In this document: positions 1 to 64,000 of the stretch, in pieces
Numbering within the stretch: the first letter of the stretch is position 1
How the letters are laid out: the number at the start of each line of letters is the position of its first letter
DNA from: Isurus oxyrinchus
Taxonomy: Eukaryota
Length of the DNA: 64,000 nucleotides
Assembly (NCBI GenBank): GCA_026770705.1
Contig: JANJGN010000001.1
Span: 38,378,001 to 38,442,000, forward strand
Reading direction: 5' to 3'
Made by a program: the position numbers and the translations under genes
The notes under the pieces: generated by a model
What the model saw: only the letters and a program-made list of their open reading frames with translations
Told to the model about the DNA's origin: nothing
The model's database searches: none

Positions 1-320
1 GGACATCTCTGTGGCTTGAAAGGATATTGGAGAGGGAGGGGGAGGATGCAGTTGTTGTGGTCCACGCTGGGACAAATAACATAGGTAAGACTAGGAAAGA
101 GGACCTGTTTGGGGATTATCAGGAACTAGGAACTAAATTAACGAACAGGTCCTCAAGGGTTATAATCTCTGGATTACTACCCAAACCACGTGCTAATTGG
201 CATAGGGACGTGAGAATAAGGGAAGTAAACACATGGCTAAAGGAGTGGTGCAGGAAAGGGGGGTTCCATTTCATGGGGCACTGGCATCTGTATTGGAACA
301 GGAGGGATCTGTACTGTTGG
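1..320 (+). mobile_element. CR1 LINE ORF1 fragment (SGNH/GDSL esterase domain), truncated by the window edge
   Basis: ORF 27-359 has VVVHAGTNNIG...VIISGLLP...WLKEWC...F.F..HW, typical of the CR1 ORF1 esterase. It is an inverted copy of ~546-865. Confidence 0.85.
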
Positions 321-1924
321 GCTCTCCTGGGCTCTCCTTTCTTTTCAGTTTTTTCATAATTTTCCATGATGTTGAATCCACCCCCCCACATGCTAACCTG
401 CTGCTTTGTTTCTCATTAGTCATACTTCTTGGAGTTTTACCCTTCCCTTCCCCCCACACTTTCTAGTTTAAAGTCCTGTTGACCACTCTATTTACCCTTT
501 TTGCTAGAACATTGGTCCCAGATCAGTTCAGGTGGAGACCGTCCCAACGGTATAGATCCCTCCTGTTCCAATACTGATGCCAGTGCCCCACAAAATGGAA
601 CCCCTCTTTCCCGTACCACTCCTTTAGCCACGTGTTTACTTCCCTTATTCTCGTGTCCCTATGCCAATTTGCACGTGGTTCGGGTAGTAATCCGCAGTTT
701 ATAACCCTTGAAGACCTGTTCTTTAATTTAGTTCCTAGTTCCTGATAATCCCCAAACAGGTCCTCTTTCCTAGTCTTACCTATGTTATTTGTCCCAGCGT
801 GGACCACAACAACTGCATCCTCCCCCTCCCTCTCCAATATCCTTTCAAGCCAGTCAGAGATGTCCCTCACCCTGGCACCGGGCAGGCAACATACCATGCA
901 GGACTCTCGATCCTGCTTACAAAAGATGCTATCAATTCCCCTAATTATAGAAACCCCTACAACTACCACGTCTTTGTGCTCCCCACTCTTGAATGGCCTC
1001 CTGTGCCACGGTGCTGTGGTCAGCTGGCTCATCCTCCCTACAGCCCTGTTCCTCATCCACACAGGGAGCAAGTACCTCGCACCTGTTGGACAAGGTGAAG
1101 AGCTGAGGCTCCTCTGTTCCTGAACACAGGATCCCTCTACCTGCCTCACATGCAGTCACACCCTGCTGACCCTGACCACTGACCAAATTTAAGGTACTTA
1201 ATCTACCGGGTGTGACCCCTTCCTGAAACAAAGTGTCCAGGTAACTCTCCCCCTCCTGGATGTGCTGCAGCATCCGGAGCTCAGACTCCAGCTTATCAAT
1301 TCTGAGCCGGAGTTCCTCCAGCAATCAACACTTGCTGCAGATGTGGTCACTGCGCCTCGCAATGGGATCTGCCAGATCCCACATCATACAGCTACAGTAC
1401 ATCACCTGCCCAGCCATCTCCACTTAGATAATTAATTTATTAATTAGCTTTGCAGTGTTTTTTTTTAATTTGGTGCAGATTTTCTACCAACCAATCAGGT
1501 CACTGCTTTCCTGTGACATCACTTTTTCAATTTTGGCTTCAGTTAATCTGTGCCCCGAGGTCACCGCTCCAGTGCTCCTCCCTCTGAGTCTGGTCCCTGG
1601 AGACAATGCTGTGAATCCCCAAGGTAAGCTAGATTTATACTCACCGCTCCGGTGCTCCTCCCTCCAAGTCTGCTCCCTGGAGACAAGGCCGCGAATCCCC
1701 GAGGTAAGCTAGATTTATACTCACCGCTTCAGTGCTCCTCCCTCCGAGTCTGCTCCCTGGACACAAGGCCGCATATCCCCCAGGTAAGCTAGATTTATAC
1801 TCACCGCTCTGGTGCTCCTCCCTCTGAGTCTGCTTCCTGGAGACAAGGCTGCGAATCCCTGAGGTAAGCTAGATTTATACTCACTGCTCTGGTGCTCCTC
1901 CCTCTGAGTCTGCTCCCTGGAGAC
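321..1924 (-). mobile_element. CR1 LINE 5' part: 5' UTR plus frameshifted ORF1 (Zn-finger/leucine zipper + SGNH esterase)
   Basis: ORF 941-1324 gives LEELRLRIDKLESEL (zipper). ORF 523-1149 gives VVVGVSIIRG, CCLPGARVRDI, HAGTNNIG, DGLHLN (esterase blocks). Confidence 0.88.
1561..1924. repeat. 80-bp tandem array (~4.5 units) in the CR1 5' UTR
   Basis: Unit nAGGTAAGCTAGATTTATACTCACCGCT...GTGCTCCTCCCTCnnAGTCTGCTCCCTGGAGACAAGGC..GAATCCCC starts at 1621, 1701, 1781 and 1861. A partial unit starts at 1561. Confidence 0.95.
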
Positions 1925-1959
1925 TAATGTGTGCTAATCCCAGCCTCTCCTCATCTAAC

Positions 1960-2600
1960 TGATCTGCTCCACTGTTGTTTGGCCAGATCCAGGATGTCCT
2001 CCTCCGTTTGTGACAGCACTGCCAAGTTTGGAACTCCCCCACTGGTCCTCATCCTCTCCTGCGAAGACAATGGGACAACAATGAGTTCCATATTTAGAGC
2101 AATCAGCTCCTCACAGTGGTTTCCACAAGATGCTTCTCTCCTCCATGTCGCAGAGTTCCTCCCGTGGCATTTATCCTTTCCCACCCTCACATCCCAGCAC
2201 CCAAAAGCCTGGCATAGTGTCAAGGCTCCTTGAGTTGCCATTGTGGGCATGCGGAGACAATTATCCATTCCTCTGACTAACAATTCCCAAGCACGACACA
2301 TGCATACCCTCCAATAGGTATCTGCCCACTTTGAGAGTTTGGATCCTCCCTCACTCTTGCAGCACGGAGAAGGCATTAACCCTTTTGCAGCACTGTAGCC
2401 ATGTTCTACGGATGATCCTGTGATGACCCTGTGCCTACGGACCTCCTCTGCTACCTCCATGCAGGCTTGCTTGGTCAGTGGGGATGCCTCCTCTTCCCAT
2501 CCTGTGGGAGGAGAAACTCCCACTGCTGGGTCACAGCCTGGAGGAGGTCGCACATTGAGTCATTATCAAACCATGGGGCTGTCCATGATTGTGCCTCTGC
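1960..2600 (-). pseudogene. Harbinger Myb/SANT-like accessory gene remnant
   Basis: APWFDND..LLQAV..QWEFLLPQDGKRR / LTKQACMEVAEEV, followed by an exon-2-like QERMRTSGGVPNLAVLSQTEEDILDLA. Same architecture as the copy at 37008. Confidence 0.65.
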
Positions 2601-3054
2601 CATTGATCTAGGAAGGCAATCATATTGCCTTTTCTCAATCAACATAGGTGGTGAATATCTGGATATGCAGTCAACAGTCATGGTGAGCACGTCAGGAAGG
2701 CTGGGATTGGCAAGGATGATGATAGGCCTTCTGCAGGAGATTTTAAGTGCCCTTCATTGCACATTGACCACCTGATGTGGCCCCTCTGTTGCCTTGATAC
2801 ACTTGGTTGATGGCCCTTTAACCCCCCCCCCCCACCCCCCCCAACAATGGCAGTTGCTCCCTGGTGAGCCCCCACCCCTGCCCAGCTTAAAACACCCTTT
2901 CTTCTCTTTCCTTGCTGGCAGTCCTGCCAATTGGCTGCTAATTCTCCAGCTAGTGTTCAATCACAATGGGGCCATGGGAATGGGTGGGAGTGGGCACGCC
3001 ATATACTCCTGCTTACACCGCCATCACCCCACCGCATAGTGTGAGGTTCCGGCA

Positions 3055-3388
3055 TTTGTGTGAAGAAAAGTTTTATAACTATCCTCCTGAATAGCCTGTC
3101 TCTGATTTTAAGTTTATGTCTCCTTTCCTAGACTCCTCCACCAGCAGAAAATGTTCCTGTCTAATTACCCCATCATTTCCTTCCAAACTCCTAAAACTCT
3201 CAACCAAATCATTCTTTAACCTTCAATGTTCTAGGATATATAAGCCTAGTTTATGTAATCTCTCCTCATAATTTAGCCCCGGTAACATTCTAATGAATCT
3301 GCTCTATACTCCTTTCAGGGCCAATATATCCTTTCTAAGGTATAATGCCCAGTACTGTACACAATACCATGGATATGGTCTAACCAGA
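3055..3388 (-). mobile_element. CR1 LINE ORF2 C-terminal fragment
   Basis: Antisense homology to the CR1 RT C-terminal region seen at 8857-9362 and 20165-20892. Confidence 0.7.
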
Positions 3389-3414
3389 GTAGCAGGTGGT
3401 AAGAGAACCAACAT

Positions 3415-4800
3415 GATGGCAAAATTACTTGAGTTCATCCTCATGACTCTGCTGTCACACATGCATATATTCATGCCTATACTGGTAGGAGTGGCCCCCC
3501 AAAGTCCTTGTGAAGATGAAGACTAAACTTCACACTGAAACCACCCTCCATTGCACCATGCTAAATGGGATCAATTCAAAACAGGTCTTGCAGCTCAAAA
3601 CTGGGCATCCATGAGCAGCAGAAGTTTTTTCTATCACAATCTGTAACCTCATGGCTCAGCATATCCAGCACTACACCATTATCATTAAGCCAAGAGGCCA
3701 ATCCTGGTTCAATGAGTGTAGTAGAGTATGTCAAGAGCTAGACAAGGAATACCTAAAAATGAGCCACCAACCTGATGCAGCTGCAACACAGGACTGCTTT
3801 TATGCTATATTGCAGAAGCAGCATGCGAGAGACCTAAGCGATTCCACACTAACTGATCAGATCAAAGTTCTGCAGTCCTGTCAATGCATGGTTGTGGACA
3901 ATTAAACAACCAAAGGGAGGAGGAAGCTTCACAAACATCCTCATCCTCAATGATGGCAGAATCAGTGCAAAAGACAAGGCTAAAGTATTTGCAACAATCT
4001 TCAGCCAGATGTGCCAAGTGGATGGTCCATCTTGGCCTCCTCTGGAGGGCCCCAACATGGATGCTAGTCTTTAGCCAATTCGATTCAGTCCATGTGATAT
4101 CAAAAAACAGCTGAGCTCAATGGATAAGGCAAAGGCTCAGGGCAATGACAAAATCCTGACTGTAGCACGGAAGACTTGTGCTTCAGAACTAGCCATGCCC
4201 CTAGCCAAGCTGTTCCAGTACAGATGCAATGCAGGCATCTATATAATCATGTGAAAAGTTGCCCAGGTATCATGTCCTGTCTACATAAACAGGTTAAATC
4301 CAATCCGAACAATTACCGCCCTATCAGTTTATTCTCAATCATCGGCAAAGAGATGGATGGTGTCATCAACAATACAATCAAGTGGCACTTGCTCAGCAAA
4401 CACATGTTCACCTTGCTCAGTTTGGGTTCTGCCAGGGCCACTCGGCTCCAGACCTCATTACAGCCTTGGTCCAAACATGGACGAAACAGATGGATCCCAG
4501 AGATGAAGTGAGAGTGCCCTTGACATCAAGGCAGCATTTGACTAAGTGTAGCATCAAGGGGCCTTGGCAAAATTGAAGTCAATTTTAAAATTGAATTCAG
4601 GAAAACTCTCCAAAAGTTGGAGTCATACCAGCACAAAGGAAGGTGATTGTGGTTGCTGGAGGTCAATCATCTCAGCCAGAGAACATCATTGTAGGTGTTC
4701 CTCTGGGTAGCATCTTAGGTCCAACCATCTTCAGCTGCTTCGTCAAAGAGCTTCCTTCCATCATCAGACCAGAAGTGGAGATACTTACTGATGATTATGT
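3415..4800 (+). mobile_element. Family-B (CR1-group) LINE, degenerate endonuclease-end and RT fragment
   Basis: KSNPNNYRPISLFSIIGKEMDGVIN, QFGFCQGHSAPDLITALVQTWTK and GVPLGSILGPTIFSCF-like segments, spread over several frames. Confidence 0.85.
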
Positions 4801-4809
4801 AGCGTAAAA

Positions 4810-4968
4810 ATGTCAGTTGAGACTTTAATTACCTTAACAGGCCTTTTAATTGTTGGCGGGTGTGCTCCTGATTCCTGCGCACGGCCGCTTGCTCGACGTC
4901 AACATGCGACATTTCATACTCGATTGAGTCGGGCGCGTGCCCACCCTCCCAAGTAAAAATTTTGCCCA
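4810..4968. mobile_element. Harbinger-type MITE terminal fragment
   Basis: Ends in AAAATTTTGCCC, the terminus type shared with 11258, 34190 and 40488. Confidence 0.5.
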
Positions 4969-5097
4969 AGAACACTTTGGTCAAAAGAGAAGAAGAGCTT
5001 AATGTTTTTTTTAAAAAGGACTTGGGTCTGCTCGTAGAAGGAATACAGAAAGTTAACATACAGGTAGAGCAAGCAATTAGGAAGACAAATGGCATGA

Positions 5098-7020
5098 AAG
5101 AAATAGGAGCATATAGCTCATTGAGCCTGCTCCGCCATTCAGTATGATCATGGCTGATCTTGGGCTTCACCTCCATTTCCCTGCCCACTCTCCAAACCCA
5201 TTAATCCTCTGAGAGACCAAAAATCTGTCTATCCCAGTCTTAAACATATTCAATGATGGAGCATCCACAACCATCTGGGACAGCGAATTCCAAAGATTCA
5301 CAACCCTTTGAATGAAGTAATTTCCCTTCATCTCAGTTATAAATGATCGGCCCCTTATCCTGAGACTGTACATCCGTGTTTTAGATTCTCCAGCCAGCAG
5401 AAACAATCTCTCAGCATCTGCTCTACAAGCCCCTTCAAAATCTCATACATTTCAGTGAGATCACCTCTCATTCTTCTAAGCTCTGGAGAAAATTGACCCA
5501 ATTTGCTCCGCTTCCCATCATAGGACAACCCCCTCATCACAGTTTGTGTACCACCTCCAATGCATGTATATCTTTTCTTAAATATGGAGATCAAAATTGC
5601 ACTCAGCACTCCAGATGTTATCTCACCAAAACCCTATACAAATCTAGCAAGACTTCTCTATTCCTATACTCCAATCTCCTTGCAATAAAGGCCAACATGC
5701 CATTTGTCTTCCTAATTGCTTGCTGTGCCTGCAAGTTAACTTTTTGTGTTCCTTCTTCAAGCACACCCAAGTTTTTTTGAACATCAACACTTACACAAGT
5801 TTCTCATCTTTAACAAAATAGTCTGTTTTTCCATTCTTTCGACCAAAGTGAATAACTTCACATTTCCCTACATTATAATCCATCTGCCATCTTGTTGCCC
5901 ACTCGCTTAACCTGTCAACTTCTCTTTGCAGCCTCTCTATGTCCTCTCCACAGCTTACCTTACCACCTAGCTTTGTATCATCAGCAAACTTAGATATGTT
6001 AATCTCTGTCCCTTCATCTAAGTCATTAATATATATTGTAAATAGGTGAGGTCCCAGCACTGACCCTTTTGGTACTGTAAGTTTTTGATAATAGTACAAA
6101 TTTTTATGGTTTTATGTTGGTCTGAAGTAATATCTATGGCTTCTTTTCAATCACTTATTAAATAGTTCAGTTTGAATTTCTGTTAGTGGAAAACTTTACA
6201 GTTAAGGCTGGGAATAGGAAGGCAGTTACTTGTGAGAAACTACACTTAATGAATTTTATGACTCTGAATGTGCAAGTAAGAGCTTTTATGTCAGCTTTGA
6301 AGAAATGGCTAAAAAGTAGCTTGAACTTAGGATGACGCCTTATCTTTAAACAAGACCATATATTGGTTTAATTGACTAGCCATATCTGTAGGGTAAAACA
6401 TCTGTATCACAGGAAAACCTTTCTTTTCTGACTTTGTAGTAGGACGTGTTATTAACATTTCTTTTTAATGGTTTTAGTATCCAAGGGACTTGGGTTAAAA
6501 TATGTGAATGTGTACAAATGTTTGGACTATTTCCAAGTAAAGGATGAGAAGTAGGGATAAAAGTTGGAAAATCAAAGTCTTCGTTGGCTCAGTTTTACCA
6601 TGGTTTCTGTGATATAATTCTTCTGAGACATGTTTCAATGTAATCGTCACTTCAGAGACAGATGAAAAAAAGGCATTGTCTGTGCTGGCAGCACTTGAAG
6701 AATCCTTTAGGACCTTGAGTGATAAGAAAGTTTCACATTGTTTTCATTGTATTTTGTTAAGTATATGTAAAATCTTGCTTAATAAATTCTACTTGATTCA
6801 TAAATACTAGTTATTGGTACCTTGTTAGGTCAGACACAACTGAGAACCCCATTGTTAGAAATTAAAATTAGGAGTTTAGAGATTTTAATTAAAAGGGTTT
6901 TATACCTCAAACCCCTAAACATATAATACTCCACTACTCACTACCCGCCAACTTGAAAAAGTCCCATTTATGCCCATTTTCTGCTCCCTAACTGTTAACT
7001 AATACTCTAGCCATGCTACT
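5098..7020 (-). mobile_element. CR1 (HER1-like) LINE 3' part, interrupted at 6077-6926
   Basis: ORF 5791-6099 gives [29 protein letters not shown]. The 3' tail is near 5098, and RT resumes at 6927-7020. A short sense-strand piece of the same family lies at 5018-5097. Confidence 0.88.
6077..6926 (+). mobile_element. Unclassified ~850-bp insertion, possible solo LTR
   Basis: Splits the CR1 RT (ggTACT|...|TACTccact) with a 4-bp direct repeat. Begins near TGTAAG, has AATAAA at 6781, and contains no ORF. Confidence 0.45.
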
Positions 7021-7023
7021 ATA

Positions 7024-7304
7024 TGTTGTGTGTGCCTGCATGCCATTGTAATGTAAAGGTGCTCGGCAGAGCAAGAGTTAACATGGGACTGGAGAATAGC
7101 ACCACCCATGGTATGACATATAGAGTCACATGGTAAAAGACCAGAGAACAATTTAGAAGGAACCAGCCTGCATGGGAGCGGCACCATGCATGGCAGTAAC
7201 TGGGATCTATACATAGATAAGGATTATCAATAAATAGTTCATGTTTAGACATACAAATCTCAAGATCTCAATAATGAGACACGAAATCAACCCATAACAC
7301 AACA
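7024..7304 (+). repeat. 5' LTR of element 1 (281 bp)
   Basis: TG...CA ends with an 8-bp terminal inverted repeat and an internal AATAAA. Its first ~100 bp recur at 11123-11222. Confidence 0.85.
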
Positions 7305-7989
7305 TGGTGATCAGCAGTGGCATGAAAGGTGGCATTCAAATGATGAACTCAGAACAGAATCCCAAGAAATGAAAAAATAAAAGTAGCTGAAGCCTGACCA
7401 GAGAGATGTGCACCTAGGAAGAAACATTGAAGAAACAGTTGAAGAAGCTTCCCTACAGAGTTGCAAGTTAAGGAATCCACCAGAGTGAGTGGTGGCCCAT
7501 TGTAATATCCTGAGTCACGCAGTGAGGAACCTGGTCAGGTCACAAGATATGTGAGAAAAATTACGAAAAAGAGACCCTGAGAGATACAGAGTGAAGGAAC
7601 CTAATCAGATCACGGGACAAGTGTGCAAAATTACAAAAATATCTGTACTTACATTGTTGAATACGTAGCAGTTCCAGGGGCTCAGCATCCAGAGGGCAGC
7701 TGAAAGAGAGCTGCAGAAGGTGCCTAGAGCCGGCACCATAACACGTATTGGATGTACTGCTCTGAAGTGAATTTTTTAAAATAAGAACCTGCAGAGTTTA
7801 AGTAAGAAGAATCACCCTGAAATTGGTTTTACAGCTCTGAGGAGCAAATTGCTACATTTTTAAAAGTTTTAAAAAAAGGAAATGGCCTATGATGATGAAG
7901 GAGCCTGCCAAACCTGAATCAGTGTGGGAAACTCACAAAGAGAAAACCTACAGCCTGAGGGAATAAAACAGATAGCCTTATAGATGCAG

Positions 7990-8330
7990 TGGCATTTAAA
8001 GGTGCAACCAGTACAAAAAGAAACAGCCAAGGACAGAAAATTAGGAGAACCAGACCCATTTTGGATAAGGAAACAGCTAAACCAGACCCAAGAGTGGGAG
8101 TCTTCGAGAAGGGGATTTTTTGTTTACAGGAGAATTACAGGGTTAAATAAGGAATCACAAGAAGTACAAATTGATGTGTTTTTATTCGTTTTTGTTTCAT
8201 TTGCAGTGAAGTACTCCACAGCCAACATATAGATCAATACTCGATTACATTTGGTGAGATATTGAAAGTCTTTGACGGATATTATAAACTCCAAGTTGTG
8301 GAGAGCGCAGAACCTAGAAGAAGGTCTAGC
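7990..8330 (+). pseudogene. Gypsy gag N-terminal remnant
   Basis: PDPF...QEWESSRRGFFVYRRITGLNKESQEVQIDVFLF resembles the P.PF..EW..W..RF..YR...L....E.QI..LL start of Gypsy gag. Confidence 0.55.
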
Positions 8331-8359
8331 ATACCACCCAACAAAGTGCCATGTGCAAC

Positions 8360-8455
8360 AAAAGACCCTCAGTGAGGGCAACAGAAGAACCTAGAGCAAG
8401 GGAAACAAAAGACCCCAGAGTGAGGGAGACATAAGACCCCAGAACGAGGGAGACA
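8360..8455 (+). repeat. 24-bp tandem repeat, 4 copies
   Basis: Units at 8360, 8384, 8408 and 8432 (consensus nAAGACCCCAGAGTGAGGGAGACA). Confidence 0.85.
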
Positions 8456-8499
8456 ACGTTCAAGTATACCACAGGATGGTTGCCGACCATGTCAGTGCA

Positions 8500-10330
8500 A
8501 TGAAATGCATGAACTGAAGTGTTAGTGCAGAAGAAAGAAATGGCTAAGAAGCAGCCAAAAGGATTAAAAATAGAGCATTTTGAAAATGCTGACACAGTAA
8601 ACAAACTACAACAGGAGATTGCAGTGCCTAGTGAGCAGATGGCTATGAATGAAGGAAAACTACCTGAGGTAACGCAAAAGAAGCAAAACATGCAAAAAGT
8701 AAATTAAGCTTTTCTACAGGAAAACATTCACATCAGAGCTGAACTGGAAGATTTGAAGTGCAAGATTCAAGCTGAGAAAATGCACGATAAACTGAAATCT
8801 TCAATGAACTAAGTTGTTCAAGATCTGAACAAACAGATTTCAATAACGACACAAAGGATGTAAATGCATTGGAGGCAGCTCAAAGGAGGTTTACTAGATA
8901 GATACCTGGAATGAGTGGGTTGTCTTATGAGGAAAGGTTGGACAGACTGGGCTTGTTTCCACTGGAGTTTAGGAAAGTGAGGAGTGATTTGATTGAAGTA
9001 TACAAGATCCTGAATGGCCTTGGTAAGGTGGATGTAGAAAGGATGTTTCCTCTTGTGGCTGAGTCCAGAACTAGGGGTTTCTATTTTAAAATTAGGGGTC
9101 ACCCTTTTAGGACAGAGATGAGGAGAAATTTTCTCTCTCAGACTTTGGAATTCTCTGCCTCAGAAGGTGGTGGAGGCAGGACCATTGAATATTTTTAAGG
9201 CAGAGGTAGATAGATTCTTGTTAGGCAAGGGAATCAAAGATTATCAGGGTTAGATGGGAATATGGAAATTGAAACACAAGAAGATCAGCCATGATCTTAT
9301 TGAATGGCTGAGCAGTCCCAAGGGGCCAAATGGCCGATTCTTGTTCCTATTTCTTATGTTCTAAAGTTATCAGGAGGAAATAATGACCCTCAATTACATT
9401 GTTGGCAAATCAAAGCAGGAGTTGGGAAAACTCAAACCAGATGTACAGCCAGGCAAATCAGCAGGTGGAAAGTCACACAAAGAAGTTGTGACCCTGAAAG
9501 ATTCCTTGAAGAATCAATATGTAGCCATGGAAAAACATGAGGAGCGAAAAAGGACATTGAATATTACTTCAGAAAAACCTGCATTGGAATTATCAGTTGC
9601 AACAAACAATACACTGAAGCCCAGCGTGAATTGGGAAGAGGTCAACAAGAAAATAAACAGTTGAAAGAACAGTTGATTGTCCATCAAGATCAAATGCAAA
9701 AGAAGTGCATAACCATTCAGCAACATGAAGAAATGAAGACTGTCTTAAACAGCAGCATGGAAGAACAGCAGAATAAACTCAAGGAGGCTCCACTGAATTG
9801 CAGGAAAACTCAAGATGAGCCAAGTGAGCTTTATAAAGAATAGAAAAGCCTGTTGAGAGACCTTCACGTGCTACAAGGATCCCTCAGGTCAAAGTTTGTT
9901 CCTCTGGAAAATTACAGGGAAGCAACATTAATTTAACGTCACTCTGAACAAACTGAAGGACAAGTTGTTAGAGAAGACTCAGTAATGTTTCATAGTCCAG
10001 GAGGAAGCCCAAAGCTACAAGAATAAGACTGAAGAGTTAAAGAACCAGCTGAATGAAAAAAGGAGGCATTGAAAGGAAAAACTGTAGAACTTTCCAAGTT
10101 GCGAGTGGATAATGAAGTCATGAGTAGCACAATTACAGAACTAAAACAAGTTAAGACTTCACCGGAGACAGACCTGGCCAACAGTGAAACCAAATTAAGG
10201 ACAAGAACAAAGTCCTGTCGCAGACAGAGAAAGAAAAGACAAAAGTGAGATTGGAAAATGTAAATCTGACACTGAAGCATAACAAACTAAAAAAAGAAAC
10301 AGCACTGGGTGTCTCAGATATACTGAGCAC
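8500..10330 (+). pseudogene. Captured UACA/RAI14/ANKRD24/ANKRD35-like coiled-coil sequence (degenerate; CR1 inserted at 8857-9362)
   Basis: DKLKSSMN*VVQDLNKQISITTQ|SYQEEIMTLNYIVGKSKQELGKLK; SLKNQYVAMEKHEERKRTLN; ENKQLKEQL..HQDQMQKKCITIQQHEEMK; LQGSLRSKFVPLENYRE. These are colinear with the UACA coiled coil as I recall it (e.g. NQYVPVKTHEEVKMTLN). Confidence 0.7.
8857..9362 (+). mobile_element. 5'-truncated CR1 LINE inserted in the element 1 cargo
   Basis: MSGLSYEERLDRLGLFPLEFRKVRSDLIEVYKIL. 3' tail TTCTTATGTTCT. AAAG direct repeat at 8853-8856 and 9363-9366. Confidence 0.9.
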
Positions 10331-10851
10331 CATTGAGCTGATTGAAAACATTCATAAGATTGTAAAATGATTTGAAAATAAAACAGTAAATGAATGTTTG
10401 GCTGAAATTGTGAAACAAGTGGAAATGAAGATTCCATTTGCAAAATGGCAACATCCAGCAAGAACATGCAGGACTCCATGGAAAAAGAGAATTTGAGTCT
10501 AAGCTAGGACTGAATGGAGTGCACAATCCCCTTGGAAGGAACGGGACAAACTCGCAATGTTGGAAAAAAGCAGACGGGTTGTTAACAAAGAGAAATGCAA
10601 CTCGAAGGAGCACTAAAAGCAAATCATATGGAGATAACCAAGTACCAGAAACACAGAGTACTACTATCATTCCTCCAAATGAGACAGACCGCGATGTGGA
10701 GGAACTGTAAAGCCTCATGGCTGTCTGAATTTATGAAGTCAGAGACTTGGCGTGGGGGAGAATGGATAACAAGTAAAGATTGTATTGTAAATAGCTATAC
10801 TCCTTTAGAAGGGAGGAAAGTTTTCCTTTGAGAAGAAAGGAGATGCTGTGT

Positions 10852-11067
10852 TTTTTAAATTCATTTTATGGGATGTGGGCATCGCTGGCTAGGCCAACAT
10901 TTATTGCCCATCCCTAGCTGCCCTTGAGAAGGTGGTGGTGAACTGCTTTCTTGAACTGCTGCAGTCCATTTGGTGTAGGTAAACACATAGTGCTGTTAGG
11001 GAGGGAGTTCCAGGATTTTGACAGTGACAGTGAAGGAACAGTGATATATTTCCAAGTCAGCACGGTG
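10852..11067 (-). mobile_element. Family-B LINE 3' end inserted at the start of the element 1 3' LTR
   Basis: TTTT..ATGGGATGTGGGC...ATTTATTGCCCATCCCTA.TGCCCTTGAGAAGGTGGTGGTG, the same 3' end as at 21380 and 54258. Confidence 0.9.
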
Positions 11068-11719
11068 AAAAAAAAACACAACATCCCCCTTTTTCTGAGA
11101 AGAAAACTTTCCTGCCTTCTAACGTAGTGTGGGCCTGCATACCATTGTCATGTAAAGGTGCTCAGCAGATCAGGGGTTAACATGGGACTGGAGATGAGCA
11201 CCACCCACAGTATGCAGAGTCAGCCACACTCATGCTGGCTGAGCTAAAAATTCTGCCCATAAGCTCAGGATAGATAGTAATTGCAAAAAAGAGCCCTGAG
11301 AAATTGTGAGAAAATAAGTGAAACAAATTAATAGATGAACAGGGATCGTTGGTTGCAGGAAAGGGCAGAGTGGATGCAGCTGCTCCAGAGCCATATTTTA
11401 TCAACATCCAGGCTTTGGCTTCATCTCCAGTTGATGTGGGCTTGGGTTGGTGTCAATCTGGGGGCCCAGAATTGCCCTACAAAGGAGTAATCTAAAAGCA
11501 GCCTTCGAGCATTTATTTTTCTACAAAATCACTTCTCCCAAAGAATAATATATTTTTTTTGTGCTTTCTTTTTAATTCTTTGAGTCACCCTTTAAAATGC
11601 TTTTGAAAATATAATATTAATATGGTTACAATTGTTTAAATCCAGTTGAAACCCACATTCTCTGCAGTATCCCAGGGTCAAGTACAGTAAGCTTGTCATA
11701 TCTGTCCCCCCTACGGTGT

Positions 11720-11733
11720 GTTGCCATGGAAAC
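11720..11733. promoter_or_regulatory. RFX X-box consensus motif
   Basis: GTTGCCATGGAAAC (reverse complement GTTTCCATGGCAAC) in apparently non-repeat sequence. Function not shown. Confidence 0.4.
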
Positions 11734-11779
11734 AGGGTCAGGTTGTGAAGAGGGGAGGTAGAAACATACTACTGTTTCA

Positions 11780-12462
11780 TACCACATGTCTGTCCTTGGC
11801 TTACTGCATTGTTCCAGTGAAGCCCAACGCAAACTGGAGGAACAACACCTCATCTTCCGACTAGGCACCTTACAGCCTTCCGGTCTGAATATTGAATTCA
11901 ATAACTTTAGGTCGTGAGCTCCCTCCCCCATCCCCACCCCCTTTCTGTTTCCCCCCTTTTTTCCCCCCCTTTTTTTTCCCTATAAATTTTATAGATTTTT
12001 CTTTTCCCACCTATTTCCATTATTTTTAAATATTTTAAAATCTTTTATGCTCCCCCCACCCCCACTAGAGCTGTACCTTGAGTGCCCTACCATCCATTCT
12101 TAATTAGCACATTCGTTTAGATAATATCACCAACTTTAACTTTAACACCTATGTGTTCTTTTGTACCATTGTTACTGACATCTATTGATGATCTGCTTCT
12201 ATCACTGCTTGTTTGTCTACACAAGCACCTCTGTCTCTCTCTCTCTCTCCTCCCCCCCCCCCCCCCCCCCCCACACATACACCTTAAACCAGCTTATATT
12301 TCAACTCTTTCCTGGACTCGAAATCAAGTTCTGTCGAAGGGTCATGAGGACTCGAAACGTCAACTCTTTTCTTCTCCGCCGATGCTGCCAGACCTGCTGA
12401 GTTTTTCCAGGTAATTCTGTTTTTGTTTTGGATTTCCAGCATCCGCAGTTTTCTTTGTTTTC
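11780..12462 (+). mobile_element. Penelope-like element 3' end (GIY-YIG endonuclease C-terminus + pLTR)
   Basis: HMSVLGLLHCSSEAQRKLEEQHLIFRLGTLQPSGLNIEFNNFR, then a pLTR ending GACCTGCTGAGTTTTTCCAG...ATTTCCAGCATCCGCAG. Confidence 0.88.
12327..12365 (+). ncRNA. Minimal type I hammerhead-like motif in the Penelope pLTR (variant core)
   Basis: AGTT-CTGTCGA-AGGGTC atgag GACTC-GAAA-C-GTC-AACT, with stem I AGTT/AACT. The core deviates from CUGANGA. Confidence 0.5.
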
Positions 12463-13311
12463 TACTGTTGTTCCATTAGGTAATCCAAACAATAGTGCTG
12501 GATGGGAGCAATTGCACTCCTTCATTTTTAGTTGTTGGAAACTTAATTTCCTTTTTAATACATAATTGGTGAACTGAGTAATGTAATTTACAATCTTCAC
12601 CAGTTTTGGTGGGCACATTGGTGTTAACGTAATTTGCCAGCCATGCAGGGTGGATGGTAAAGCCAAACAGCTAAGCAACCTATTTTTAAAAAAGAGAAAT
12701 CTCACTTAGAAACCGTCCCTCCAAATTTTTAGCTGTTGCACCCAGAATCACAGAGGTAATTGCACTTCAATAAGCTGCGAGCAGCTGACTGAAACTGCTC
12801 AAGACCCAGCATTGTCTGAAATCAATGCAGCCTTTTGGATAAGTAACTACTCATTGAACTGCACAAAATAACCAGCATGCGTAATGTGGTGTGGCCACAT
12901 AATTTGGCTTTGCAGTGCTGGTGGTTTTGGTGCTAAACCATTTGAGGTAAAAAATGGTGGGGTTGCCTATGTAAGGGTGGCCAAGCTGCTCCTATTGTTG
13001 GTAGAGTTGATCAGCAGACACTCCTTGGGTGGAAACATTAAGTTTATTTACAATGTACTCAGCAGCAACCACACGTGTGCTTTCAACTCCAACTCTATCT
13101 CTGCACTGACTGCTCAGGTAGCTCATACTACTCTCCTATTGGTTACTACAGATCACATGATCTTCCCTAACACGTATTATTCTTAAAGGTACATTACTCA
13201 CTAAATAAAACCATAATTACTACATTCCTCCCCATTCAACTTGGCTATACAGATTATATTTACAAGTACATATTTTTCAAGACCAAATAATATTTACACT
13301 GGATGAGGAGT

Positions 13312-14770
13312 TTACAATTTCAGTCTTTCAGGTGGTTTCCTGGTATGTGTGGAACGTCGCAGTTCCACAACTTCAGAATCTTTGTCAAGAACCTCCTTTT
13401 CTGGAGTTGCCTGAACATCAGGTGCTTCGGTGAGTACTTGTAGTTCTATATCCTCAACTCTTACTGGAACATCAGACTTGTCTGTCCTGGGTCGAGTATC
13501 CTCAACAGGAAATGCAGATCCAGTCATGATCACTGGTGGAACTAAATCTTGGTGATTTGTCTCTCCCTTTTTTAAATGGTCCACATGTTTACAGATGATC
13601 CAGCCTTACACCTCCACGTGGTAAGATAGAGATCCAGTCACTGCACTTATTTCACCTGGTAACCACTTTGGTCCTTCCCTGAAGTTTTTCATGTATGCCG
13701 GCTCTCCCATGGTAAATTTCCTCTGGCGACTATGCCAGTTGTGTCTAGTTTTCTGGCTTCCCTGACTCCTTTCCACCTTCCCCTCTAAATTCAGCATTAT
13801 TAAGCTCAATTTCATCCTGAGACGGCGTTTCAACAATAACTCCGCAGGTGTGACACCTGTTGTTGTTTGAGGGGTAGTCCTGTAATGAAAAAGAAAGCCT
13901 GCTAGCTTGGTTGCCAAGGAATTGCCAGTTAGCTTTTTCATGCCTTCCTTGAGCGTTTGAACTGCCCTTTCGACCAGTCCATTTGAGAAAGCATGGTACA
14001 GTGCAGTTTTTACATGAGTGATACCACTGAGGCTGATAAACCATTGAATCTCAGCACTTAGAAATGCTGTGCCGTTGGCGGAAACAACTACTTCTGGTAG
14101 TCAGGGAATAGCAAAACTTTGACGTAGTTTGTCAATTGACTTCACCTCATATACGTCCAACCATTTCAAATGGGCATCGACAATAAGCACAAACATTGTT
14201 CCCAGGAAAGGTCCAACAGAGTCAATGTGTAACTACACCCAGGGTCTACCTGGCCACTCCCATGGATGTAACAGAGCTGTCACTGGCAACTCTTGCAGTT
14301 GTTGAAATTGCATACAGCGCTTTGCTAAACTCTCTAATTCGCCATCCATCCCAGGCCACCATGGATAGCTGCGTGCTATGGTCTTCATTTGGGAAATTCC
14401 TGGATGGAGACTCTGTAGTTCAATCAAAAGTGGCTCCCTTTCCTTTGAAGGAACTATCACTTGTGCTCCCCACAATAAGATGCCATCCTGGCTATTTCAT
14501 TTCATCAGATACGGGCTCCTGTGACCAACCATACAGCACTTGTTCTCGCACTTGAGATAGGATTGGGTCCCGACTTATTCAATCTCTGATCTGTCAAGCA
14601 CGTACTGGCAAGGAATCTAAGGAATTTAACAGTGAAACAAGTTCCTGTGGAACTGAGACACACTCATCATTTTCTTGTGAAGGCAAACGACTAAGGTCAT
14701 CAGCATTTACGATTTGATTGCCAGGCCTATGTACGAAAGTGTATTCATATGCTGCCAGAATTAAAGCCCT
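13312..14770 (-). pseudogene. Gypsy RNase H C-terminus + integrase (frameshifted)
   Basis: RALILAAYEYTFVHRPG..NADDLSRLP; LHPGISQMKTIARSYPWWPGMDGE (Zn-binding region); FLFHYRTTPQTTTGVTPAELL; LRRSTHTRKPPERLKL*. Confidence 0.9.
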
Positions 14771-14897
14771 GTTAGTATCTCTGTATCTTCTTTCCACGTG
14801 ACCTTCTTCTTTCTAGCGCAGACTTTAATCTTGGCCATCTTTTTGACTTCACTATTGGCCAAACTTCACTCAGATGCAAGCTCCACTTCTCTGAGCT

Positions 14898-15255
14898 TTA
14901 TTTTTCATTCGTTCATGGGGTGAAGGCATTGCTGGCTAGGCCAGCATTTATTGCCCATTTGTTCAGAGGGCATTTTAAGAATCAACCGCATTGCTGTGGA
15001 TCTGGAGTTACATGTAGGCCAGACCAAGTAAGGACAGCAGATTTCCTTCCCTAAAAGGCATTAGTGAATCAAATGGGTTTTTACAACAAGTGGCAATGGT
15101 TTTGTGGTCACCATTAGGCTTTTAATTCCAGGTTTTTTATTGAATTCAAATTTCACCATCTGTCATGGTGGGATTTGAACCCAGGTCCCCAGATAACTAC
15201 CCTGAGTCTCTAGAATACCAGTCCAGTGACAATACCACTATGCACTGCCTCCCCC
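14898..15255 (-). mobile_element. tRNA-headed SINE made of the family-B LINE 5' end plus 3' tail
   Basis: A-box-like GTGCATAGTGG and B box GGTTCAAATCC. The body matches 53845-54113. The tail GGGCAATAAATGCTGGCCTAGCCAG matches family-B 3' ends. AGCT flanks both sides. Confidence 0.85.
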
Positions 15256-15425
15256 AGCTCAGTGGCTGAGTCTCCCAAAATTTAATTACCTGTCTGCTTC
15301 TTGGAAAATTCTACAGCTTTTGCTTCCAAAGCCTTTTTGACTTCATTTAGCTGATTCTTCAGTTCTTCTGCTCTTTTTTGTATTTGTTTGCTGCCTCCTG
15401 GAAAATAGAACATTGCTGTGTCTTC

Positions 15426-15581
15426 TGGATCTGCACCTAAAGTGCTGTAAGCTACAGGGCTATGGGCCGGATGCAGGAAGGTGGGATTAGAAAAGGCACC
15501 TGGGTGTCCTTGGGCTGACATGGACAAGATGGGCTGAATGGCCTCCTTCTGTGCTGTAACTTTTCTATGGTTCTATGGTTC
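15426..15581 (+). mobile_element. Short CR1-type 3' tail insertion
   Basis: GATGGGCTGAATGGCCTCCTTCTGTGCTGTAAC followed by a (TTCTATGG)2 tail. It interrupts the cargo. Confidence 0.8.
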
Positions 15582-15899
15582 TCTGCCAACTCATTCTTCA
15601 GCTTGTTTGGAGAAGTGCTGAATTCTTTCTGTTTCTCTTTATACTTTTCCAGAGGTACAAACTTTGACCTGAGGGAATCTTGCAGTCTGTGCTTGTCTTT
15701 TAACAAGTTCTGTTTTTCCCTGTGAATGTTGCTCACCTTGTCTCAATCTCTGTCATCAAGCAGGGTCTCTTTGAGTTTCTTCTGCTGTTCTTCCAGGTTT
15801 TCACTTAAGACATCCTGCATTTCTTCAGGTTGTTGAGTTCTTACACATTCCTTTTTCAAAACAGGAACGCTTCTAGCTTCCTTCTGGAATCTCAGTGGC

Positions 15900-16234
15900 C
15901 AATTAAGGTTGTTTTCCCTTAACCAATTTCACCCTAGAAGGCTTGGTCCTCTGCCTTTCAATACTAACACTGGTAGCTTTGCCAATTGGCTTCCATAATG
16001 GACAGTTACTCTGCTTATGCCTTTTACTTGAATGTCTTCACCCATATAGGTTTTTAGTTTGGCAGCAGCTTCTTCTAAATTTAATTCATGTTCGCCATTT
16101 TTCAGATATCTGAAGGTATGTTCCCCAATTACTGTAGTGGAAGCTCCCGTGTCCACTTCCATTCTAACAAGTTTGCTATTTACTTTCACTGTGACAAATA
16201 TTGGTTCTGTCTTTCCAACTTTCAGGTTAAACAA
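15900..16234 (-). pseudogene. Gypsy aspartic protease
   Basis: VRMEVDTGASTTVIGE ... GPSLLG*NWL, where the stop is probably a CGA>TGA change in LLGRxWL. Confidence 0.9.
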
Positions 16235-16339
16235 TGAGTAAGTGTCTAAATTTGTTGCTTCAGGCTCTTCTACATTGTAGATTTTATTGGGCTTCTTCTT
16301 TTGTTTACAAGCCTGCTTGAATCTTTCCTTAGTGTCTCA

Positions 16340-17080
16340 CTATATGTCCATTTCTATGACAATAGTAGCACTTGATTGTTTTAAACTGCCAATCGTTAAA
16401 AGACTGATTGCTTCTGCCTCTATTAAAATTATCCTTCCATTTTGCTGCTAAGTTATTTTTCTTTATTCTTCGGCTAGCAGGTTTCCCACTTCTCGGCAGA
16501 GTTTTACATTTTCACACTTTTTTGGTTGGGGTTTCCTGCCTGATGTGGAGGACGGTGCCATTTTGCCTTTGAATCTCTTACTGCACCTTCCATGGCCAGT
16601 GCTATCTCTAGCACCTTCTTGATATCCAGATTCACTTCAGAAAATAATCTTTTCTGAATAGTGTCTTCTTTCATGCCACAAACTAAACGATCTCTGAGCA
16701 TGTCATTTAGAGTTGTACTGAAATAACGATGTTCCATTAGCTGCTTTAAGTATGCCACGTAGCATGCAATTGTCTCACCCAGGGCTCTATTTCACAAATT
16801 AAACCTGAACATCTGCTTCGTGACTGAGGGCTTTGGTTGAAAAAGACCCTTTACAAGGTCCACCAGTTCACCAAAATACTTTGGAATCTGGGGCACTAGG
16901 TACCGTCAAACTTTGAATCAGACTGTAAATTTTGTTCCCAAAAGCGCTTAAGAGGATTGCTTTCCTCTTCTCTTCTCCCGTAATCTCGTCTGCTTGAAAA
17001 AAGAACATGAGGCATTCTATGTAATGAGGCCAATTGTCTATAGCTGGTTCAAAAGGATCAATTCTCCCAAAATGTGGCAT
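16340..17080 (-). pseudogene. Gypsy gag
   Basis: MPHFGRIDPFEPAIDNWPHYIECL..FF.A..I..EEKRKAILLS; LNDMLRDRLVCGMKEDTIQKRLFSE. Confidence 0.9.
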
Positions 17081-17889
17081 TTTGAGAGGGGATTATTTCC
17101 TCGATTCTAAAGGAGCTTGCTATTTACAATCACTGGGCGAGGTGCAGTGCCAATTTCTTTCTAACTTGATTTCTTGTGTCTAATCTTGTTTTATCCTCCT
17201 TATTGTAAGGTTGGCTAAGTTGCTACTATTGTTGATAGAGTTGATCAGCAGACACTTCTTGGGTGGAAACATTGAGTTTATTTACAATGTATGATTGTAC
17301 GTGTGCTTTCAAATCCAATTCGATCTCGACACTGATTGCTCAAGTAGCCCACATTACTCTCCTATTGGTTACTACAGATCATGTGATTTTCTCTAACAAG
17401 TATCATTCCTAAAGGTATATTACACACGAAATAAAACCAAAATTACTCCATTGCCACTCCCACCAACTTCTTCTGCGGTCTGCGCCGATTGACATGCTGT
17501 GTAGGACAATAGTGCAGGCTCCTTGTGCATATGTGGGAAGAATGCAGAGTGAATGGATTGTCAGTCAGTGCCTTGGTGGCCAATCTGACGTTTTCAACCC
17601 TGTTGTTTCTGTTAATTCCCTGGCTTAAACATGGTAATGTGAACATGATTCAGCTGCACAGGCCGTCACCACCAACACCACACCCCCTCCACCCCTTCCT
17701 CCAAGAGGCATTGCCCAACAATTTGCAAGTAAGGCACTTTTATCTACTTGCTTTTGCAAAGTTAGTGGAAATTCTATGTTATTGGAAGAGTTGTGAGAAG
17801 TTGTTGGGTCAGAAGAGAGTGGTGCTGGGAAATTAAGAAAGAGTTGTGTATTTTTGAAAGGCTACTGAGTTCACCACTTCTTTGCAGTC

Positions 17890-18960
17890 ATGGAGGCTAT
17901 AGTTAAAATTCCCCTTCGTCTGCAGCATCAGAGAGAGATGGAGGCAACAGAGACAACAAGCTACTCACAGAGGGTGAAGGAAGAGGGCCCTGAGCAGAAA
18001 ACCTTACCCACCTCAGGTCTTCCGTGAGCACTTATTCCACCTGTACCTGGGCCAGAAGGCAGTATGTTCAGCAGCTGCTCTTCACCAAAGAAAAGTTCAT
18101 AGAACTGTACCATTTCTTATCAACAAATGCGTAGCCACAAAACAGGGTGAGGACAGCACTGCCAGCGGCTCTGACTGACCAGGTGACTGTGGCCTCAATT
18201 TTTACATCAGCAATTCCTTCCAGGCTGGAACAGGTAACATTGTCAATATATCACAGTTTACCTTCAATCGCTGTATGTGAGAAGTCACAAAGGCCCTGGA
18301 CAACAGGAGAGGAGACACCAGTGTCTTTTCTCTAAACAGAGAGAACAAGGAGGAATGGTCATGAGGCTTTGCCAAGACAGCAGGCTTCCCCATGGTGCAG
18401 GGAGCTATTCACTGCATACATGTGGCCCTGTGGGTGCCATATCCCAATGGGGAAATGTACCTAAACCACTAAGTGTAGATGGTATGCAACCATGACCAGA
18501 GCATCATGTTGGTGAATGTTCACTATCCTGGCAGCAGCCATGATGCTTTCATCCTGTGCCATTCAGCCTTCCCGCCACCTTTGATCCACCACATCAAACC
18601 AAAGGGTGGCTGCTGTGCGACACGGGCCGCCTGCTGTTGAAGTGACTGATGACTCACTTTTGCAACCCCATCACACATGACAAGCACTCCTATAATGACT
18701 GGTAGAATGCAGCAGGGAACGTTGTAGAAAAAAACCACCCTGAAGTAATGGTTTTGATGCCTGGGCCACCTGGGGGGATCCCTTTAGTACTCACTGGAGC
18801 ATCTCTCACAATTCGTAGTGGCCTTCTGCATCCTCCACAATCTTGCCATCATGAGTTTGCAGTCCTTGCCATCAGTGCTTCCTCGATCACCTCAGGAGGA
18901 AGAGGGGGAAGGGAGGAGACAGCCATGAGCATATCATCAGACTTTGGCTCCCCTGAATGA
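17890..18960 (+). pseudogene. Harbinger DDE transposase remnant
   Basis: RTALP..L..VTVA(LNFY)..SFQAGTG.I.NISQF; YPGSSHDAFIL; GWLL. Homologous to 46192-47390. Confidence 0.75.
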
Positions 18961-19149
18961 AACCCCAGATCATTTCTGCTCAACACTTCCCCACCTTATC
19001 TTCCCTCTGTTACAACCATCCCAGAGGCCTCTTGGCCACAATCCTGAAATAAAAGGTACCACAAACTAGCTATTCCATACCAACTTTATCCAACAATACT
19101 TCAAATACTCCAGTAATACTCAACTTATCATCCTTATGCATTCCCTTAA

Positions 19150-21210
19150 TGTCTGTCTTCCATGTGCCCCTACCTAGCCTAGTACTCCTACACAGTGCCA
19201 CCCTTGTGGCAACAGCTCAGCTGGTGGGAGACTGATGATTTTGAATGGGGGAAATACAGATGGCCTTGCAGGATGTTTACAAGCCTTGAGGGCCCAGCTT
19301 CAGACTGCATCAGCTTGTCACAGGCAGCAACCACCTGGGCTGGTTGAGTGACAAGTCAGGCAATAGCAAGGGTATTGGCTAAGTGGCAGTGATGGAGCAG
19401 AAATGCTGTCATGCTGAGAGAAGAGGGCAGATTTGTGCACCACGGAGTCATTGCCACTCCCTCTGCAATCCTAGTAATCTGCTGAACCACAGGTTGCAGG
19501 ACTGATGTGGGATTTTGCGTGTCCCTTTGAGCACTGATCTCTGCAACCATTATGCTGTAGTCTGAATTTACCTGACACCAAGCTGGCCTCATTCTGAGTT
19601 TCCACTGCAGATCTTGGATGCTGCATAGATTCTACTTGTGCTGCAATGGAAACTAAGACATCGGCCACATGCTGCAAAATGCCTGGGTCCTCAAGAGTTC
19701 TCATGGAGGTGGCCACCACTTTCACACGGAAAAGGATGGGCTTCAAGCTCTATGTAAGCCCTGTAGGACTTGGATTCCTTCATGTTCCTTTACAGTGACA
19801 AGCAGCTCTCTGGCAGGTCTGCCAATGCACCAAGTACTTCTATTTGCAGCCCATCAGCTTTTTTTTGAACACTGTCTTATCAAATTCCCATTTGAGTCTT
19901 CTGCAGCAGGACTTGTCCACAACCTTGCCCTCCAGTGACCTTGCATATGTACACTGCCCTTTCCTGGCTACAGCCCACACATGCCCAGTGACTCACCATG
20001 TGCAGATCCTGTCCATATACTACCCTTTAAGGTACACACAGTGCTAGTAACTGAGTGATGGCTGCAAGTGGATCATAAAGTGATGGAGTTTCTTCCTCCG
20101 AGGCCTGCTCTTCCTCTGAATCTTCATCTGCAGGTACCAGTGGCTGGCCAGGAGGTAGCTCTTGGTGATAAATTGGGAAATGTTGATGTACAAAGGGATC
20201 TGAAATCACTGAAAGCAAGCATGGAGGTGCAGCAAGCAGTTAAGAAGGCAAATGGTATGTTGGCCTTCATTGCAAGAGTACTTGAGTACAGGAGCAAGGC
20301 TGTCTTACTGCCGCTGTACAGAGCCTTAGTGAGACCACATCTGAAGCATTGTGTGCAGTTTTGGTCTCCTTACCTAATAAAAGGATATACTTGCCATTGA
20401 GGGAGTGCAGCAAGGTTTACCAGACTGATTCCTAAGATGGCGGAATTGTTGTATGAGTAGAGATTGGGTCGACTAGGCCTGTATTCACTGGAGTTTAGAA
20501 GAATGAGAAGAGATTTCATTGAAACATAAAAAATTCTGACAGGGATGGACAAACTGGATGCAAGGATGATATTTCCTCTGGCTGGGGGTTCTAGAACAAG
20601 GGGCCACAGTCTCAGGATATGGGGTAGGCCATTGAAGGCTGAGATGAGGAGAAACTTCTTCACTCAGAGGGTGGTGAACCTGTGGAATTCTCTACCACAG
20701 AAGGCTGTGGAGGCCAAGTCACTGAATATATTTAAGAAGGAAATATTCCTGGACTCTAAAGGCGTCAAGGGGTATGGGGAGAGAGTGGGAGTATGATGTC
20801 GAGATAGAGGATCAGCCATGATCATATTGAATGGCAAATCAGGCACAAAGGGCTGAATGACCTAATCCTGCTCCTATTTTGAATGTTTCTATAAATGCAG
20901 AAGGGGGGAGGTAGTGAAAGAGAAGAGGGTCTGGCACGCAAACAAGAGGTGCATGGTTATATCATTTGCAGCCAGCACTTCATACCAGATTCTAGAATGA
21001 GGGCAAAATGGGATTTGAGAAGCTGCATAAGGTAGGAACATACAGTTATTCTGGATGGTTCCGGTGCTGCCTCTTCCCACGACTCAGTGATGGCCATGCC
21101 AATAATGTGGAGCACTGTCTTCTCCAGGGGGATGAAGACATGCAGCTGTGCTGCTGCCCTGCTGGTTTGTTGCTGGTCTCTCCTATTCTGAGTCATCTTG
21201 TCCAGCAAGA
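19150..21210 (-). pseudogene. Harbinger Myb-like accessory gene remnant, convergent with the transposase
   Basis: QNRRDQQQTSRAAAQLHVFIPLEKTVLHIIG (exon-2 type) and an acidic DEDSEEEQASEEETPSL segment. Confidence 0.55.
20165..20892 (+). mobile_element. CR1 LINE 3' fragment
   Basis: VQQAVKKANGMLAFIARVLEYRSK..LYRALVRPHL..CVQFWSPY; RRNFFTQRVVNLWNSLPQKAVEA, followed by the 3' tail. Confidence 0.92.
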
Positions 21211-21379
21211 AAGAAGAGTGTCAATGGGTTGCAATGTTTGAGGGTGATGTGCCTGTCATAGCTGAAGACCTGGAGATGTGTGTGTGAGGCTTGCAGCAGT
21301 GGTAAGTGCAAGGGTAAGATGGAACATATATATGTTGGGCATGAGTCTTGATTGCTATAAACTGCTGATGGATGAATGA

Positions 21380-22558
21380 TTTTTTTTTATTATTAATTGT
21401 TCATGGGATGTGGGCTTTGCTGGCTGGGCCAGCATTTATTGTCCATCCCTAATTGCCCTTGAGAAGGTGGTGGTGAGCTGCCATCTTGAACCGCAGCAGT
21501 TCCTGTGGTGTAGGTATACCCACTGTGCTATTAGGGAGGGAGTTCCAGGATTTTGATCCAGTGACAGTGAAGGAACATTGATATATTTCCAAGTCAGGAT
21601 GGTGAGTGGCTTGGAGGGGAGCTTGCAGGTGGTGGTGTTCCCATCTATCTGCTGTGATTGTCCTTCTAGATAGTAGAGGTCGCAAGTTTGGAAGGTTCTG
21701 TCTAAGGAGACTTGGTGAGTTCCTGCAGTGCATCTTGTAGATGGTACACACTGCTGTTACAGTGCATCGGTGGTGGAGGGAGTGAATGTTTGTGGATGGG
21801 GTGTCAATCAAGCGGGCTGCCTTGTCCTTGATGGTGTCAAACTTCTTGGAACAGCACTCATCCAGCAAGTGGGGAGTATTCCATCACACTCCTGTCTTGT
21901 GACTTGTAGATGGTGGACCAGTTTGGGGATTCCTAGCCTCTGACCTGCTCTTGTAGCCACTGTATTTATTTGACTAGTCCAGTTCAGTCTCTGGTCAATG
22001 GTAATCCCCAGGATGTTCACAGTGGGAGATTCAGCAATGGTAATGCCATTGAATGTCAAGGGATGATGGTTAGATTCTCTCTTGTTGGAGATGGTCATTG
22101 CCTGACACTTATGTGGCGTGAATGTTACTTGCCACTTGTCAGCCCAAGTTGGATATTCTCCAGGTCCTGCTGCATTTGGACATGAACTGCCTTAGTATCT
22201 GAGGAGTCACAAATGGCACTGAGCATTGTGCAATCATCAGCGAACACCTTACTTCTGACCTTATGATGGAAGGAAGGTCATTGATGAAGCAGCTGAAGAT
22301 GGTTGGGCCTCGGATACTACCCTGAGGAACCCCTGCAGTGATGTCCTGAAACGGAGATGATTGACCTCCAATAACCACAGCCACCTTCTTTTGAGGTAGT
22401 TATGGCTCCAACCAGCAGAGAGTTTTCCCCTGATTCCCATTGACTCCAGTTTTGCTAGGGCTCCTTGATGCCACACTCAATCAAATGCTGCCTTGATGTC
22501 AAAGACAGTCACTCTCACCTCACCTCTGCAGTCCAGCTGTCTTGTCCATGTTTGAACC
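21380..22558 (-). mobile_element. Family-B LINE 3' fragment (RT + tail)
   Basis: WHQGALAKLESMGIRGK; AGVPQGSIRGPTIFSCFINDLPS; NILGITIDQRLNWTSQI; 3' tail at ~21380. Confidence 0.92.
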
Positions 22559-23734
22559 ATATGCATTAAGCACCATTTGGTGGTGCAATTGCAAGGATAT
22601 GACATCTGAAGATGCAGTCACCAACCTTGACCATAAGTAAGGTAATTGAACGTCTTCCAACACTGTGTCTAGGTCTTTGGGTCCAGACTCCTGGCATTGC
22701 AATGTAATAAAATGGTTTGCTCTAGTAAACACTGCATGCTACTGCTTGATGCCTCTTGTGCAGCAGATTGACTGCTGATGCTGATGTCCTCTGTGGCTCT
22801 AGTTTTAACTCAAATGCATTGGAACAAGCCGGAGATGTAAAAGTTCAGCTGAAGCAACTTTGATGTCCATTATGGCAGTGATGTGCCTGCAATGGAGCTT
22901 AGCCCTAGGCCAGATGCCGAATAAATCACAACTCTTTGACAGTCTCTCTTGTGATGGTGCAGTCTACAACAGGTAATCTGTCTCTGCCTGTGTATCCAGG
23001 TTTTGGGGTGACCATGAGTGCAGGCACTCTGTCCTGGTTTTAACTCAAATACCTGGATACCTTGAGCACAAATTTTACTATCTAACATTTAACGACTAAG
23101 TATAATAGCTGGATACGAGCGGAGAATGGCACTGACTTATTTTAGGAGGTGGAAAAATCTTTGTTGCATATAGAAAAATTGCCAATTTTATTAACTAAGT
23201 GGAAATCAGCTCTAAATTCAGAAATTTCTCAGAATACATAATAGGCAAGTCTGTGTACTATCTTGATGTTTTTGTAACTAAGTACATCCGAAAGGTGAAA
23301 CCATGGACTTAATGTCCTGGAACATTTTATTCCTTGATAATAAAGTCTTTCTTCTGGAGGTCAAAAGCTTTTCATTAACCAGAACAATCGTCTGATGCAG
23401 ATATAATGCATTATGATAACAAGTACTTACTTGAAAAAAGGAATACATTTATTCGCTATCTTACACAATAATTTACACTTATTTTCGGATAAAGGCATAC
23501 TTCATAGCATCTCATAAGGGGCTGTTGTGATTACCAAGCAGTGGACTCCAAGGCATGGTTGAAGAGATATATTTTAAAGAAACTAAAACAAGGAATTTTA
23601 GCAGAGAGTTCCAGAAGGCAGGGCTATAATAGCTGAACAGATCAATTTTGAATGACCAATGGAATATGCATTCGTCATATGTAAAAAGGCAATGTCTTAA
23701 TGAAAAAATGACACTCTCAAGCTGGCTGTTTGCC

Positions 23735-24385
23735 ATTGACCAGAAACTAAAATAGATCAGGCGTAAAAATGTTGTGGCTACAAAAGAAGGTCAGACCCTG
23801 GAAATTCTATGGAGTGTAACTCACCTCCTGACTCCCCAAAGCCTGTCCATCATCTACAACACACAAGTCAGGAGCATGATAGAATACTCTCCTCTTGCCT
23901 GTATAAGTACAGCTCCAACAACTCTTAAGAAGCTCGACACCCTCCCAGATAAAGCCGCCTGCTTGATTGGCACCCCATCCCCACTTTGAACATTCACTCC
24001 CTCCACCACTGACGCACAATGACTGCAGTGTGTACCATCTACAAGATTCATTGTGGCAACTCACCAAGGCTCCTTTGATAGTACCTTCCAACCCCATGAC
24101 CTCTACCACCTAGAAGAACAAAGGCAGCAGATGCATGGGAACACCACCACCTGCAAGTTCCCCTTCAAATCACACACCATCCTGACTTGGAACTATATCC
24201 CCATTCCTTCACTGTCGCTGGGCCAAAATCCTGGAACTCCCTCCCGAACAGCACTGTGGATTTATCTACACTACAAGGACTGCAGCAGCTCAAAAAGGCA
24301 GCTAACCAACTCCTCAAGGGCAATTAATGGTGGGCAACAAATGCTGGCCTAGCCAGTAATGTCCACACCCTGTGAACAAATAAGA
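23735..24385 (+). mobile_element. Family-B LINE 3' fragment
   Basis: HLLTPQSLSIIYNTQVRSMIEYSPLA...KAACLIG; tail GGGCAACAAATGCTGGCCTAGCCAG. Confidence 0.9.
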
Positions 24386-24776
24386 TAAAGAAAAGCCAGC
24401 TAATCTTTTGTGTGTTTAAGCACATGTTTTCTCTGAAGACTAGCACAAGCACATGAGACGCTAAAGAAGCAAGAGCCCTGTGTGGGTCTCTCTCTCCCTC
24501 TTTCTCTCCAACCAACTTGCAAGTTTCAAACCCAGTTGCTGTTTTTTGATGCTCCATGTGCTGCAGATAGAGATTTTTAAAAAGAACTCGACCTCACAGC
24601 GCTATCTTCAGAAGAAAAATAAATTGTCCATCTACATCTTTAAGGCACGTCAACGTTGACCCAGCAGGACCACTGAGTTCAGCCTGAAGCCAGTGAAGTC
24701 ACCACCTTCAAGAACCAAATACCCCTTTAACTTTACTAGATTTTAAATTCCTTAATCCATCTTCCCACTAGTAAAT

Positions 24777-24847
24777 TTGTGTGTGTGTGTGGTGTGTGTT
24801 TGTGTGTGGTGTGTGTTTGTGTGTTTGTGTGTGGTGTGTGTGTGTGT
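24777..24847. repeat. Interrupted (GT)n microsatellite, possibly within an LTR-like remnant (~24420-25045)
   Basis: Direct reading of the sequence. Confidence 0.9.
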
Positions 24848-25469
24848 CTCTAACTTTTCATTCAATAGATACTATTTTCTTTTCTTTTTTAAAACTCAGG
24901 GAAACCTGTCTGTTTCTGTCTTTTATAGTTACAGCACATAAACAGTAAAACATTCACTGAACTGGTAAGCATACCCTTTTTAAACAAAATCTAGTTGCGG
25001 TCAAAGAGTGGGAAAACAGCGGAGACATTTGATCCCTCTTCACCAAGTTAATTTAATATATTTGCAAAGCTAAATCCAACAATAGTCTTCATCCTACTGG
25101 ACAGCATATATGTCTTCACAGATATTGCAAAGAAAAGTGGATAAATTTCCTTCCCCTACAAACCCACACATACTTGTACTGCCAAGGATAAGGTAGAGAA
25201 ACAACTCTACAGCTCGGACTAATTAACCATCTCATAAGCCGAAACACATCCTCCATAGAATCCTAGACTAAACCTCTCTTTCTTCACCATCATAGGAAGT
25301 CAAATGCCACCAAGAATTGGATCCAACTAGAAAAATGTACATGTACTCCACTAATAAATTAGGAGCAATTTAACAGTTCTACTTGTTTCACTGCCAAGAA
25401 AACTAGGCTGACAGAATTCAGAACTCTGTCATAAAGCTTCATGACAATGTTATGTGTCTGGTTTGTTCA

Positions 25470-25745
25470 GTTGCTTATAAGACAGAAGGCCATAAGTTCA
25501 AACTCTTAACCTTGAGCACAAAATCTGGGTAGAACTGAGGGAGTGCTCTATTGTTGCACGTGTTGTGTTCTGAATGAGATGTTTGACTGAGGCCCCACTT
25601 GCCAGTCTTATGGATGTAAAACATTCCATGGCAATACCCAAAGAAGAACAGGAAATTTTCCCAGTGTCCTGACCAGAGCCAGCAAAAAAATGGGTAATTC
25701 ATCCCATTTGACATTTGTGGAACATTATGAATCGCTGTTATGTTT
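25470..25745 (+). mobile_element. Deu-domain SINE (SacSINE1/AmnSINE-like), degenerate; 3' end resumes at ~27633-27662
   Basis: CTTGAGCACAAAATCT...ACTGAGGGAGTGCT...GAGGCCCC...TGGATGTAAAA.ATTCCATGGCA...GAAGAACAGG..GTGTCCTG. Confidence 0.65.
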
Positions 25746-25746
25746 A

Positions 25747-27632
25747 TAAGACCATAAGTCATAGGAGCAGAAATTAGCCCATTCGGTCCATCGAGTCTGC
25801 ACCGCCATTCAATCACGGCTGATAAGTTTCTCAACCCCATTCTCCTGCCTTCTCCCCGTAACCTTTGATCTCCTTAGCAATCACAAACCTATCTAACTCG
25901 GTCTTAAATACACTCAATGACCTGGCCTCCACAGCCTTCTGTGGCAATGAATTCCATAGATTCACCGCTCTCTGGCTAATGAAGTTTCTCCTCATCTCTG
26001 TTCTAAAAGTTCTTCCCTTTACTCTGAGGCTGTGCGCTCGGGTCCTAGTCTCTCCTACTAATAAAACATCTTCCCCACATCCACTCTATCCAGGCCTTTC
26101 AGTATTCTGTAGGTTTCAATCAGATCCCCCCTCATCCTTCTAAACTCCATCGAATATAGACCCAGAGTCCTCATATGTTCCTCATATGTTAAGCCTTTCA
26201 TTCCTGGGATCGTTCTTGTGAACTTCCTCTGGACCGTCTCCAGGGCCAGAACATCCTTCCTGAGATACGGGGCCCAACATTGCTCACAATATTCTACATG
26301 TGGTCTGACCAGAGCCTTATAAAGCCTCAGCAGCACATCCCTGCTTTTAGATTCAAGTCCTCTCAAAATAAATGCCAACAATGCATTTGCCTTCCTAACT
26401 ACCGACTCAACCTGCTAGTTAACCTTAAGAGAATCCTGGACTAGGACTCCCAAGTCCCTTTGCACTCCAGATTTCTGAATTCTCTCCCCATTTAGAAAAT
26501 AGTCTATGCCTCTATTCTTCCTACCAAAGTGCATGACCTCACACTACCCCACGTTGTATTCCATCTGCCTCTTCTTTGCCCATTCTCCTAACCTATCTTT
26601 GTATCATCTGCAAACTTAGCCAGGATGCCCTCAGTTCCTTCATCTAGATCATTAATGTATAAAGTGAGAAGTTGTGGTCCCAACACTGACCCCTGCAGAA
26701 CTCCACTAGTCACCGGCTGCCATCCTGAGAAGGACCCCTTATCCCCACTCTCTGCCTCCTGCCAGACAGCCAATCTTCTATCCATTCTAATACCTTGCCT
26801 CTAACACCATGGGCTCTTATCTTACTGAGCAGCCTCCTGTGCAGCACCTTGTCAAAGGCCTTCTGGAAGTCCAAGTAGATAAAAACCATTGGCTCTCCTT
26901 TGTCTAACCTACTTGTTACCTCCTCAAAGAATTCTAACAGATTTGTCAGGCATGACCTCCCCTTGATGAAACCATGCTGACTTTGCCCTATTTTACCATG
27001 CACTTCCAAGTATTCTGAAATCTCATCCTTAATAGTGGACTCTAAAATCTTACCAATGACCGAGGTCAGGCTAATTGGCCTGTAATTTCCCGTCTTTTGC
27101 CTCACTCCCTTCTTAAACTGGGGGGTTACATTAGTGATTTTCCAGTCCTCTGGGACCGTCCCTTACTCCAGTGATTCCTGAAAGATCGCCACTAACGCCT
27201 CCACTATCTCTTCAGCTATCTCCTTCAGAACTCTGGGGTGTAATCCATCTGGTCCAGTTGATTTATCTACCTTCAGACCTTTCAGTTTTCTTAGCACCTT
27301 CTCCTTGGTAATGGCCACCATACTCACCTCTGCCCCCCGACTCTCTTGAACTTTGGGGATGTTACTCGTGTCTTCCACCGTGAAGACTGACGCAAAGTAC
27401 CTATTCAGTTACTCCACCACTACTACTTCTCTGGTGTCATTTTCCAGCAGCCCAATGTCCGCTTTTGCCTCTCTCTTACCCTTTATATATCTCAAAAACT
27501 CTTGCGATCTTCTTTTATATTACTGGCTAGTTTACCCTCATATTTAATCTTCTCCCTCCTTATTTCTTTTTTAGTTGTCCTCTGTTGGTCTTTGTAGGCT
27601 TCCCAATCTGCTGGTTTCCCACTGCTCTTCTC
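25747..27632 (-). mobile_element. CR1 LINE ORF2 (RT) 3' ~1.9 kb, relatively young
   Basis: GPDGLHPRVLKE; GNYRPISLTSVIGKILE; QHGFIKGRSCLTNLLEFFE; YLDFQKAFDKV; KFADDTK; tail at 25747. Confidence 0.95.
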
Positions 27633-28419
27633 TATACATTAGTGACTGCACTTCATAAGTAATGTGTGCACAACCAACCTAGGAGCACGTGGAAGCTCAG
27701 GTAGAATCTGCAGCAGAATATCAGAGAACTTAAGGCAGCTCTAGCTTTTGGCATGGCAGCTGCATCACTGACCATTAATTCTTTAAACACCAGGGGTGCA
27801 GAAAGTTTTCTCTTCAGTTATGTTGTTGGTACATTTCAATTTGCCTTCCTCACGTCGTAGGACCAGCGCCCAGTACTGGCTGGAAAGTAGTTACATTCAT
27901 AATGGTACTGGCCCTCAGGACAGACCCACTTGTGTGCCTTCCCTCCAAGTTCCTCAGATGCCTGTGCATGTGGGAGAAAACAGCCAGGATCAGGTTGATC
28001 TCACACCAGAATGGGAGAATTGGTCTGTAGAAGGTCCCTCTGGAACATTGGCTGTCTGGGCTGAGGGTCACCTTAAATCCTCTAAGGCTGCTATTAGACA
28101 GCATCAGTTTGACACCTCAGAAACTCCTGCCACTGAAGCAGCAATGACATAGAGCAGGAGGCCAAGTTCAAAAGGACACACAATCATGTGTACTAATGGG
28201 AGATAGAGTGATAGGAAATAACACACGTATTTTGTCAGTTAAGGAATTGTTTGTATTAACAAAAAGTACAGATTGATTTGTAGTTGAATAGATCTGAACT
28301 GATAACATTGGTAGTTGTGTAATAGAAAGGAGCTTCAAGTGTATTAATAATTAGGTGTGCATTCATAAAGATAGTAGGCACTGATGAAGGACCCTTGTGA
28401 ACTCTGCCTATGGATGTCT

Positions 28420-29200
28420 GGGAGCTGGGAAACAATTCTCTTGTGAACTCTTTACCAGTCAAGGCCTTTGCTACCTGCTGGCCTTGACTATCCTTTTCCT
28501 GAAGATGAATCATTAGTCTTTGTAGGTGGTAAAATACAGCAGACTGAAACAACGCAAATAAAATCTAAGAGGACTCTACAGAGTGTGGCCCAGATCTGTT
28601 CAGATACCTGAAGTATGTTTCAGAATCCTTACTGTCTGTTCAATGGCAATCCTGGTGGCGCCATTGTCCAGGTGGTCCTCAGGTGGGATTACATACTGTC
28701 TAGTGGCAGATCCTTGGAAAACATGGATTCACTTGTATTATGAGGTGGCTTACATTGCACACGGCACCTTGAGAGAACGGTACGCTATCCTGTTGTGTTC
28801 TTGAAAGGGACTGGTATGGTGACGTGCACCTTGCACCTGGCTAAATCCTGCCATTCTGTAAAATGGAGCAGCCTCTCACAGGAAAGGATATGAATTTAGC
28901 CGCTTGCACGAACAATACAATGGTGACTTGATCTACACAACAGCGGACAGGCCATTTGCTGATATTGCAAATGTTGCCTAATGCCACCCAAAGGAAACAA
29001 GTAACATAGAGATTCATTACCACATTGCCTTTTGCTGTCACTGGCAGCGGGGTTTACTGCAGGTCTATGGAGAGAAGGCATCATTACTCAGATAGTGCTT
29101 CACAAAGAAAATGCATCTTCTCAAGCACTGCAAAGTTGATACGTGTAGACATGGATGCGTTGATGGCTCTGCCTATGTGCCTGGCTTCCCTACATTGTTC
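28420..29200 (-). pseudogene. Harbinger transposase remnant
   Basis: AKGNVVMNLY..C...ALGNICNISKW.V.CCVDQVT..LF..AAKFISFP; EQTVRILK..FRYLNRSG. Confidence 0.65.
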
Positions 29201-30751
29201 CTGTCGATTCTCTTCTTCTTCCTCTTCATAGTAAAGAGAAAAAGGAAATGCCTAAAGAAAATACCATTGTTTCCTGAAGTACTAAAGTCACAAGTTTTAT
29301 TTTAAAACAGCAACAACGTTGAATTATCAGGAAGTGGGAAAAGGCAGAAATGGAAATAAGTCTACCAAATGAGTCCACAAATCAGTAAACTGTAAAGCTA
29401 CTTTCCTCTGTCTGCTATCGCCTAAGAACCCCGAAAGCTTCTTTTATGCAAGTGTTCATTTTGGGGAGGGGGAAGCACAATAGTTAACAGAGGAATTGGA
29501 GCATTGCATTGTAGTGAGTTATTTACTTACAGCAGGCTGGAGTGTGCGGGTTCTATGGGTACAGTCACCATTCAGAAGTTAAAACCAAGACACGTTGTGA
29601 AGTCCCAGGAAGGCAGGGCTCTATGATGATATACATGTTGGATAGCCAATAGCAGAAGTCTGGGGGAGGGTGAGTTGAAGATAGGAGGTCATGTGATGAC
29701 ATTTCCCAGAATACGCCCAAACAAAGTTGGCAACCCCAAAGACATCCAATTATCAAAGACAGCAGTTACGAACTAGACTTTTGGTTCAACATCATCTCTG
29801 CCTCATTTTCTTAAAGACTGAACCAAGGCTTAATTTGTCACAATCTAGAAGGGAAAAGCTGTAACATTTGGGAAATGAACGGTACTAATCCGAACTAGTC
29901 TTATATACCTTAAAAGAGAACTCCAATTCTAACCAGTACCAGTCATTTCCAAGTTTTACTGGTTTTTCCTTTGAGGAAGATCCCAGAATCCTCTTTTCCA
30001 CTCTAACTTTCCCATTCAATGCATGATGGGTTCTAACAATAGACATTTTCAGCCAGAAGCTGGATTTTAAAGTAACAAACTAATCTCAAGTATGGAAGAT
30101 TTTTGTTGCTGCAAACAGGAAAGCTCATGATCTTTCAATGAAAGGTTTGGTTGAATGTCCCACAACTCAACCAAACTTGCCTGCCACCTTCCTCAGCTCT
30201 GACTGGTGGTGGTTTACTGATGGTTGCAATGCTGTCATCCAACGAGGGCATCACAGCTTCAGGCTCAGTTTGTGGGCCCTACCCTAACCCCCAAACAACC
30301 TTCACACCAGCCAAATAAGCTTATCAACAACTCCCACTTTCACACGTTCATTTGTAAAGTGAATTGATGGGGAGAAACAAGCTGAGCTAGTAGAATTGTG
30401 CACCAGTAATGATCATGGCAGCAAGAGTCATGCCAGCAAAAGGGCAGACTGGCACAGTCAGCAGAAAACTGGAAGGGGAGATTACTATAAACAGTTAGTG
30501 AATTCCTGTTCTGGGAAAGAAGTGTGTGTGAGATGAAATGTGTCATGTAGAGAAAATATCCCCAGTATTGAGGAGTTATTGATATTGAAATTTAGCAGGG
30601 GGAACTCAGTACAACCAGTTAGTTGTGCGCATGTTTGGGTTTTTCTTTGCTTGTCCTTCTGTGGTGGGTAAACTGACACCAAGCTAAAAATAAAGTCCTG
30701 CTGTTTTCCCAGTATAAAACACAAATCCTTTTCACTGATCAGCAATGGTAT

Positions 30752-31744
30752 TGTTACAATCTCTGTAGAGATTGATAACTTTTAAAAATAAATTTGAACT
30801 TCCAGTTAATAGCTGAAAGGATGGCATGACAAGATTTCACATTTTATATCTTTTACTGTGACAGAAGACTAAAAGCAATACGACTGAACATATCTTTGTA
30901 AGCAGCTTTTACGTTAAAACAGAACATTCCTCTTTTTCTTTTAGCACAACCAAAAACACACTTCACAGTTATACTTTAAACTGTCCTTTAAGTAGGCATT
31001 CAATTCTCCCTGAATTTGTCCAAGGTGATTCTTACCTCCTGAGGGGTAACTTCTGTTCTTTTCCTTTCTCAGCCTGGGAACTTTTAATCTCAGGACTGTC
31101 TTTCATAGCGGATTTTTTTTTCCACGGAGATTACTCCTCTAGCACAAGCTAGGCAAATCTTCCAGCCTTGTTTTAAGCCCTCATGAATTTGGTTTTTTCA
31201 ATCTGAGCACAAGCTCCCACTTACATTCCTGCCTGGTGAACTACAGCATATTGCTGCCCTTGGCTGATCTCCTTCTCCCAGATTCTGACAGACCAACATT
31301 GTCTGCGAGTTTTCAGGGATCTCTTAAACCCTACTCCTCTCAAAGTCCATCTCCATGACAATGTGAATCACATGGGCCTTGTATCCAGGTTGAAATGCTG
31401 ATTAGTCAAACTTGAGACCGCAACTGTCTTTTATCTTGAAAGTAAATACACAGTTAATAGCACAACCAAATATTCTTGACACTTTTCTGGGACTTTGGAG
31501 ACTCACATCCTATCCACTGTTATCACACTGGCTGCTGTCATTGTCTCCAAGTGTAAACACCTTGCACCTGCTTCTCAGTAAAATAATCAGGGCTCCCTTA
31601 CTCTCCAACAATCAAAACACCCAGGTTTGTTGTCAGGCAGACTTCAGAACAGGTCACATGACCCCCTTTATTTTGCCTTAAATCAAAGCCATCGTCCCAA
31701 AACATTATAACCTTATAAATCTCATTATTGTAACTATATTAACA
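30752..31744 (-). mobile_element. Possible solo LTR
   Basis: TGTTA...TAACA termini and LTR-like composition. No matching TSD found. Confidence 0.3.
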
Positions 31745-32974
31745 GAGAGGGATTCGCACTACAATATCTTCCCAACCTATTGTTCTGGTGATCCTGAATC
31801 TCCCACAAAATGGATTGGACATATGAAGAACACTCTACCTGAATTCCATTGTCTAAGTGCCAATTAATATCTGTTCCAGCTTTTGGTAATACTTATTTTT
31901 TATTTTGTTTCTCTATTACTAATCACTGAACTCCCTCTGAATGGAACAGGATTTTCTTCTTTGGTGTATGGCTATAATGCATTACTGAGCAGTGTGCACA
32001 GAGGAAAATCAGTTAGGAAAGGTCAAACGCCCATAACATAGTCTGCCAGATTTTTCATTCATTAAGTTATAACAACAACTTATATTGGCAATATAAATGG
32101 AAGGGAAACCAAGTGGCTCTGCTAAAGGTGTACAAATATTTTTGCACATTTTTTTCTGAATGTTCTTTGTCTTGATGCTGCTTTATACCCAAGTTCTAAA
32201 GAGGAAGACCTAGTGCTTGGCAGAGAGAAGGGCAGGAAACTGATCCAGCCAGTCACATGATTAGAGGCTCAGCTGACTAGGAATGCTGACTAAATTTAAA
32301 GGAATGTGGCCACTTAAAGATAAGGGGCTGATTATGGAGTAACCATTTTGTTAACCATTATAAAAGGTGTAGATATTTGAATACCAATGCACAATACATT
32401 AGTCCTTTGGTTAACAAATTTGTGAACAGCTTATAAGAACACAAGAAATAGGAGCAGGAATAGATTGTATGGACTGTTGAGCCTGCTCCAGGATTCACTT
32501 CGATCATGGCTGATCTTTGGCTTCAACTTCACTTTCCTGCCTGTTCCCCATATCCATTGATTCTCAAACAGACCAAAAACTATCTATCTCAGTCTTAATA
32601 TATTCAGCAATGGAACCATCCATAATTCTCTAGGATAGAGAATTCCAAAGGTTCACAATATTTTGAGTAAAGACATTTCTCCTCATCTCAGTAAATGATT
32701 GGCCCTTTATCCCAAATTTTATGTGTTCTAGGTCCCCCAGCCCAGAGAAACAACCTCTCAGTGTCTACCCTGTCAAGCCCTTTCAGAATCACGTATGTTT
32801 TAATGAGATTACCTCTCATCTTCTAAATGCCGGACAATATAGACCCAATTTACTCAGCATCTCATCATTGGAAAACATTTTATCCCAGGGACCAGTCTAG
32901 TGAACTTTCATTGTACTACGTCCAATTAAATATATCCTTCCTTAGTTATAGTGCTGGGTATGGGGCTGCAGAAG

Positions 32975-33410
32975 CTTACCAAAGCTCTTTAGCAGCACCT
33001 TCCAAACCCACAACCACTACCACCTAGAAGGACAAGGGCAGCACACACACAGGAACATCACAACCTGGACCAAAAACAGAAAATGCTGGAAAAATCCAGC
33101 AGGTCTGACAGCATCTGTGGAGAGAGAAACAGGGTTGATGTTTTGAGTCTGTATGACCCTTCTTCAGAGCTGGACATTCCCCTCCAAGCCAATCACCATC
33201 CTGACGGAAACATATCGCCGTTCCTACACTGTCGCTGAGTCAAAATCCTGGAACTTCCTTCCTAACAGCAATGTGGGTGTACCTACACCACATGGACTGC
33301 AGCAGTTCAAAAAGACAGCTCACCACCACCTAGAAAGGCTCTTAAGGATGGGCTGATAAATGCTGACTTAGCCAGCGATGCCCACATCCCATGAATGAAT
33401 AAAAAAATAA
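32975..33410 (+). mobile_element. Family-B LINE 3' end containing a Penelope pLTR piece (33071-33169, minus strand)
   Basis: SWNFLPNSNVGVPTPHGLQQFKKTAHHHL plus tail. The Penelope piece is flanked by CTGGAC. Confidence 0.85.
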
Positions 33411-34190
33411 AGGATTTTACGGCCCCCAGCTGGCATGCTTTTGGTGGAGGGGCAGGTAAAATATGACGGGTGGCTAGCCTACCTCCTTCGCACTCATTGC
33501 CGACCCTGTCCCCATAATATGGTAGGGGGGAGACTGCCAAAATCGACATCCCAACCGCCATTTTTAAATAAATAATTAATGGGCAAATGAGCTTGTTACC
33601 AAGCCAGTTGACCCAAATTTTCTGCCAGTGGTGTGGCAGGCAGGCAAGTGTGGGTAGGCCATTTTTTTAAGGAAGCTGCTTAAAAGACTGGAAGGAAGAG
33701 GGGGTATGTCCTTTGGGAGGTGCCCTATGAGCATCGGGAGCAGCTCCCAAGATGTTACCCCCTACTCTGTTCCTCCCTGCCTGGCCTCCAAAACCCACCC
33801 TCCAATCCCCCTCAAACCCCTCCCCCCTCCTCCAACCTCCACCCGACTTCCCAATCCTTCTATGTCCAATACTCCCGACTTATTTCACTCCAGGATCCAT
33901 GTCTTCTTCATCCCAGGGCCCATTTGCAGTCCCAGCGGTGCCCACTACTCAGCTCTGACGCTACTGGGACTGTTAGTTCTGCCAGGCAATCTGATTGGCT
34001 GGCAGCACTCAAGGGTGGGACATCCTCCCACTGAGGTGCAGAAGTCCCACTCTCACCTCACTTATGCCAGTGCTTTATTGCTGCAGGATTGCCTTGGTTG
34101 GAGCAGCACTGAATTTTGTTTTGGGTGTGGGGGAGGAGTGAACAATACGGTGCCCCCACCGTCTGCCCTGCCCCTGGTAAAATTCAGCCC
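33411..34190. mobile_element. Harbinger-type MITE
   Basis: Starts GGATTTTAC and ends GTAAAATTCAGCCC. It has an internal C-rich tract typical of this group. Confidence 0.65.
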
Positions 34191-34342
34191 ATGGAGACAA
34201 AACTGCGCAGATTACTCCAGGTGTGGCCTCATCAAAGCCCTGTACAATTTTAGCAAGATATCTTCATTCTTGTACTCCTCTTGAAATAAAGGCCAACATG
34301 CCACATGCCTTCCTAATTACTATGGTTTCCTCCTACTCCACC

Positions 34343-34600
34343 ACAACTGGGTTGCCAACACTCACAGGCTGCCCTGGGGGCTCTAGGAATTATAGGTTCA
34401 TCCCCAGGACACTGCTGTGAATAACTGGGGAGAAAAATCATAATGGAGTTAAAAATTGCGTGTTTTTGTTTATTCATTGTGAAAATATTGAAGAAGTATT
34501 TTTTAAAAAGGCTTTTGAATTGGGCGGGGCAGCTGTAGCTGGAAAGTCTTGAGATGAAACCTTTAGGAATATTTCCAACCGGAGTTGGCAACACAGTTGT
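34343..34600. mobile_element. hAT-Tip100-like MITE
   Basis: Inverted ends ACAACTGGGTTGCCAAC / GTTGGCAACACAGTTGT (16/17 match). Confidence 0.65.
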
Positions 34601-36734
34601 CTCTTTCCATAATGACTCCCAACATTGACATTTTAAAAAATGTTTGTATATGCAATTAATATTTAATGTGCTCCCATAAGCAAGGTGCTCCTGATAGCTC
34701 CACAACACTAATGTGCACCACTCCCAGCCCATTCTCAGCCCTCCAGCATCTCACTCCTTCATGTATTGAAGCTTGTGATGTAAAATCAGGGGTGGTATTT
34801 AGCGCTCATGACAGGAGTTTTGCCCGCCGTCTGGGGAGCTGGCAAGAGCCCCGTGTCACCTCCTTTGGGCACTTAAGTGGCCAGTGGCAGGTCTTCCCCA
34901 GGATCAAGGACTTAAAGGTCTCAATTAGCAGTGGAGCAGGAATGCCGTTCATGAGTCTTCTCACCCACGCACATAATTGGAAAAAGGCAGGAAGGCGGCG
35001 GAGTCTGCCCTGTCTGATTAAATGCCCTCACCTCTAAACTCAGCTTGGGGGTGGGCATTAAATCCCATCCACATTGTACAATTCCCCCCCAACACAGTGC
35101 ATTTACTCCATCTCCATCTCCTTGTTCTCCATTCACCCACCCAATGGTAATTATAATATCTTTGCAGGACAAAAGATATTGCATGCCACATGGAAGTCAA
35201 GTACCCAACTAAAACTAGTTTAACCCGGTTTTGGTTTATATACAAATGGCCACGAGAGAATGCTATAATCTTTCAGCATTTACCTAGAGTAAAGTTCTGA
35301 GCCTCCACTCATCCCACCATTGGCAGTTCCTCCCTCAGAGTCGCTCCTATACAACATGTCACTGCTGCTGTTTCTGGCTCTGCAGGAAATGCTAGGCCCC
35401 ATGCCACCCCACTGCACATCCTGAGCTCTCTTTCCCCTCTGTCCAACAAGCCAAAATCAACCTGACATTGAGTCCCAAGTTTTCTGCCCCAAGTCTCCAA
35501 CTCCGATCCCCCTCCTCGTAGCCTCTGCCACCTCTCTCTGACCCCACCAGTTCTCAAATACTCTCAGCCCTGATCTCCTGACTGTGTTTTGATTGTCAAT
35601 GGGTTCCGGTGGGAAGTGGGGAAGTTTTTGATGGTATCCATTTGAAATTCATGCTTGGTGGCACTGCTGATTCAGGACAGTGGGAGAAATGAACAGTGTG
35701 GAACATTCATTGACAGGATCCCATTTAATCATTTCTTCTAAAATGTGCCAGTGGTTATCTCTCATGAATGCACTGAATTGGGACACCAAGGACATTCAAT
35801 TAATGAAACCAATACTTTAAACAGAAAACGATAGTCCCTCAATGTCCTGATACAGATATGGATATAGGTTTAATTATTATTTTTTTATTTCATTCCCTCC
35901 CTGACTGACTCCCAGTGGTGACTATGCAGAATGGTGCTCCTGTGCAAAATTTAACAGTTCTGTTCCCCTGGGCAGCACCCCTGTTATTTGAAAAGGCTGC
36001 ACTTCATTTCAGTCCCGTGCTTCTGATTTTCAGCAACCTGGTGCAGGGGGAGGGGCCTCCTCAGGGTCTGCTACCAGGCCTAACCAGGTAGCCATCCAGA
36101 AATCCAGATTTGAAGGAGCCAATGGAGGAGTTTGGTCTGACTGCCTGCCTTTCTGCAATGGCTATTCCTACACCAGGATAGTTCTGGAGAAGGAGCAGGC
36201 AGTGTCCGCCAGTCCACTTGAGGTCTTCTGCAGGCATCAGAGGGGCTGGAGTGTTCAGATGACACAGATGATAGAGTACGTATTTAATTTAACAAGTGTT
36301 CTTTAGTTTTTAATGATTTAATTTTCTATTGGATGTACTTATTTAAAAAAGGTAACTTTGCAGATTATTGTCTAATTTGTTTGAAGACACTGGGGCAGCC
36401 CTATGTCATCCCAATGTGTAATCAAAAGAGTGGAAGCAATGCCCAGGAGACTTGACATAATTCACCTCAGCCAGATCAAACTATTCTGCGGGCTTTACAT
36501 TTGACATCCCTGGGCTATAACATGAAGAGGTCATTTTTCATCTTTCATACTCCCAGTGCAGAGCTTTCTACTGGGAGTGCACATCAGGAGCCCTGGTGTA
36601 TGTTGAAATGTGTGATGCACACTCTCAAATCTTTGTGGATAAAGACTTACTTCAACAAAGCTGATTCTGTGCCCTGTGCTCCCACCTAGTGAGGTTCCAT
36701 GGTCAGTCTATCATCTTGCACAATTATCCCTGTA

Positions 36735-39700
36735 AGCAGAATCATCCCAGATTTGCACAAAGTGCAGTAGCGGCCGAGAAAAAGGATGTTTTACCCACTG
36801 GCTGCAATGGCGGATTTTCATGCTGTGTCGTCCCATTCCCAGTGCCTCATTCATAATGCATTCATGGGAAACACGCCGGATCGCTGGCAGGCAGGCTCGG
36901 GTTTCCACACCCCACCATAACCTCAGCACTTCCTTGCTCCTAGAGTCATATTTAAAGTGTACCAGAGCACAGACTACTCTACAGATCAGGACTATTCCAG
37001 GCAACATATGACCCCAAAAGCAAAGAAGACGGCAGCCCCCAAATTTAGTGACGCTTCACATCAGCAGGGAGAGGTCCCAGACTGGGGATGGAGTGGTCCA
37101 CATTAGGACCCTCACTCACTTTGAGGAGTGTGTCATCGCACTGACTGATGAGGATGTGGACTGTACCTGCTGGATGCAGTGGAAGGCTGCCGCAATGTCC
37201 TTTATCCCCACTCTGGCTGCAGAAGGTTCTCCAGAGTCACCAATCCAGCCTGGGAGGCAGTGGCAGTGGTGGTCAGTGCCACTGAAGCACAGAGGAGGTT
37301 AAGTCATCCGGTGCAGGAAAAAGATGAATGGTCTCATCTGTTCTGCCAGGGTAAGTCAACCACCTCATCACTCGCAACTCACATACTCACTAACCAATCA
37401 CATCCACAGAGATCTCACACGTCAAGGGAAAACACCACTAATTCTCACACACACCCTCACATCTCCATCAGGCTCATACCCTCTCAAGCTCGCGTCCTCA
37501 TCCCATCCATGGCTCTGCTCACCACACAAACATTCCACACAATGCCATGTGTCCTGCTCACACTCTCTCCATCTGTTTTTATGCAGGAGAAGCATGCTCA
37601 CATCAGCAGGGAGAGGTCCCAGACTGGGGATGGAGTGACCCACATTAGGACCCTTACTCACTTTGAGGAGTGTGTCATCGCGCTGACTGATGAAGATGTG
37701 GACTGTACCTGCGGTGACGTTGAGGTTGGTGGCGAACACTTATGTAAGGACCCTGCAGCATATCATCCCTCTCTCATTGCAACTGTGAGTGCTCTCTCTC
37801 CTGTTTTTGACTCTGCTGCCATGCACTAATTCTCTCTACTTTGGTTCACAGGGAGCTCTGCCAAGCGACTGACGCCCTCACCAGCCAGTCCCCCAGCTCC
37901 ATCCACATCCTCACCTCCAGCCAAGAAGACATCTCCTCCATTGAAGAACTGGCACAGTGCTTTACCCACACCCTCCACCAGCACAGAGACGCACATCTCA
38001 GTGGGACCCAAATGTAAACCAGGCTCAGGTTCACATTCTGGTGGTCACCGCATGGACATGTGTCCGCAGCAGGAGGAAGCAGGTTCAGCCGAGCTCCCTA
38101 GCACTCCAAGGGCTGCTCGGAAAGAGTCAACTGTGATATCTGAGTCAGATGACGAGCTTCTGGATTTGGCCTTCCAACTCATCCTGAAGAGTCATCAGAA
38201 GGCGGGGGAACATCACGCAGAGCTGGTGGAGGCCCTCAACAGAGTGGCACGTGAATCGGAGGACTGCGTCTGCCTGCTCTCTGATGAAGTGGTGCCCACA
38301 TGTGCACAAATGGAGGTCTTCATTGGGAGGATGGTGGACGCCATGGAGACCTTGGTCCACCAGAATGCGTAGATGTGCACAGGCTCCATTGCGGTAGCCA
38401 CTGGTGAGTTCTAACAGTGAGTTCTAACAGTGGCAACGCAGGTGGGAAAAGGGGCACCTTGACGTCCCTCCGGTGCTCCTTCTTCGCAAGGAGCCAGGCC
38501 GAGGCCCTCAGGCACCCGGAGGGAGGACACCCCTGGGTCATCCACTCAGGAATCTCAGAGGCTGTCCTCTTTGTCTGTGACTCACTCAACCTTGTTCTCT
38601 CTCACTGCAGAGGGAGTAACTGGCCCACAAGAGGACAGTCAAAGCAAGCCAGGGCCTTCAAGACCACAGCTCTCCAGAGGATCCACATTAAAATCATCAG
38701 AGGCAGCAGGGCCAACCATTCCACAGGTTGTCTCCATCCCTGCTGCAGATATCAGGGCAGCACCGAGAAGAAATGGTAGGCCTAGAAAAATTAAGAAATT
38801 TTGATAACAAGTGGTTGCATGGGTGAACATAGTTTGTCATTTTATAATCTGCAAATATGTTTGCTTTCACTGCATAATGTGTAATGGTGATTTTCAGCTT
38901 CATTTACAGGATTCATGGGCCCTCCTACTGCACCCTCCCTACTAACAGTTCAGCTGCACGTAGCCAGACCACAAGTGATTCTGGAGGGAGAAGTGTGTGT
39001 ATGGCAGGGCCTTTCGGAGCCTCATGCAAACACTCTCCCACACACACACAGCCTTCATCCATTACATTCATCTCAATGTCCTGAGTATTTTGAATGCTGC
39101 CTGCTGGGGTTCTCTTTCAATTGTCCATCTGAACTGACCTGCATCTCCGCGCACCCACTGATCACACTCCCATGCAGCACCTGTGCCCATCCAACATGAG
39201 GCTCCGCTCACTTTCGATTTTGACAGTCATGATAGCTGTTAAGTTTCTGATCAGTTCCCCACCGGTCCTTTTCCCTCCCAGGCATCTCCCCACCGTCATC
39301 TACCAACCCAAACTCTTTTCGTTCCAGGAAGTCCAGCTGGATGTGCACATTCCCTATCTTCCTGTGAATCCCACCCCTATCCACATTGGCCTCCCAAACC
39401 TTCTCCTTCCCACCCCCAGGGCCCGTGTCTGCCTCCGAGTACCCGCCAACCACTCTAGCTGTCCTTTCTGCTACTGTCGCACCCTCACCCTCCTACCCTT
39501 CCGCTCACTCTGCTGCCTCTCAGACTCACTATTCTCTCCTATCATGCCCACCCTCAATTCGCTCTCAAGAAGGAAGTCATTGACTCCACAGAACCCTCCC
39601 TTGCACGGTCACCTGGACATCTCCTCCACCCCTACTCCCTCCTCCCCCCCAGCCACCTTCCTCTCCCCAGATTCCTTCCCCCTCCAAACTCCTTCCCCCT

Positions 39701-40488
39701 CCAAACTCCTTCCTTTACACCTTCCTTCCCACATTACATCTTCCTCCCATTTGCCACACTCTCCCCATTACATCCCCCATCCATACTCCCACCTCCCCCC
39801 TCCCAACCCTCACCCCCCCAACACCTTCGTTCACCACTGCAACCTCACCACACCCCCCAGTGCACCTTCCTCTCCAATCAAACCTAGACCCTCCTCTCCC
39901 ACACAACCCCCCCATACACCTTCTTCTCCAACACACAGCTAGATCATCCTCTCCCCACCATCCCTGCCACCGACGATCCGTAGCAGCCCATGGCCAAGAC
40001 CATGTTGTTCCAAAGCAGACCCGAGACATCAACAGAAACCTCCCACCTTCCATGAGTTGCTTCGTGGCGGATCCATACCCATGGGAATCCACCTAGCATG
40101 TGATGCATGAGTTCTTCCTAGGGTCCAGTAGCTATAGGGCTCTAGCATCTTCTGTTCCTTGGATGTCTGCGATCTGAACAAGCCCTAAAAGTAAGTCCCG
40201 ACTTCTGCACGTCACGCTTGTCCAGCCTGCTTTCCCGCCAGTAACGGTAAATCTAGTGTCAGGGGAAGATTCCGGTCGGGTCTTTAGCCCGACACAGTTA
40301 CTTTGCACCATTAGCAGGTTGCAAAGCAGGTTCATGCTGGTCTCCAGTGGGATTGGCATTCCACCATAGCGGACACCATTGGATGATCCCGTTGTGCTTT
40401 CACAATGGTGCGAAGTCAATTTTTGGCCTTCTCACCATATTGTGCCCACCATGACGCCCAACGCCAACCGGGCCAGAAAATTCTGGCC
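36735..40488 (+). mobile_element. Harbinger element (Myb gene side), or a composite of Harbinger pieces
   Basis: The 5' end GAATCATCCCAGATTTGCAC is shared with 63696. It contains the Myb gene. Right terminus is AGAAAATTCTGGCC at 40488. Confidence 0.6.
37008..38805 (+). pseudogene. Harbinger Myb/SANT-like protein gene, 3 exons, disrupted
   Basis: MTPKAKKTAAPKFSDAS...LDAVE..RNVLYP...AWEAVAVVVSA...CRKKMNGL. Introns GT 37351-AG 37586 and GT 37744-AG 37851. Ends APRRNGRPRKIKKF. Confidence 0.8.
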
Positions 40489-43400
40489 TATGTGTTTTTG
40501 TTGTGAAGGGTTTGGTGTATTTTTCTGGCAACTTTTAATAGAAATTCTTAAAACAGTGTTGAAATAGCTCGAGTGAAACGGGCCCTCTAGTTCTCCAGTC
40601 ACCTTATTTTTCTTTAAACATGCCTGTGGTTTAAATATTTGTTTTCAACCCAACCTTAAACTACATTACAAACATGAAGATCTCATACCCAGCCTAATGG
40701 TTGACGTCTTCAGGTGCGTCATTGCCACAAGGTTTAGCAAGTAATATTTTTCACATTAATTGAGGTGGTGCTATGAATCTTCACTGAGTAATGATTTAGC
40801 AACCAGTTAGAAGTGCCATTCATGTACCTAAAGTCAGAACTGAAATAATGAGTAACTGTGTCAGACTTAGCACGCTCGTAAACTGAGGTCAGACAAAGCT
40901 ATCAGATTTTATCTTCAAATTTACATTGACCATATTAAGAGCTCAACAAACATTTGCACTTTTTGGAGTTGCAATAGTTAAGGATTGGTTGACAGGAGTT
41001 ACAATATGGAACTATAATTTTGTGCCCTATGATGAGTGAGTTCCTGAGAGCGGATAGGCGCGGACATGGGTAGGAAAGTCATCAATCCAAGACAGATCCG
41101 CAGGCTTCTTGCAATTGGTTTCAGAGTAGCCTCGGCAAAGTTAGTGCAGAGGTTTATCCGTCTCTGTCCTAGCTAATTCAGGTGCGTGGGATCAGGAGAA
41201 TTAAATGAGGCAAAGATAAATACATATATCTAAAGACTGCTATCCGTTTTCTGAATATGAGTCATTTGCATTTTAATGTTAAAGTTTGTAGAAATGGAAT
41301 TGTGTTTCACCTGCCAATTGGTGGATGTTTGTACTAGATTCAATGGGATGAATATCAGGTAGGTTGTACAATGCCTGGGTGACGCCAAACTACCAGCCTG
41401 GCAGTGAAGGTAAAAATGACCCCCAATGTCTGGTGGAGAGGAAGGGGGAAGAGAAAAGCCAGTAGAGAAAAAATAGTGGGAAAACTAAAACAATGATTCA
41501 AAATTATGATTTATAAAATACCTATGATGATTGACAGACTTATTTTGGACATTACCCAGAAAATCCAGGGATCGGAAGTGAAAGCAAAACTGCAAAAATG
41601 TTTCATCAGTTTAACCAGATTAGTGGTTTTATTAAAATAGAAGAGCATTTATGAAATGTAAAATCTAACCCTAATCATCATTCATAGAATTCTTTTTTAA
41701 AAACACACCTTCCTGCAGCCTTTGTGTTACTTCAAAGCAAAGAGCAATACATACCACAAATTATAGTGTGAGTCCATATTTTAAAGATGTTGCATCATCC
41801 AATGTTACAACGTAACATATCACACTGGAAATTTAATATTCTTGTTGTAATTGCTGTCCTTCAATTTCTGTTGAGCCATACTGTACCAGTAACTAGCTAC
41901 AGAAATTCCTCAATCAGTTGAAATATAACTTGTATCTGGCGTCAGAAAGTAGTTCTGTTTTCTGTGATTTTCATGTATTTCGGTCATTTATAATTTAGGG
42001 AGAAGCAGGGAGATTCCACACCTGAATGAGTCATGTTGGTGCAAGAAGAGTTTTTTGCCCTTCCCGTGACTGTGATCAGCTGTTGTTATTCCAAATAGCT
42101 TAGTTATTATAGCAGATTGCCTTAAGGGGAATTCCACTTTCTGGAAGTTGATGCTATTTTTAGTGATAGTTCTTCAAAAAGCGTAAGACTTAGAATTTTC
42201 TCAAAATTACGTTTAACAAATTTGCAACCACTGAAGATGGTTACACGCAAGCTTTTCCCCATCTGCTCATTTGCAGTGCCACTGCTGTAAAATGGACATG
42301 AGCAGGTGACCTACCTGGAAAATTTTATGAAGCCTGACCTTTTCACTCATAAAACACTTCACTGCAGAATTACCAGAATTTTTATTGCTCTTATGCAGAT
42401 ATAATCAGACAAGCATTATCTAGATCCAGATGACAGCAGTGCATGGCACTGAGCCATAGAGGAAGGTGAACTCATTCAGATCTCCAAGTCTTAATTCCTG
42501 GAAGGTGAGTGGGGTTGGGGTATCGAAGGAACAACAGACTCCTCAATGTGGTTGTCATTCAAACTACCTGGACTGAGGTGGCACTGGCACTAACTGCCAG
42601 CACACTAATTTCTAAGACTGCGGAACAATGTCACAAGTTCCACATCCTCAGCAAGGCAGGCAAGCTAATACACTGTATACCTTTCACTTCTCTTTGTCCA
42701 CCATAGACACCAACACACACATCATTTTCGTAAAGTAACACATTCATAAGCAACCTATCATAGTACTGTCTCATTAAGGAAGTCTCCAACTTGTCATGCT
42801 GCACTTTACCCAATCTCCACATGGCAACTGCTTACATGTACAACCTTAAAACCCCTCCTCCACTTTAAATACCTTTTATCCCCATAATTCTTATTTCAGT
42901 TCTTCCATGCCACTTGGCCCATTCTCCAACTGCTATCCTTATCCACATTCATTCGATCTTCTTGCAGAAAAAACTGGTGCACAGTTACTACCCGGTCACT
43001 GGATGGGATCTCCAGCCTTACTTATCTCAGCTCTTTGAGGAGGCAACCATTGAGCTTGTGAGGAGGCACACAGCTGTTAACCAGTGCTGACACCAAGGCT
43101 GGCAACATTTTGGTGGTGGCAGAATACTGCCTGATCATGTACACTGTCACCCTTCCATCTTTGTGAAGCACCAAATAGATGCAACCTTTCACCCCTTTCC
43201 TGCCTCCTTTATCCCAAGGGGTGATGCTCATTCATTCATGGTTTCTATCCTGATTTTCTGCAGATTCACCATAGCTACAAGAACAGAAAAATAATGATAA
43301 TGGGGAAAAGAATGATGATGACCAAGACACTCATTGGTTGCAAACTCAGGGCGAATGTACATCAGGTTTCCAGCCATTCTCCTTATAGGTTAAACCAATG

Positions 43401-43941
43401 AAAAATGGGAGGTGACACTCAGCTACCACGAGTCAAGGGTTTTCTCAGTCCCATGAGCCTCCTGTAGATCATGAGCAGCTAAGTACTTTGTGCAATCCTG
43501 GCTCTCAGGTGACACCTGGAAGAAGCAAAAGCATAGACTAAAAGAAGACATGTCTAGGCACCCGAGTGTTAGGAAAGCGTAAAGTGATGGTGCGCACTTA
43601 GAAATTTACTGTCATAAATAAATAACTGACAAAAGCACTGGCCTCGACTTTTGTTATTGATGGAGATTGGAGTCAGATAAAAAATGAAACATTAGTGTGG
43701 TACTAATGTCCTTGCCAAGGTGTTGGTGATTGTCACACTTGTGTAGGGGCCAAAAGGGCTGACATATTATCATGTGGTAGGACAGATAGTGGGTTGAGGG
43801 TATGTTCCTATATTTGAAAGTGGGCAGAAGGAAGTTGATGTGCTTCCACAAAAGAGAAGACTTCAGTGATGAGATGTGCTATGATGCCTCTTGCAACAAA
43901 TACTACCTGAGTATGCTTTCCTGTGGTGCTTATTCCCACCA

Positions 43942-44922
43942 TAGAATCATAGAATGGTTACAGCACAGAGGGAGGTCATTTGACCTGCCTTGTCCATGCT
44001 GGTCCTCGCAGGAGCAATTCAACTAGTGCCATTCTCCCACCTTTTACCCATAGCCTGGCACAATTTTTCTTTTCAGATAATGATCCAATTCCCTTTTGAA
44101 TGCTTTAATTGAACATACCTCCACCACATTATCAGGCAGTGCATTCCAGATCCTAACCACTCACTGCATAAAAAAGCTTTTCCTCATGTTGCCATTGCTT
44201 CTCTTGCCAATTACTCTAAATCTGTGCCCTCTCATTCTCAGTCCTTTCATCATTGGGAACAGTTTTCCCCTATCTACTCTGTCCAGACCCTTCATGATTT
44301 TGAATACCTCTATCAAATCTCCTCTCAATTCTTCTCCAAGGAGAACAGTCCCAACTTCTCCAAGTTATCTACGTACCTGAAGTCCCTCATTCCTGGAGCA
44401 ATTCTTGTGAATCTTTTCTGCACTTTCTGTAATGCCTTTATAACCTTCCTAAAGTATAGTGCCCAGAACCAGATGCAATGCTCCGGTTGAGATCAAACCA
44501 ATGTTTTATACATGTTTAACGGGGCTTCCTTGCATTTGTACTCTAAGCCTCTATTAATAAAGCCTAGGATGCTGTGTGCTCTAATAACCGTTCTCTCAAC
44601 CTGCCCTTCCACCTTCAATGATTTATGCTGATACACACAGGTCCCCCTGCTCCTGCCCTTTTGGAATTGCACCCTTTATTTTGTATTGTCTCTCTGCAGT
44701 TTTCCTACCGAAATGAATCACTTCACACTTCTCTACATTAAATTTCACCTGCCACGTGTGTGCCCATTCCATCAATTTGCCTATGTCCTTTTGCAGTCCC
44801 ACACTATCCTCCTCATAGTTAACAATACTTCCAAGTTTCACCAAGGTTTGGGCCCTTAATGTATATCAGGAAGAATAGGGGCCCTAACACAACTCCAAGG
44901 GAACTCCACTACAAGCCTCCCC
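43942..44922 (-). mobile_element. CR1 LINE 3' fragment
   Basis: (CATAGAAT)2 tail at 43942; KLGSIVNYEEDSVGLQKDIGKLMEWAHTWQVKFNVEKCEVIHFG. Confidence 0.9.
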
Positions 44923-44925
44923 ACA

Positions 44926-45500
44926 GGTGTTCAGGAGAATTTTCTACAGCATTATGTTTCCAGTCCAAAGACAAAGGAAGCATTGCTGGACCTTGTCCTA
45001 GGGAATGAGTGGGCCAAGTGGATCTAATGTCAGTGTGGGTTTCATTTAGGGAATAGTGATCATTGTATCATAAGGTTTATGTTGGCTATAGAAAATGACA
45101 AGGAACAATCCAGAGTAAGGATAGTTAACTGGGAGAAAGTCAACTCCATTGGGGCAAGAATGGATCTGGCTCAGATAAATTGAAATTAAAGGTTATCAGG
45201 CAAAACTGTAACTGATCAATTGACTGCCTTTAGAGAAGAGGTAGTTTGGGTAAGTCAGGACATAAATCCATGAAGGGGAAAGGTTGGGCAAACAAATCCA
45301 GAGCTCTAAGGATGATGAAAAAATTAGAGATTAAGATGAAGCAGCAAAGTGTGCTTATGACAGATGTCAGTTGACATACAAATGAGAACAAGGCTGAATA
45401 TTGAAGATTCCCAGGGCAATTGATAGAGTAAATAAGAGAAGCAAAGAGAGAGTATGAGAAGAGACTGGCATAAATGGGCATCCAAAAGTCTTCCATAGGC
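44926..45500 (+). mobile_element. CR1 endonuclease C-terminus/linker fragment, inverted relative to the adjacent piece
   Basis: VQENFLQHYVSSP...EALLDLVLGNE...HLGNSDH. Confidence 0.8.
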
Positions 45501-46130
45501 TGTTACTAACAGGAGAGGGGTTAATTTAAACCTCACCAATTACCCCTCTCACTACACATACATAAACAGAAAAGTGTTCTAATTTTCTTCACTCCTTTAA
45601 AAGTGGTGATGTATTTCCCAACCCCTCAGTTTTGGTGTGATCCAATTTCTATTAATAACCCCACGGCAAACTTGTGATAGGATGAACTCAAAGGGTTAGT
45701 TTATTTACACACACTCTAAACAGGGGAGCGGGCTTGCAACATATCCCCCTTGCATTCGTACAATAAAAGTAGGATAGAGAAAAGAAATGTTTACAGTACA
45801 GAGACCACAGAGAAAAGAATTATTGTTTCACATGGGTCTAAAGTCCAGAAGCAAAGTTCAATGAGGTCTTCCTTCACAGAGATTGGCAGGTTGAAAACTG
45901 ATTCACTTTTCTATTAGAGTTGACTTCCACAATTGGGTAGGCAAGGGGAGATGAATCAGTCTTTGAGGTGATGGTACAGAAGTTCCAGCGGAAGCAGTGT
46001 AGATGGGGCCAAGTATTTGTCTTGGGCAGAGCTCCTTTTCTGTGTTGCTGCTAGTTGGATGTTAAAATGTCAGACTGAGGTTATGCAGTGCAGCAAAGCA
46101 ATATTACTGATTACACAAGCTACAGGTAAA
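45501..46130 (-). mobile_element. Possible LTR fragment
   Basis: Begins TGTTAC exactly where the CR1 homology stops, with an antisense AATAAA at ~45702. The other end was not identified. Confidence 0.35.
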
Positions 46131-46191
46131 TGTCACATGACTCCCACCTCTTCACAGTGTCTTTGACGAAGAGTGTCTCTGAGATGGCTAA

Positions 46192-47390
46192 ATGTTCCAA
46201 CCAATAAGACTTGAAAGTGAGGTTGTGGAGTCCTCAGACTCCGGTTGGTCAATGTGTCCCTATGCAGCTTCCAGGGTAGGGACCTGTGGGAGAAGAGGTG
46301 CAGGCACAAGGGACAAAGGGCCAGCAGGAAGTCCAAGGCAGAAGGGGCCACAGCACTATCCTGCTGCCAGTGTTTACAAGTGGCGATGCAGCTACCTCAA
46401 TATATCTGTGTTGCAATGCCGAAGGAGGCTCCAGCTCTCAAGGGAGACCATGACCTCCATTTGCCAGATGATTGGGCCTGAGATCAGCTCTGACTGTGTG
46501 GGTGGATACCCCATGCCAGTGGCTCTGAAGGTCACAGTGGCCCTCAACTTCTATACCTCTAGTTCATTCCAGGGCTCAGTGGGGGACCTTTCTGGAGTCT
46601 CTCAATCAGCTGTCCACAGTTGTGTCAAGCTGGTGACAGAAGTTATTTTCAGGTGGATACTGACCTTTATTCTTTACCCTATGGACAAGGCCACCCAGAC
46701 AGAGCGAGCCAGAGGCTTCAAGGCGATTGCTTGCTTCCCCCGCATCCAACATGCAATAGACTGCACACATATGGCCACCAAGGGGACAGCAGGTCAGCCG
46801 GGTGCCTTCGTCAACAGGAAGGGATTCCATTCCATGAACGTGCAGATAGTGTGTGACCATAGGACGCAGATTCTGCAAGTCTGTGCAAGGTACCCAGACT
46901 GCTCCCATGATGCTTACACCCTGAGACACTCCCAGGTGCTGAGGCTATTCAATGCTGGAAGGATGGCTGCTGGGTGACAAGAGCTATCCATTGAAGAGAT
47001 GGCTCATGATGCCTCTCCGCCACCCAAGAACAGAGGCAGAGAAGCATTACAATACAAATCATGCCTCCACAGGAAAAATGGTAGAGAGGACCATAGGTCT
47101 TCTCAAGATGCGCTTCCTATGCCTGGAGCATTCAGGGGGAGCCCCCCAGAGCAAGTGTCACTAGTAGTGGCTACATGCTGCGTTCTCCACAATCTGGCAA
47201 CGGCAAGGGGGGACCCACTGGAGGAAGAGGATCTTGACGCAGCTGCACAGGCCACAGATAATGAATCCAGTAGTGAGTCTGAAGAGGAGCACAGTGAGGG
47301 AACAACGAGGGCGTGAAGGCAGACCCCTGTAACCTCCAGGGAGGCAGAGACACCAGGGACACCTTGATCCAATGCTCTTTCAGCTAAACT
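46192..47390 (+). pseudogene. PIF/Harbinger (HARBI1-like) DDE transposase, frameshifted near 46950 and 47150
   Basis: VALKVTVALNFYTSSSFQ; AIDCTHM; FVNRKGFHSMNVQIVCD; YPDCSHDAYTL; [10 protein letters not shown]; [12 protein letters not shown]. Confidence 0.92.
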
Positions 47391-47494
47391 GCCAAAAATC
47401 AGCTTCACCCGCATGCCAGGGCTGCTGCCTCCATCCTGGATGTCTGAAAGGACTTTTTCTTTTGAACACAAAGAACAACCATTGCTGCCTTGGA

Positions 47495-47542
47495 ACTCAC
47501 GACCCCAACATTTTGTCTTGCAACCCCATTAGGGGTTGCGAC
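47495..47542. mobile_element. hAT-like MITE terminal fragment
   Basis: GCAACCCC..GGGGTTGCGAC..CAGTTTGGGAAGCCCTG terminus. Confidence 0.5.
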
Positions 47543-47544
47543 TT

Positions 47545-48715
47545 GCAGTTTGGGAAGCCCTGGTTTAAAACCTCTCAAAAGGCACAAGCAAATTGCCCTG
47601 TAAGGAAATTGGTCCCAACTCCGTTCAGGTGCAAACCATTTAGCCTGTACAGGTCCCATCTCCCCAGAATTGATCCAATGTCACAGGAATCTAAAGCCCT
47701 CCCTCCCGAACCATCTTTCCAGCCATGCATTTATCTGCTTTATCCTCCTATTTCTATACTCACCTACATGTGTCACTGGATATAAGCCGGGGATTACTAT
47801 CTTTGAGGTCCTGCTTGCTAAATAACTACCTAGCTCCCTAAATTCTGACTGCAGGACCACTTCCTTCTTTCTATGTATGTTATTGGTGCTGATGTGGACC
47901 ACTGGATGTTTACCTCCTCCCTCAGAGTGTTCTGCAGCCGTTCTGTGACATGCTTGACCCTGGTACTATGGAGGCAACATACTATCCTGGATTCATGTGG
48001 ATGCAGAAATGCTTGCCTGTTCCTCTAACTAACAAATTGCTCTTCCATTCTTCTTCCTGCCCCCTGTACAGCTGTGCTAGCCGTGGTGCCATGGACTTGG
48101 CTCTGTCTGCTCTTCTCAAATGAACCACCTTTTCCATCAGTACTCAGAACTGAATAATAGTTGAGAATGAGTTGCACTCAGGGATTCTCCTGCATCACCT
48201 GCCTGGTCCTTCTTGACTGCCTGGTGGTCACCTATTCCCTCTGCCCCTGCAGGGTATAAATGTGCTAACCACAAAGCTCTCCACTCCACAGATGTGCCAC
48301 AATGATGCCAGTTGTTGATCAAACTCCAAAACCCAGAGCATGAGCTGCTGCAGCTAACGACACCTCCTGCACATGTGGTTATCCAGGACATAGCAGCATC
48401 TTGGAGTTCCCACGTGGAACAGGATGTGCATTCCAGGGGTTCAGAACTGCCCTGCCATTCCTTTATCTCTTAGATAATAAAACATACTGCTTAAAAAAAC
48501 TAAAGTCTCACCTGCTACTCACTTCTCTTCTGCTGATGCCAGTTAAATATAGGGAGGCTAACTGAAATGCTTTACGTACACCTTATTAGCCAAATAAAAG
48601 GATTTTTTAAATTTCCAAGTTCCTTAGACTAACTCCCTAACTTTGGAAAAAGAAAAACAAAACTATAATACTCGCCAGCCAATTAACTCACAGCTTTCCT
48701 GTGATGTTACTGTTT
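47545..48715 (-). mobile_element. CR1 5' UTR + ORF1 esterase, degenerate
   Basis: VHISTNNI.RKK..VLQSEFRELG...RIKQINAWLERW.GREGFRFL. A 5' UTR motif is shared with 1491-1523. Confidence 0.85.
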
Positions 48716-48795
48716 GATTCCCCTGCCACCTCACTTCAGTGATCCCAATCTGCTTCACAGTGATCCCAGTCTGCTTCCAGAGTGATCTGACCATG

Positions 48796-49473
48796 GGCCA
48801 GGGTTTCCCAGTCGGCGAGTGGGGGGCGGGGCTCACCAACACATAAAATGATGCGGGATGACATCAGGTGGAATTCCCGACATCACCCCGCATCATTTCA
48901 ATTTTCAGGTCGTATCAGCTGTGCGCCCGCCAACCTGTCAATGGCCTATTGAGGCCATTTACAAAGTAATTAAAGTAATTAGTGGACCTTCCCCTCCAAT
49001 CTTAAGGTTGGTGGGCAGGCCAGGAGTCCTGGTGGGCATTTGAAAAAGCATGAAGCCTCATACACAGGTGGGATGAGGTTTCATGTAGGTTATTAAAAGT
49101 TTAATTAAAGTGTATTTAAAAGTGATGGACATGTCCTAACTCATGTGACAATGTCACATGAAGGGACGTCAGCAATTTTTTTTTTCTGTTTTTGAGATTT
49201 GTTATTGTGGAAGCGATCTCCCTGAGGCAACACTTAGCCTCAGGGAGATGAGTGCGCTCTTTCGTGTGCATGTGTGAAAGAGCACACTCTCGGCTCAGGG
49301 AATTCCGCACCCCCCACACACAGGGAATGCACAGTGCTTCCTTGCAGACGTCACATAAGGCGGGCCTTAATTGGCCCACCCACGTAAAATGGCAGTGCAC
49401 CCCTGATCGGGGGCACCGATCAGAGGTACTTCCGCTCCTGAACTTCCCCCCCAATGGGGGGAATGCTCTGCCC
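48796..49473. mobile_element. Harbinger-type MITE
   Basis: Imperfect GGCCAG.../...CTGCCC termini, with ATG on both flanks. Confidence 0.7.
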
Positions 49474-50577
49474 ATGATAATGATATACAAGCGAATGTTC
49501 ATAGGGGATATCATGTCTTCTACTAGGAAGCGCAGGCCAGGAGTAGGCATTGGAGGAGTGGATGGTGCAGCAGCGGGGCAGGACTGTTGGTATGGAGAAA
49601 AATGTCTGAAAATTGACCAGTGTTTTGAGAAGCAGCCAGAGATATGTGCAGGTGACTATCGGCAGAATAGCAAAACATAACACTTTTAAACGTACTTCCC
49701 AGCTGCAGATATCTGTATTCAAAGATATCAGAACACTTCTGCAGCAGGAAATCCAAACAGCTGGATCTACTGCAGCTTGATGTGGCTCAGTTGTTTTACC
49801 AAGTGCGGCAGCAGTGAAAACTCAGGAAATATAGACCTGCTTTACCACAGGTTCTCACCCTGCATATGGAAATAAGGCCAGTGGCAACTCAGCAAAGGGA
49901 TTGCAGGAGGGTTCCAGAAATGCAAGGGAGCTCAGGAAAACCTTTTTTAAGCAAGAAAAGCCTTCCACCTGAACTATCTCACTAAAAAAAAAAAATTCCT
50001 ACACCAGAAATAATGAGGAAACTCATTCATTAGCGCACTCGTTTTTCAAAGTCCCAATTTTTATGGCAGTTTATTTGCAAGTTCCACTTATATTATTGGA
50101 GTATTACAGGTTTATATATCTTTGTTAGTTCCAAAGATTCTGTTTATATACTTTTAACCTTTGCTCCTTTCTATAATTATCACATGTAAAATAATGTGTT
50201 TTACCATTTTACAACATAATTGCCTAGATTTTGATCGATGTAGATATACGTGAAAATTTCCTTGCAGTCCCTGGAATACATGCCCAACTTGTTTTTGTAT
50301 ATTGATACCTAATTTGAGAATGGTATATTATATCTCACTTGCAAACAAGATTCATAAACATTCCTACTGCCAGTGCAAATTGGGGAAATGTCTATGTGGA
50401 AGATAGCTTCTGTAGATCAGCCTGCAGTGTTTTCTTTTTTCAAATATGTGCCCCATTCCACCATTCCATGTGCTAATATTATACTTTCTTTCAAGTGAAG
50501 TCAGGAGATGATGACTGAATTGAGAATTTGTTTTTGGCGGGAGGGCGAGGTGGATCAACCATTAGATGCAAATAGGT

Positions 50578-51190
50578 AAAGGCAAAATACTGCAGATGCT
50601 GGAAATCTGAAACAAAAACAGGAAATGCTGGAAAAACTCAGCAGGGCTAACAGCATCTGTGGAAAGAAAAACAGAGTTAATGTTTCAAATCCATATGACT
50701 CTTCTTCAGAGCTAAAGAGAAGTAAAAATGTGATGAAATTTATACTGTTTAAATGGGGTGGAGCAGGTAAAGCTGGATAGAAGGCCAGCCATAGGTGGGG
50801 GCAAAGGAGGGATTGACAAAGATGTCATGAACAAAAGGACAAAGGGGTGTTAATGGTAGCGGTACTGGCTAAAGAAGGTGCTGATGGTGGCATAAAGGTA
50901 AGAAAGCAGAATATGATAATAGCAGGACAAGGGTAAGTACTCTGGAAAAAAACAACATGAAGAAGTGACAGATGGCCCTAGTGGGGATGGGATGGGGGGG
51001 GGAGGGGACAATGGTGGGAAAAAAGATAGAAAATAGGATAAAAGATAGGGATAAAACAATGAATAAAAATGGAAGTGAATTAAAATAAAACTAAGTGGAT
51101 TAAAAAATAAAAATTAAAAAATATAAATGAATATTGGAAAAAGGGGATAAAAAAGCAGTGAGGATGGAGGACAGAGTTCATGGTCTGAAT
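50578..51190 (-). mobile_element. Penelope 3' UTR/pLTR with a hammerhead-like motif at 50675-50712
   Basis: Antisense homology to 11900-12460. Minus strand reads CTGAAGA-AGAGTC atatg GATTT-GAAA-CATTAACT. Confidence 0.85.
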
Positions 51191-51414
51191 GCACCCTATG
51201 TTCAAGGATAGCAACATTGTAGATATTCTTCATCCTGTTCCAGCAAACATGTCTTTCAACTGCAGCCATGGTAGTTTTTTAAAATCTTGGTCCAATTTTA
51301 AAGCCGCAGTCCAAGAAAAATAAAAAATAGGTTCTTTGGATTATTAATTAATAATATGGAGTTCTTCTCTTTTCTCTGAAGTTTCCAATAAAATAATCCT
51401 GGACTTCAATCCTG

Positions 51415-52917
51415 GATAGCATGTTTAGAGAGGTGGTCAGACCACAGCTAAGAAGTATACAGGCAGAGAGGGAATGGGTGACTGCTAGAGTATCTAACAG
51501 AAACAGGCAGGTAGTGCAGGAATCCCCTGAGGTTATCTCACTCTCTAGTTGCTTTTCCATTTTGGACACTGGTGAGCGAGATGGTTCCTCAGAGGACTGT
51601 AGCAAGGGCCAAGTCCATGGCACCACAGGTGGCTCAACTGCACAGGAGGGGAGGAGAAAGAGTGGAACTGCTCTAGCATTCCATAGTTAGGGAAGCAGAC
51701 AGGCATTTCTGCGGCCATAGACGTGACTCCAGGATGATATGTTGCCTCGCTGGTACCAGGGTTAATGATGTCACAGAACGGCTGCAGGTCTTTCTTTTGG
51801 GGGACGGTGAACAGCCAGAAGTCGTGGTCCACACTGGGACCAATGACATAGGTGGGAAAAGGGATGACGTCCTGAAAACAGATTTTTGGGAGTTAGGAAG
51901 GGAATTAAAAAGCAGAATCTCAAGAGCAATAATCTCAGGTTTACTCCCAGTGCCACGTGCTAGTGAGCATAAGAAAAGGAATAGTGAGCATAAAAAAAGG
52001 AAGATTGAGCAGTTCAATACATGGCTGGAGAAATGAGGGAGGGCTGTACAAGAAGGACGGGTTATACCTTAACAGGACTGGGTCTAGTATCCTCACAGGG
52101 AGGTTTGTTAGTTCTGTTGGGGAGGGCTTAAACTAGATTGGCAGGGGGTGGGAACCTATGGGGAACTTAAGAGTGGAGAAGAGAAAAACTGGCAGTGGAA
52201 AGTAGTGAAGTATCAATTGATAACAATGATATATCAGAGAGTAATATCATGGTAGATAGAATTCTCAGAGAGTTTGATAGAATTAGAGTGAGCAATAGTA
52301 AGTCATTAGAAGGGGTCAGAATAAGAGGGAAAGTAAAAATGCCTAAATCAGGGCTAATGTACATGTATGTGAATGCACTGAGTATGGTTAATAAGACTGG
52401 TGAACTGCAGAGACAGGTTGACAAATGGAATTATGATATTATTGCTATAACAGAGGCTCAAAGAAGGGCAGGACTGGGTGTTAAATATTTCTGGGTACAG
52501 GGTGTTTAGGAGAGGCAGGAAAGGAAGAAAAGGCAGCGGAATGGCAATATTGATTAATGATGGCATTACAGCACTGGAGAGAGAGGATGTTCCAGAGGGG
52601 TCAAGGATGGAATCTCTGTGACTAGAAGTAAGAAATTTAAAAGGTGCAATAACATTGATCGGTGTAGAATATAGACCACCAACTAGTAGCAGGGATGTGG
52701 AGAAACAAATTTTCAAAGAAATTACAGAAAGGCGCAAGGAATATAGATTAAGCATAATGGGGGACTTCAATTATCCAAATATAGACTGGGATAGGAATCA
52801 TACAAAGGAACAAGAGGGGCGTGAGTTCCTGGAATGTGTTCAAGATCATTTTCTGCAGCAGTATGTTTCAGTCCAATGAGAGGACATGCACTTTTGGACC
52901 AGGTTCTGGGGAATAAG
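51415..52917 (+). mobile_element. CR1 ORF1 esterase + ORF2 APE endonuclease, degenerate
   Basis: CCLAGTRVNDV..VVVHTGTNDIG; YVNALSMVNK.GEL..YDIIAITE; GVEYRPP..IMGDFNYPNIDW. Confidence 0.92.
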
Positions 52918-52919
52918 GT

Positions 52920-54113
52920 TACAGATTGTGTTCAAGTACAATTCTGCTGCTGCTGATGGCCCACTGCGCCTCGTTAATGCCCAATCTTGAGTTGCTAGAT
53001 CTGTTCGAAATCTATCTCATTTTGCATAGTGGTAGTGCCACACGACATGATGGAGGGTATCCTTAATATGAAGACGGGACTTCATATCCACGATGACCAT
53101 GTGGTGGTCACTCCTACCAATATTGTCATGGACAGCTGTGGCAGGCAGGTTGGTGAGGATGAGGTCAAGTATGTATTTCCCTCTTATTGGTTCCCTGACC
53201 ACCTGCCACAAACCCAGTCTAGCAGCTATGTCCTTTAGCACTCAGCCAGCTCGGTCAGTAGTGGTGCTACCGAGTCACTCTTGGTGATGGACATTGAAGC
53301 CCCCCACCCATAATACATTCTATGTCTTTGCTACCCTCAGTGCTTCCTCCAAGTGGTGTTCAACATGGAAGAGTACTTGATTTTTCAGCTGAGGTTTGGG
53401 GGCTGGTGCTGTACATTGTAATCAGCAGAAGGTTTCCTTGCCAATGTTTGACCTGATGCCATGAGACATCATGGGGTCTGGAATCAATGTTGAGGGCTCC
53501 CAGGGCACCTCCTTTCTGACTGCATACCACTGTGCTGGGTCTGTCCTGTCGGTGGGATAGGACATACCCAGGGATGTTGATGGTAGTGTCTGGGACATGA
53601 TTTGTAAGGCATGATTGCATAAGGATGACTATGTCAGGCTGTTGCTTGACTAGTCTATGAGACAGCTCTCCCAATTTTGGTACTAGCCCCCAGATGTGAG
53701 TAAGGAGGACTTTGCAGGGTCGACAGGGCTGGGTTTGCCATTGTCGTTTCCGGTGCCTAGGTTGATGCCGGGTGGTCCATCCGCTTTCATTCCTTTTTAT
53801 TGACTTTGTAGTGATTTGATACAACTGATTGGCTTGATGGGCCATTTCAGAGGGCATTTAAGAGTCAACCACATTGCTGTGGGTCTGGAGTCACATATAG
53901 GCCAGACCATGCAAGGAAAGCAGATTTCCTTCCCTAAAGGACATTAGTAAACCAAATAGATTTTTTGACAATTGACAATGGTTTCATTAGGCTTTTAATT
54001 CCAGATATGTATTGCTTTCAAATTCCCCCATGTGTCGTGGTGAGATTCAAACCCGGGTCCACAGAGCATTACCCTGGGTCTCTGGATTACCACTACCACC
54101 ACGCCACTGCCTC
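52920..54113 (-). mobile_element. Family-B LINE 5' end: tRNA-like head followed directly by an APE endonuclease
   Basis: A box TGGCGTGGTGG and B-box-like GGTTTGAATCT. ORF 53360-53857 gives VLLTHIWGLVPKLGEL..QQPDIVIL. Downstream: ILDLILTN..IGRSDHH. Confidence 0.88.
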
Positions 54114-54257
54114 ACTCACATTAACAGGCCTCACTCTGGAACCTTTCAGAGAAACTGGAATGAGGGGAAGGTCAATGATGAGAAGAGGTAAGATCCTGCT
54201 GAGAAATCAGCTCCTATGTTGGCAAGGCCTGAAGGTAAATGAATGACCGACTAGGAT

Positions 54258-55470
54258 TTTCTTTTTAATTCATTTATGGGATGTGTGTGTTGCTGGCTAC
54301 ACCAGCATTTATTGCCCAACCCTAACTGCCCTTGAGAAGGTGGTGGTGAGCTGCCTTCTTGAACCATTGCAGTCCAGATGGTGTAGGTGCACTCATAGTG
54401 CTTTAGGAAGGAAGTTCCAGGATTTTGACCCAGTGAGATTGGAGGAACTGTGATATATTTCCAGGTCAGGGTGAGTGACCTGGAGGAGAACTTCCAGGCA
54501 GTGGTGTTACCATCTGTCTGCTGCCCTTGTCCTTCTAGATGGTAGTGGTCGTGGGTTTGGAAGGTGCTGCCTAAGGAGCCTTGGTGAGTTTTTGCAGTGT
54601 GTCTTGTAGATGGTACACACTGCTGCTACTGTGCACGGTGGTAGAGGGAGTGAATATTTGTGGAAGGGCTGCCAATCAAGCAGGCTGCTTTGTCCTGGAT
54701 GGTGTGAACCTTCTTGAGTGGTGTGAGAGTTGCACTCATCCAGGCAAGTGGGGAGTATTCCATCACATTACTGACTTGTGCCTTGTAGATGGCGGATAGG
54801 CTTTGCAGAGTCAGGAGGTGAGTTACTCGCCACAGAATTCCTAGCCTCTGACCTGCTCTTGTAGTCTCAGTATTTATATGGCTAGTCCAGTTCAATCTCT
54901 GGTCAATGATAACCCCCAGGATATTGATAGTGGGGGATTCAGTGATGGTAATGCCATTGAATGTCAAGGGGCGATTGTTAGATTCTGTCTTGTTGGAGTT
55001 GGTCATTGCCTGGCACTTGTGTGGTGCAAATGTTACTTGCCACTTGTCAGCCCAAGCCAGGATATTGTCCAGGTCTTGCTGGGTTTGGACATGGACTACT
55101 GGACTTGGACTGCTTCAGTATCTGAGGAGTCAAGAATGGTGCTGAACATTGTACAATCATCAGTGAACATCCCTACTTCTGACCTTATGATGGAAGGAAG
55201 GTCGTTGATGAAGCAGCTGAAGATGGTTGGGCCTTAGACACTGCCCTGAGGAACTCCTGCAATAATGCCCTGGAACTGAAATGATTGACCTCCAACAACC
55301 TTAACCAGCTCCAAAAAAGGGTCATACAGACTCGAAACATTAACTCTCTCTCTCCACAGATGTTGTCAGACCTGCTGAGTTTTTCCAGCATTTTCTGTTT
55401 TTATTTCAGATTTCCAGATTTGCAATATTTTGCTATTACCACAAGCATCTTCCTTTTGCTAGGTATGACT
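54258..55470 (-). mobile_element. Family-B LINE 3' fragment with a Penelope pLTR insert (55303-55435, plus strand)
   Basis: TINILGVIIDQRLNWTSHI..IYKAQVSNVMEYSPLAWM; tail at 54258. Confidence 0.9.
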
Positions 55471-55967
55471 CAATCATGACTCGAGGCTAGATGCTAGGCA
55501 GGATAGCCGAGAGCAGATAGAACATGGGAGGTGTGGGTGGACAATGTAAGGCTTGAGGTGAATGGATGAGCATTGTGTAGCAATCTGTATAGGAGTGGGA
55601 AGAATAGTGCAACAGTCAGACTAGTTGGAGGTGGCACCCAGATCCAAAGTCCGAATGGTCAGTTGAGCCATATCCAGCGTATGTGGCTGGTCCTTCTAGT
55701 GAAAGTTAAGAGGGTGTATTTGTTGAGCATAATGCCACTGGGGTTCATTGACCAAACATCCAACCTGCAAGTGCTGGGAGCATAGCCCATTATTTGAAAG
55801 GATGATGAAATTCACAGTATTGGTCCTGAATTTCTGTGGGGTTTTCCTGATTTCCGGTCCTTCCTCCTGAGGAGCAGCCAATCTCCCACCACATATAGGG
55901 TGCATATATGGGCAAAGTTACATTTTCTCAAAGAATCAAGATTATTGCTAATTTGTCATATTCCACT

Positions 55968-57016
55968 TGTTATGGCACAGCCAATGATAAATGCTGAGCT
56001 GTTCAAATCCCAAAGGGAAACTAGAAACAACTGCCACAACTTGTTCTGTAATTTGTATAAATTTTGAGATGCGTGTCCTGAATTCAGTGGTAATAAGAAC
56101 ACCAAGTCTTATAGGCTTTTACAAAATTAGATTAAACATTTATTAAAAGAAGAAATGACTTTAAATACATACATAGACCTATAAATTACTACAATGATAA
56201 TTTCTAAATCACTTATTCAATCTAACTCCCAGTTACACTTTCGTTAAGGCAATAGTAAGACACATAGATTTTAAAAGTTCCAGGCAAAGGAACATGATAC
56301 AAAAACAAAAATACCTGGAAAAACTCAGCAGGTCTGACAGCATCTGTGGAGAGGGATACAGTTAACGTTTCGAGTCCGAATGACTCTTCATCTAGATTTT
56401 CAGCATCCGCAGTATCTTGCTTTTATCTAAAGGAACATGATACCCTGAACTAGTCGACTTCCAAGTGAGTTTTCTTAACTTCAGTCCTTTGAAGACAGCA
56501 GTGTGAGGCATAGACGCTGAAGGCTTTTCACACATTTGTAAGATCTTAAAAATGCCTTCCCTTACACATAGCCCTTGCTTCTTCTTTACACGTATCTTTC
56601 TCTTTCAATGCAAATACCCATTGTTTCACGATGTTTTTGGACTTTAATTCCCTGATAATAAAACCCTCTCATAGCACTGTTTTACCAGTAATCTTTGGGA
56701 AAAATAAACACACCATTTCTAAACTTCACCTGGCTAGGTGACAAATTTCACCCCTCCTTTGAAAACAATTTAGTCTGGTCTATTTCAAAATGCAAATGTT
56801 CCCTTGACTCCTGTGTTTCTAAACTTCCCCATGTTTACCTAATTAACATTTCAAACCTAACCTCTCTTCTTAGATCAAAGCACCCAGACTAGCTGCCTCT
56901 AATTTAGTTAAATTTCACACACACACAGACACATGTAGACACAGACACATCCCACTATTACTCTATTTTACAATAAATTCCAATAATATTATGAGAATTA
57001 TTATATCTTCTTGACA
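55968..57016 (-). mobile_element. Solo LTR (~1 kb)
   Basis: TGTTA...TGACA termini, 4-bp TSD CACT (55964-55967 and 57017-57020), antisense AATAAA at ~56140. Confidence 0.75.
56301..56428. mobile_element. Penelope pLTR mini-insertion (inverted piece + tail)
   Basis: 15-bp TSD AAAGGAACATGATAC at 56286-56300 and 56429-56443. Confidence 0.88.
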
Positions 57017-58012
57017 CACTTCAAAAACTTTATTCCTGCTATCTTTATCCTTCAGTCATTTTTGATCATATCTTTGCAAAAAAGTACCAATACATAGAGC
57101 AGTTAACCAGTGTTAGTGTTCATCTTTTGATTTTCTCTGTTACCTGTCCTTCCCATTGTCAAGTCCATAAACAGCAACATTCCAAAATAAAATTTGTGAA
57201 TGATTGAATCAATTTATTGTACTTTCAAAATTCCAATCCACATTTAAGGTAAAGGAGAGATGGGGGGACGGGGGGCTGGTGGTGGGGTGGATGGGGACGC
57301 GAAAATGAGTGCATTTTCTCCTTAAATTACTACAAGTTTAGTTCCTGTTTTGCAAGTTTCTTGTGTGTCAAAAAGTATGTTATTATGAGGTTGAATTCAT
57401 CATTAATCAGGGTAATGTGAAAACAATGTAGCTTAGCAACGATGCCTACATGCAACATGTAAATAGTACACTCCTTTGTATTCATATCACCATGTATCTC
57501 CAAACATAACTCCAAAACATTATTCACAAATAAAATATTTATGATCTTTTCCCAGTACAGTGTAACAGCATAATTAAAATCCAAATACCTTACTTTCAAA
57601 AGGCCTTATTTTTCATTATATAAGAGAACAACGTAGACAGGTTTGCACGGTGTTCTTTGTTTGAAACAGGACTGTGAGGTTCAGGATGATTGACTAACAA
57701 GAGTTCTGGTTAATTCCTACCTGGAACCTGAAACAATCCATACCACAGAAATTAGTGGCATGGAATCTCCATCCTTTTTTGAGGGTGGTAATCCAGAATA
57801 GAGGAAATGAGGTACAAGGAGTTAGGACAGAATGTAATACTTCCTCTCTCAAGTATTTGGGTTTTTATCCTTATCACTCCCTCTGTTCTGTTTCTTTTTA
57901 AATGTTGCTCCTGATCATGCAGACATGTGGTTCTCTACGTTCAGTAGAGAATTATGTACTAAACATTGTGACATCTTTATCATTGAAAGGCCTTTTACAA
58001 TACTATCTATAG

Positions 58013-61000
58013 CAGGATTTCTCAACTTTTTATGGTTTGAGGTTCTCCTCCAGTGTTATAAAAATTCTAGAGATAACATAAGTAATTTTTCCTGTACAAA
58101 AATAAGTTACACAATTAAGCATACATATTTATTTTTACCTTTCTTACAGATGCTGAGCTATACTTCTGACATGACATGGAGGTCCTTCGACGAGCAGATG
58201 CACATGACATGGTTAATCATCCTGGCTCGGTATTTTGCTTTTATTGATGACATTCTTGAAAATCCAACTCTGCATAAGCAGGATGTATTGAATTGGACCA
58301 ACACTTTCAGTGCTGCAGAGGCAGCAGTGCTGAATTCACTGCAGCATCCATGCCAAAATGTCTCCAGTGGCATTTCACTGAACTTGTTCCTGAGGGAACT
58401 GGCTGGTAAAATGTCGCTGAGCTCTTCTATATCATTGATGGGACAGAGGGTGGCAGTTTAGCTTCAAGATTGTCACTAAAGGGGTTTGTAGCCCACAGGT
58501 CTTTGAATAAGTATTACATTTATTGCAGAGACCAGAAAGAGGCACTTTGACTTGACTATGTCAAAATCAACATTTTTTTCTTGAATGAATGTAAGTGCTC
58601 CAGTGGCAAGGATTTTCCAGACTTGCAATTACCTTTTGAAGAAGATTCTTCTCCCAATCTCCCCACCCCACGACCAACCTACCCACCTACCACTCCCTGA
58701 CAATGTGTAAAAAATGGTGGCTTTTATTTTTGGCACATTACAGGAATGTTTTCCAGTCATTGCTACAGCCACATCATTCCAGATGCCAGTGCAATTTGTC
58801 CAGCTGATTTCTGCTAAAATTATGAAATTATCAAACATTTCGGAAACATGGGATTAGATTTTCACCATGACAGAGAGGCCAGGAATGATCGAAAATTCTA
58901 AATCCAGCCCCCGGGCACTGCATGTTCCATTTTTGCATGGGCAGGAGTTGAGTCAGACCTGGGTTCACACGTGGGGTTTACAGAGGCAGCTGTCCATTTA
59001 AATTGCCAGCTTCCTCCACTGAAGTGGAATTTAGGGAGGTCAAGAATGTGAAACCCGCAGTGTGCAAATTATACTCAATAAGAGGAGGTCTGAACTTGGT
59101 GGGTTCATCTGGTTAGCCCTTTGGAGAAGTAAGGTACCCCTTTGGATATGGTCTCAGGACACCTTTGGGAGAGGTAAGGCACCTTTTGGGATTGTTAAAA
59201 GTGAACATGATTATGCACTTTTTACTCACAAGCCCATTTGTACTGTCACACTGTCAAAGAACTATCAAGCTGCCAAAGAACTTTCCAAGAACTGTCCCAT
59301 TGCCAAGGAACTGTCAAAGCTGTCAAGGAACTGTCAAAGGATACTAGCTGATTGGCATGGACGGGGTAAGGGCAAAAGGTTGTAGATGGGGGCATGGGTC
59401 AGCATGGGGTAATAAAGGGGCATGGGGGTGTTGAGGCATGGGGGCATGAGGAGCCATGGGTGGTCAGAGGGGCATGGGTTGGCATAGGGGAAATGAGGGG
59501 CTGTTTGGATTGTGGGGGCATGAGGTGGCATGGGTTAGCATGGATGGGGTATGGGAGTGTTTGGGGAAGGTGAGGGTGCTGAGGGCTGGAGGGCTTTTTT
59601 TTGTTTAATTCTTTTATTTATTTATTCCAATAAAGTGCCAGTGCACAGAGGCAGGCCTTCAGCCCAACCTGCCTCTCCACTTGTTCCAGGAGCGGTGGGC
59701 CCAAATCCAGCCTGTCCCCCCAAAATGAAAATCTGACCTGCAGGCAGCCATTTTTAAAGGTCTGGTTCACAGAGCCGGGAAACCTCCCATCTCTGTGCAC
59801 CCGATCCGTGAACGAAAATCTGAGCCATGGTTTGAATTTGTTGTTGTTCTGAACTTTTTGTCAAACAAAAAGTCTCCTTTTAATTCCTTATTCCATACAT
59901 GACAAACCGGTGAGAAACTGGGACATTTTATAAAAGTCTGTGGATTCATCAAGTTATGTAGCCATGTCATTATATAACTGAAGAGAAATGAATGCAAAAC
60001 TATGTTTTCTGACATTATCAATCTATCGTTTGACAGTTTCATTTTGATATTGATCTTTGTTCCAGTTCCTTTGCTTTCTGCTCTCCAAGGATTTCCCTGA
60101 TGATTAAAATAGCACTCTGCATTATCAACTACCGCCTTAGTCAGCAAGCTTACACAATTTTGTTTTGCTTTAGCAGGTTTCTGCGCTGCTAAGTAGAATG
60201 AGACTACAAGCTTTTTATTAGCAGTCATTAGTGGATTTCATTATTGTTTGGTACTGGCTAGTTTCTTTGCATTCACACAAAAATGAATATGTTTGTCCTT
60301 GCAAATTTCATGATTAGTAATTAAATATCCCAGCAATTTGGAGAGTTTTAAAGAGTCACCAGGCAGTACTTGTACACAAATTACACAATGTGATTGAGCA
60401 ATAACTCTACTTCCATGACAAATAAAACCTAAATTCAAGTAGGTATCTTTTTGTTTCCATAATTTTGCAGAGTTAATGGAGGCTTTATGTTTTTTTTAAC
60501 TTTCATTGCTATTTCTCAATGTTCTTCTACTCTCACTCTTGAACTGATGACGTAGTTTGTGTATTATGCATTATGGGTTAAGCTGAAATTCATATTAAAA
60601 ATTTCAATACTAAACCCCAACCACAGGTAGGTTATGGTTTTGTCACAGGTTGAGACTGGAAAGTCTCTTTGTTTCCATTCCTTTTTCTCCCCTCCAAAGC
60701 TGCATGGTGTGTGCACTCTCTACATTAATTGGTGTCCACTTCCGGTCCCAAACACCAGTTTAATCAGGGAAAATAATAATCATTTTTCAAACGTATGAGT
60801 AGATCCCAATCAACACAGGACAAGGCCCTTTGAGGGGAACAAAAAGGGTTGAAAGGAAGTCTTGTGCTCCGTTGACCTATAAACACAGGACTAACTCATA
60901 GATCTTCCAACCCCCAACTCAGGCTTTAATCTTCTGGGAGTAAAGTTTTAACTCCCACTGTTTGATAGCGAAAAGCAGTGACAGGATTATGAACATGGTA

Positions 61001-61254
61001 GTGAATAGAACGGGATGAAAAAAAAATCTTACTGACACAAATACTGCTGTAGAAATCAGTGATGTGTCTAAGGCAAATGGTGTCCAACAGCAATAATTTG
61101 AATTCATTGCAGATGCATAGTCTTTGTATTGTTGGGACCATTGCACTCGCACCAACATACAGGGGAGATTACTGATAGGATAAGCTAACTGGTGGACACC
61201 TGAAATCTTCTCACGGACCCCGAGAGGGCTGTAGACCTCTGGCTGAGAACCCCC
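58013..61254 (-). mobile_element. hAT Buster/Charlie (ZBED5/SCAND3-like) DNA transposon, degenerate, near full length
   Basis: BED finger LGF..SHCVICVQVL..DSLKLSKL..L.TNH (60241-60438); KLSND..DFLF.K..TTT; W..CTGI..D.AVAMTGKHS; dimerisation domain FW...EF..ALKVL..F.TS.LC..GFS..IKAKYR. TIR-like ends CAGGATTTCTCAAC / GCTGAGAACCCC. Confidence 0.82.
58851..59826. mobile_element. Harbinger-type MITE inserted in the hAT transposase
   Basis: TIRs GGATTAGATTTTC / GAAAATCTGAGCC, TSD ATG, internal ~11-bp (ACTGTCAAAG) and GGGCAT repeats. Confidence 0.8.
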
Positions 61255-61760
61255 CCAATCTATAGGATTAACTGTACTGCTGATACTTATGAGTTTTCAA
61301 TGAATCACATATCTCTAGGTTTGCTAACTCCACTTGGAGGCATTCCTTGAGGTTTGATTATGTTACACTCTGATAGCATGATATCTAACCATTTGATGAT
61401 GCCTGATCATGCAACATTCAATCACATGACATCTACAAATGTTATTGCATTAACCTTGTGAAGATTGGGTCCCCTGTAGTTAAGCATTTTTGCTCCTCAT
61501 TTCACACCAGCAGCTATTGTGCAGCACGTTCTAAGGAGGCCCCTGGTAAGCAGGTGAAACTGAAAGACCCTCCCAATTCCAGAGACCCCGCATTTTACAA
61601 TACAACCCCTCAACTGCTGAGATTCCTTAATTGACAACACCATGATTCCCAAGCCCTCCCGATTCCTGTCTCTCTGGCCCCTTGTCAACAATGCTTCACA
61701 TGGTCGTGGCTCCCTATGAGTGATGTCATCAAGCCTGAGGCCTATCGAACACCAGCCAGT

Positions 61761-61882
61761 GACATCTCGGAGGGAGGTCTGGGGCAGAGGCTTGATAGCT
61801 CGGAGAGGGGTTTGGGGCAGGCACTTGATATCTCTGAGGGGGCTCTGGGGCAGGGGTTTGATATTTCGGAGAGGGGTCTGGG
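61761..61882. repeat. 33-bp GC-rich minisatellite (~3.7 units)
   Basis: Consensus GATATCTCGGAGAGGGGTCTGGGGCAGGGGCTT at 61761, 61794, 61827 and 61860. Confidence 0.85.
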
Positions 61883-62034
61883 ACTGGGACTTGGGGGTGC
61901 TCTGCAATGAGAAATTTTCATTGCTATACCTGCCGGGCTGCTGTGGCAGTACTTGGGGAAGGGACTGTTGGTTCTGTGAAGCTTGCATATCCCACATACC
62001 AAGCTTAGCATACAATAGATGTAGGTAAACATTG

Positions 62035-62575
62035 AGTCCATTTTGAGCACAGACAGATCCTGAAAATGGCAACAGGATAAGTAAAAACTGTGTCTGTTTT
62101 TGGTAACATTGTTTAAAAAAGGAATATTGATCAGGACACCAGGAGGACATCATGCTCTTCTTTCAAATCATGGTTATAGGGTCTTTAACAATCGAAACAG
62201 ACAGACAGGTCCACAGTGTATTATCTTCTCCAAAGGACGTCATCTTCTTTATTGTGCTTAATTCAATGGTGTCAGCCTAGCTTATGTATTCAAACACTGA
62301 AACCAGGCTTGAATCAACATGTCAAAACAAAAACAGAATTACCTGGAAAAACTCAGCAGGTCTGGCAGCATCGGCGGAAAAGAAAAGAGTTGACGTTTTG
62401 AGTCCTTAAACGTCAACTCTTTTCTTCTCCGCCGATGCTGCCAGACCTGCTGAGTTTTTCCAGGTAACTCTGTTTTTGTTTTGGATTTCCAGCATCCGCA
62501 GTTTTTTTGTTTTTATTTTTGAATCAACATGTCTCTGAGTCATGGCATGAGTGTGCTAACTGAGCAAACCTGACC
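62035..62575 (-). mobile_element. Deu-domain SINE, degenerate, host of a Penelope hairpin
   Basis: Minus strand reads CTAGGCTGACACC...GATTTGAAAGAAGAGCA..TCCTGGTGTCCTGATCAATATT. Confidence 0.6.
62324..62518. mobile_element. Penelope pLTR fold-back insertion
   Basis: 75-bp arms (62324-62398 / 62408-62482) with 2 mismatches. 15-bp TSD TTGAATCAACATGTC. Confidence 0.93.
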
Positions 62576-63384
62576 TTAGTGATTTCAACTTGTAGCTATT
62601 GCTTTAATTGCTAATTGTAAGTGTTAGATTGATTCATATACTGATAGGACACTCCAGTACCTGAGCATGTAATCCATGTCAGCCATTAGACTCAGACATG
62701 GATGTGGGCTACTAGTGAATGATGTAAAGGAGTCGGCCTTATGTTCTTGCGCATGAGCAGCTTTGGTGTGCCTCAACAGCACCAGCTCTGCCTGTGGCCC
62801 ATTGGCCTCAGTAAATAGACAATTAAAATAAAAGTTTATGAATATTAATTTCTGTCACATGTAACTCAATCTAAAACAATCCAACTTTATTGAGTCTAAT
62901 AAGAAGGTGCTACCTTGAGTCTGCTCAAGGTTAGATGCAGATTATGTGTTCAGTATTTTGTACTTCAGCAAATGTTTGTGAAGAAAGGACAGCTATTGCA
63001 GTGTATAAGTCCTTAAAATGTTACTCATTAATAAAATTAAAAGAAGATTTTGTAATTCAGACAATATTCAAAATGACTTTTGTTCTACAAAATGACAATG
63101 TTATTGCTAAAAGAGCAAAACTGGTGGACTGCTTTCATTGTTGTATTCAGCCAGCCTGAGACTTCCAGAAACATTTATTATTTTGCATTATTTGGAAAGA
63201 CAACACCCAGTGGCTCAGCTGCTCAATTTGGAGCTTGTGGACCCCAGTGAGTGTAACAGTGAAGTTGGGGTGGACAGTGTTCTTGGGCTGGGGAAATTGT
63301 GTAGAGTTTCTACCTTGAACGTAATTGATGATCTGGGTGCAAATTGTACCCAAAATTCCCCTGTTTTGAGGGGAACCAATAAAT

Positions 63385-63689
63385 GCAATGCATTTGGGTT
63401 TTGAAAAGGCATTTGATAAAGTGCCACATAAAAGGTTACTACTCGGGATAAGAGCGTATGGTGTTGGAGGTGATATATTAGCATGGATGGAGGACTGGCT
63501 AACTCTCAGGAAACAGAGAGTCAGGATAAATTGGTCATTTTCAGATTGGCAAACTGTAACTAGTGGAGTGCCACAGGGATCACTGCTGAGGCCTCAGTTA
63601 TTTACAATTTAAGGGACCGACTGTATTGTAGCCAAATTTGCTGATGATACAAAGATAGGCAGGAACGCAAATTGTGAGAAGGATACAAA
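63385..63689 (+). mobile_element. CR1 RT fragment
   Basis: FEKAFDKVPHKRLL..WMEDWL..RKQRV..VTSGVPQGS..KFADDTK. Confidence 0.9.
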
Positions 63690-64000
63690 GGGAGGAATCA
63701 TCCCAGATTTGCACCAAATGCTGTAGTGGACATTTTATCCTCCAGCCACAATAGTGGTTTTTCACGCCATATCATCCCATACCCGCCGCATTAATTATGC
63801 ATTCCCAGGAAACACGCCATTTCCATGGCGGGCAGGCTTTCATTCGCCTGCCACGCCATCAACTCAGTGCTTCATCACACCAGGCACCATATTTAAAGTT
63901 CAGCCGTGTGCACACCTCTCAATGCTTCCAGCCCACAACTACTGCATGGAAGACAGGATGGCCTTGAAAGGCAAAAAGACTGCAGTCCCCAGGTTAAGTG
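63690..64000 (+). mobile_element. Harbinger element 5' end with the start of its Myb gene, running off the window
   Basis: Homologous to 36735-37050; MALKGKKTAVPRLS from 63958. Confidence 0.75.

Follow-up and report, generated by a model that had tools for sequence, protein, structure and literature searches.

Two LTR retrotransposon families of the shark Isurus oxyrinchus carry a cargo derived from host genes for long coiled-coil proteins

Two families of LTR retrotransposons with unrelated LTRs in the shark Isurus oxyrinchus were found to carry parts of the same host-derived chimera, whose four donors, EEA1, UACA, ninein and TPR, all encode long coiled-coil (rod-shaped) proteins. One member of each family lay in the window, the 64,000-nucleotide stretch that was analysed (assembly GCA_026770705.1, contig JANJGN010000001.1, positions 38,378,001 to 38,442,000), and their features were collected in Table 1. 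A history of four donor genes, a single UACA origin and a transfer to a second Gypsy lineage is proposed with high confidence. The open reading frame of the cargo was probably kept under selection and the constraint on its residues is weak; the chances are about even that a generic Gag-rod protein is the reason for keeping the cargo.

Table 1. Features of elements 1 and 2 (positions within the window)
Element	Feature	Position	Strand	Remark
1	5' LTR, TG...CA	7024..7304	+	matches LTRs of other family-1 copies
1	primer-binding site, TGG start	from 7305	+	directly 3' of 5' LTR
1	gag-like N-terminal remnant, ~95 codons	8021..8311 (ends approximate)	+	named by position
1	short tandem-repeat linker, 23-24-nt units, between gag piece and cargo	8337..8455	+	offset self-matches
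1	EEA1 piece A	8498..8661	+	three spliced host exons, 150-nt in-frame deletion
1	UACA piece, exon nt 853 to ~1070	8654..8857	+	aligned 8654-8841
1	later LINE-type insertion	8858..9362	+	other copies without insertion here
1	UACA piece, exon nt 1175-1850	9363..10044	+	80% identity to host exon
1	UACA piece, exon nt 2296-2403	10040..10146	+	3' of 450-nt deletion common to family 2
1	EEA1 piece B	10137..10238	+	85% identity to host exon on C13
1	ninein piece	10237..10348	+	first third of longer copies' 270-nt piece
1	TPR remnant	10334..10439	+	10374-10439 aligned; 10334-10373 inferred from sister copies
1	integrase-like C-terminal tail	10453..10735 (3' end approximate)	+	presumed; frame differs from cargo
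1	polypurine tract and broken 3' LTR	10820..11214	+	
1	3' LTR start	~10845	+	within 10820..11214
1	insertion inside 3' LTR	10850-11068		
1	inverted copy of polypurine tract region	11071-11128		
1	3' LTR remnant	11124-11214	+	
2	whole element	12968-17450	-	5-bp target-site duplication, read from flanks
2	5' LTR	17201..17450	-	
2	5-bp target-site duplication	17451-17455 and 12963-12967		
2	gag with zinc knuckle, decayed	16280..17080 (3' end approximate)	-	
2	aspartyl protease	15890..16195	-	Pfam PF13975, PF13650
2	cargo, first part: UACA exon nt ~1495 to 1781	15579..15858	-	protease frame
2	later insertion	15427..15578		sister copies without insertion
2	cargo: UACA nt 1780-1850 joined to 2292 onward	15256..15426	-	450-nt deletion
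2	later insertion	14898..15255		sister copies without insertion
2	cargo end: diverged EEA1 piece B remnant	14807..14897	-	
2	RNase H end, connection, integrase	13309..14770	-	cargo frame lost in most copies
2	polypurine tract and 3' LTR	12968..13234	-	3' LTR 12968-13224

The source of both cargos was the 2.7-kb UACA exon in the genome of the shark itself. The first-pass annotation had proposed a likeness to the UACA family, and this was borne out by a profile built from 12 cargo ORFs of natural copies, which retrieved 8 proteins, 7 of them named UACA (best match E 5e-76, 60% identity); a single short family-2 cargo used as query had found no protein homolog. The cargo of element 1 was much longer than had been described (8498-10439), and the EEA1, ninein and TPR pieces of the four-gene chimera had been missed. 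In its family an in-frame chain EEA1–UACA–EEA1–ninein–TPR stood behind the gag-like start, at least two donors were present in all 48 copies and all four in 33 of them, and spliced TPR reached about 600 nt in the longer copies. The TPR sequence lacked six introns in a row and the EEA1 sequence two, and these pieces were therefore of mRNA origin; the UACA piece and the ninein piece each lay within a single exon. The ESM Atlas returned nothing beyond generic coiled-coil look-alikes, at low recognition, and the PDB had no match for the ninein-TPR piece. When one natural protease-cargo ORF (L014) was folded from its single sequence, the cargo came out as long helices, but the model was set aside as evidence because of its mean pLDDT of 51.

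The two backbones were of different completeness. Family 1 had LTR pairs with primer-binding site and polypurine tract, and the pairs were recovered from 15/20 and 10/18 of the copies fetched. The piece at its start, which we take to be gag-like from motif likeness and position, and the tail, presumably integrase-like, may be the Gypsy-type sequence of this family; Pfam searches gave no gag or integrase match for them, and a zinc knuckle was not seen in the gag-like piece. Pol was absent from element 1, whose 3' LTR was split and truncated with 91 nt still matching, and no RT-bearing parent was found among 29 matches to the tail, 28 of which carried cargo. Family 2 had a Ty3/Gypsy layout with paired LTRs (14 pairs scored, of which L129 and L135 may be other repeats), a 5-bp duplication and a polypurine tract. 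Gag and protease shared one frame in natural copies, L008 among them, and a 135-codon sub-piece of the cargo was fused in frame 3' of the protease in place of the RT core. Thus the earlier placement of the cargo behind gag held for element 1, with its gag-like piece, and had to be corrected for element 2, where it follows the protease. Pfam supported the order protease-RT-RNase H-integrase in family 2, which parent copies held in full, and the RT remnant matched Ty3 RT residues 249-311 (E 3e-9); in the subtype of element 2 the RT thumb was missing too, together with most of RNase H. There is a parent family that shares the LTR of family 2 and still bears RT, and from it the family-2 backbone showed a net divergence of about 0, against 0.18 for the cargo.

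Both families were spread genome-wide, with at least 391 (family 1) and at least 112 (family 2) exact motif matches, and the copy number of the chimera lay in the hundreds to thousands, divided among many deletion subfamilies. An intact RT core was absent, being replaced by cargo in family 2 and missing with pol in family 1, in agreement with the initial view of amplified non-autonomous families. All examined copies were decayed. Related proteins were present in basking shark and catshark, and this is an old family that spans two shark orders. Chimeric joints were spanned by contigs from runs guessed to be RNA, and the sequencing-run search listed no RNA holder; its DNA rows with small shares were left out of account. 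In existing annotations, cargo copies are entered as 'uncharacterized' shark genes.

The homology between the two cargos, noted in the first-pass annotation, was confirmed over two stretches: 9695-9975 (+) against 15858-15579 (-), with 68% identity over 289 nt, and 9972-10098 against 15426-15300, with 75% identity. Since the LTR pair of element 2 was 83% identical, the cargos differ more than these LTRs, as had been judged by eye. The dissimilar LTRs and different gag types were also verified, as the LTRs of the two families had only words of up to 10 nt in common and their gag comparison found no match. A 450-nt internal UACA deletion was identical in 41 scored copies from both families, and the UACA-to-EEA1 joint was common to family 2 and the subfamily of element 1; therefore, one capture series was passed between the families, and it is likely that one family handed the coiled-coil piece to the other. 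In the tree of cargos and host all cargos formed one clade (support 99.9/100), a further capture out of the host lineage was rejected (AU p=0.012), and the tree by itself did not reject family-1 monophyly (AU p=0.056). Of the two routes suggested at first, the hand-over between lineages was thus upheld and repeated independent capture was contradicted. Identities of only 68-75% would suit two captures of the UACA exon, but with the same deletion, the common joint and the single clade this is extremely improbable. The same holds for a cargo that is a mobile element of its own: the joints were microhomologies, no termini or duplications were seen, all 48 family-1 copies were multi-donor chimeras, and the family-2 copies lay within the same backbone. 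With significant UACA matches, genome-wide copies and a cargo without its own ends, none of the three results that would have spoken against the initial proposal occurred.

The reading frame was followed across the joints. All 17 joint types seen in at least two of 78 copies were modally in frame, and single observations were in frame in 238 of 288 cases, equal to the background inside segments (1191/1425); L068, a tandem duplicate of L077, had been removed before counting. Held-out copies found via the 3' tail gave 111 of 141 in frame and two new recurrent in-frame joints, so that recurrent joints inside the cargo were in frame in 19 of 19 cases in total. With a chance in-frame share of 51-75% for microhomologies, the p-value was 3e-5 to 0.024, and about 1e-4 at typical microhomology lengths, scored as 19/20 with the out-of-frame TPR deletions of L269 and L270 entered as one miss; their breakpoints differ, and they were therefore rejected as a recurrent joint and regarded as single-copy events. 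Most joints carried short microhomologies: donor-donor joints had exact runs of about 3-13 nt, and the cargo-RT joint had a short A-rich match. In family 2 the frame ran on from protease to cargo in 42 of 55 copies, from cargo to RT in 4 of 14 (tight anchors) or 5 of 8 (looser anchors), and from cargo to RNase H in 8 of 30; in family 1 gag-to-EEA1 was in frame in only 6/10 and 3/6, and TPR-to-tail in 5/31. No stop occurred among 93 element-only (family-wide) changes, compared with 150 among 2060 private changes (p=0.0025). At the residue level, fixed and private N/S (36/20 and 357/103) differed with p=0.031, a comparison confounded by transition bias (transitions only, p=0.58). Pro/Gly depletion (p=0.04 or 0.11) and the BLOSUM test (p=0.02 or 0.09) depended on the baseline, and the host branch was far more conservative. 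Pairwise net dN/dS was 0.22; since the same method already gave 0.47-0.50 as its within-family baseline, this value did not serve as the main test. Deletions showed no enrichment for heptad register, with lengths that were multiples of 7 residues in 2 of 9 cases.

The in-frame joints and missing stops could be the work of a neutral passenger that merely rode along, joined in frame through codon-periodic microhomology. Long microhomologies fall in frame in up to 75% of cases, transition-only tests on element-only branches were not significant, and the longest ORFs were in frame in 14 of 17 young fly retrocopies in Tan et al. 2016 (PMC5131818). Against the unbroken series of recurrent in-frame joints and the absence of stops, together with joints outside the ORF that were mostly out of frame, a neutral explanation is quite improbable. 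It is also unlikely that the host-specific jobs of the donors (TPR at the nuclear basket, ninein with centrosome and dynein, EEA1 in endosome tethering) were kept for steering particles or RNA, or for a decoy. The donors sit where retroelements pass, the longest copies kept a Pfam-positive TPR domain, and element-only changes were mildly conservative; however, most TPR and ninein sequence was deleted in the subfamily of element 1 and absent in family 2, the EEA1 FYVE domain and UACA ankyrin repeats were not captured, and element-stem changes were not conservative (mean BLOSUM -0.09). Of the function hinted at in the first-pass annotation, open-frame selection remained, whereas a UACA-specific trafficking or decoy role was unsupported because residue constraint was weak and large parts were deleted in successful subfamilies.

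An effect at the RNA level only deserves more weight and is possible: a stop-free cargo would keep ribosomes running, so that the RNA escapes nonsense-mediated decay and the protein is irrelevant, with the coiled-coil bias coming from purine-rich microhomology or from co-packaging where particles form. The strong stop and frame signal beside a weak residue signal agrees with it, as does the family-1 frame, which ends about 0.5 kb ahead of the 3' LTR, and the purine-rich donor mRNAs (A+G 62-69%) could favour each other by microhomology alone. In human cells EEA1 mRNA goes co-translationally to endosomes, according to bioRxiv 2020.07.17.208652, but one localisation screen names neither NIN nor TPR. 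Moreover, the family-2 frame stops right 3' of the cargo with more than 2 kb of out-of-frame pol before the 3' LTR, an arrangement for which RNA surveillance alone is a poor explanation. For plain protection any coding mRNA would do, yet all four donors were coiled coils, which such protection would not require; long coiled-coil proteins make up 2-8% of proteomes (PMC1322226).

Under the Gag-rod reading, the mRNA pieces were likely gathered by template switching of reverse transcriptase. EEA1 would have come first, with UACA dropped into it and ninein and TPR added later, and as a last step the 135-codon sub-piece would have moved to the second Gypsy lineage. There the cassette may have outlived its backbone, refreshed by recombination with the parent. 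The coiled coil would be a generic, soluble, self-associating rod that replaces lost gag/pol domains, and the identity of its donor gene would matter little. The nascent fusion would join helper particles and bring its own RNA, and the putative Gag-rod protein would have helped each element to multiply by riding along with an intact relative. More tentatively, the defective RNA might encode a selected, host-built structural protein that enters or outcompetes helper particles, a portable cassette in a defective-interfering strategy; and this module might have colonised an unrelated Gypsy lineage and persisted across shark orders while its backbone was replaced.

Acutely transforming retroviruses carry gag-onc fusions, and TR-GAG are gag-only or gag-protease non-autonomous elements. 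The shark families resemble both in a helper-dependent genome with host sequence fused in frame to gag, and differ from gag-onc retroviruses in having rods only, with no catalytic or signalling domain, and in being germ-line with no env seen. Maize Bs1, as described in PMC13317346, PMC7264820 and PMC5131818, is an LTR element with pieces of three host genes in one chimeric frame, similar to the four donors with in-frame joints here; its donors are unrelated enzymes, whereas the shark donors were four long coiled-coil proteins, amplified and partly moved to a second lineage. Tan et al. 2016 (PMC5131818) describe LTR-mediated retrocopies in which sense mRNA replaces internal ORFs, with microhomology joints and intron loss, and multi-gene chimeras with further rounds of retroposition, including one mouse case with four genes and Alu. 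Sense mRNA in place of internal ORFs, intron loss and microsimilarity at switch points were all found here, but those cases were mostly young loci, unlike this old family, which is present in two shark orders and shows recurring in-frame joints and a depletion of stops. Exchange of cargo between unrelated retroelements, as here, is also known from bdelloid rotifers, where extra ORFs are common to unrelated retroelement types (PMC5408684); there the elements bear pol and the cargo is an enzyme encoded by a separate ORF3 or an env-like gene, rather than host coiled coils fused to gag with pol replaced. Searches of literature listings outside subscription journals and repeat databases found no description of such a capture, and an all-coiled-coil, amplified and transferred multi-gene LTR capture may be undescribed.

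These elements provide a well-replicated natural record of LTR exon shuffling in a vertebrate, in which the frame was kept through five captures, drawn from four genes, and about a dozen later deletions, and show that cargo passes from one LTR lineage to another whose LTRs are unrelated. The cargo copies can confound analyses of UACA, TPR, ninein and EEA1 in sharks. The datable copies offer a way to test whether selection for the element's benefit acts on the host cargo of non-autonomous LTR elements or the cargo is just carried.

The common cargo of the two window elements was traced to host coiled-coil genes. A profile built from natural cargo ORFs matched shark UACA, which bore out the UACA origin proposed in the first-pass annotation. 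The host UACA exon on contig C25 (2,715 nt, open frame of 911 codons) was 98.8% identical to the Carcharodon protein row P0002, which makes a lamniform genome likely. The UACA pieces in the copies fell within exon nt 853-2403; their ends recurred, and internal deletions varied between copies. The pieces on both sides of UACA mapped to a single gene on contig C13, in which they fell in four exons and whose last exon matched the EEA1 FYVE structure (E 8e-19); judged by sequence, this donor is EEA1. The longer family-1 copies also matched whale-shark TPR and sawshark ninein, and TPR domain PF25481 scored above cut-off in them. Alignment to the host loci showed no introns at six consecutive exon joints of the TPR piece and placed the ninein piece (270 nt) inside one large exon. 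Family 1 was ordered as gag-like start, linker, EEA1, UACA, EEA1, ninein, TPR and integrase-like tail, where start and tail carry the names of what we presume they resemble and Pfam gave no supporting hit on either. At least two donors were present in 48/48 family-1 copies examined and all four in 33; window element 1 contained all four, with TPR and ninein shortened. The nesting of the UACA piece within the EEA1 piece suggests that EEA1 was captured before UACA. A shuffled order (EEA1, UACA 3' end, EEA1 plus ninein stub, UACA nt 919) was found in L077 and L090, in frame where scored, and a weak second ninein match (30% identity) at L096 / L111 (G000:C2, about 108.96 Mb) is possibly a paralogue.

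The two elements and their common segment were confirmed in the window, with cargo-cargo identities of 68% and 75% and 83% for the LTR pair of element 2. Their LTRs were unrelated, as had been proposed, and no gag match linking family 1 and family 2 was found. Both copies were decayed and interrupted by later insertions, and the 3' LTR of element 1 was broken. The 36-nt motif was typical of element 1's subfamily (family-1 copies with a shortened cargo), was missing from the longer family-1 copies checked and showed about 70% likeness family-wide; the match may be either chance or a pairing site.

Features of the window
Feature	Position	Description
Element 1, 5' LTR	7024-7304	whole
Element 2	12968-17450	5-bp target-site duplication
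36-nt motif, element 1	10784-10819	just 5' of polypurine tract; 86% alike to next
36-nt motif, element 2	17096-17130	just 5' of gag
Younger repeat	11782-12461	94-99% matches elsewhere; inserted in several family copies
Direct repeat	37056-37170 and 37598-37712	115 nt, 96%, spacing 542 nt, without LTR-like ends
Inverted repeat	12-852	310 nt (94%)
Tandem array	1561-1960	80-nt
Tandem array	61760-61891	33-nt

The cargo was not confined to this locus: with each cargo as query, 40/40 scored genomic matches fell at 83-90% (self-match excluded), among more than 3,200 first-look candidates. Exact motifs occurred 391 times for family 2 and 112 times for family 1, with 0 for reversed-motif controls. Since the motif was present in just 24/58 sampled family-2 copies and 2/47 family-1 copies, the real copy number is likely about a thousand or more per family. 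The median LTR distance was 0.13 in family 2 (14 pairs from 20 copies), 0.16 in element 1's subfamily (15 pairs from 20 copies) and 0.19 in the longer family-1 copies (10 pairs from 18 copies). The near-identical pairs L025/L026 and L066/L068, 41 kb and 10 kb apart, are probably segmental duplicates.

A protein tree had a ray and P0007 as its two outgroup rows, with 9 host rows and 25 of 78 copies picked by coverage, leaving out mammal, reptile and carpet-shark rows. All cargos formed a single clade (99.9/100), which branched off after Heterodontus, at the base of the lamniform and carcharhiniform sharks, where the order was not resolved. Element 1's subfamily was sister of family 2 (90.7/97), and a 450-nt UACA deletion with the EEA1 remnant after it was common to both. 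Repeated independent capture, one of the routes first suggested, did not survive the AU test (13 rows), which rejected a second host-lineage capture (p=0.012). Family-1 monophyly was not rejected (p=0.056), so the direction of transfer rests mainly on the common joints. Annotated proteins of both family types in Cetorhinus, and of family-1 types in Scyliorhinus torazame, fit an old cargo origin. The shark proteins P0009, P0010, P0012, P0014, P0015, P0021 and P0026, filed as "uncharacterized" or "hypothetical", look like element copies that were taken for genes.

Natural family-2 ORFs ran from protease into cargo, past which long copies picked up at an RT segment aligned to Ty3 RT residues 249-311; the window's subtype was without that segment and most of RNase H. 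Loci retrieved by protease had a UACA match in 28/29 and the cargo start in the remaining one, and 22/29 retrieved by RNase H were without cargo, 10 of those 22 with the RT catalytic motif. Sixteen cargo-less loci fetched whole had the family 2 backbone at about 80-88% and mostly its LTR, and such loci are, on this resemblance, the RT-bearing parent of family 2. Net divergence between family 2 and the parent was -0.001 in gag, 0.001 in RNase H, 0.002 in integrase and 0.036 in nucleocapsid-protease, the protease excess lying in the last ~150 nt adjoining the cargo. Compared to this backbone divergence near 0, that of the family-2 cargo from element 1's subfamily was 0.177; the cassette therefore looks older than the backbone now around it, and an unsampled donor lineage could account for part. 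A third, hybrid family (L226-L229, e.g. L229:2938-6885, sense coordinates) had family 2's LTR and 3' half, another 5' region, 33-nt tandem repeats, a variable repeat spacer and a UACA piece of the family-1 kind (nt 1442-1581, matching window element 1 at 84-89%), which suggests a second exchange between families 1 and 2.

In the 78 copies, 17/17 joint types with at least two occurrences were modally in frame, as were 3 single-copy types; in-frame observations (238/288) were level with the 84% background within segments, and 25/32 unclassified joints were in frame. Among 29 held-out loci, 28 had cargo and 111/141 observations were in frame; two new recurrent joints kept the frame, whereas a pair of TPR deletions, each seen in a single copy, did not. 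Since 51-75% of the microhomologies among donors are in frame, 19/20 in-frame joints gave p = 3e-5 to 0.024. The protease-to-cargo joint was in frame in 42/55 copies, the gag-to-EEA1 joint in just 9/16, and joints returning into pol in 4/14 (5/8 by a looser test), 8/30 and 5/31. Stops made up 0/93 element-only family-wide changes and 150/2060 private changes (p=0.0025). Among the element-only changes, shifts in Pro/Gly and in BLOSUM score were marginal, the host branch was far more conservative, and nucleotide tests on element-only branches were not significant when restricted to transitions. Stop depletion, marginal shifts and this loss of significance suggest that frame openness was selected much more than sequence.

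The host mRNA pieces were probably acquired through RT template switching at microhomologies, an established route (PMC5131818) that fits the intron loss and the joints. As to why the cargo lasted, we favour, at about an even chance, a generic rod fused to Gag, because the donors are all coiled coils (4/4; 2-8% of proteomes, PMC1322226), the parts are interchangeable and family 2 has a long out-of-frame tail. The same tail speaks against mRNA surveillance alone having kept the cargo open, a rather unlikely account. A host-specific function of the captured pieces and neutrality are both improbable, the latter slightly more so, and fit more poorly than the Gag rod or surveillance. Element 1 cargo matched, at 80% likeness or more, 131, 177 and 95 contigs in three runs guessed to be RNA, which are family members or host mRNA, of either strand and possibly passive transcripts; some contigs span chimeric joints, a weak hint of expression.

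No earlier description of such shark elements was found in literature outside subscription journals and repeat libraries. By sequence tests, the shark families belong to the multi-gene LTR retrocopy class, and they work in the manner of Bs1 in maize and of the multi-gene LTR retrocopies described by Tan 2016 (PMC5131818). Compared to those systems, the shark families stand apart by donor uniformity, copy number and age, and by repeated frame-keeping and passage to a second lineage.

What the first reader, a model, noticed from the sequence alone, without database searches (positions are those of the whole stretch)
7305..10843. Element 1: most of gag-pol replaced by ~1.3 kb of intronless host-like coiled coil
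Only a gag N-terminus and an integrase C-terminal tail remain between the PBS and PPT. Removing the CR1 insert (AAAG TSD) restores a continuous frame ...VVQDLNKQISITTQSYQEEIMTLN.... The cargo extends further N-terminally than in element 2 (NQYVAMEKHEERKRTLN). Two ~70-bp leader repeats at ~7520-7640 may be packaging signals. This looks like oncoretrovirus-style transduction of a cellular sequence by an LTR retrotransposon.
Basis: partly seen in the sequence, partly recalled or inferred. Interest (0 to 1): 0.7.

Follow-up and report, generated by a model that had tools for sequence, protein, structure and literature searches.

The report
Retrotransposon carrying three stitched host genes
This is a dead copy of an old jumping-gene family, in what is likely a shark genome, whose own enzyme genes are replaced by in-frame pieces of three host coiled-coil genes (UACA, ninein and intron-free TPR), likely copied from messenger RNA; it spread to probably thousands of sites and likely handed part of the cargo to a second, unrelated jumping-gene family.

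Summary
Element 1 is a decayed non-autonomous Gypsy-type LTR element: LTR, primer site, gag start, cargo, integrase end, PPT, broken LTR. The cargo comes from three host genes on three chromosomes: about 1.0 kb of one large UACA exon, a ninein exon piece and TPR. Longer copies join TPR exons exactly, never exon-to-intron, so capture was from spliced mRNA. Of 39 loci picked by LTR alone, 20 carry cargo, 16 are solo LTRs and none is autonomous. LTR pairs are about 84% identical. Fragments appear in catshark and white-shark gene models. Shared deletions keep the frame, and shared stop codons are scarce (0 of 89, 5.4 expected). Amino-acid constraint is mixed across tests. Element 2 belongs to a younger, unrelated Gypsy family that carries element 1's already-deleted UACA piece in frame behind its protease. 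A third family carries TPR the same way. The mechanism, LTR-mediated retroposition, is published (PMC5131818). The scale, the three-gene frame and the relay were not found in my searches. Unchecked scan notes report similar captures (CLIP1, RABEP1, Myc) in other cartilaginous fish. Function of the cargo is untested.

The parts
7023..7304 (+). 5' LTR (about 282 bp, TG...CA)
7305..7322 (+). Primer binding site; Leu-tRNA-like by recall, tRNA match not tested
7525..7639 (+). Two leader repeats, 70-nt period, 78% identical core; function untested
8050..8330 (+). Gypsy-type gag N-terminal remnant (about 80 codons)
8366..8456 (+). 24-nt tandem repeats (three or more copies), length a multiple of 3
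8470..8653 (+). Unidentified coding-like segment shared by the family, in frame between gag and UACA in open copies
   Evidence: no source found
8654..8856 (+). UACA cargo, part 1 (host exon nt 859 onward, about residue 688 of P0004)
8857..9366 (+). Later LINE 3' fragment (CR1-type by recall) with AAAG target duplication; private to this copy
9367..10146 (+). UACA cargo, parts 2 and 3, after a 102-nt deletion and across a 450-nt deletion at about 10044
10147..10236 (+). Unidentified 90-nt linker shared by the family; also starts a Carcharodon gene model (P0018)
10237..10348 (+). Ninein cargo remnant (271 bp in longer copies)
10374..10439 (+). TPR cargo remnant (exon 12 piece; longer copies hold spliced exons 3-12 with deletions)
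10440..10736 (+). Parent-element 3' coding tail ending in the integrase-type K-P-x-x-x-L-N-L stop; same frame as the TPR piece
10830..10843 (+). Polypurine tract
10844..11214 (+). 3' LTR: first 7 nt, then a LINE fragment (about 10851-11068), an inverted PPT/LTR-start piece (11071-11128) and an LTR remnant (11124-11214, 87% to the 5' LTR)
15300..15860 (-). UACA cargo of element 2 (unrelated Gypsy family), including element 1's 450-nt deletion junction, in frame behind the protease

Best explanation
Element 1 is a decayed copy of a non-autonomous Gypsy-type LTR family whose gag-pol interior is replaced by in-frame pieces of UACA, ninein and spliced TPR, likely acquired when reverse transcriptase switched template onto co-packaged host mRNAs and likely spread with enzymes from an autonomous relative. 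Shown: the anatomy, the three donors, the exact TPR splice joints, short repeats at most deletion joints, frame-keeping joints, many dispersed copies, and the same deleted UACA piece in a second family. Inferred: successive template switches inside particles built the mosaic, later switches trimmed it into subfamilies, and one moved the trimmed piece into the element-2 family in place of reverse transcriptase. Coiled-coil mRNAs were likely favoured because their purine-rich, codon-phased repeats offer many in-frame switch points. Replicating lineages were likely selected mainly to keep one open frame from the gag start to the native stop (for RNA stability or translation-linked packaging), so the coil acted as a tolerated spacer with weak amino-acid constraint rather than keeping its host function.
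For: Donors: UACA (host exon at C25:4881192-4883918), ninein and TPR. Next TPR exon at offset 0 in 15 of 20, 7 of 15, 14 of 20 and 15 of 18 scored copies, and intron in none (89 loci screened, 9 of them from the third family). Shared deletions are multiples of 3: 450 nt in 46 of 58, 102 in 36 of 41, 282 in 7 of 8; TPR 96 in 16 of 19 and 186 in 14 of 16. Repeats of 7-13 nt at four of six joints examined. Natural stop-free stretches cross gag to UACA (L067) and UACA to the tail (P0001, 288 aa). Alleles that split lineages: 50 replacement to 39 silent, against 2592 to 911 for private changes (p=3.6e-4); 0 stops of 89, 5.4 expected; the signal holds for transitions alone (p=0.002). No refresh from the host: at host-specific residues the copies keep the older residue in 14 of 22 and 17 of 23 sites. 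Element 2: all 39 other scored hits span the protease-UACA junction, in phase in 10 of 12. Cargo-less relatives share gag, tail and LTR, and one (L216) retains protease, RT, RNase H and integrase remnants.
Against: In-frame joints are partly expected by chance: 52-90% of exact 5-8-mer pairs within and between these donors are already in frame, and junction phases across the linkers are noisy (11 of 21, 8 of 14). Constraint is uneven: the branch between the main and less-deleted subfamilies shows 19 replacement to 7 silent changes (neutral-like); transversions show no deficit (23 to 3); TPR split alleles are 16 to 6; stops occur in 1 of 37 and 3 of 43 split alleles when subfamilies are tested apart. 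No autonomous copy with this LTR was found in 39 LTR-, 20 tail- and 40 gag-picked loci, so the helper is not identified. Composition bias as the reason for coil capture was not tested against other mRNAs.
Confidence: 0.6

Rival explanations
1. Functional adaptor. The chimeric Gag-coil protein was useful to the element: the TPR piece would act as a decoy or tether at the nuclear basket that helps unspliced genomic RNA leave the nucleus or particles reach chromatin, and the UACA and ninein rods would add oligomerisation or centrosome targeting.
For: Three unrelated families place a host coil in frame behind gag or protease: element 1, element 2 and a SCAN-gag family with a 345-aa protease-TPR frame. 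Replacement changes are depleted in the pooled test, within the main subfamily (19 to 17, p=0.007) and on the branch to element 2 (11 to 15 single-step, p=0.04, with 8 multi-hit codons left out). TPR retains CTE-type intron-containing retroviral reporter RNA (PMC4198930, passages read).
Against: The most amplified subfamilies deleted most of TPR and ninein; this copy keeps 66 bp of TPR. TPR shows no constraint among split alleles (16 to 6). One internal branch is neutral-like. Nested deletions remove different parts in different subfamilies.
Confidence: 0.22
2. Pure hitch-hiking. The cargo was never translated to any effect; in-frame joints come from codon-phased microhomology alone and spread depended only on LTR, primer site and packaging signals.
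For: Chance in-frame rate 52-90%; neutral-like branch and transversion class; cargo-less deleted relatives also spread.
Against: Pooled deficit of shared replacements and stops; no shared stop on two element-only branches (0 of 26, 0 of 34, each low in power); frame kept again at the independent protease junctions of two other families.
Confidence: 0.15
3. A LINE-made retrocopy, or a DNA-level duplication of host exons, landed in an LTR element afterwards.
For: UACA and ninein pieces lie inside single exons, so they alone cannot show an RNA stage. LINE insertions are common here.
Against: TPR is exactly spliced. All pieces are internal to coding regions, with no 3' UTR or poly(A). They replace gag-pol rather than interrupt it, come from three chromosomes and join in frame.
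Confidence: 0.03

Closest known systems
LTR-mediated retroposition in animals (Tan et al. 2016, PMC5131818; abstract and passages read)
   Same: Internal ORFs replaced by partial mRNA, microsimilarity at joints, multi-gene chimeras (up to four genes in one mouse locus), and secondary retroposition as non-autonomous elements.
   Different: The passages read describe single loci or a few insertion sites. Here the chimera founded subfamilies with likely thousands of copies, kept one frame, and passed to another family.
Maize Bs1 (as reviewed in PMC13317346; passages read; original papers not read)
   Same: LTR element with pieces of three host genes fused into a chimeric frame.
   Different: Bs1 is described as transcribed and translated today and carries enzyme and pump fragments. 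This family is dead in all copies seen, carries only coiled coils among identified donors, and is in a vertebrate.
Crocodilian ERVs CrocERV29 (KIT-ligand) and CrocERV31 (nectin3) (PMC4299795; passages read)
   Same: Vertebrate LTR elements that captured host mRNA, multiplied, and show purifying selection on the cargo.
   Different: True retroviruses, one near-complete gene each, 6-9 copies, signalling or adhesion proteins.
Acutely transforming retroviruses with gag-onc fusions (recalled, no call)
   Same: Gag start fused in frame to host coding sequence, replication genes lost, helper needed.
   Different: Gypsy parent without env in the loci seen; cargo is structural rod fragments with no catalytic or signalling domain.

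Membership tests
Gypsy/Ty3 LTR retrotransposon (non-autonomous derivative) | Paired LTRs with TG...CA ends, PBS and PPT | tested here: met
   33 two-LTR copies, mean identity 84.3%; PBS survey. This copy's 3' LTR is broken.
Gypsy/Ty3 LTR retrotransposon (non-autonomous derivative) | Short target-site duplication | tested here: inconclusive
   Exact 5-bp duplications seen by eye in L095, L096, L181 and near-exact in L088, L100 of 33 copies; not systematically scored, and not scorable in this copy.
Gypsy/Ty3 LTR retrotransposon (non-autonomous derivative) | Retrotransposon gag, and pol order PR-RT-RH-INT in the parent | tested here: met
   Gag of relative L170 matches Retrotrans_gag clusters (0.96). 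Relative L216 shows that order, with PF17921 over cut-off. L216's LTR does not match element 1's.
Gypsy/Ty3 LTR retrotransposon (non-autonomous derivative) | Placement by RT phylogeny | not tested
   The element has no RT; no tree was built for L216.
LTR-mediated retrocopy (Tan et al. 2016) | Spliced or exonic host sequence replaces internal ORFs | tested here: met
LTR-mediated retrocopy (Tan et al. 2016) | Microsimilarity at element-mRNA fusion points | tested here: inconclusive
   Seen at four of six internal deletion joints. The outer joints border unidentified segments and could not be scored.
LTR-mediated retrocopy (Tan et al. 2016) | No poly(A) tail or target duplication around the cargo | tested here: met
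   Read directly in this copy; all mapped cargo ends are inside coding exons.
LTR-mediated retrocopy (Tan et al. 2016) | Secondary retroposition as a non-autonomous element | tested here: met
   Dispersed two-LTR copies sharing the same joints.
Endogenous retrovirus with transduced oncogene | Retroviral gag-pol-env parent and growth-promoting cargo | tested here: not met
   Gypsy-type gag and parent; identified cargo is coiled-coil rod only.
Bs1-like expressed chimeric gene | Chimeric frame transcribed and translated today | tested here: not met
   This copy has several stops and frameshifts, and the longest stop-free cargo stretch among loci L039-L115 is 321 aa. Other copies genome-wide were not all examined.

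The most novel reading that the evidence does not exclude
Cartilaginous-fish Gypsy elements repeatedly recruited host coiled-coil rods as working modules: three unrelated families fused UACA, ninein or TPR coils in frame to Gag or protease, traded them between families by template switching, and used the TPR piece as a decoy against nuclear-basket retention of unspliced element RNA. That would be a retrotransposon accessory protein built by exon shuffling from host genes.
Probability: 0.22. Interest if true: 0.85.

Novelty: new variant of a known kind. Interest (0 to 1): 0.62.

Why it matters
The capture route is published, but mostly from one-off loci. Here nested subfamilies record the build-up, trimming and transfer of a three-gene chimera, with enough copies to measure selection on captured sequence while it replicated. 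That makes testable whether captured host DNA in LTR elements is ballast, a frame-keeping spacer or a tool. It also shows a route that seeds thousands of host-exon fragments through a vertebrate genome; these already appear in gene models of two other sharks (P0007, P0008, P0018) and can mislead annotation, repeat masking and RNA quantification of UACA, NIN and TPR.

Tried and rejected
Pfam scans of 16 cargo and gag fragments gave nothing over cut-off; a word-based protein search with the TPR piece found nothing, its length window excluding full TPR; the atlas gave only generic coils for it. TPR was identified by a family search of the genome and a full HMMER scan instead. The source of 8470-8653 was not found in Pfam, PDB, the donor proteins or the donor loci held; the linker 10147-10236 matched no donor locus. 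Autonomous partner: none among 39 of 39 LTR hits, 20 of 39 tail hits, 20 of 150 gag hits and 20 of 150 hits to a relative's gag; the pol probe came from a distant family and is weak. Common origin of TPR in the third family: shared non-host sites are 25 silent of 30, as expected from later host change, and the two families keep different parts of exon 3, so neither derives from the other's present form; a shared older capture is not excluded. Refresh from host mRNA: rejected. Expression: no RNA holder listed. Contigs of four guessed-RNA runs, three labelled as another organism, lie on family sequence at low identity; this cannot show transcription of the element. Absolute age: no shark rate found, so none is given. 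Copy number: search candidates are not counts; 0 cargo hits in 545 kb of unrelated loci and 2 separate extra copies (L052, L066) in 1.18 Mb of family loci give only an order of thousands (3 of 5 extra clusters were split copies). Literature searches listed no paper on this family; subscription journals, Repbase and Dfam could not be searched, and supplements of the papers read were not opened. The first look-up of scan notes returned an unrelated micro-exon gene family.

Full report
Setting. The window is G000:C1:38378001-38442000 in a 4.98-Gb genome. Its host genes match shark proteins best (UACA exon 84% to a Mustelus protein, 81% Scyliorhinus, 72% Pristiophorus), so a shark is inferred.

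Anatomy. The stretch 7023-7304 is the LTR: other copies end in it and 33 two-LTR copies could be paired. It is followed by a primer site, a leader with two 70-nt-spaced repeats, about 80 codons of gag, 24-nt repeats, the cargo, a short parent-type tail, a purine tract at 10830-10843 and a 3' LTR broken by a LINE piece. The 510-bp LINE insert at 8857-9366 has AAAG at both sides and is private to this copy. The copy is dead: it holds stops and frameshifts throughout.

Donor 1, UACA. A 288-aa open stretch from another copy hit three shark UACA-like proteins and nothing else. The host exon is at C25:4881192-4883918, 909 codons without a stop. All cargo mapped lies within nt 859 to about 2420 of this 2.7-kb exon. 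Subfamilies differ by nested deletions; element 1 has the commonest pair, 102 and 450 nt.

Donor 2, ninein. A profile of the next segment hit ninein of four shark records. The host exon is at C19:47.78 Mb. Copies hold up to 271 bp of it; the window keeps 10237-10348 at 70% identity.

Donor 3, TPR. Pfam PF25481 scored over cut-off at all 150 scored places of 1646 candidates. The top hit and PF07926 locate the host gene at C16:74.25-74.31 Mb. Longer copies match eight host pieces spread over 15 kb in one contiguous run. At four splice joints the next exon follows at offset 0 in 15 of 20, 7 of 15, 14 of 20 and 15 of 18 scored copies, and the intron follows in none. The span is exon 3 to exon 12, counted from the start codon. 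This shows an mRNA stage.

Family size and age. First-look candidates were 4978 for cargo DNA, 2811 for the LTR and 1388 for the tail; 40 were scored each time, at 79-87% identity apart from self. These are not copy numbers, but flank density agrees with thousands. Of 39 LTR-picked loci 20 carry cargo, 16 are solo LTRs and 3 have internal sequence without cargo; 19 of 20 tail-picked and 18 of 20 gag-picked loci carry cargo. LTR pairs are 79-88% identical, mean 84.3%. At residues where the host differs from all three other sharks, copies keep the older residue in 14 of 22 and 17 of 23 sites and the host residue in 3 and 2, so capture predates most host-specific change. A Scyliorhinus torazame model aligns to the same TPR exons with the element's gaps (P0007), and a Carcharodon model begins with the UACA-linker junction (P0018).

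Parent and helper. Cargo-less relatives share the gag start, and several share the tail or LTR at 69-84%. One relative's gag scores as retrotransposon gag. L216 is a decayed full element with protease, RT, RNase H and integrase in Gypsy order but a different LTR. No autonomous copy with element 1's LTR was found.

Was the cargo translated? All five common deletions are multiples of three, and natural stop-free stretches run from gag into UACA and from UACA through to the tail. In the window the TPR piece and the tail share a frame. Against this, 52-90% of short repeats in these donors are in frame anyway. A frequency test compared changes shared by lineages with private ones. Pooled: 50 replacement to 39 silent against 2592 to 911 (ratio 0.45, p=3.6e-4), and 0 stops of 89 against 5.4 expected. 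Transitions carry the signal; transversions do not. UACA carries it; TPR (16 to 6) does not. Within the main subfamily it holds (19 to 17, one stop), but the branch between main and less-deleted subfamilies is neutral-like (19 to 7, no stop). CpG-context sites and codons with unstable neighbours were dropped before counting. I read this as selection to keep a frame open, with weak and uneven protein constraint.

Relay to element 2. Element 2 is a different Gypsy with another LTR. Its protease-to-UACA junction is its own family: 3784 candidates, and all 39 other scored hits span it at 89-91%, so it is younger. It holds UACA nt 1527-1856, element 1's 450-nt deletion junction and, in 3 of 12 copies by this search, the linker, so it took the piece from element 1's family, not from the host. 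Protease and coil are in phase in 10 of 12 copies. On that branch single-step changes are 11 replacement to 15 silent, with 8 multi-hit replacement codons set aside and no stop.

A third family. The nine other top PF25481 hits fetched belong to a 5-kb LTR family with SCAN-like gag. It carries spliced TPR behind the protease, in a 345-aa open frame in L152, and no UACA or ninein.

Mechanism. Most likely (0.6): template switching onto co-packaged mRNAs, helper-driven spread, and selection for an open frame, with coils favoured by composition. Shown: anatomy, donors, splicing, joints, spread, relay. Inferred: switching inside particles, the helper, the reason for frame keeping. The adaptor reading (0.22) draws on three families doing the same thing and on TPR's role in retaining CTE-type unspliced RNA (PMC4198930, passages read), but the most successful subfamilies lost most of TPR. 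Pure hitch-hiking gets 0.15.

Known and new. Tan et al. 2016 (PMC5131818; abstract and passages) describe the route, multi-gene chimeras and secondary retroposition. Bs1 (PMC13317346, passages) is the three-gene precedent, and crocodilian ERVs (PMC4299795, passages) the vertebrate one. My nine paper searches listed nothing on this family. Scan notes (unchecked) report similar captures in other cartilaginous fish and pointed me to Tan et al.; none covers this sequence. Verdict: real, a new variant of a known kind, interest 0.62.

Noticed in passing
L152:3381-8431 (G000:C8:127.01 Mb) and L149-L157: Third LTR family with SCAN-like gag, protease fused in frame to spliced TPR, then another unidentified helical segment (L152:6409-6693, no Pfam hit).
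   Followed up: partly
window 13000-17450, minus strand: Element 2 belongs to a younger high-copy Gypsy family in which RT is replaced by element 1's UACA piece while protease and integrase are kept; some copies (L226, L227) keep more RNase H.
   Followed up: partly
L039, L040, L045, L050, L171: Subfamily with permuted cargo: the 3' UACA piece and linker sit before the 5' UACA piece, suggesting duplication then deletion.
   Followed up: no
L165:3600-8400: A near-full element-2-type Gypsy is inserted inside the UACA cargo of an element-1-type copy; such nesting could have supplied the read-through RNA for the cargo transfer.
   Followed up: no
L199-L218: Many cargo-less relatives are about 3-kb gag-protease elements lacking RT and integrase core, a large non-autonomous group (20252 first-look candidates for the gag).
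   Followed up: partly
P0018 (Carcharodon mucin-13-like model): Its first 49 residues match the element's UACA-linker junction: either an annotation artefact or an exonised copy.
   Followed up: no
flanks, e.g. L062, L070, L075, L076: Many copies have a TGTTGTATGA-like 10-mer just before the LTR start used here, so the true LTR edge may lie 10 nt further out in some subfamilies.
   Followed up: no
window 11071-11128: Inverted copy of a PPT and LTR start next to the broken 3' LTR.
   Followed up: no
window 12-852 and 1561-1960: A 310-nt inverted repeat pair (94%) and an 80-nt tandem array.
   Followed up: no

Follow-up and report, generated by a model that had tools for sequence, protein, structure and literature searches.

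The LTR element E2 (12968-17450, minus strand) is a long-dead element of the Ty3/Gypsy type that lacks reverse transcriptase (RT) and RNase H, and in their place stands a fragment derived from the host protein UACA. The same rearranged fragment recurs in a separate LTR-flanked element, E1, elsewhere in the window (the whole 64,000-nt stretch of DNA analysed here), and codon comparison of the two copies points to purifying selection on the encoded protein after capture. This selected, LTR-associated UACA derivative is more surprising than the fusion of the fragment to the protease frame, whose function is unproven. The preliminary description of the locus, which had reported RT and RNase H exchanged for a coiled coil in frame with the protease, had missed the UACA origin of the cargo, the sharing of this origin with the neighbouring E1, and two later insertions. 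We read E2 as a template-switch chimera produced by LTR-mediated retroposition, with the UACA-derived cargo as a passenger, and assign this reading a probability of about 0.58.

Overall structure of E2

The features of E2 and of its neighbour are collected in Table 1. The LTRs at both ends of E2 and the TTGCC duplication flanking each side, already noted in the preliminary description, were confirmed; the LTR pair is identical at 215 of 251 positions (86%; K2P 0.162), and both copies begin with TG and end with TA rather than CA. In the sequence that follows the 5' LTR, no TGG start and no clear primer-binding site were seen. Between the LTRs, the gag region matched a profile of Gypsy relatives with E-values of 1e-16 and 5e-36 (1e-36 in separate scoring). 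The protease half of our query was matched by 149 of the best 150 of 3,699 database matches, with 32-50% identity among the protease-region matches, while the cargo half was matched by one of these 150, the unnamed database protein P0214. Two LTRs with a target duplication, Gag, an aspartic protease (PR) and an integrase (IN) downstream of an RNase H (RH) tail were all found, and E2 resembles the Ty3/Gypsy elements (Metaviridae) in its LTRs, 5-bp duplication, Gag zinc knuckle and order of PR, RH tail and IN. Unlike them, it is without the RT and RNase H core that autonomy requires and cannot be placed by RT phylogeny; because RT is missing, E2 is regarded as derived from Ty3/Gypsy and not as an autonomous member. 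As to type, it belongs with the non-chromodomain Ty3/Gypsy elements and may be Mag-like/K02A2.6-like. Ten stops were counted over the 887 codons of its retroelement genes, from which it follows that this copy has long been dead. Its integrase also appears to have short deletions that relatives lack, and its second catalytic motif is altered (window positions 14500 and 14130).

Table 1. Coordinates of E2 in minus-strand order, and of the neighbouring element E1
Feature	Position	Strand	Evidence
TTGCC target-site duplication, 5' side of E2	17451..17455	.	sequence
5' LTR, 250 bp	17201..17450	-	
gag, three frame pieces; zinc knuckle near 16370-16330	16329..17083	-	Gypsy-relative profile
Aspartic protease; D-T-G motif 16153-16145; one stop, 15929-15931	15899..16200	-	PF13975, E 1.4e-7
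Probable retained PR-RT linker, ~13 codons; 5' junction at its end	15859..15898	-	V-L pair; E1 similarity; low pLDDT
Cargo piece A, UACA residues ~903-996 (Mustelus numbering), protease frame; stop 15743-15745	15583..15858	-	72% nt identity to E1 9695-9975
Insertion 1, 156 nt with AGAA duplication; part of another repeat	15427..15582	-	missing from E1
Cargo piece B, UACA-derived, spans ~145-residue deletion; frame break near 15371; stop near 15284	15256..15426	-	
Insertion 2, SINE-like, AGCT duplication; 362 nt (15259-14898) with one AGCT copy included	14898..15255	-	window matches
Cargo piece C, element-specific tail common to E1 and P0214; stop near 14868	14790..14897	-	
3' junction zone	14770..14790	-	RNase H-like motif in other frame at 14786-14778
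RNase H tail and RH-IN linker	14500..14770	-	Gypsy-relative comparison
Integrase, decayed, 4 stops in 395 codons	13312..14499	-	PF17921, E 1.1e-5; rve_3, E 0.019
Polypurine tract	13225..13233	-	sequence
3' LTR, 257 bp	12968..13224	-	
TTGCC target-site duplication, 3' side of E2	12963..12967	.	sequence
E1, separate LTR-flanked element; UACA-derived frame as in E2 but longer (8531-10194)	7025..11214	+	5 kb from E2

Loss of RT and RNase H

The exchange of RT and RNase H proposed in the preliminary description was borne out by our profile, by the Pfam null result and by positive controls. The profile, built from 45 natural Gypsy relatives, matched E2 in columns 33-645 and 1096-1254, which together take in gag, protease, RNase H tail and the beginning of integrase. 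For columns 646-1095, where the RT and RNase H motifs lie, it had no match anywhere in the window at E<0.5. Pfam scanning of all six frames detected the protease and the integrase zinc finger but returned neither RVT_1, whose absence had been expected, nor RT_RNaseH at E<=0.05, and the Gypsy relatives P0200 and P0249, used as positive controls, score both. Because the same scan also missed the integrase core, it is weak alone, and our case for the absence of RT therefore relies on the 45-relative profile and on length rather than on Pfam. From the C-terminal motif of the protease to the last RNase H motif, P0200 and P0249 span ~450 codons, versus 1,170 nt in E2, a figure that includes 518 nt of later insertions; E2 has lost ~1.3 kb of RT/RNase H. 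A degenerate RT hidden in the interval was considered and rejected on the lack of any profile match at the RT/RNase H columns. Pol homology resumes at 14770-14767 and is followed by integrase, in agreement with the earlier placement of the cargo's end just before the last RNase H motif.

Composition of the cargo

The interval presumed to be cargo measures 1,089 nt. A helical foreign stretch does stand in it in place of RT and RNase H, but it is not the one coil that had been supposed, as two later insertions account for 518 nt (48%); the true cargo is ~0.55 kb, or ~180 codons. Insertion 1 is 82% identical over 61 nt to window positions 43938-43998. Insertion 2 is 81% identical to 53846-54092, its tail recurs at four other places, and it may correspond to the shark V-SINE HE1 named in the accessible text of PMC3747384. 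Cargo piece C shares 69% nucleotide identity with 10131-10271 of E1, a value reached in 0 of 500 shuffles, and 10 of 22 residues with P0214.

Junctions and reading frame

The minus-strand reading LKGRGPSLLG*NWLREN...LRSKFVPLEKYKE lies in one frame, in which the protease frame of E2 runs into the helical stretch, with TGA stops at two places, 15929-15931 and 15743-15745. The claim of a single frame with no frameshift thus holds for this quoted reading but not beyond it, where the frame breaks near 15371 and probably again near 14820, and where further stops lie near 15284 (the third) and, when the sequence on either side of the SINE is included, near 14868 (the fourth). Decay of CpG sites, offered earlier for both TGA stops, is plausible for the one at the protease motif; for the other, which the E1 alignment covers with gaps, it finds no support. 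The ORFs 15929-16234 and 15452-15736 do share a frame as reported, but the last 43 codons of the ORF that ends at 15452 are insertion 1.

On the 5' side, the replaced interval had been drawn from 15935, which proved too far upstream: the commonest end point of protease homology is 15899, beyond which a Pol-like linker probably extends to about 15859. Counted from the terminal Trp, the V-L pair of E2 has an offset of 12, and in 52 relatives the offset is 12-24 (mode 14). Foreign sequence begins at 15858, where similarity to E1 starts; homology to E1 extending upstream of this point was rejected, 226 of 500 shuffles having scored as high. On the 3' side, the RNase H-like motif stands in a different frame, 10-20 nt ahead of the resumed Pol frame, and small gaps in the E2-E1 alignment fall near the junction, at 14822-14804. 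The original frame into integrase is unreadable from E2's single copy.

In an AlphaFold model of the read-through product, with X at the stops, the first part folds as a retroviral protease, the linker is of low confidence (low pLDDT at residues 136-169) and long helices follow (mean pLDDT 66, pTM 0.37). The model is uninformative on the packing of these parts and on cleavage. For an insert on the sense strand, the chance of an in-frame 5' junction is 1 in 3, and the frame of the E2 junction most likely reflects chance or mild selection for read-through, not an adapted protease-coil fusion. Selection of the predicted Gag-PR-coiled coil(-IN) product as a polyprotein finds no support here. No protein joining protease to cargo occurs among the best 150 of 3,699 matches, and the 3' frame cannot be read. 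No such fusion was seen among 107 UACA-region matches (773-2,463 residues) either, and both searches used protein libraries in which decayed shark repeats are poorly sampled. Three proteins whose matches run into the cargo half (P0211, P0200 and P0142) were rejected as fusions because they continue as ordinary linker or RT.

UACA origin of the cargo and its relatives

Among 107 candidates, the sole significant match to the cargo was the UACA of the epaulette shark (E 1.7e-9). Against 12 UACAs of sharks and rays the cargo is 33-46% identical, against three from tetrapods 20-30%, which makes a galeomorph shark the very likely host. The homologous parts of the host protein are residues ~903-1023 and 1168-1205. 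Host UACA has ankyrin repeats and a long coiled coil, whereas the E2 cargo is without ankyrin repeats, carries a deletion and ends in a new tail. E2, E1 and P0214 all jump from UACA residue ~1023 to 1168, a deletion of ~145 residues, and continue into a tail unlike UACA; the skipped region is kept in 12 of 12 shark and ray UACAs. A sequence search of the PDB gave no match. We presume that the captured UACA region may lie within one large exon.

In a tree of 94 columns, built with the 12 named shark and ray and three tetrapod UACAs out of the 107 matches (the unnamed P0015 and a second Hypanus isoform were dropped), E2, E1 and P0214 grouped together with support of 100/99, and this clade fell inside the galeomorph UACAs (95/88). 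Approximately unbiased (AU) tests rejected pairing of the E2 cargo with the UACA of Mustelus plus Scyliorhinus, of Heterodontus and of Carcharodon (p-AU 0.0006, 0.0001 and 0.0007, respectively). The common deletion, the clade and these tests together reject direct capture of the E2 cargo from the host gene and therefore indicate one capture followed by spread; the cargo was apparently acquired second-hand, from another mobile element.

The neighbouring E1 carries UACA residues ~650-1205 with deletions, plus an unassigned tail at 10200-10640. Its LTRs, one full copy at 7025-7303 and a 91-nt remnant at 11124-11214 (K2P 0.146), are unrelated to those of E2, and TGG stands directly after its LTR, as a primer site would have. 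No Gag or Pol was detected in E1 with Pfam, the Gypsy-relative profile or Atlas. Frames at 8030-8330 (+), which we had taken to resemble the N-terminus of Gag, were unsupported by the same three tests and were set aside. E1 was also rejected as the direct donor of the E2 cargo, given a cargo p-distance of 0.31 versus an LTR divergence of about 0.14, and by this comparison it is a relative of the donor, not the donor. It is probably the more interesting family of the two. A LINE-like 3' fragment at 8860-9362 (+), which resembles 5110-5537, 20413-20887, 25749-26258 and 32436-32692, splits its UACA frame. At 10805-11122, between the purine tract and the truncated 3' LTR of E1, an inverted repeat of 52 nt (85%) encloses a repeat fragment and is either a MITE or a local inversion.

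P0214 is an open frame of 177 residues, 58% identical to the E2 cargo. Atlas searches returned nothing above 0.78 for the E1 5' frame and only generic coiled-coil clusters for P0214, both of low recognition value. A search for shorter proteins with Mustelus UACA 794-1030 yielded none among 3,455 candidates; it missed even P0214 and is thus uninformative. No literature linking UACA to an LTR element was found; the repeat libraries Repbase and Dfam lay outside this search, and the family may be catalogued there.

Selection on the UACA fragment

Across 144 in-frame codon pairs of the E1 and E2 cargo, Ka was 0.35 and Ks 0.69, a ratio of 0.51 (bootstrap 0.31-0.79), and 15 of 2,000 neutral, position-blind simulations gave a ratio as low. 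The value was 0.51 with all seven blocks and 0.46 without block 3; the blocks are gap-free in-frame stretches, a choice that may lower Ka slightly. Being pairwise, the ratio of 0.51 is not assignable to a branch, and the signal could sit wholly in the donor lineage. Decay since insertion, estimated from the LTRs, is ~0.08 per site for E2 and ~0.07 for E1, and because both copies decayed after insertion the earlier ratio would have been lower than 0.51, at roughly 0.4.

Protein branch lengths were 0.52 for E2 versus 0.18 (E1) and 0.21, and the value for E1 is about what decay alone gives. The E2 branch is long though the LTR ages are alike, which would imply weaker constraint on the E2 side; strong constraint in the E1-type lineage, relaxed in E2, appears to be the simplest reading. 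Stops occur at 3 of the 183 cargo codons scored in E2 (15745, 15284 and 14868), against 10 in 887 codons of its retroelement genes, a density compatible both with an open frame at the time of insertion and with additional neutral drift (P 0.21-0.37).

Discussion

Our preferred reading places the origin of the cargo in an ancestor of galeomorph sharks, in which part of the UACA coiled coil was copied once, losing ~145 residues and gaining a new tail; at least three copies of this deleted derivative exist today (E2, E1 and P0214). After capture it was kept under purifying selection as a protein, as the E1-E2 pair shows, most likely in an E1-type LTR family. RNA bearing the derivative may have been co-packaged with RNA of an intact Ty3/Gypsy element, and RT would have jumped to another template two times, once where the PR-RT linker ends and once shortly before RNase H does, exchanging ~1.3 kb for ~0.55 kb. 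The chimera, with RT provided by its intact partner, would have integrated with the two LTRs and 5-bp duplication that are present today, after which the copy evidently decayed and gained its two insertions. The coil in E2 is in this account most likely a passenger. Several points weigh against the account. For microhomology at the junctions, the short overlap at 15858-15850 is no more than suggestive; P0214 comes without genomic context, and the mobility of E1 is deduced from one full LTR and a 91-nt remnant. The long E2 branch, moreover, could be the trace of prolonged replication as a chimeric family.

This last point leads to an alternative that we hold to be doubtful, in which E2 belongs to an established non-autonomous family whose Gag-PR-coil-(RH tail)-IN polyprotein spread through the RT of a helper. 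The protease would cut the retained linker and free a host-derived coil of ~200 residues inside the particle, and selection would have kept this coil as a scaffold or as a means of holding integrase in frame. The sense orientation, the in-frame 5' junction, a swap that spares the whole protease and linker, RH tail and IN, and a cargo stop density near that of the retroelement genes all agree with it; the E2 branch would carry ~0.3 substitutions per residue beyond post-insertion decay, and such chimeras can be recopied according to the accessible text of PMC5131818. However, the same fast branch speaks against strong constraint, the 3' frame gives no reading, and neither the best 150 of 3,699 nor the 107 UACA-region matches include a fusion, which counts against it, if weakly, as few decayed shark repeats are represented there. 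The earlier suggestion that E2 probably transposed in this form drew on its LTRs and target duplication, which fit a one-off chimera equally well. A broader version, about as unlikely, holds that shark LTR families domesticated the cytoskeletal/nuclear UACA coil for their own use and exchanged it among themselves, until in one of them the coil replaced RT and left a helper-dependent Gag-PR-coil-IN element. If this were true, the element's protease would free a host coil into the particle, where it could be a decoy, a scaffold or an aid to trafficking. Selection of a structural protein of the host as a processed Pol product was not encountered in the accessible parts of the literature examined.

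The LTRs and target duplication are also silent on later internal events, and the interval did take two other insertions, which would suit an intact element that integrated first and lost RT/RNase H later at the DNA level, by break repair or conversion from a UACA-derived copy. We consider this improbable: the neighbour E1 is excluded as donor by the divergences given above, and a sense, in-frame swap with a loss of 1.3 kb better fits template switching as set out in the accessible text of PMC5131818. Equally little weight is given to the deleted derivative belonging to the host, as a gene duplicate or retrogene that host selection maintains, with pieces of its mRNA captured independently by two LTR families. 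Such a gene would account for the clade, the common deletion and a Ka/Ks below 1, and P0214, an open frame without context, could be its product, but no annotated shark protein with the deletion occurs among the 107 matches, and a single abundant repeat is likelier than one gene being captured twice within 5 kb.

Capture of host genes by template switching is known. As described in the accessible text of Tan et al. 2016 (PMC5131818), LTR-mediated retroposition in animals replaces internal ORFs between two LTRs with a foreign piece in sense orientation; sharks are not among the six taxa named there. E2 shows two features of such retrocopies: part of its internal ORF is replaced, not merely interrupted, and its insert comes, at second hand, from a cellular gene and lies in sense. 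Like those cases, it has a host-gene piece in place of part of an ORF, would have depended on RT in trans and may be recopied. Unlike those cases as far as they are described there, its cargo is a rearranged derivative that is shared with a different LTR element and was selected after capture, and it replaces RT/RNase H almost exactly and in the protease frame; where those cases have microsimilarity at the switch points, E2 offers a short overlap that is no more than suggestive. Maize Bs1 and HERV-K/FAM8A1, cited in the same source, are likewise defective LTR elements with host gene fragments, but in other hosts and with other cargo, and no protease-frame fusion is described for them in that text. 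In bdelloid rotifers, extra ORFs are exchanged among retroelement types (PMC5408684, accessible text), which resembles E2 in that a host-type ORF is passed between retroelements and not freshly captured; the rotifer ORF3, however, is enzymatic or env-like and is added downstream of an intact pol, whereas the E2 cargo replaces RT within pol. New here is a vertebrate case in which the captured piece was kept under purifying selection after its capture and occurs in two elements with unrelated LTRs, in one of them as an exact replacement of RT/RNase H. If surveys of further copies confirm it, this would be a testable case in which a transposon took a structural protein of its host into service, opposite to the direction usually seen, and the selection signal favours the E1-type donor over the E2 fusion as the target for follow-up.

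Other features of the window

Rfam gave no matches in the window. A decayed LINE-like RT region lies at 3500-4800 (+), part of which matches 22232-22559 and 55155-55300. At the start of the window, a 310-nt inverted repeat (94%, with 221 nt between its arms) and an 80-nt tandem array occupy 1-865 and 1561-1960. A short repeat family was found on both strands, at 12324-12487, 33062-33174, 50575-50713, 55307-55440, 56291-56400 and 62323-62514, and the last of these copies contains a near-perfect 76-nt hairpin at 62323-62483.
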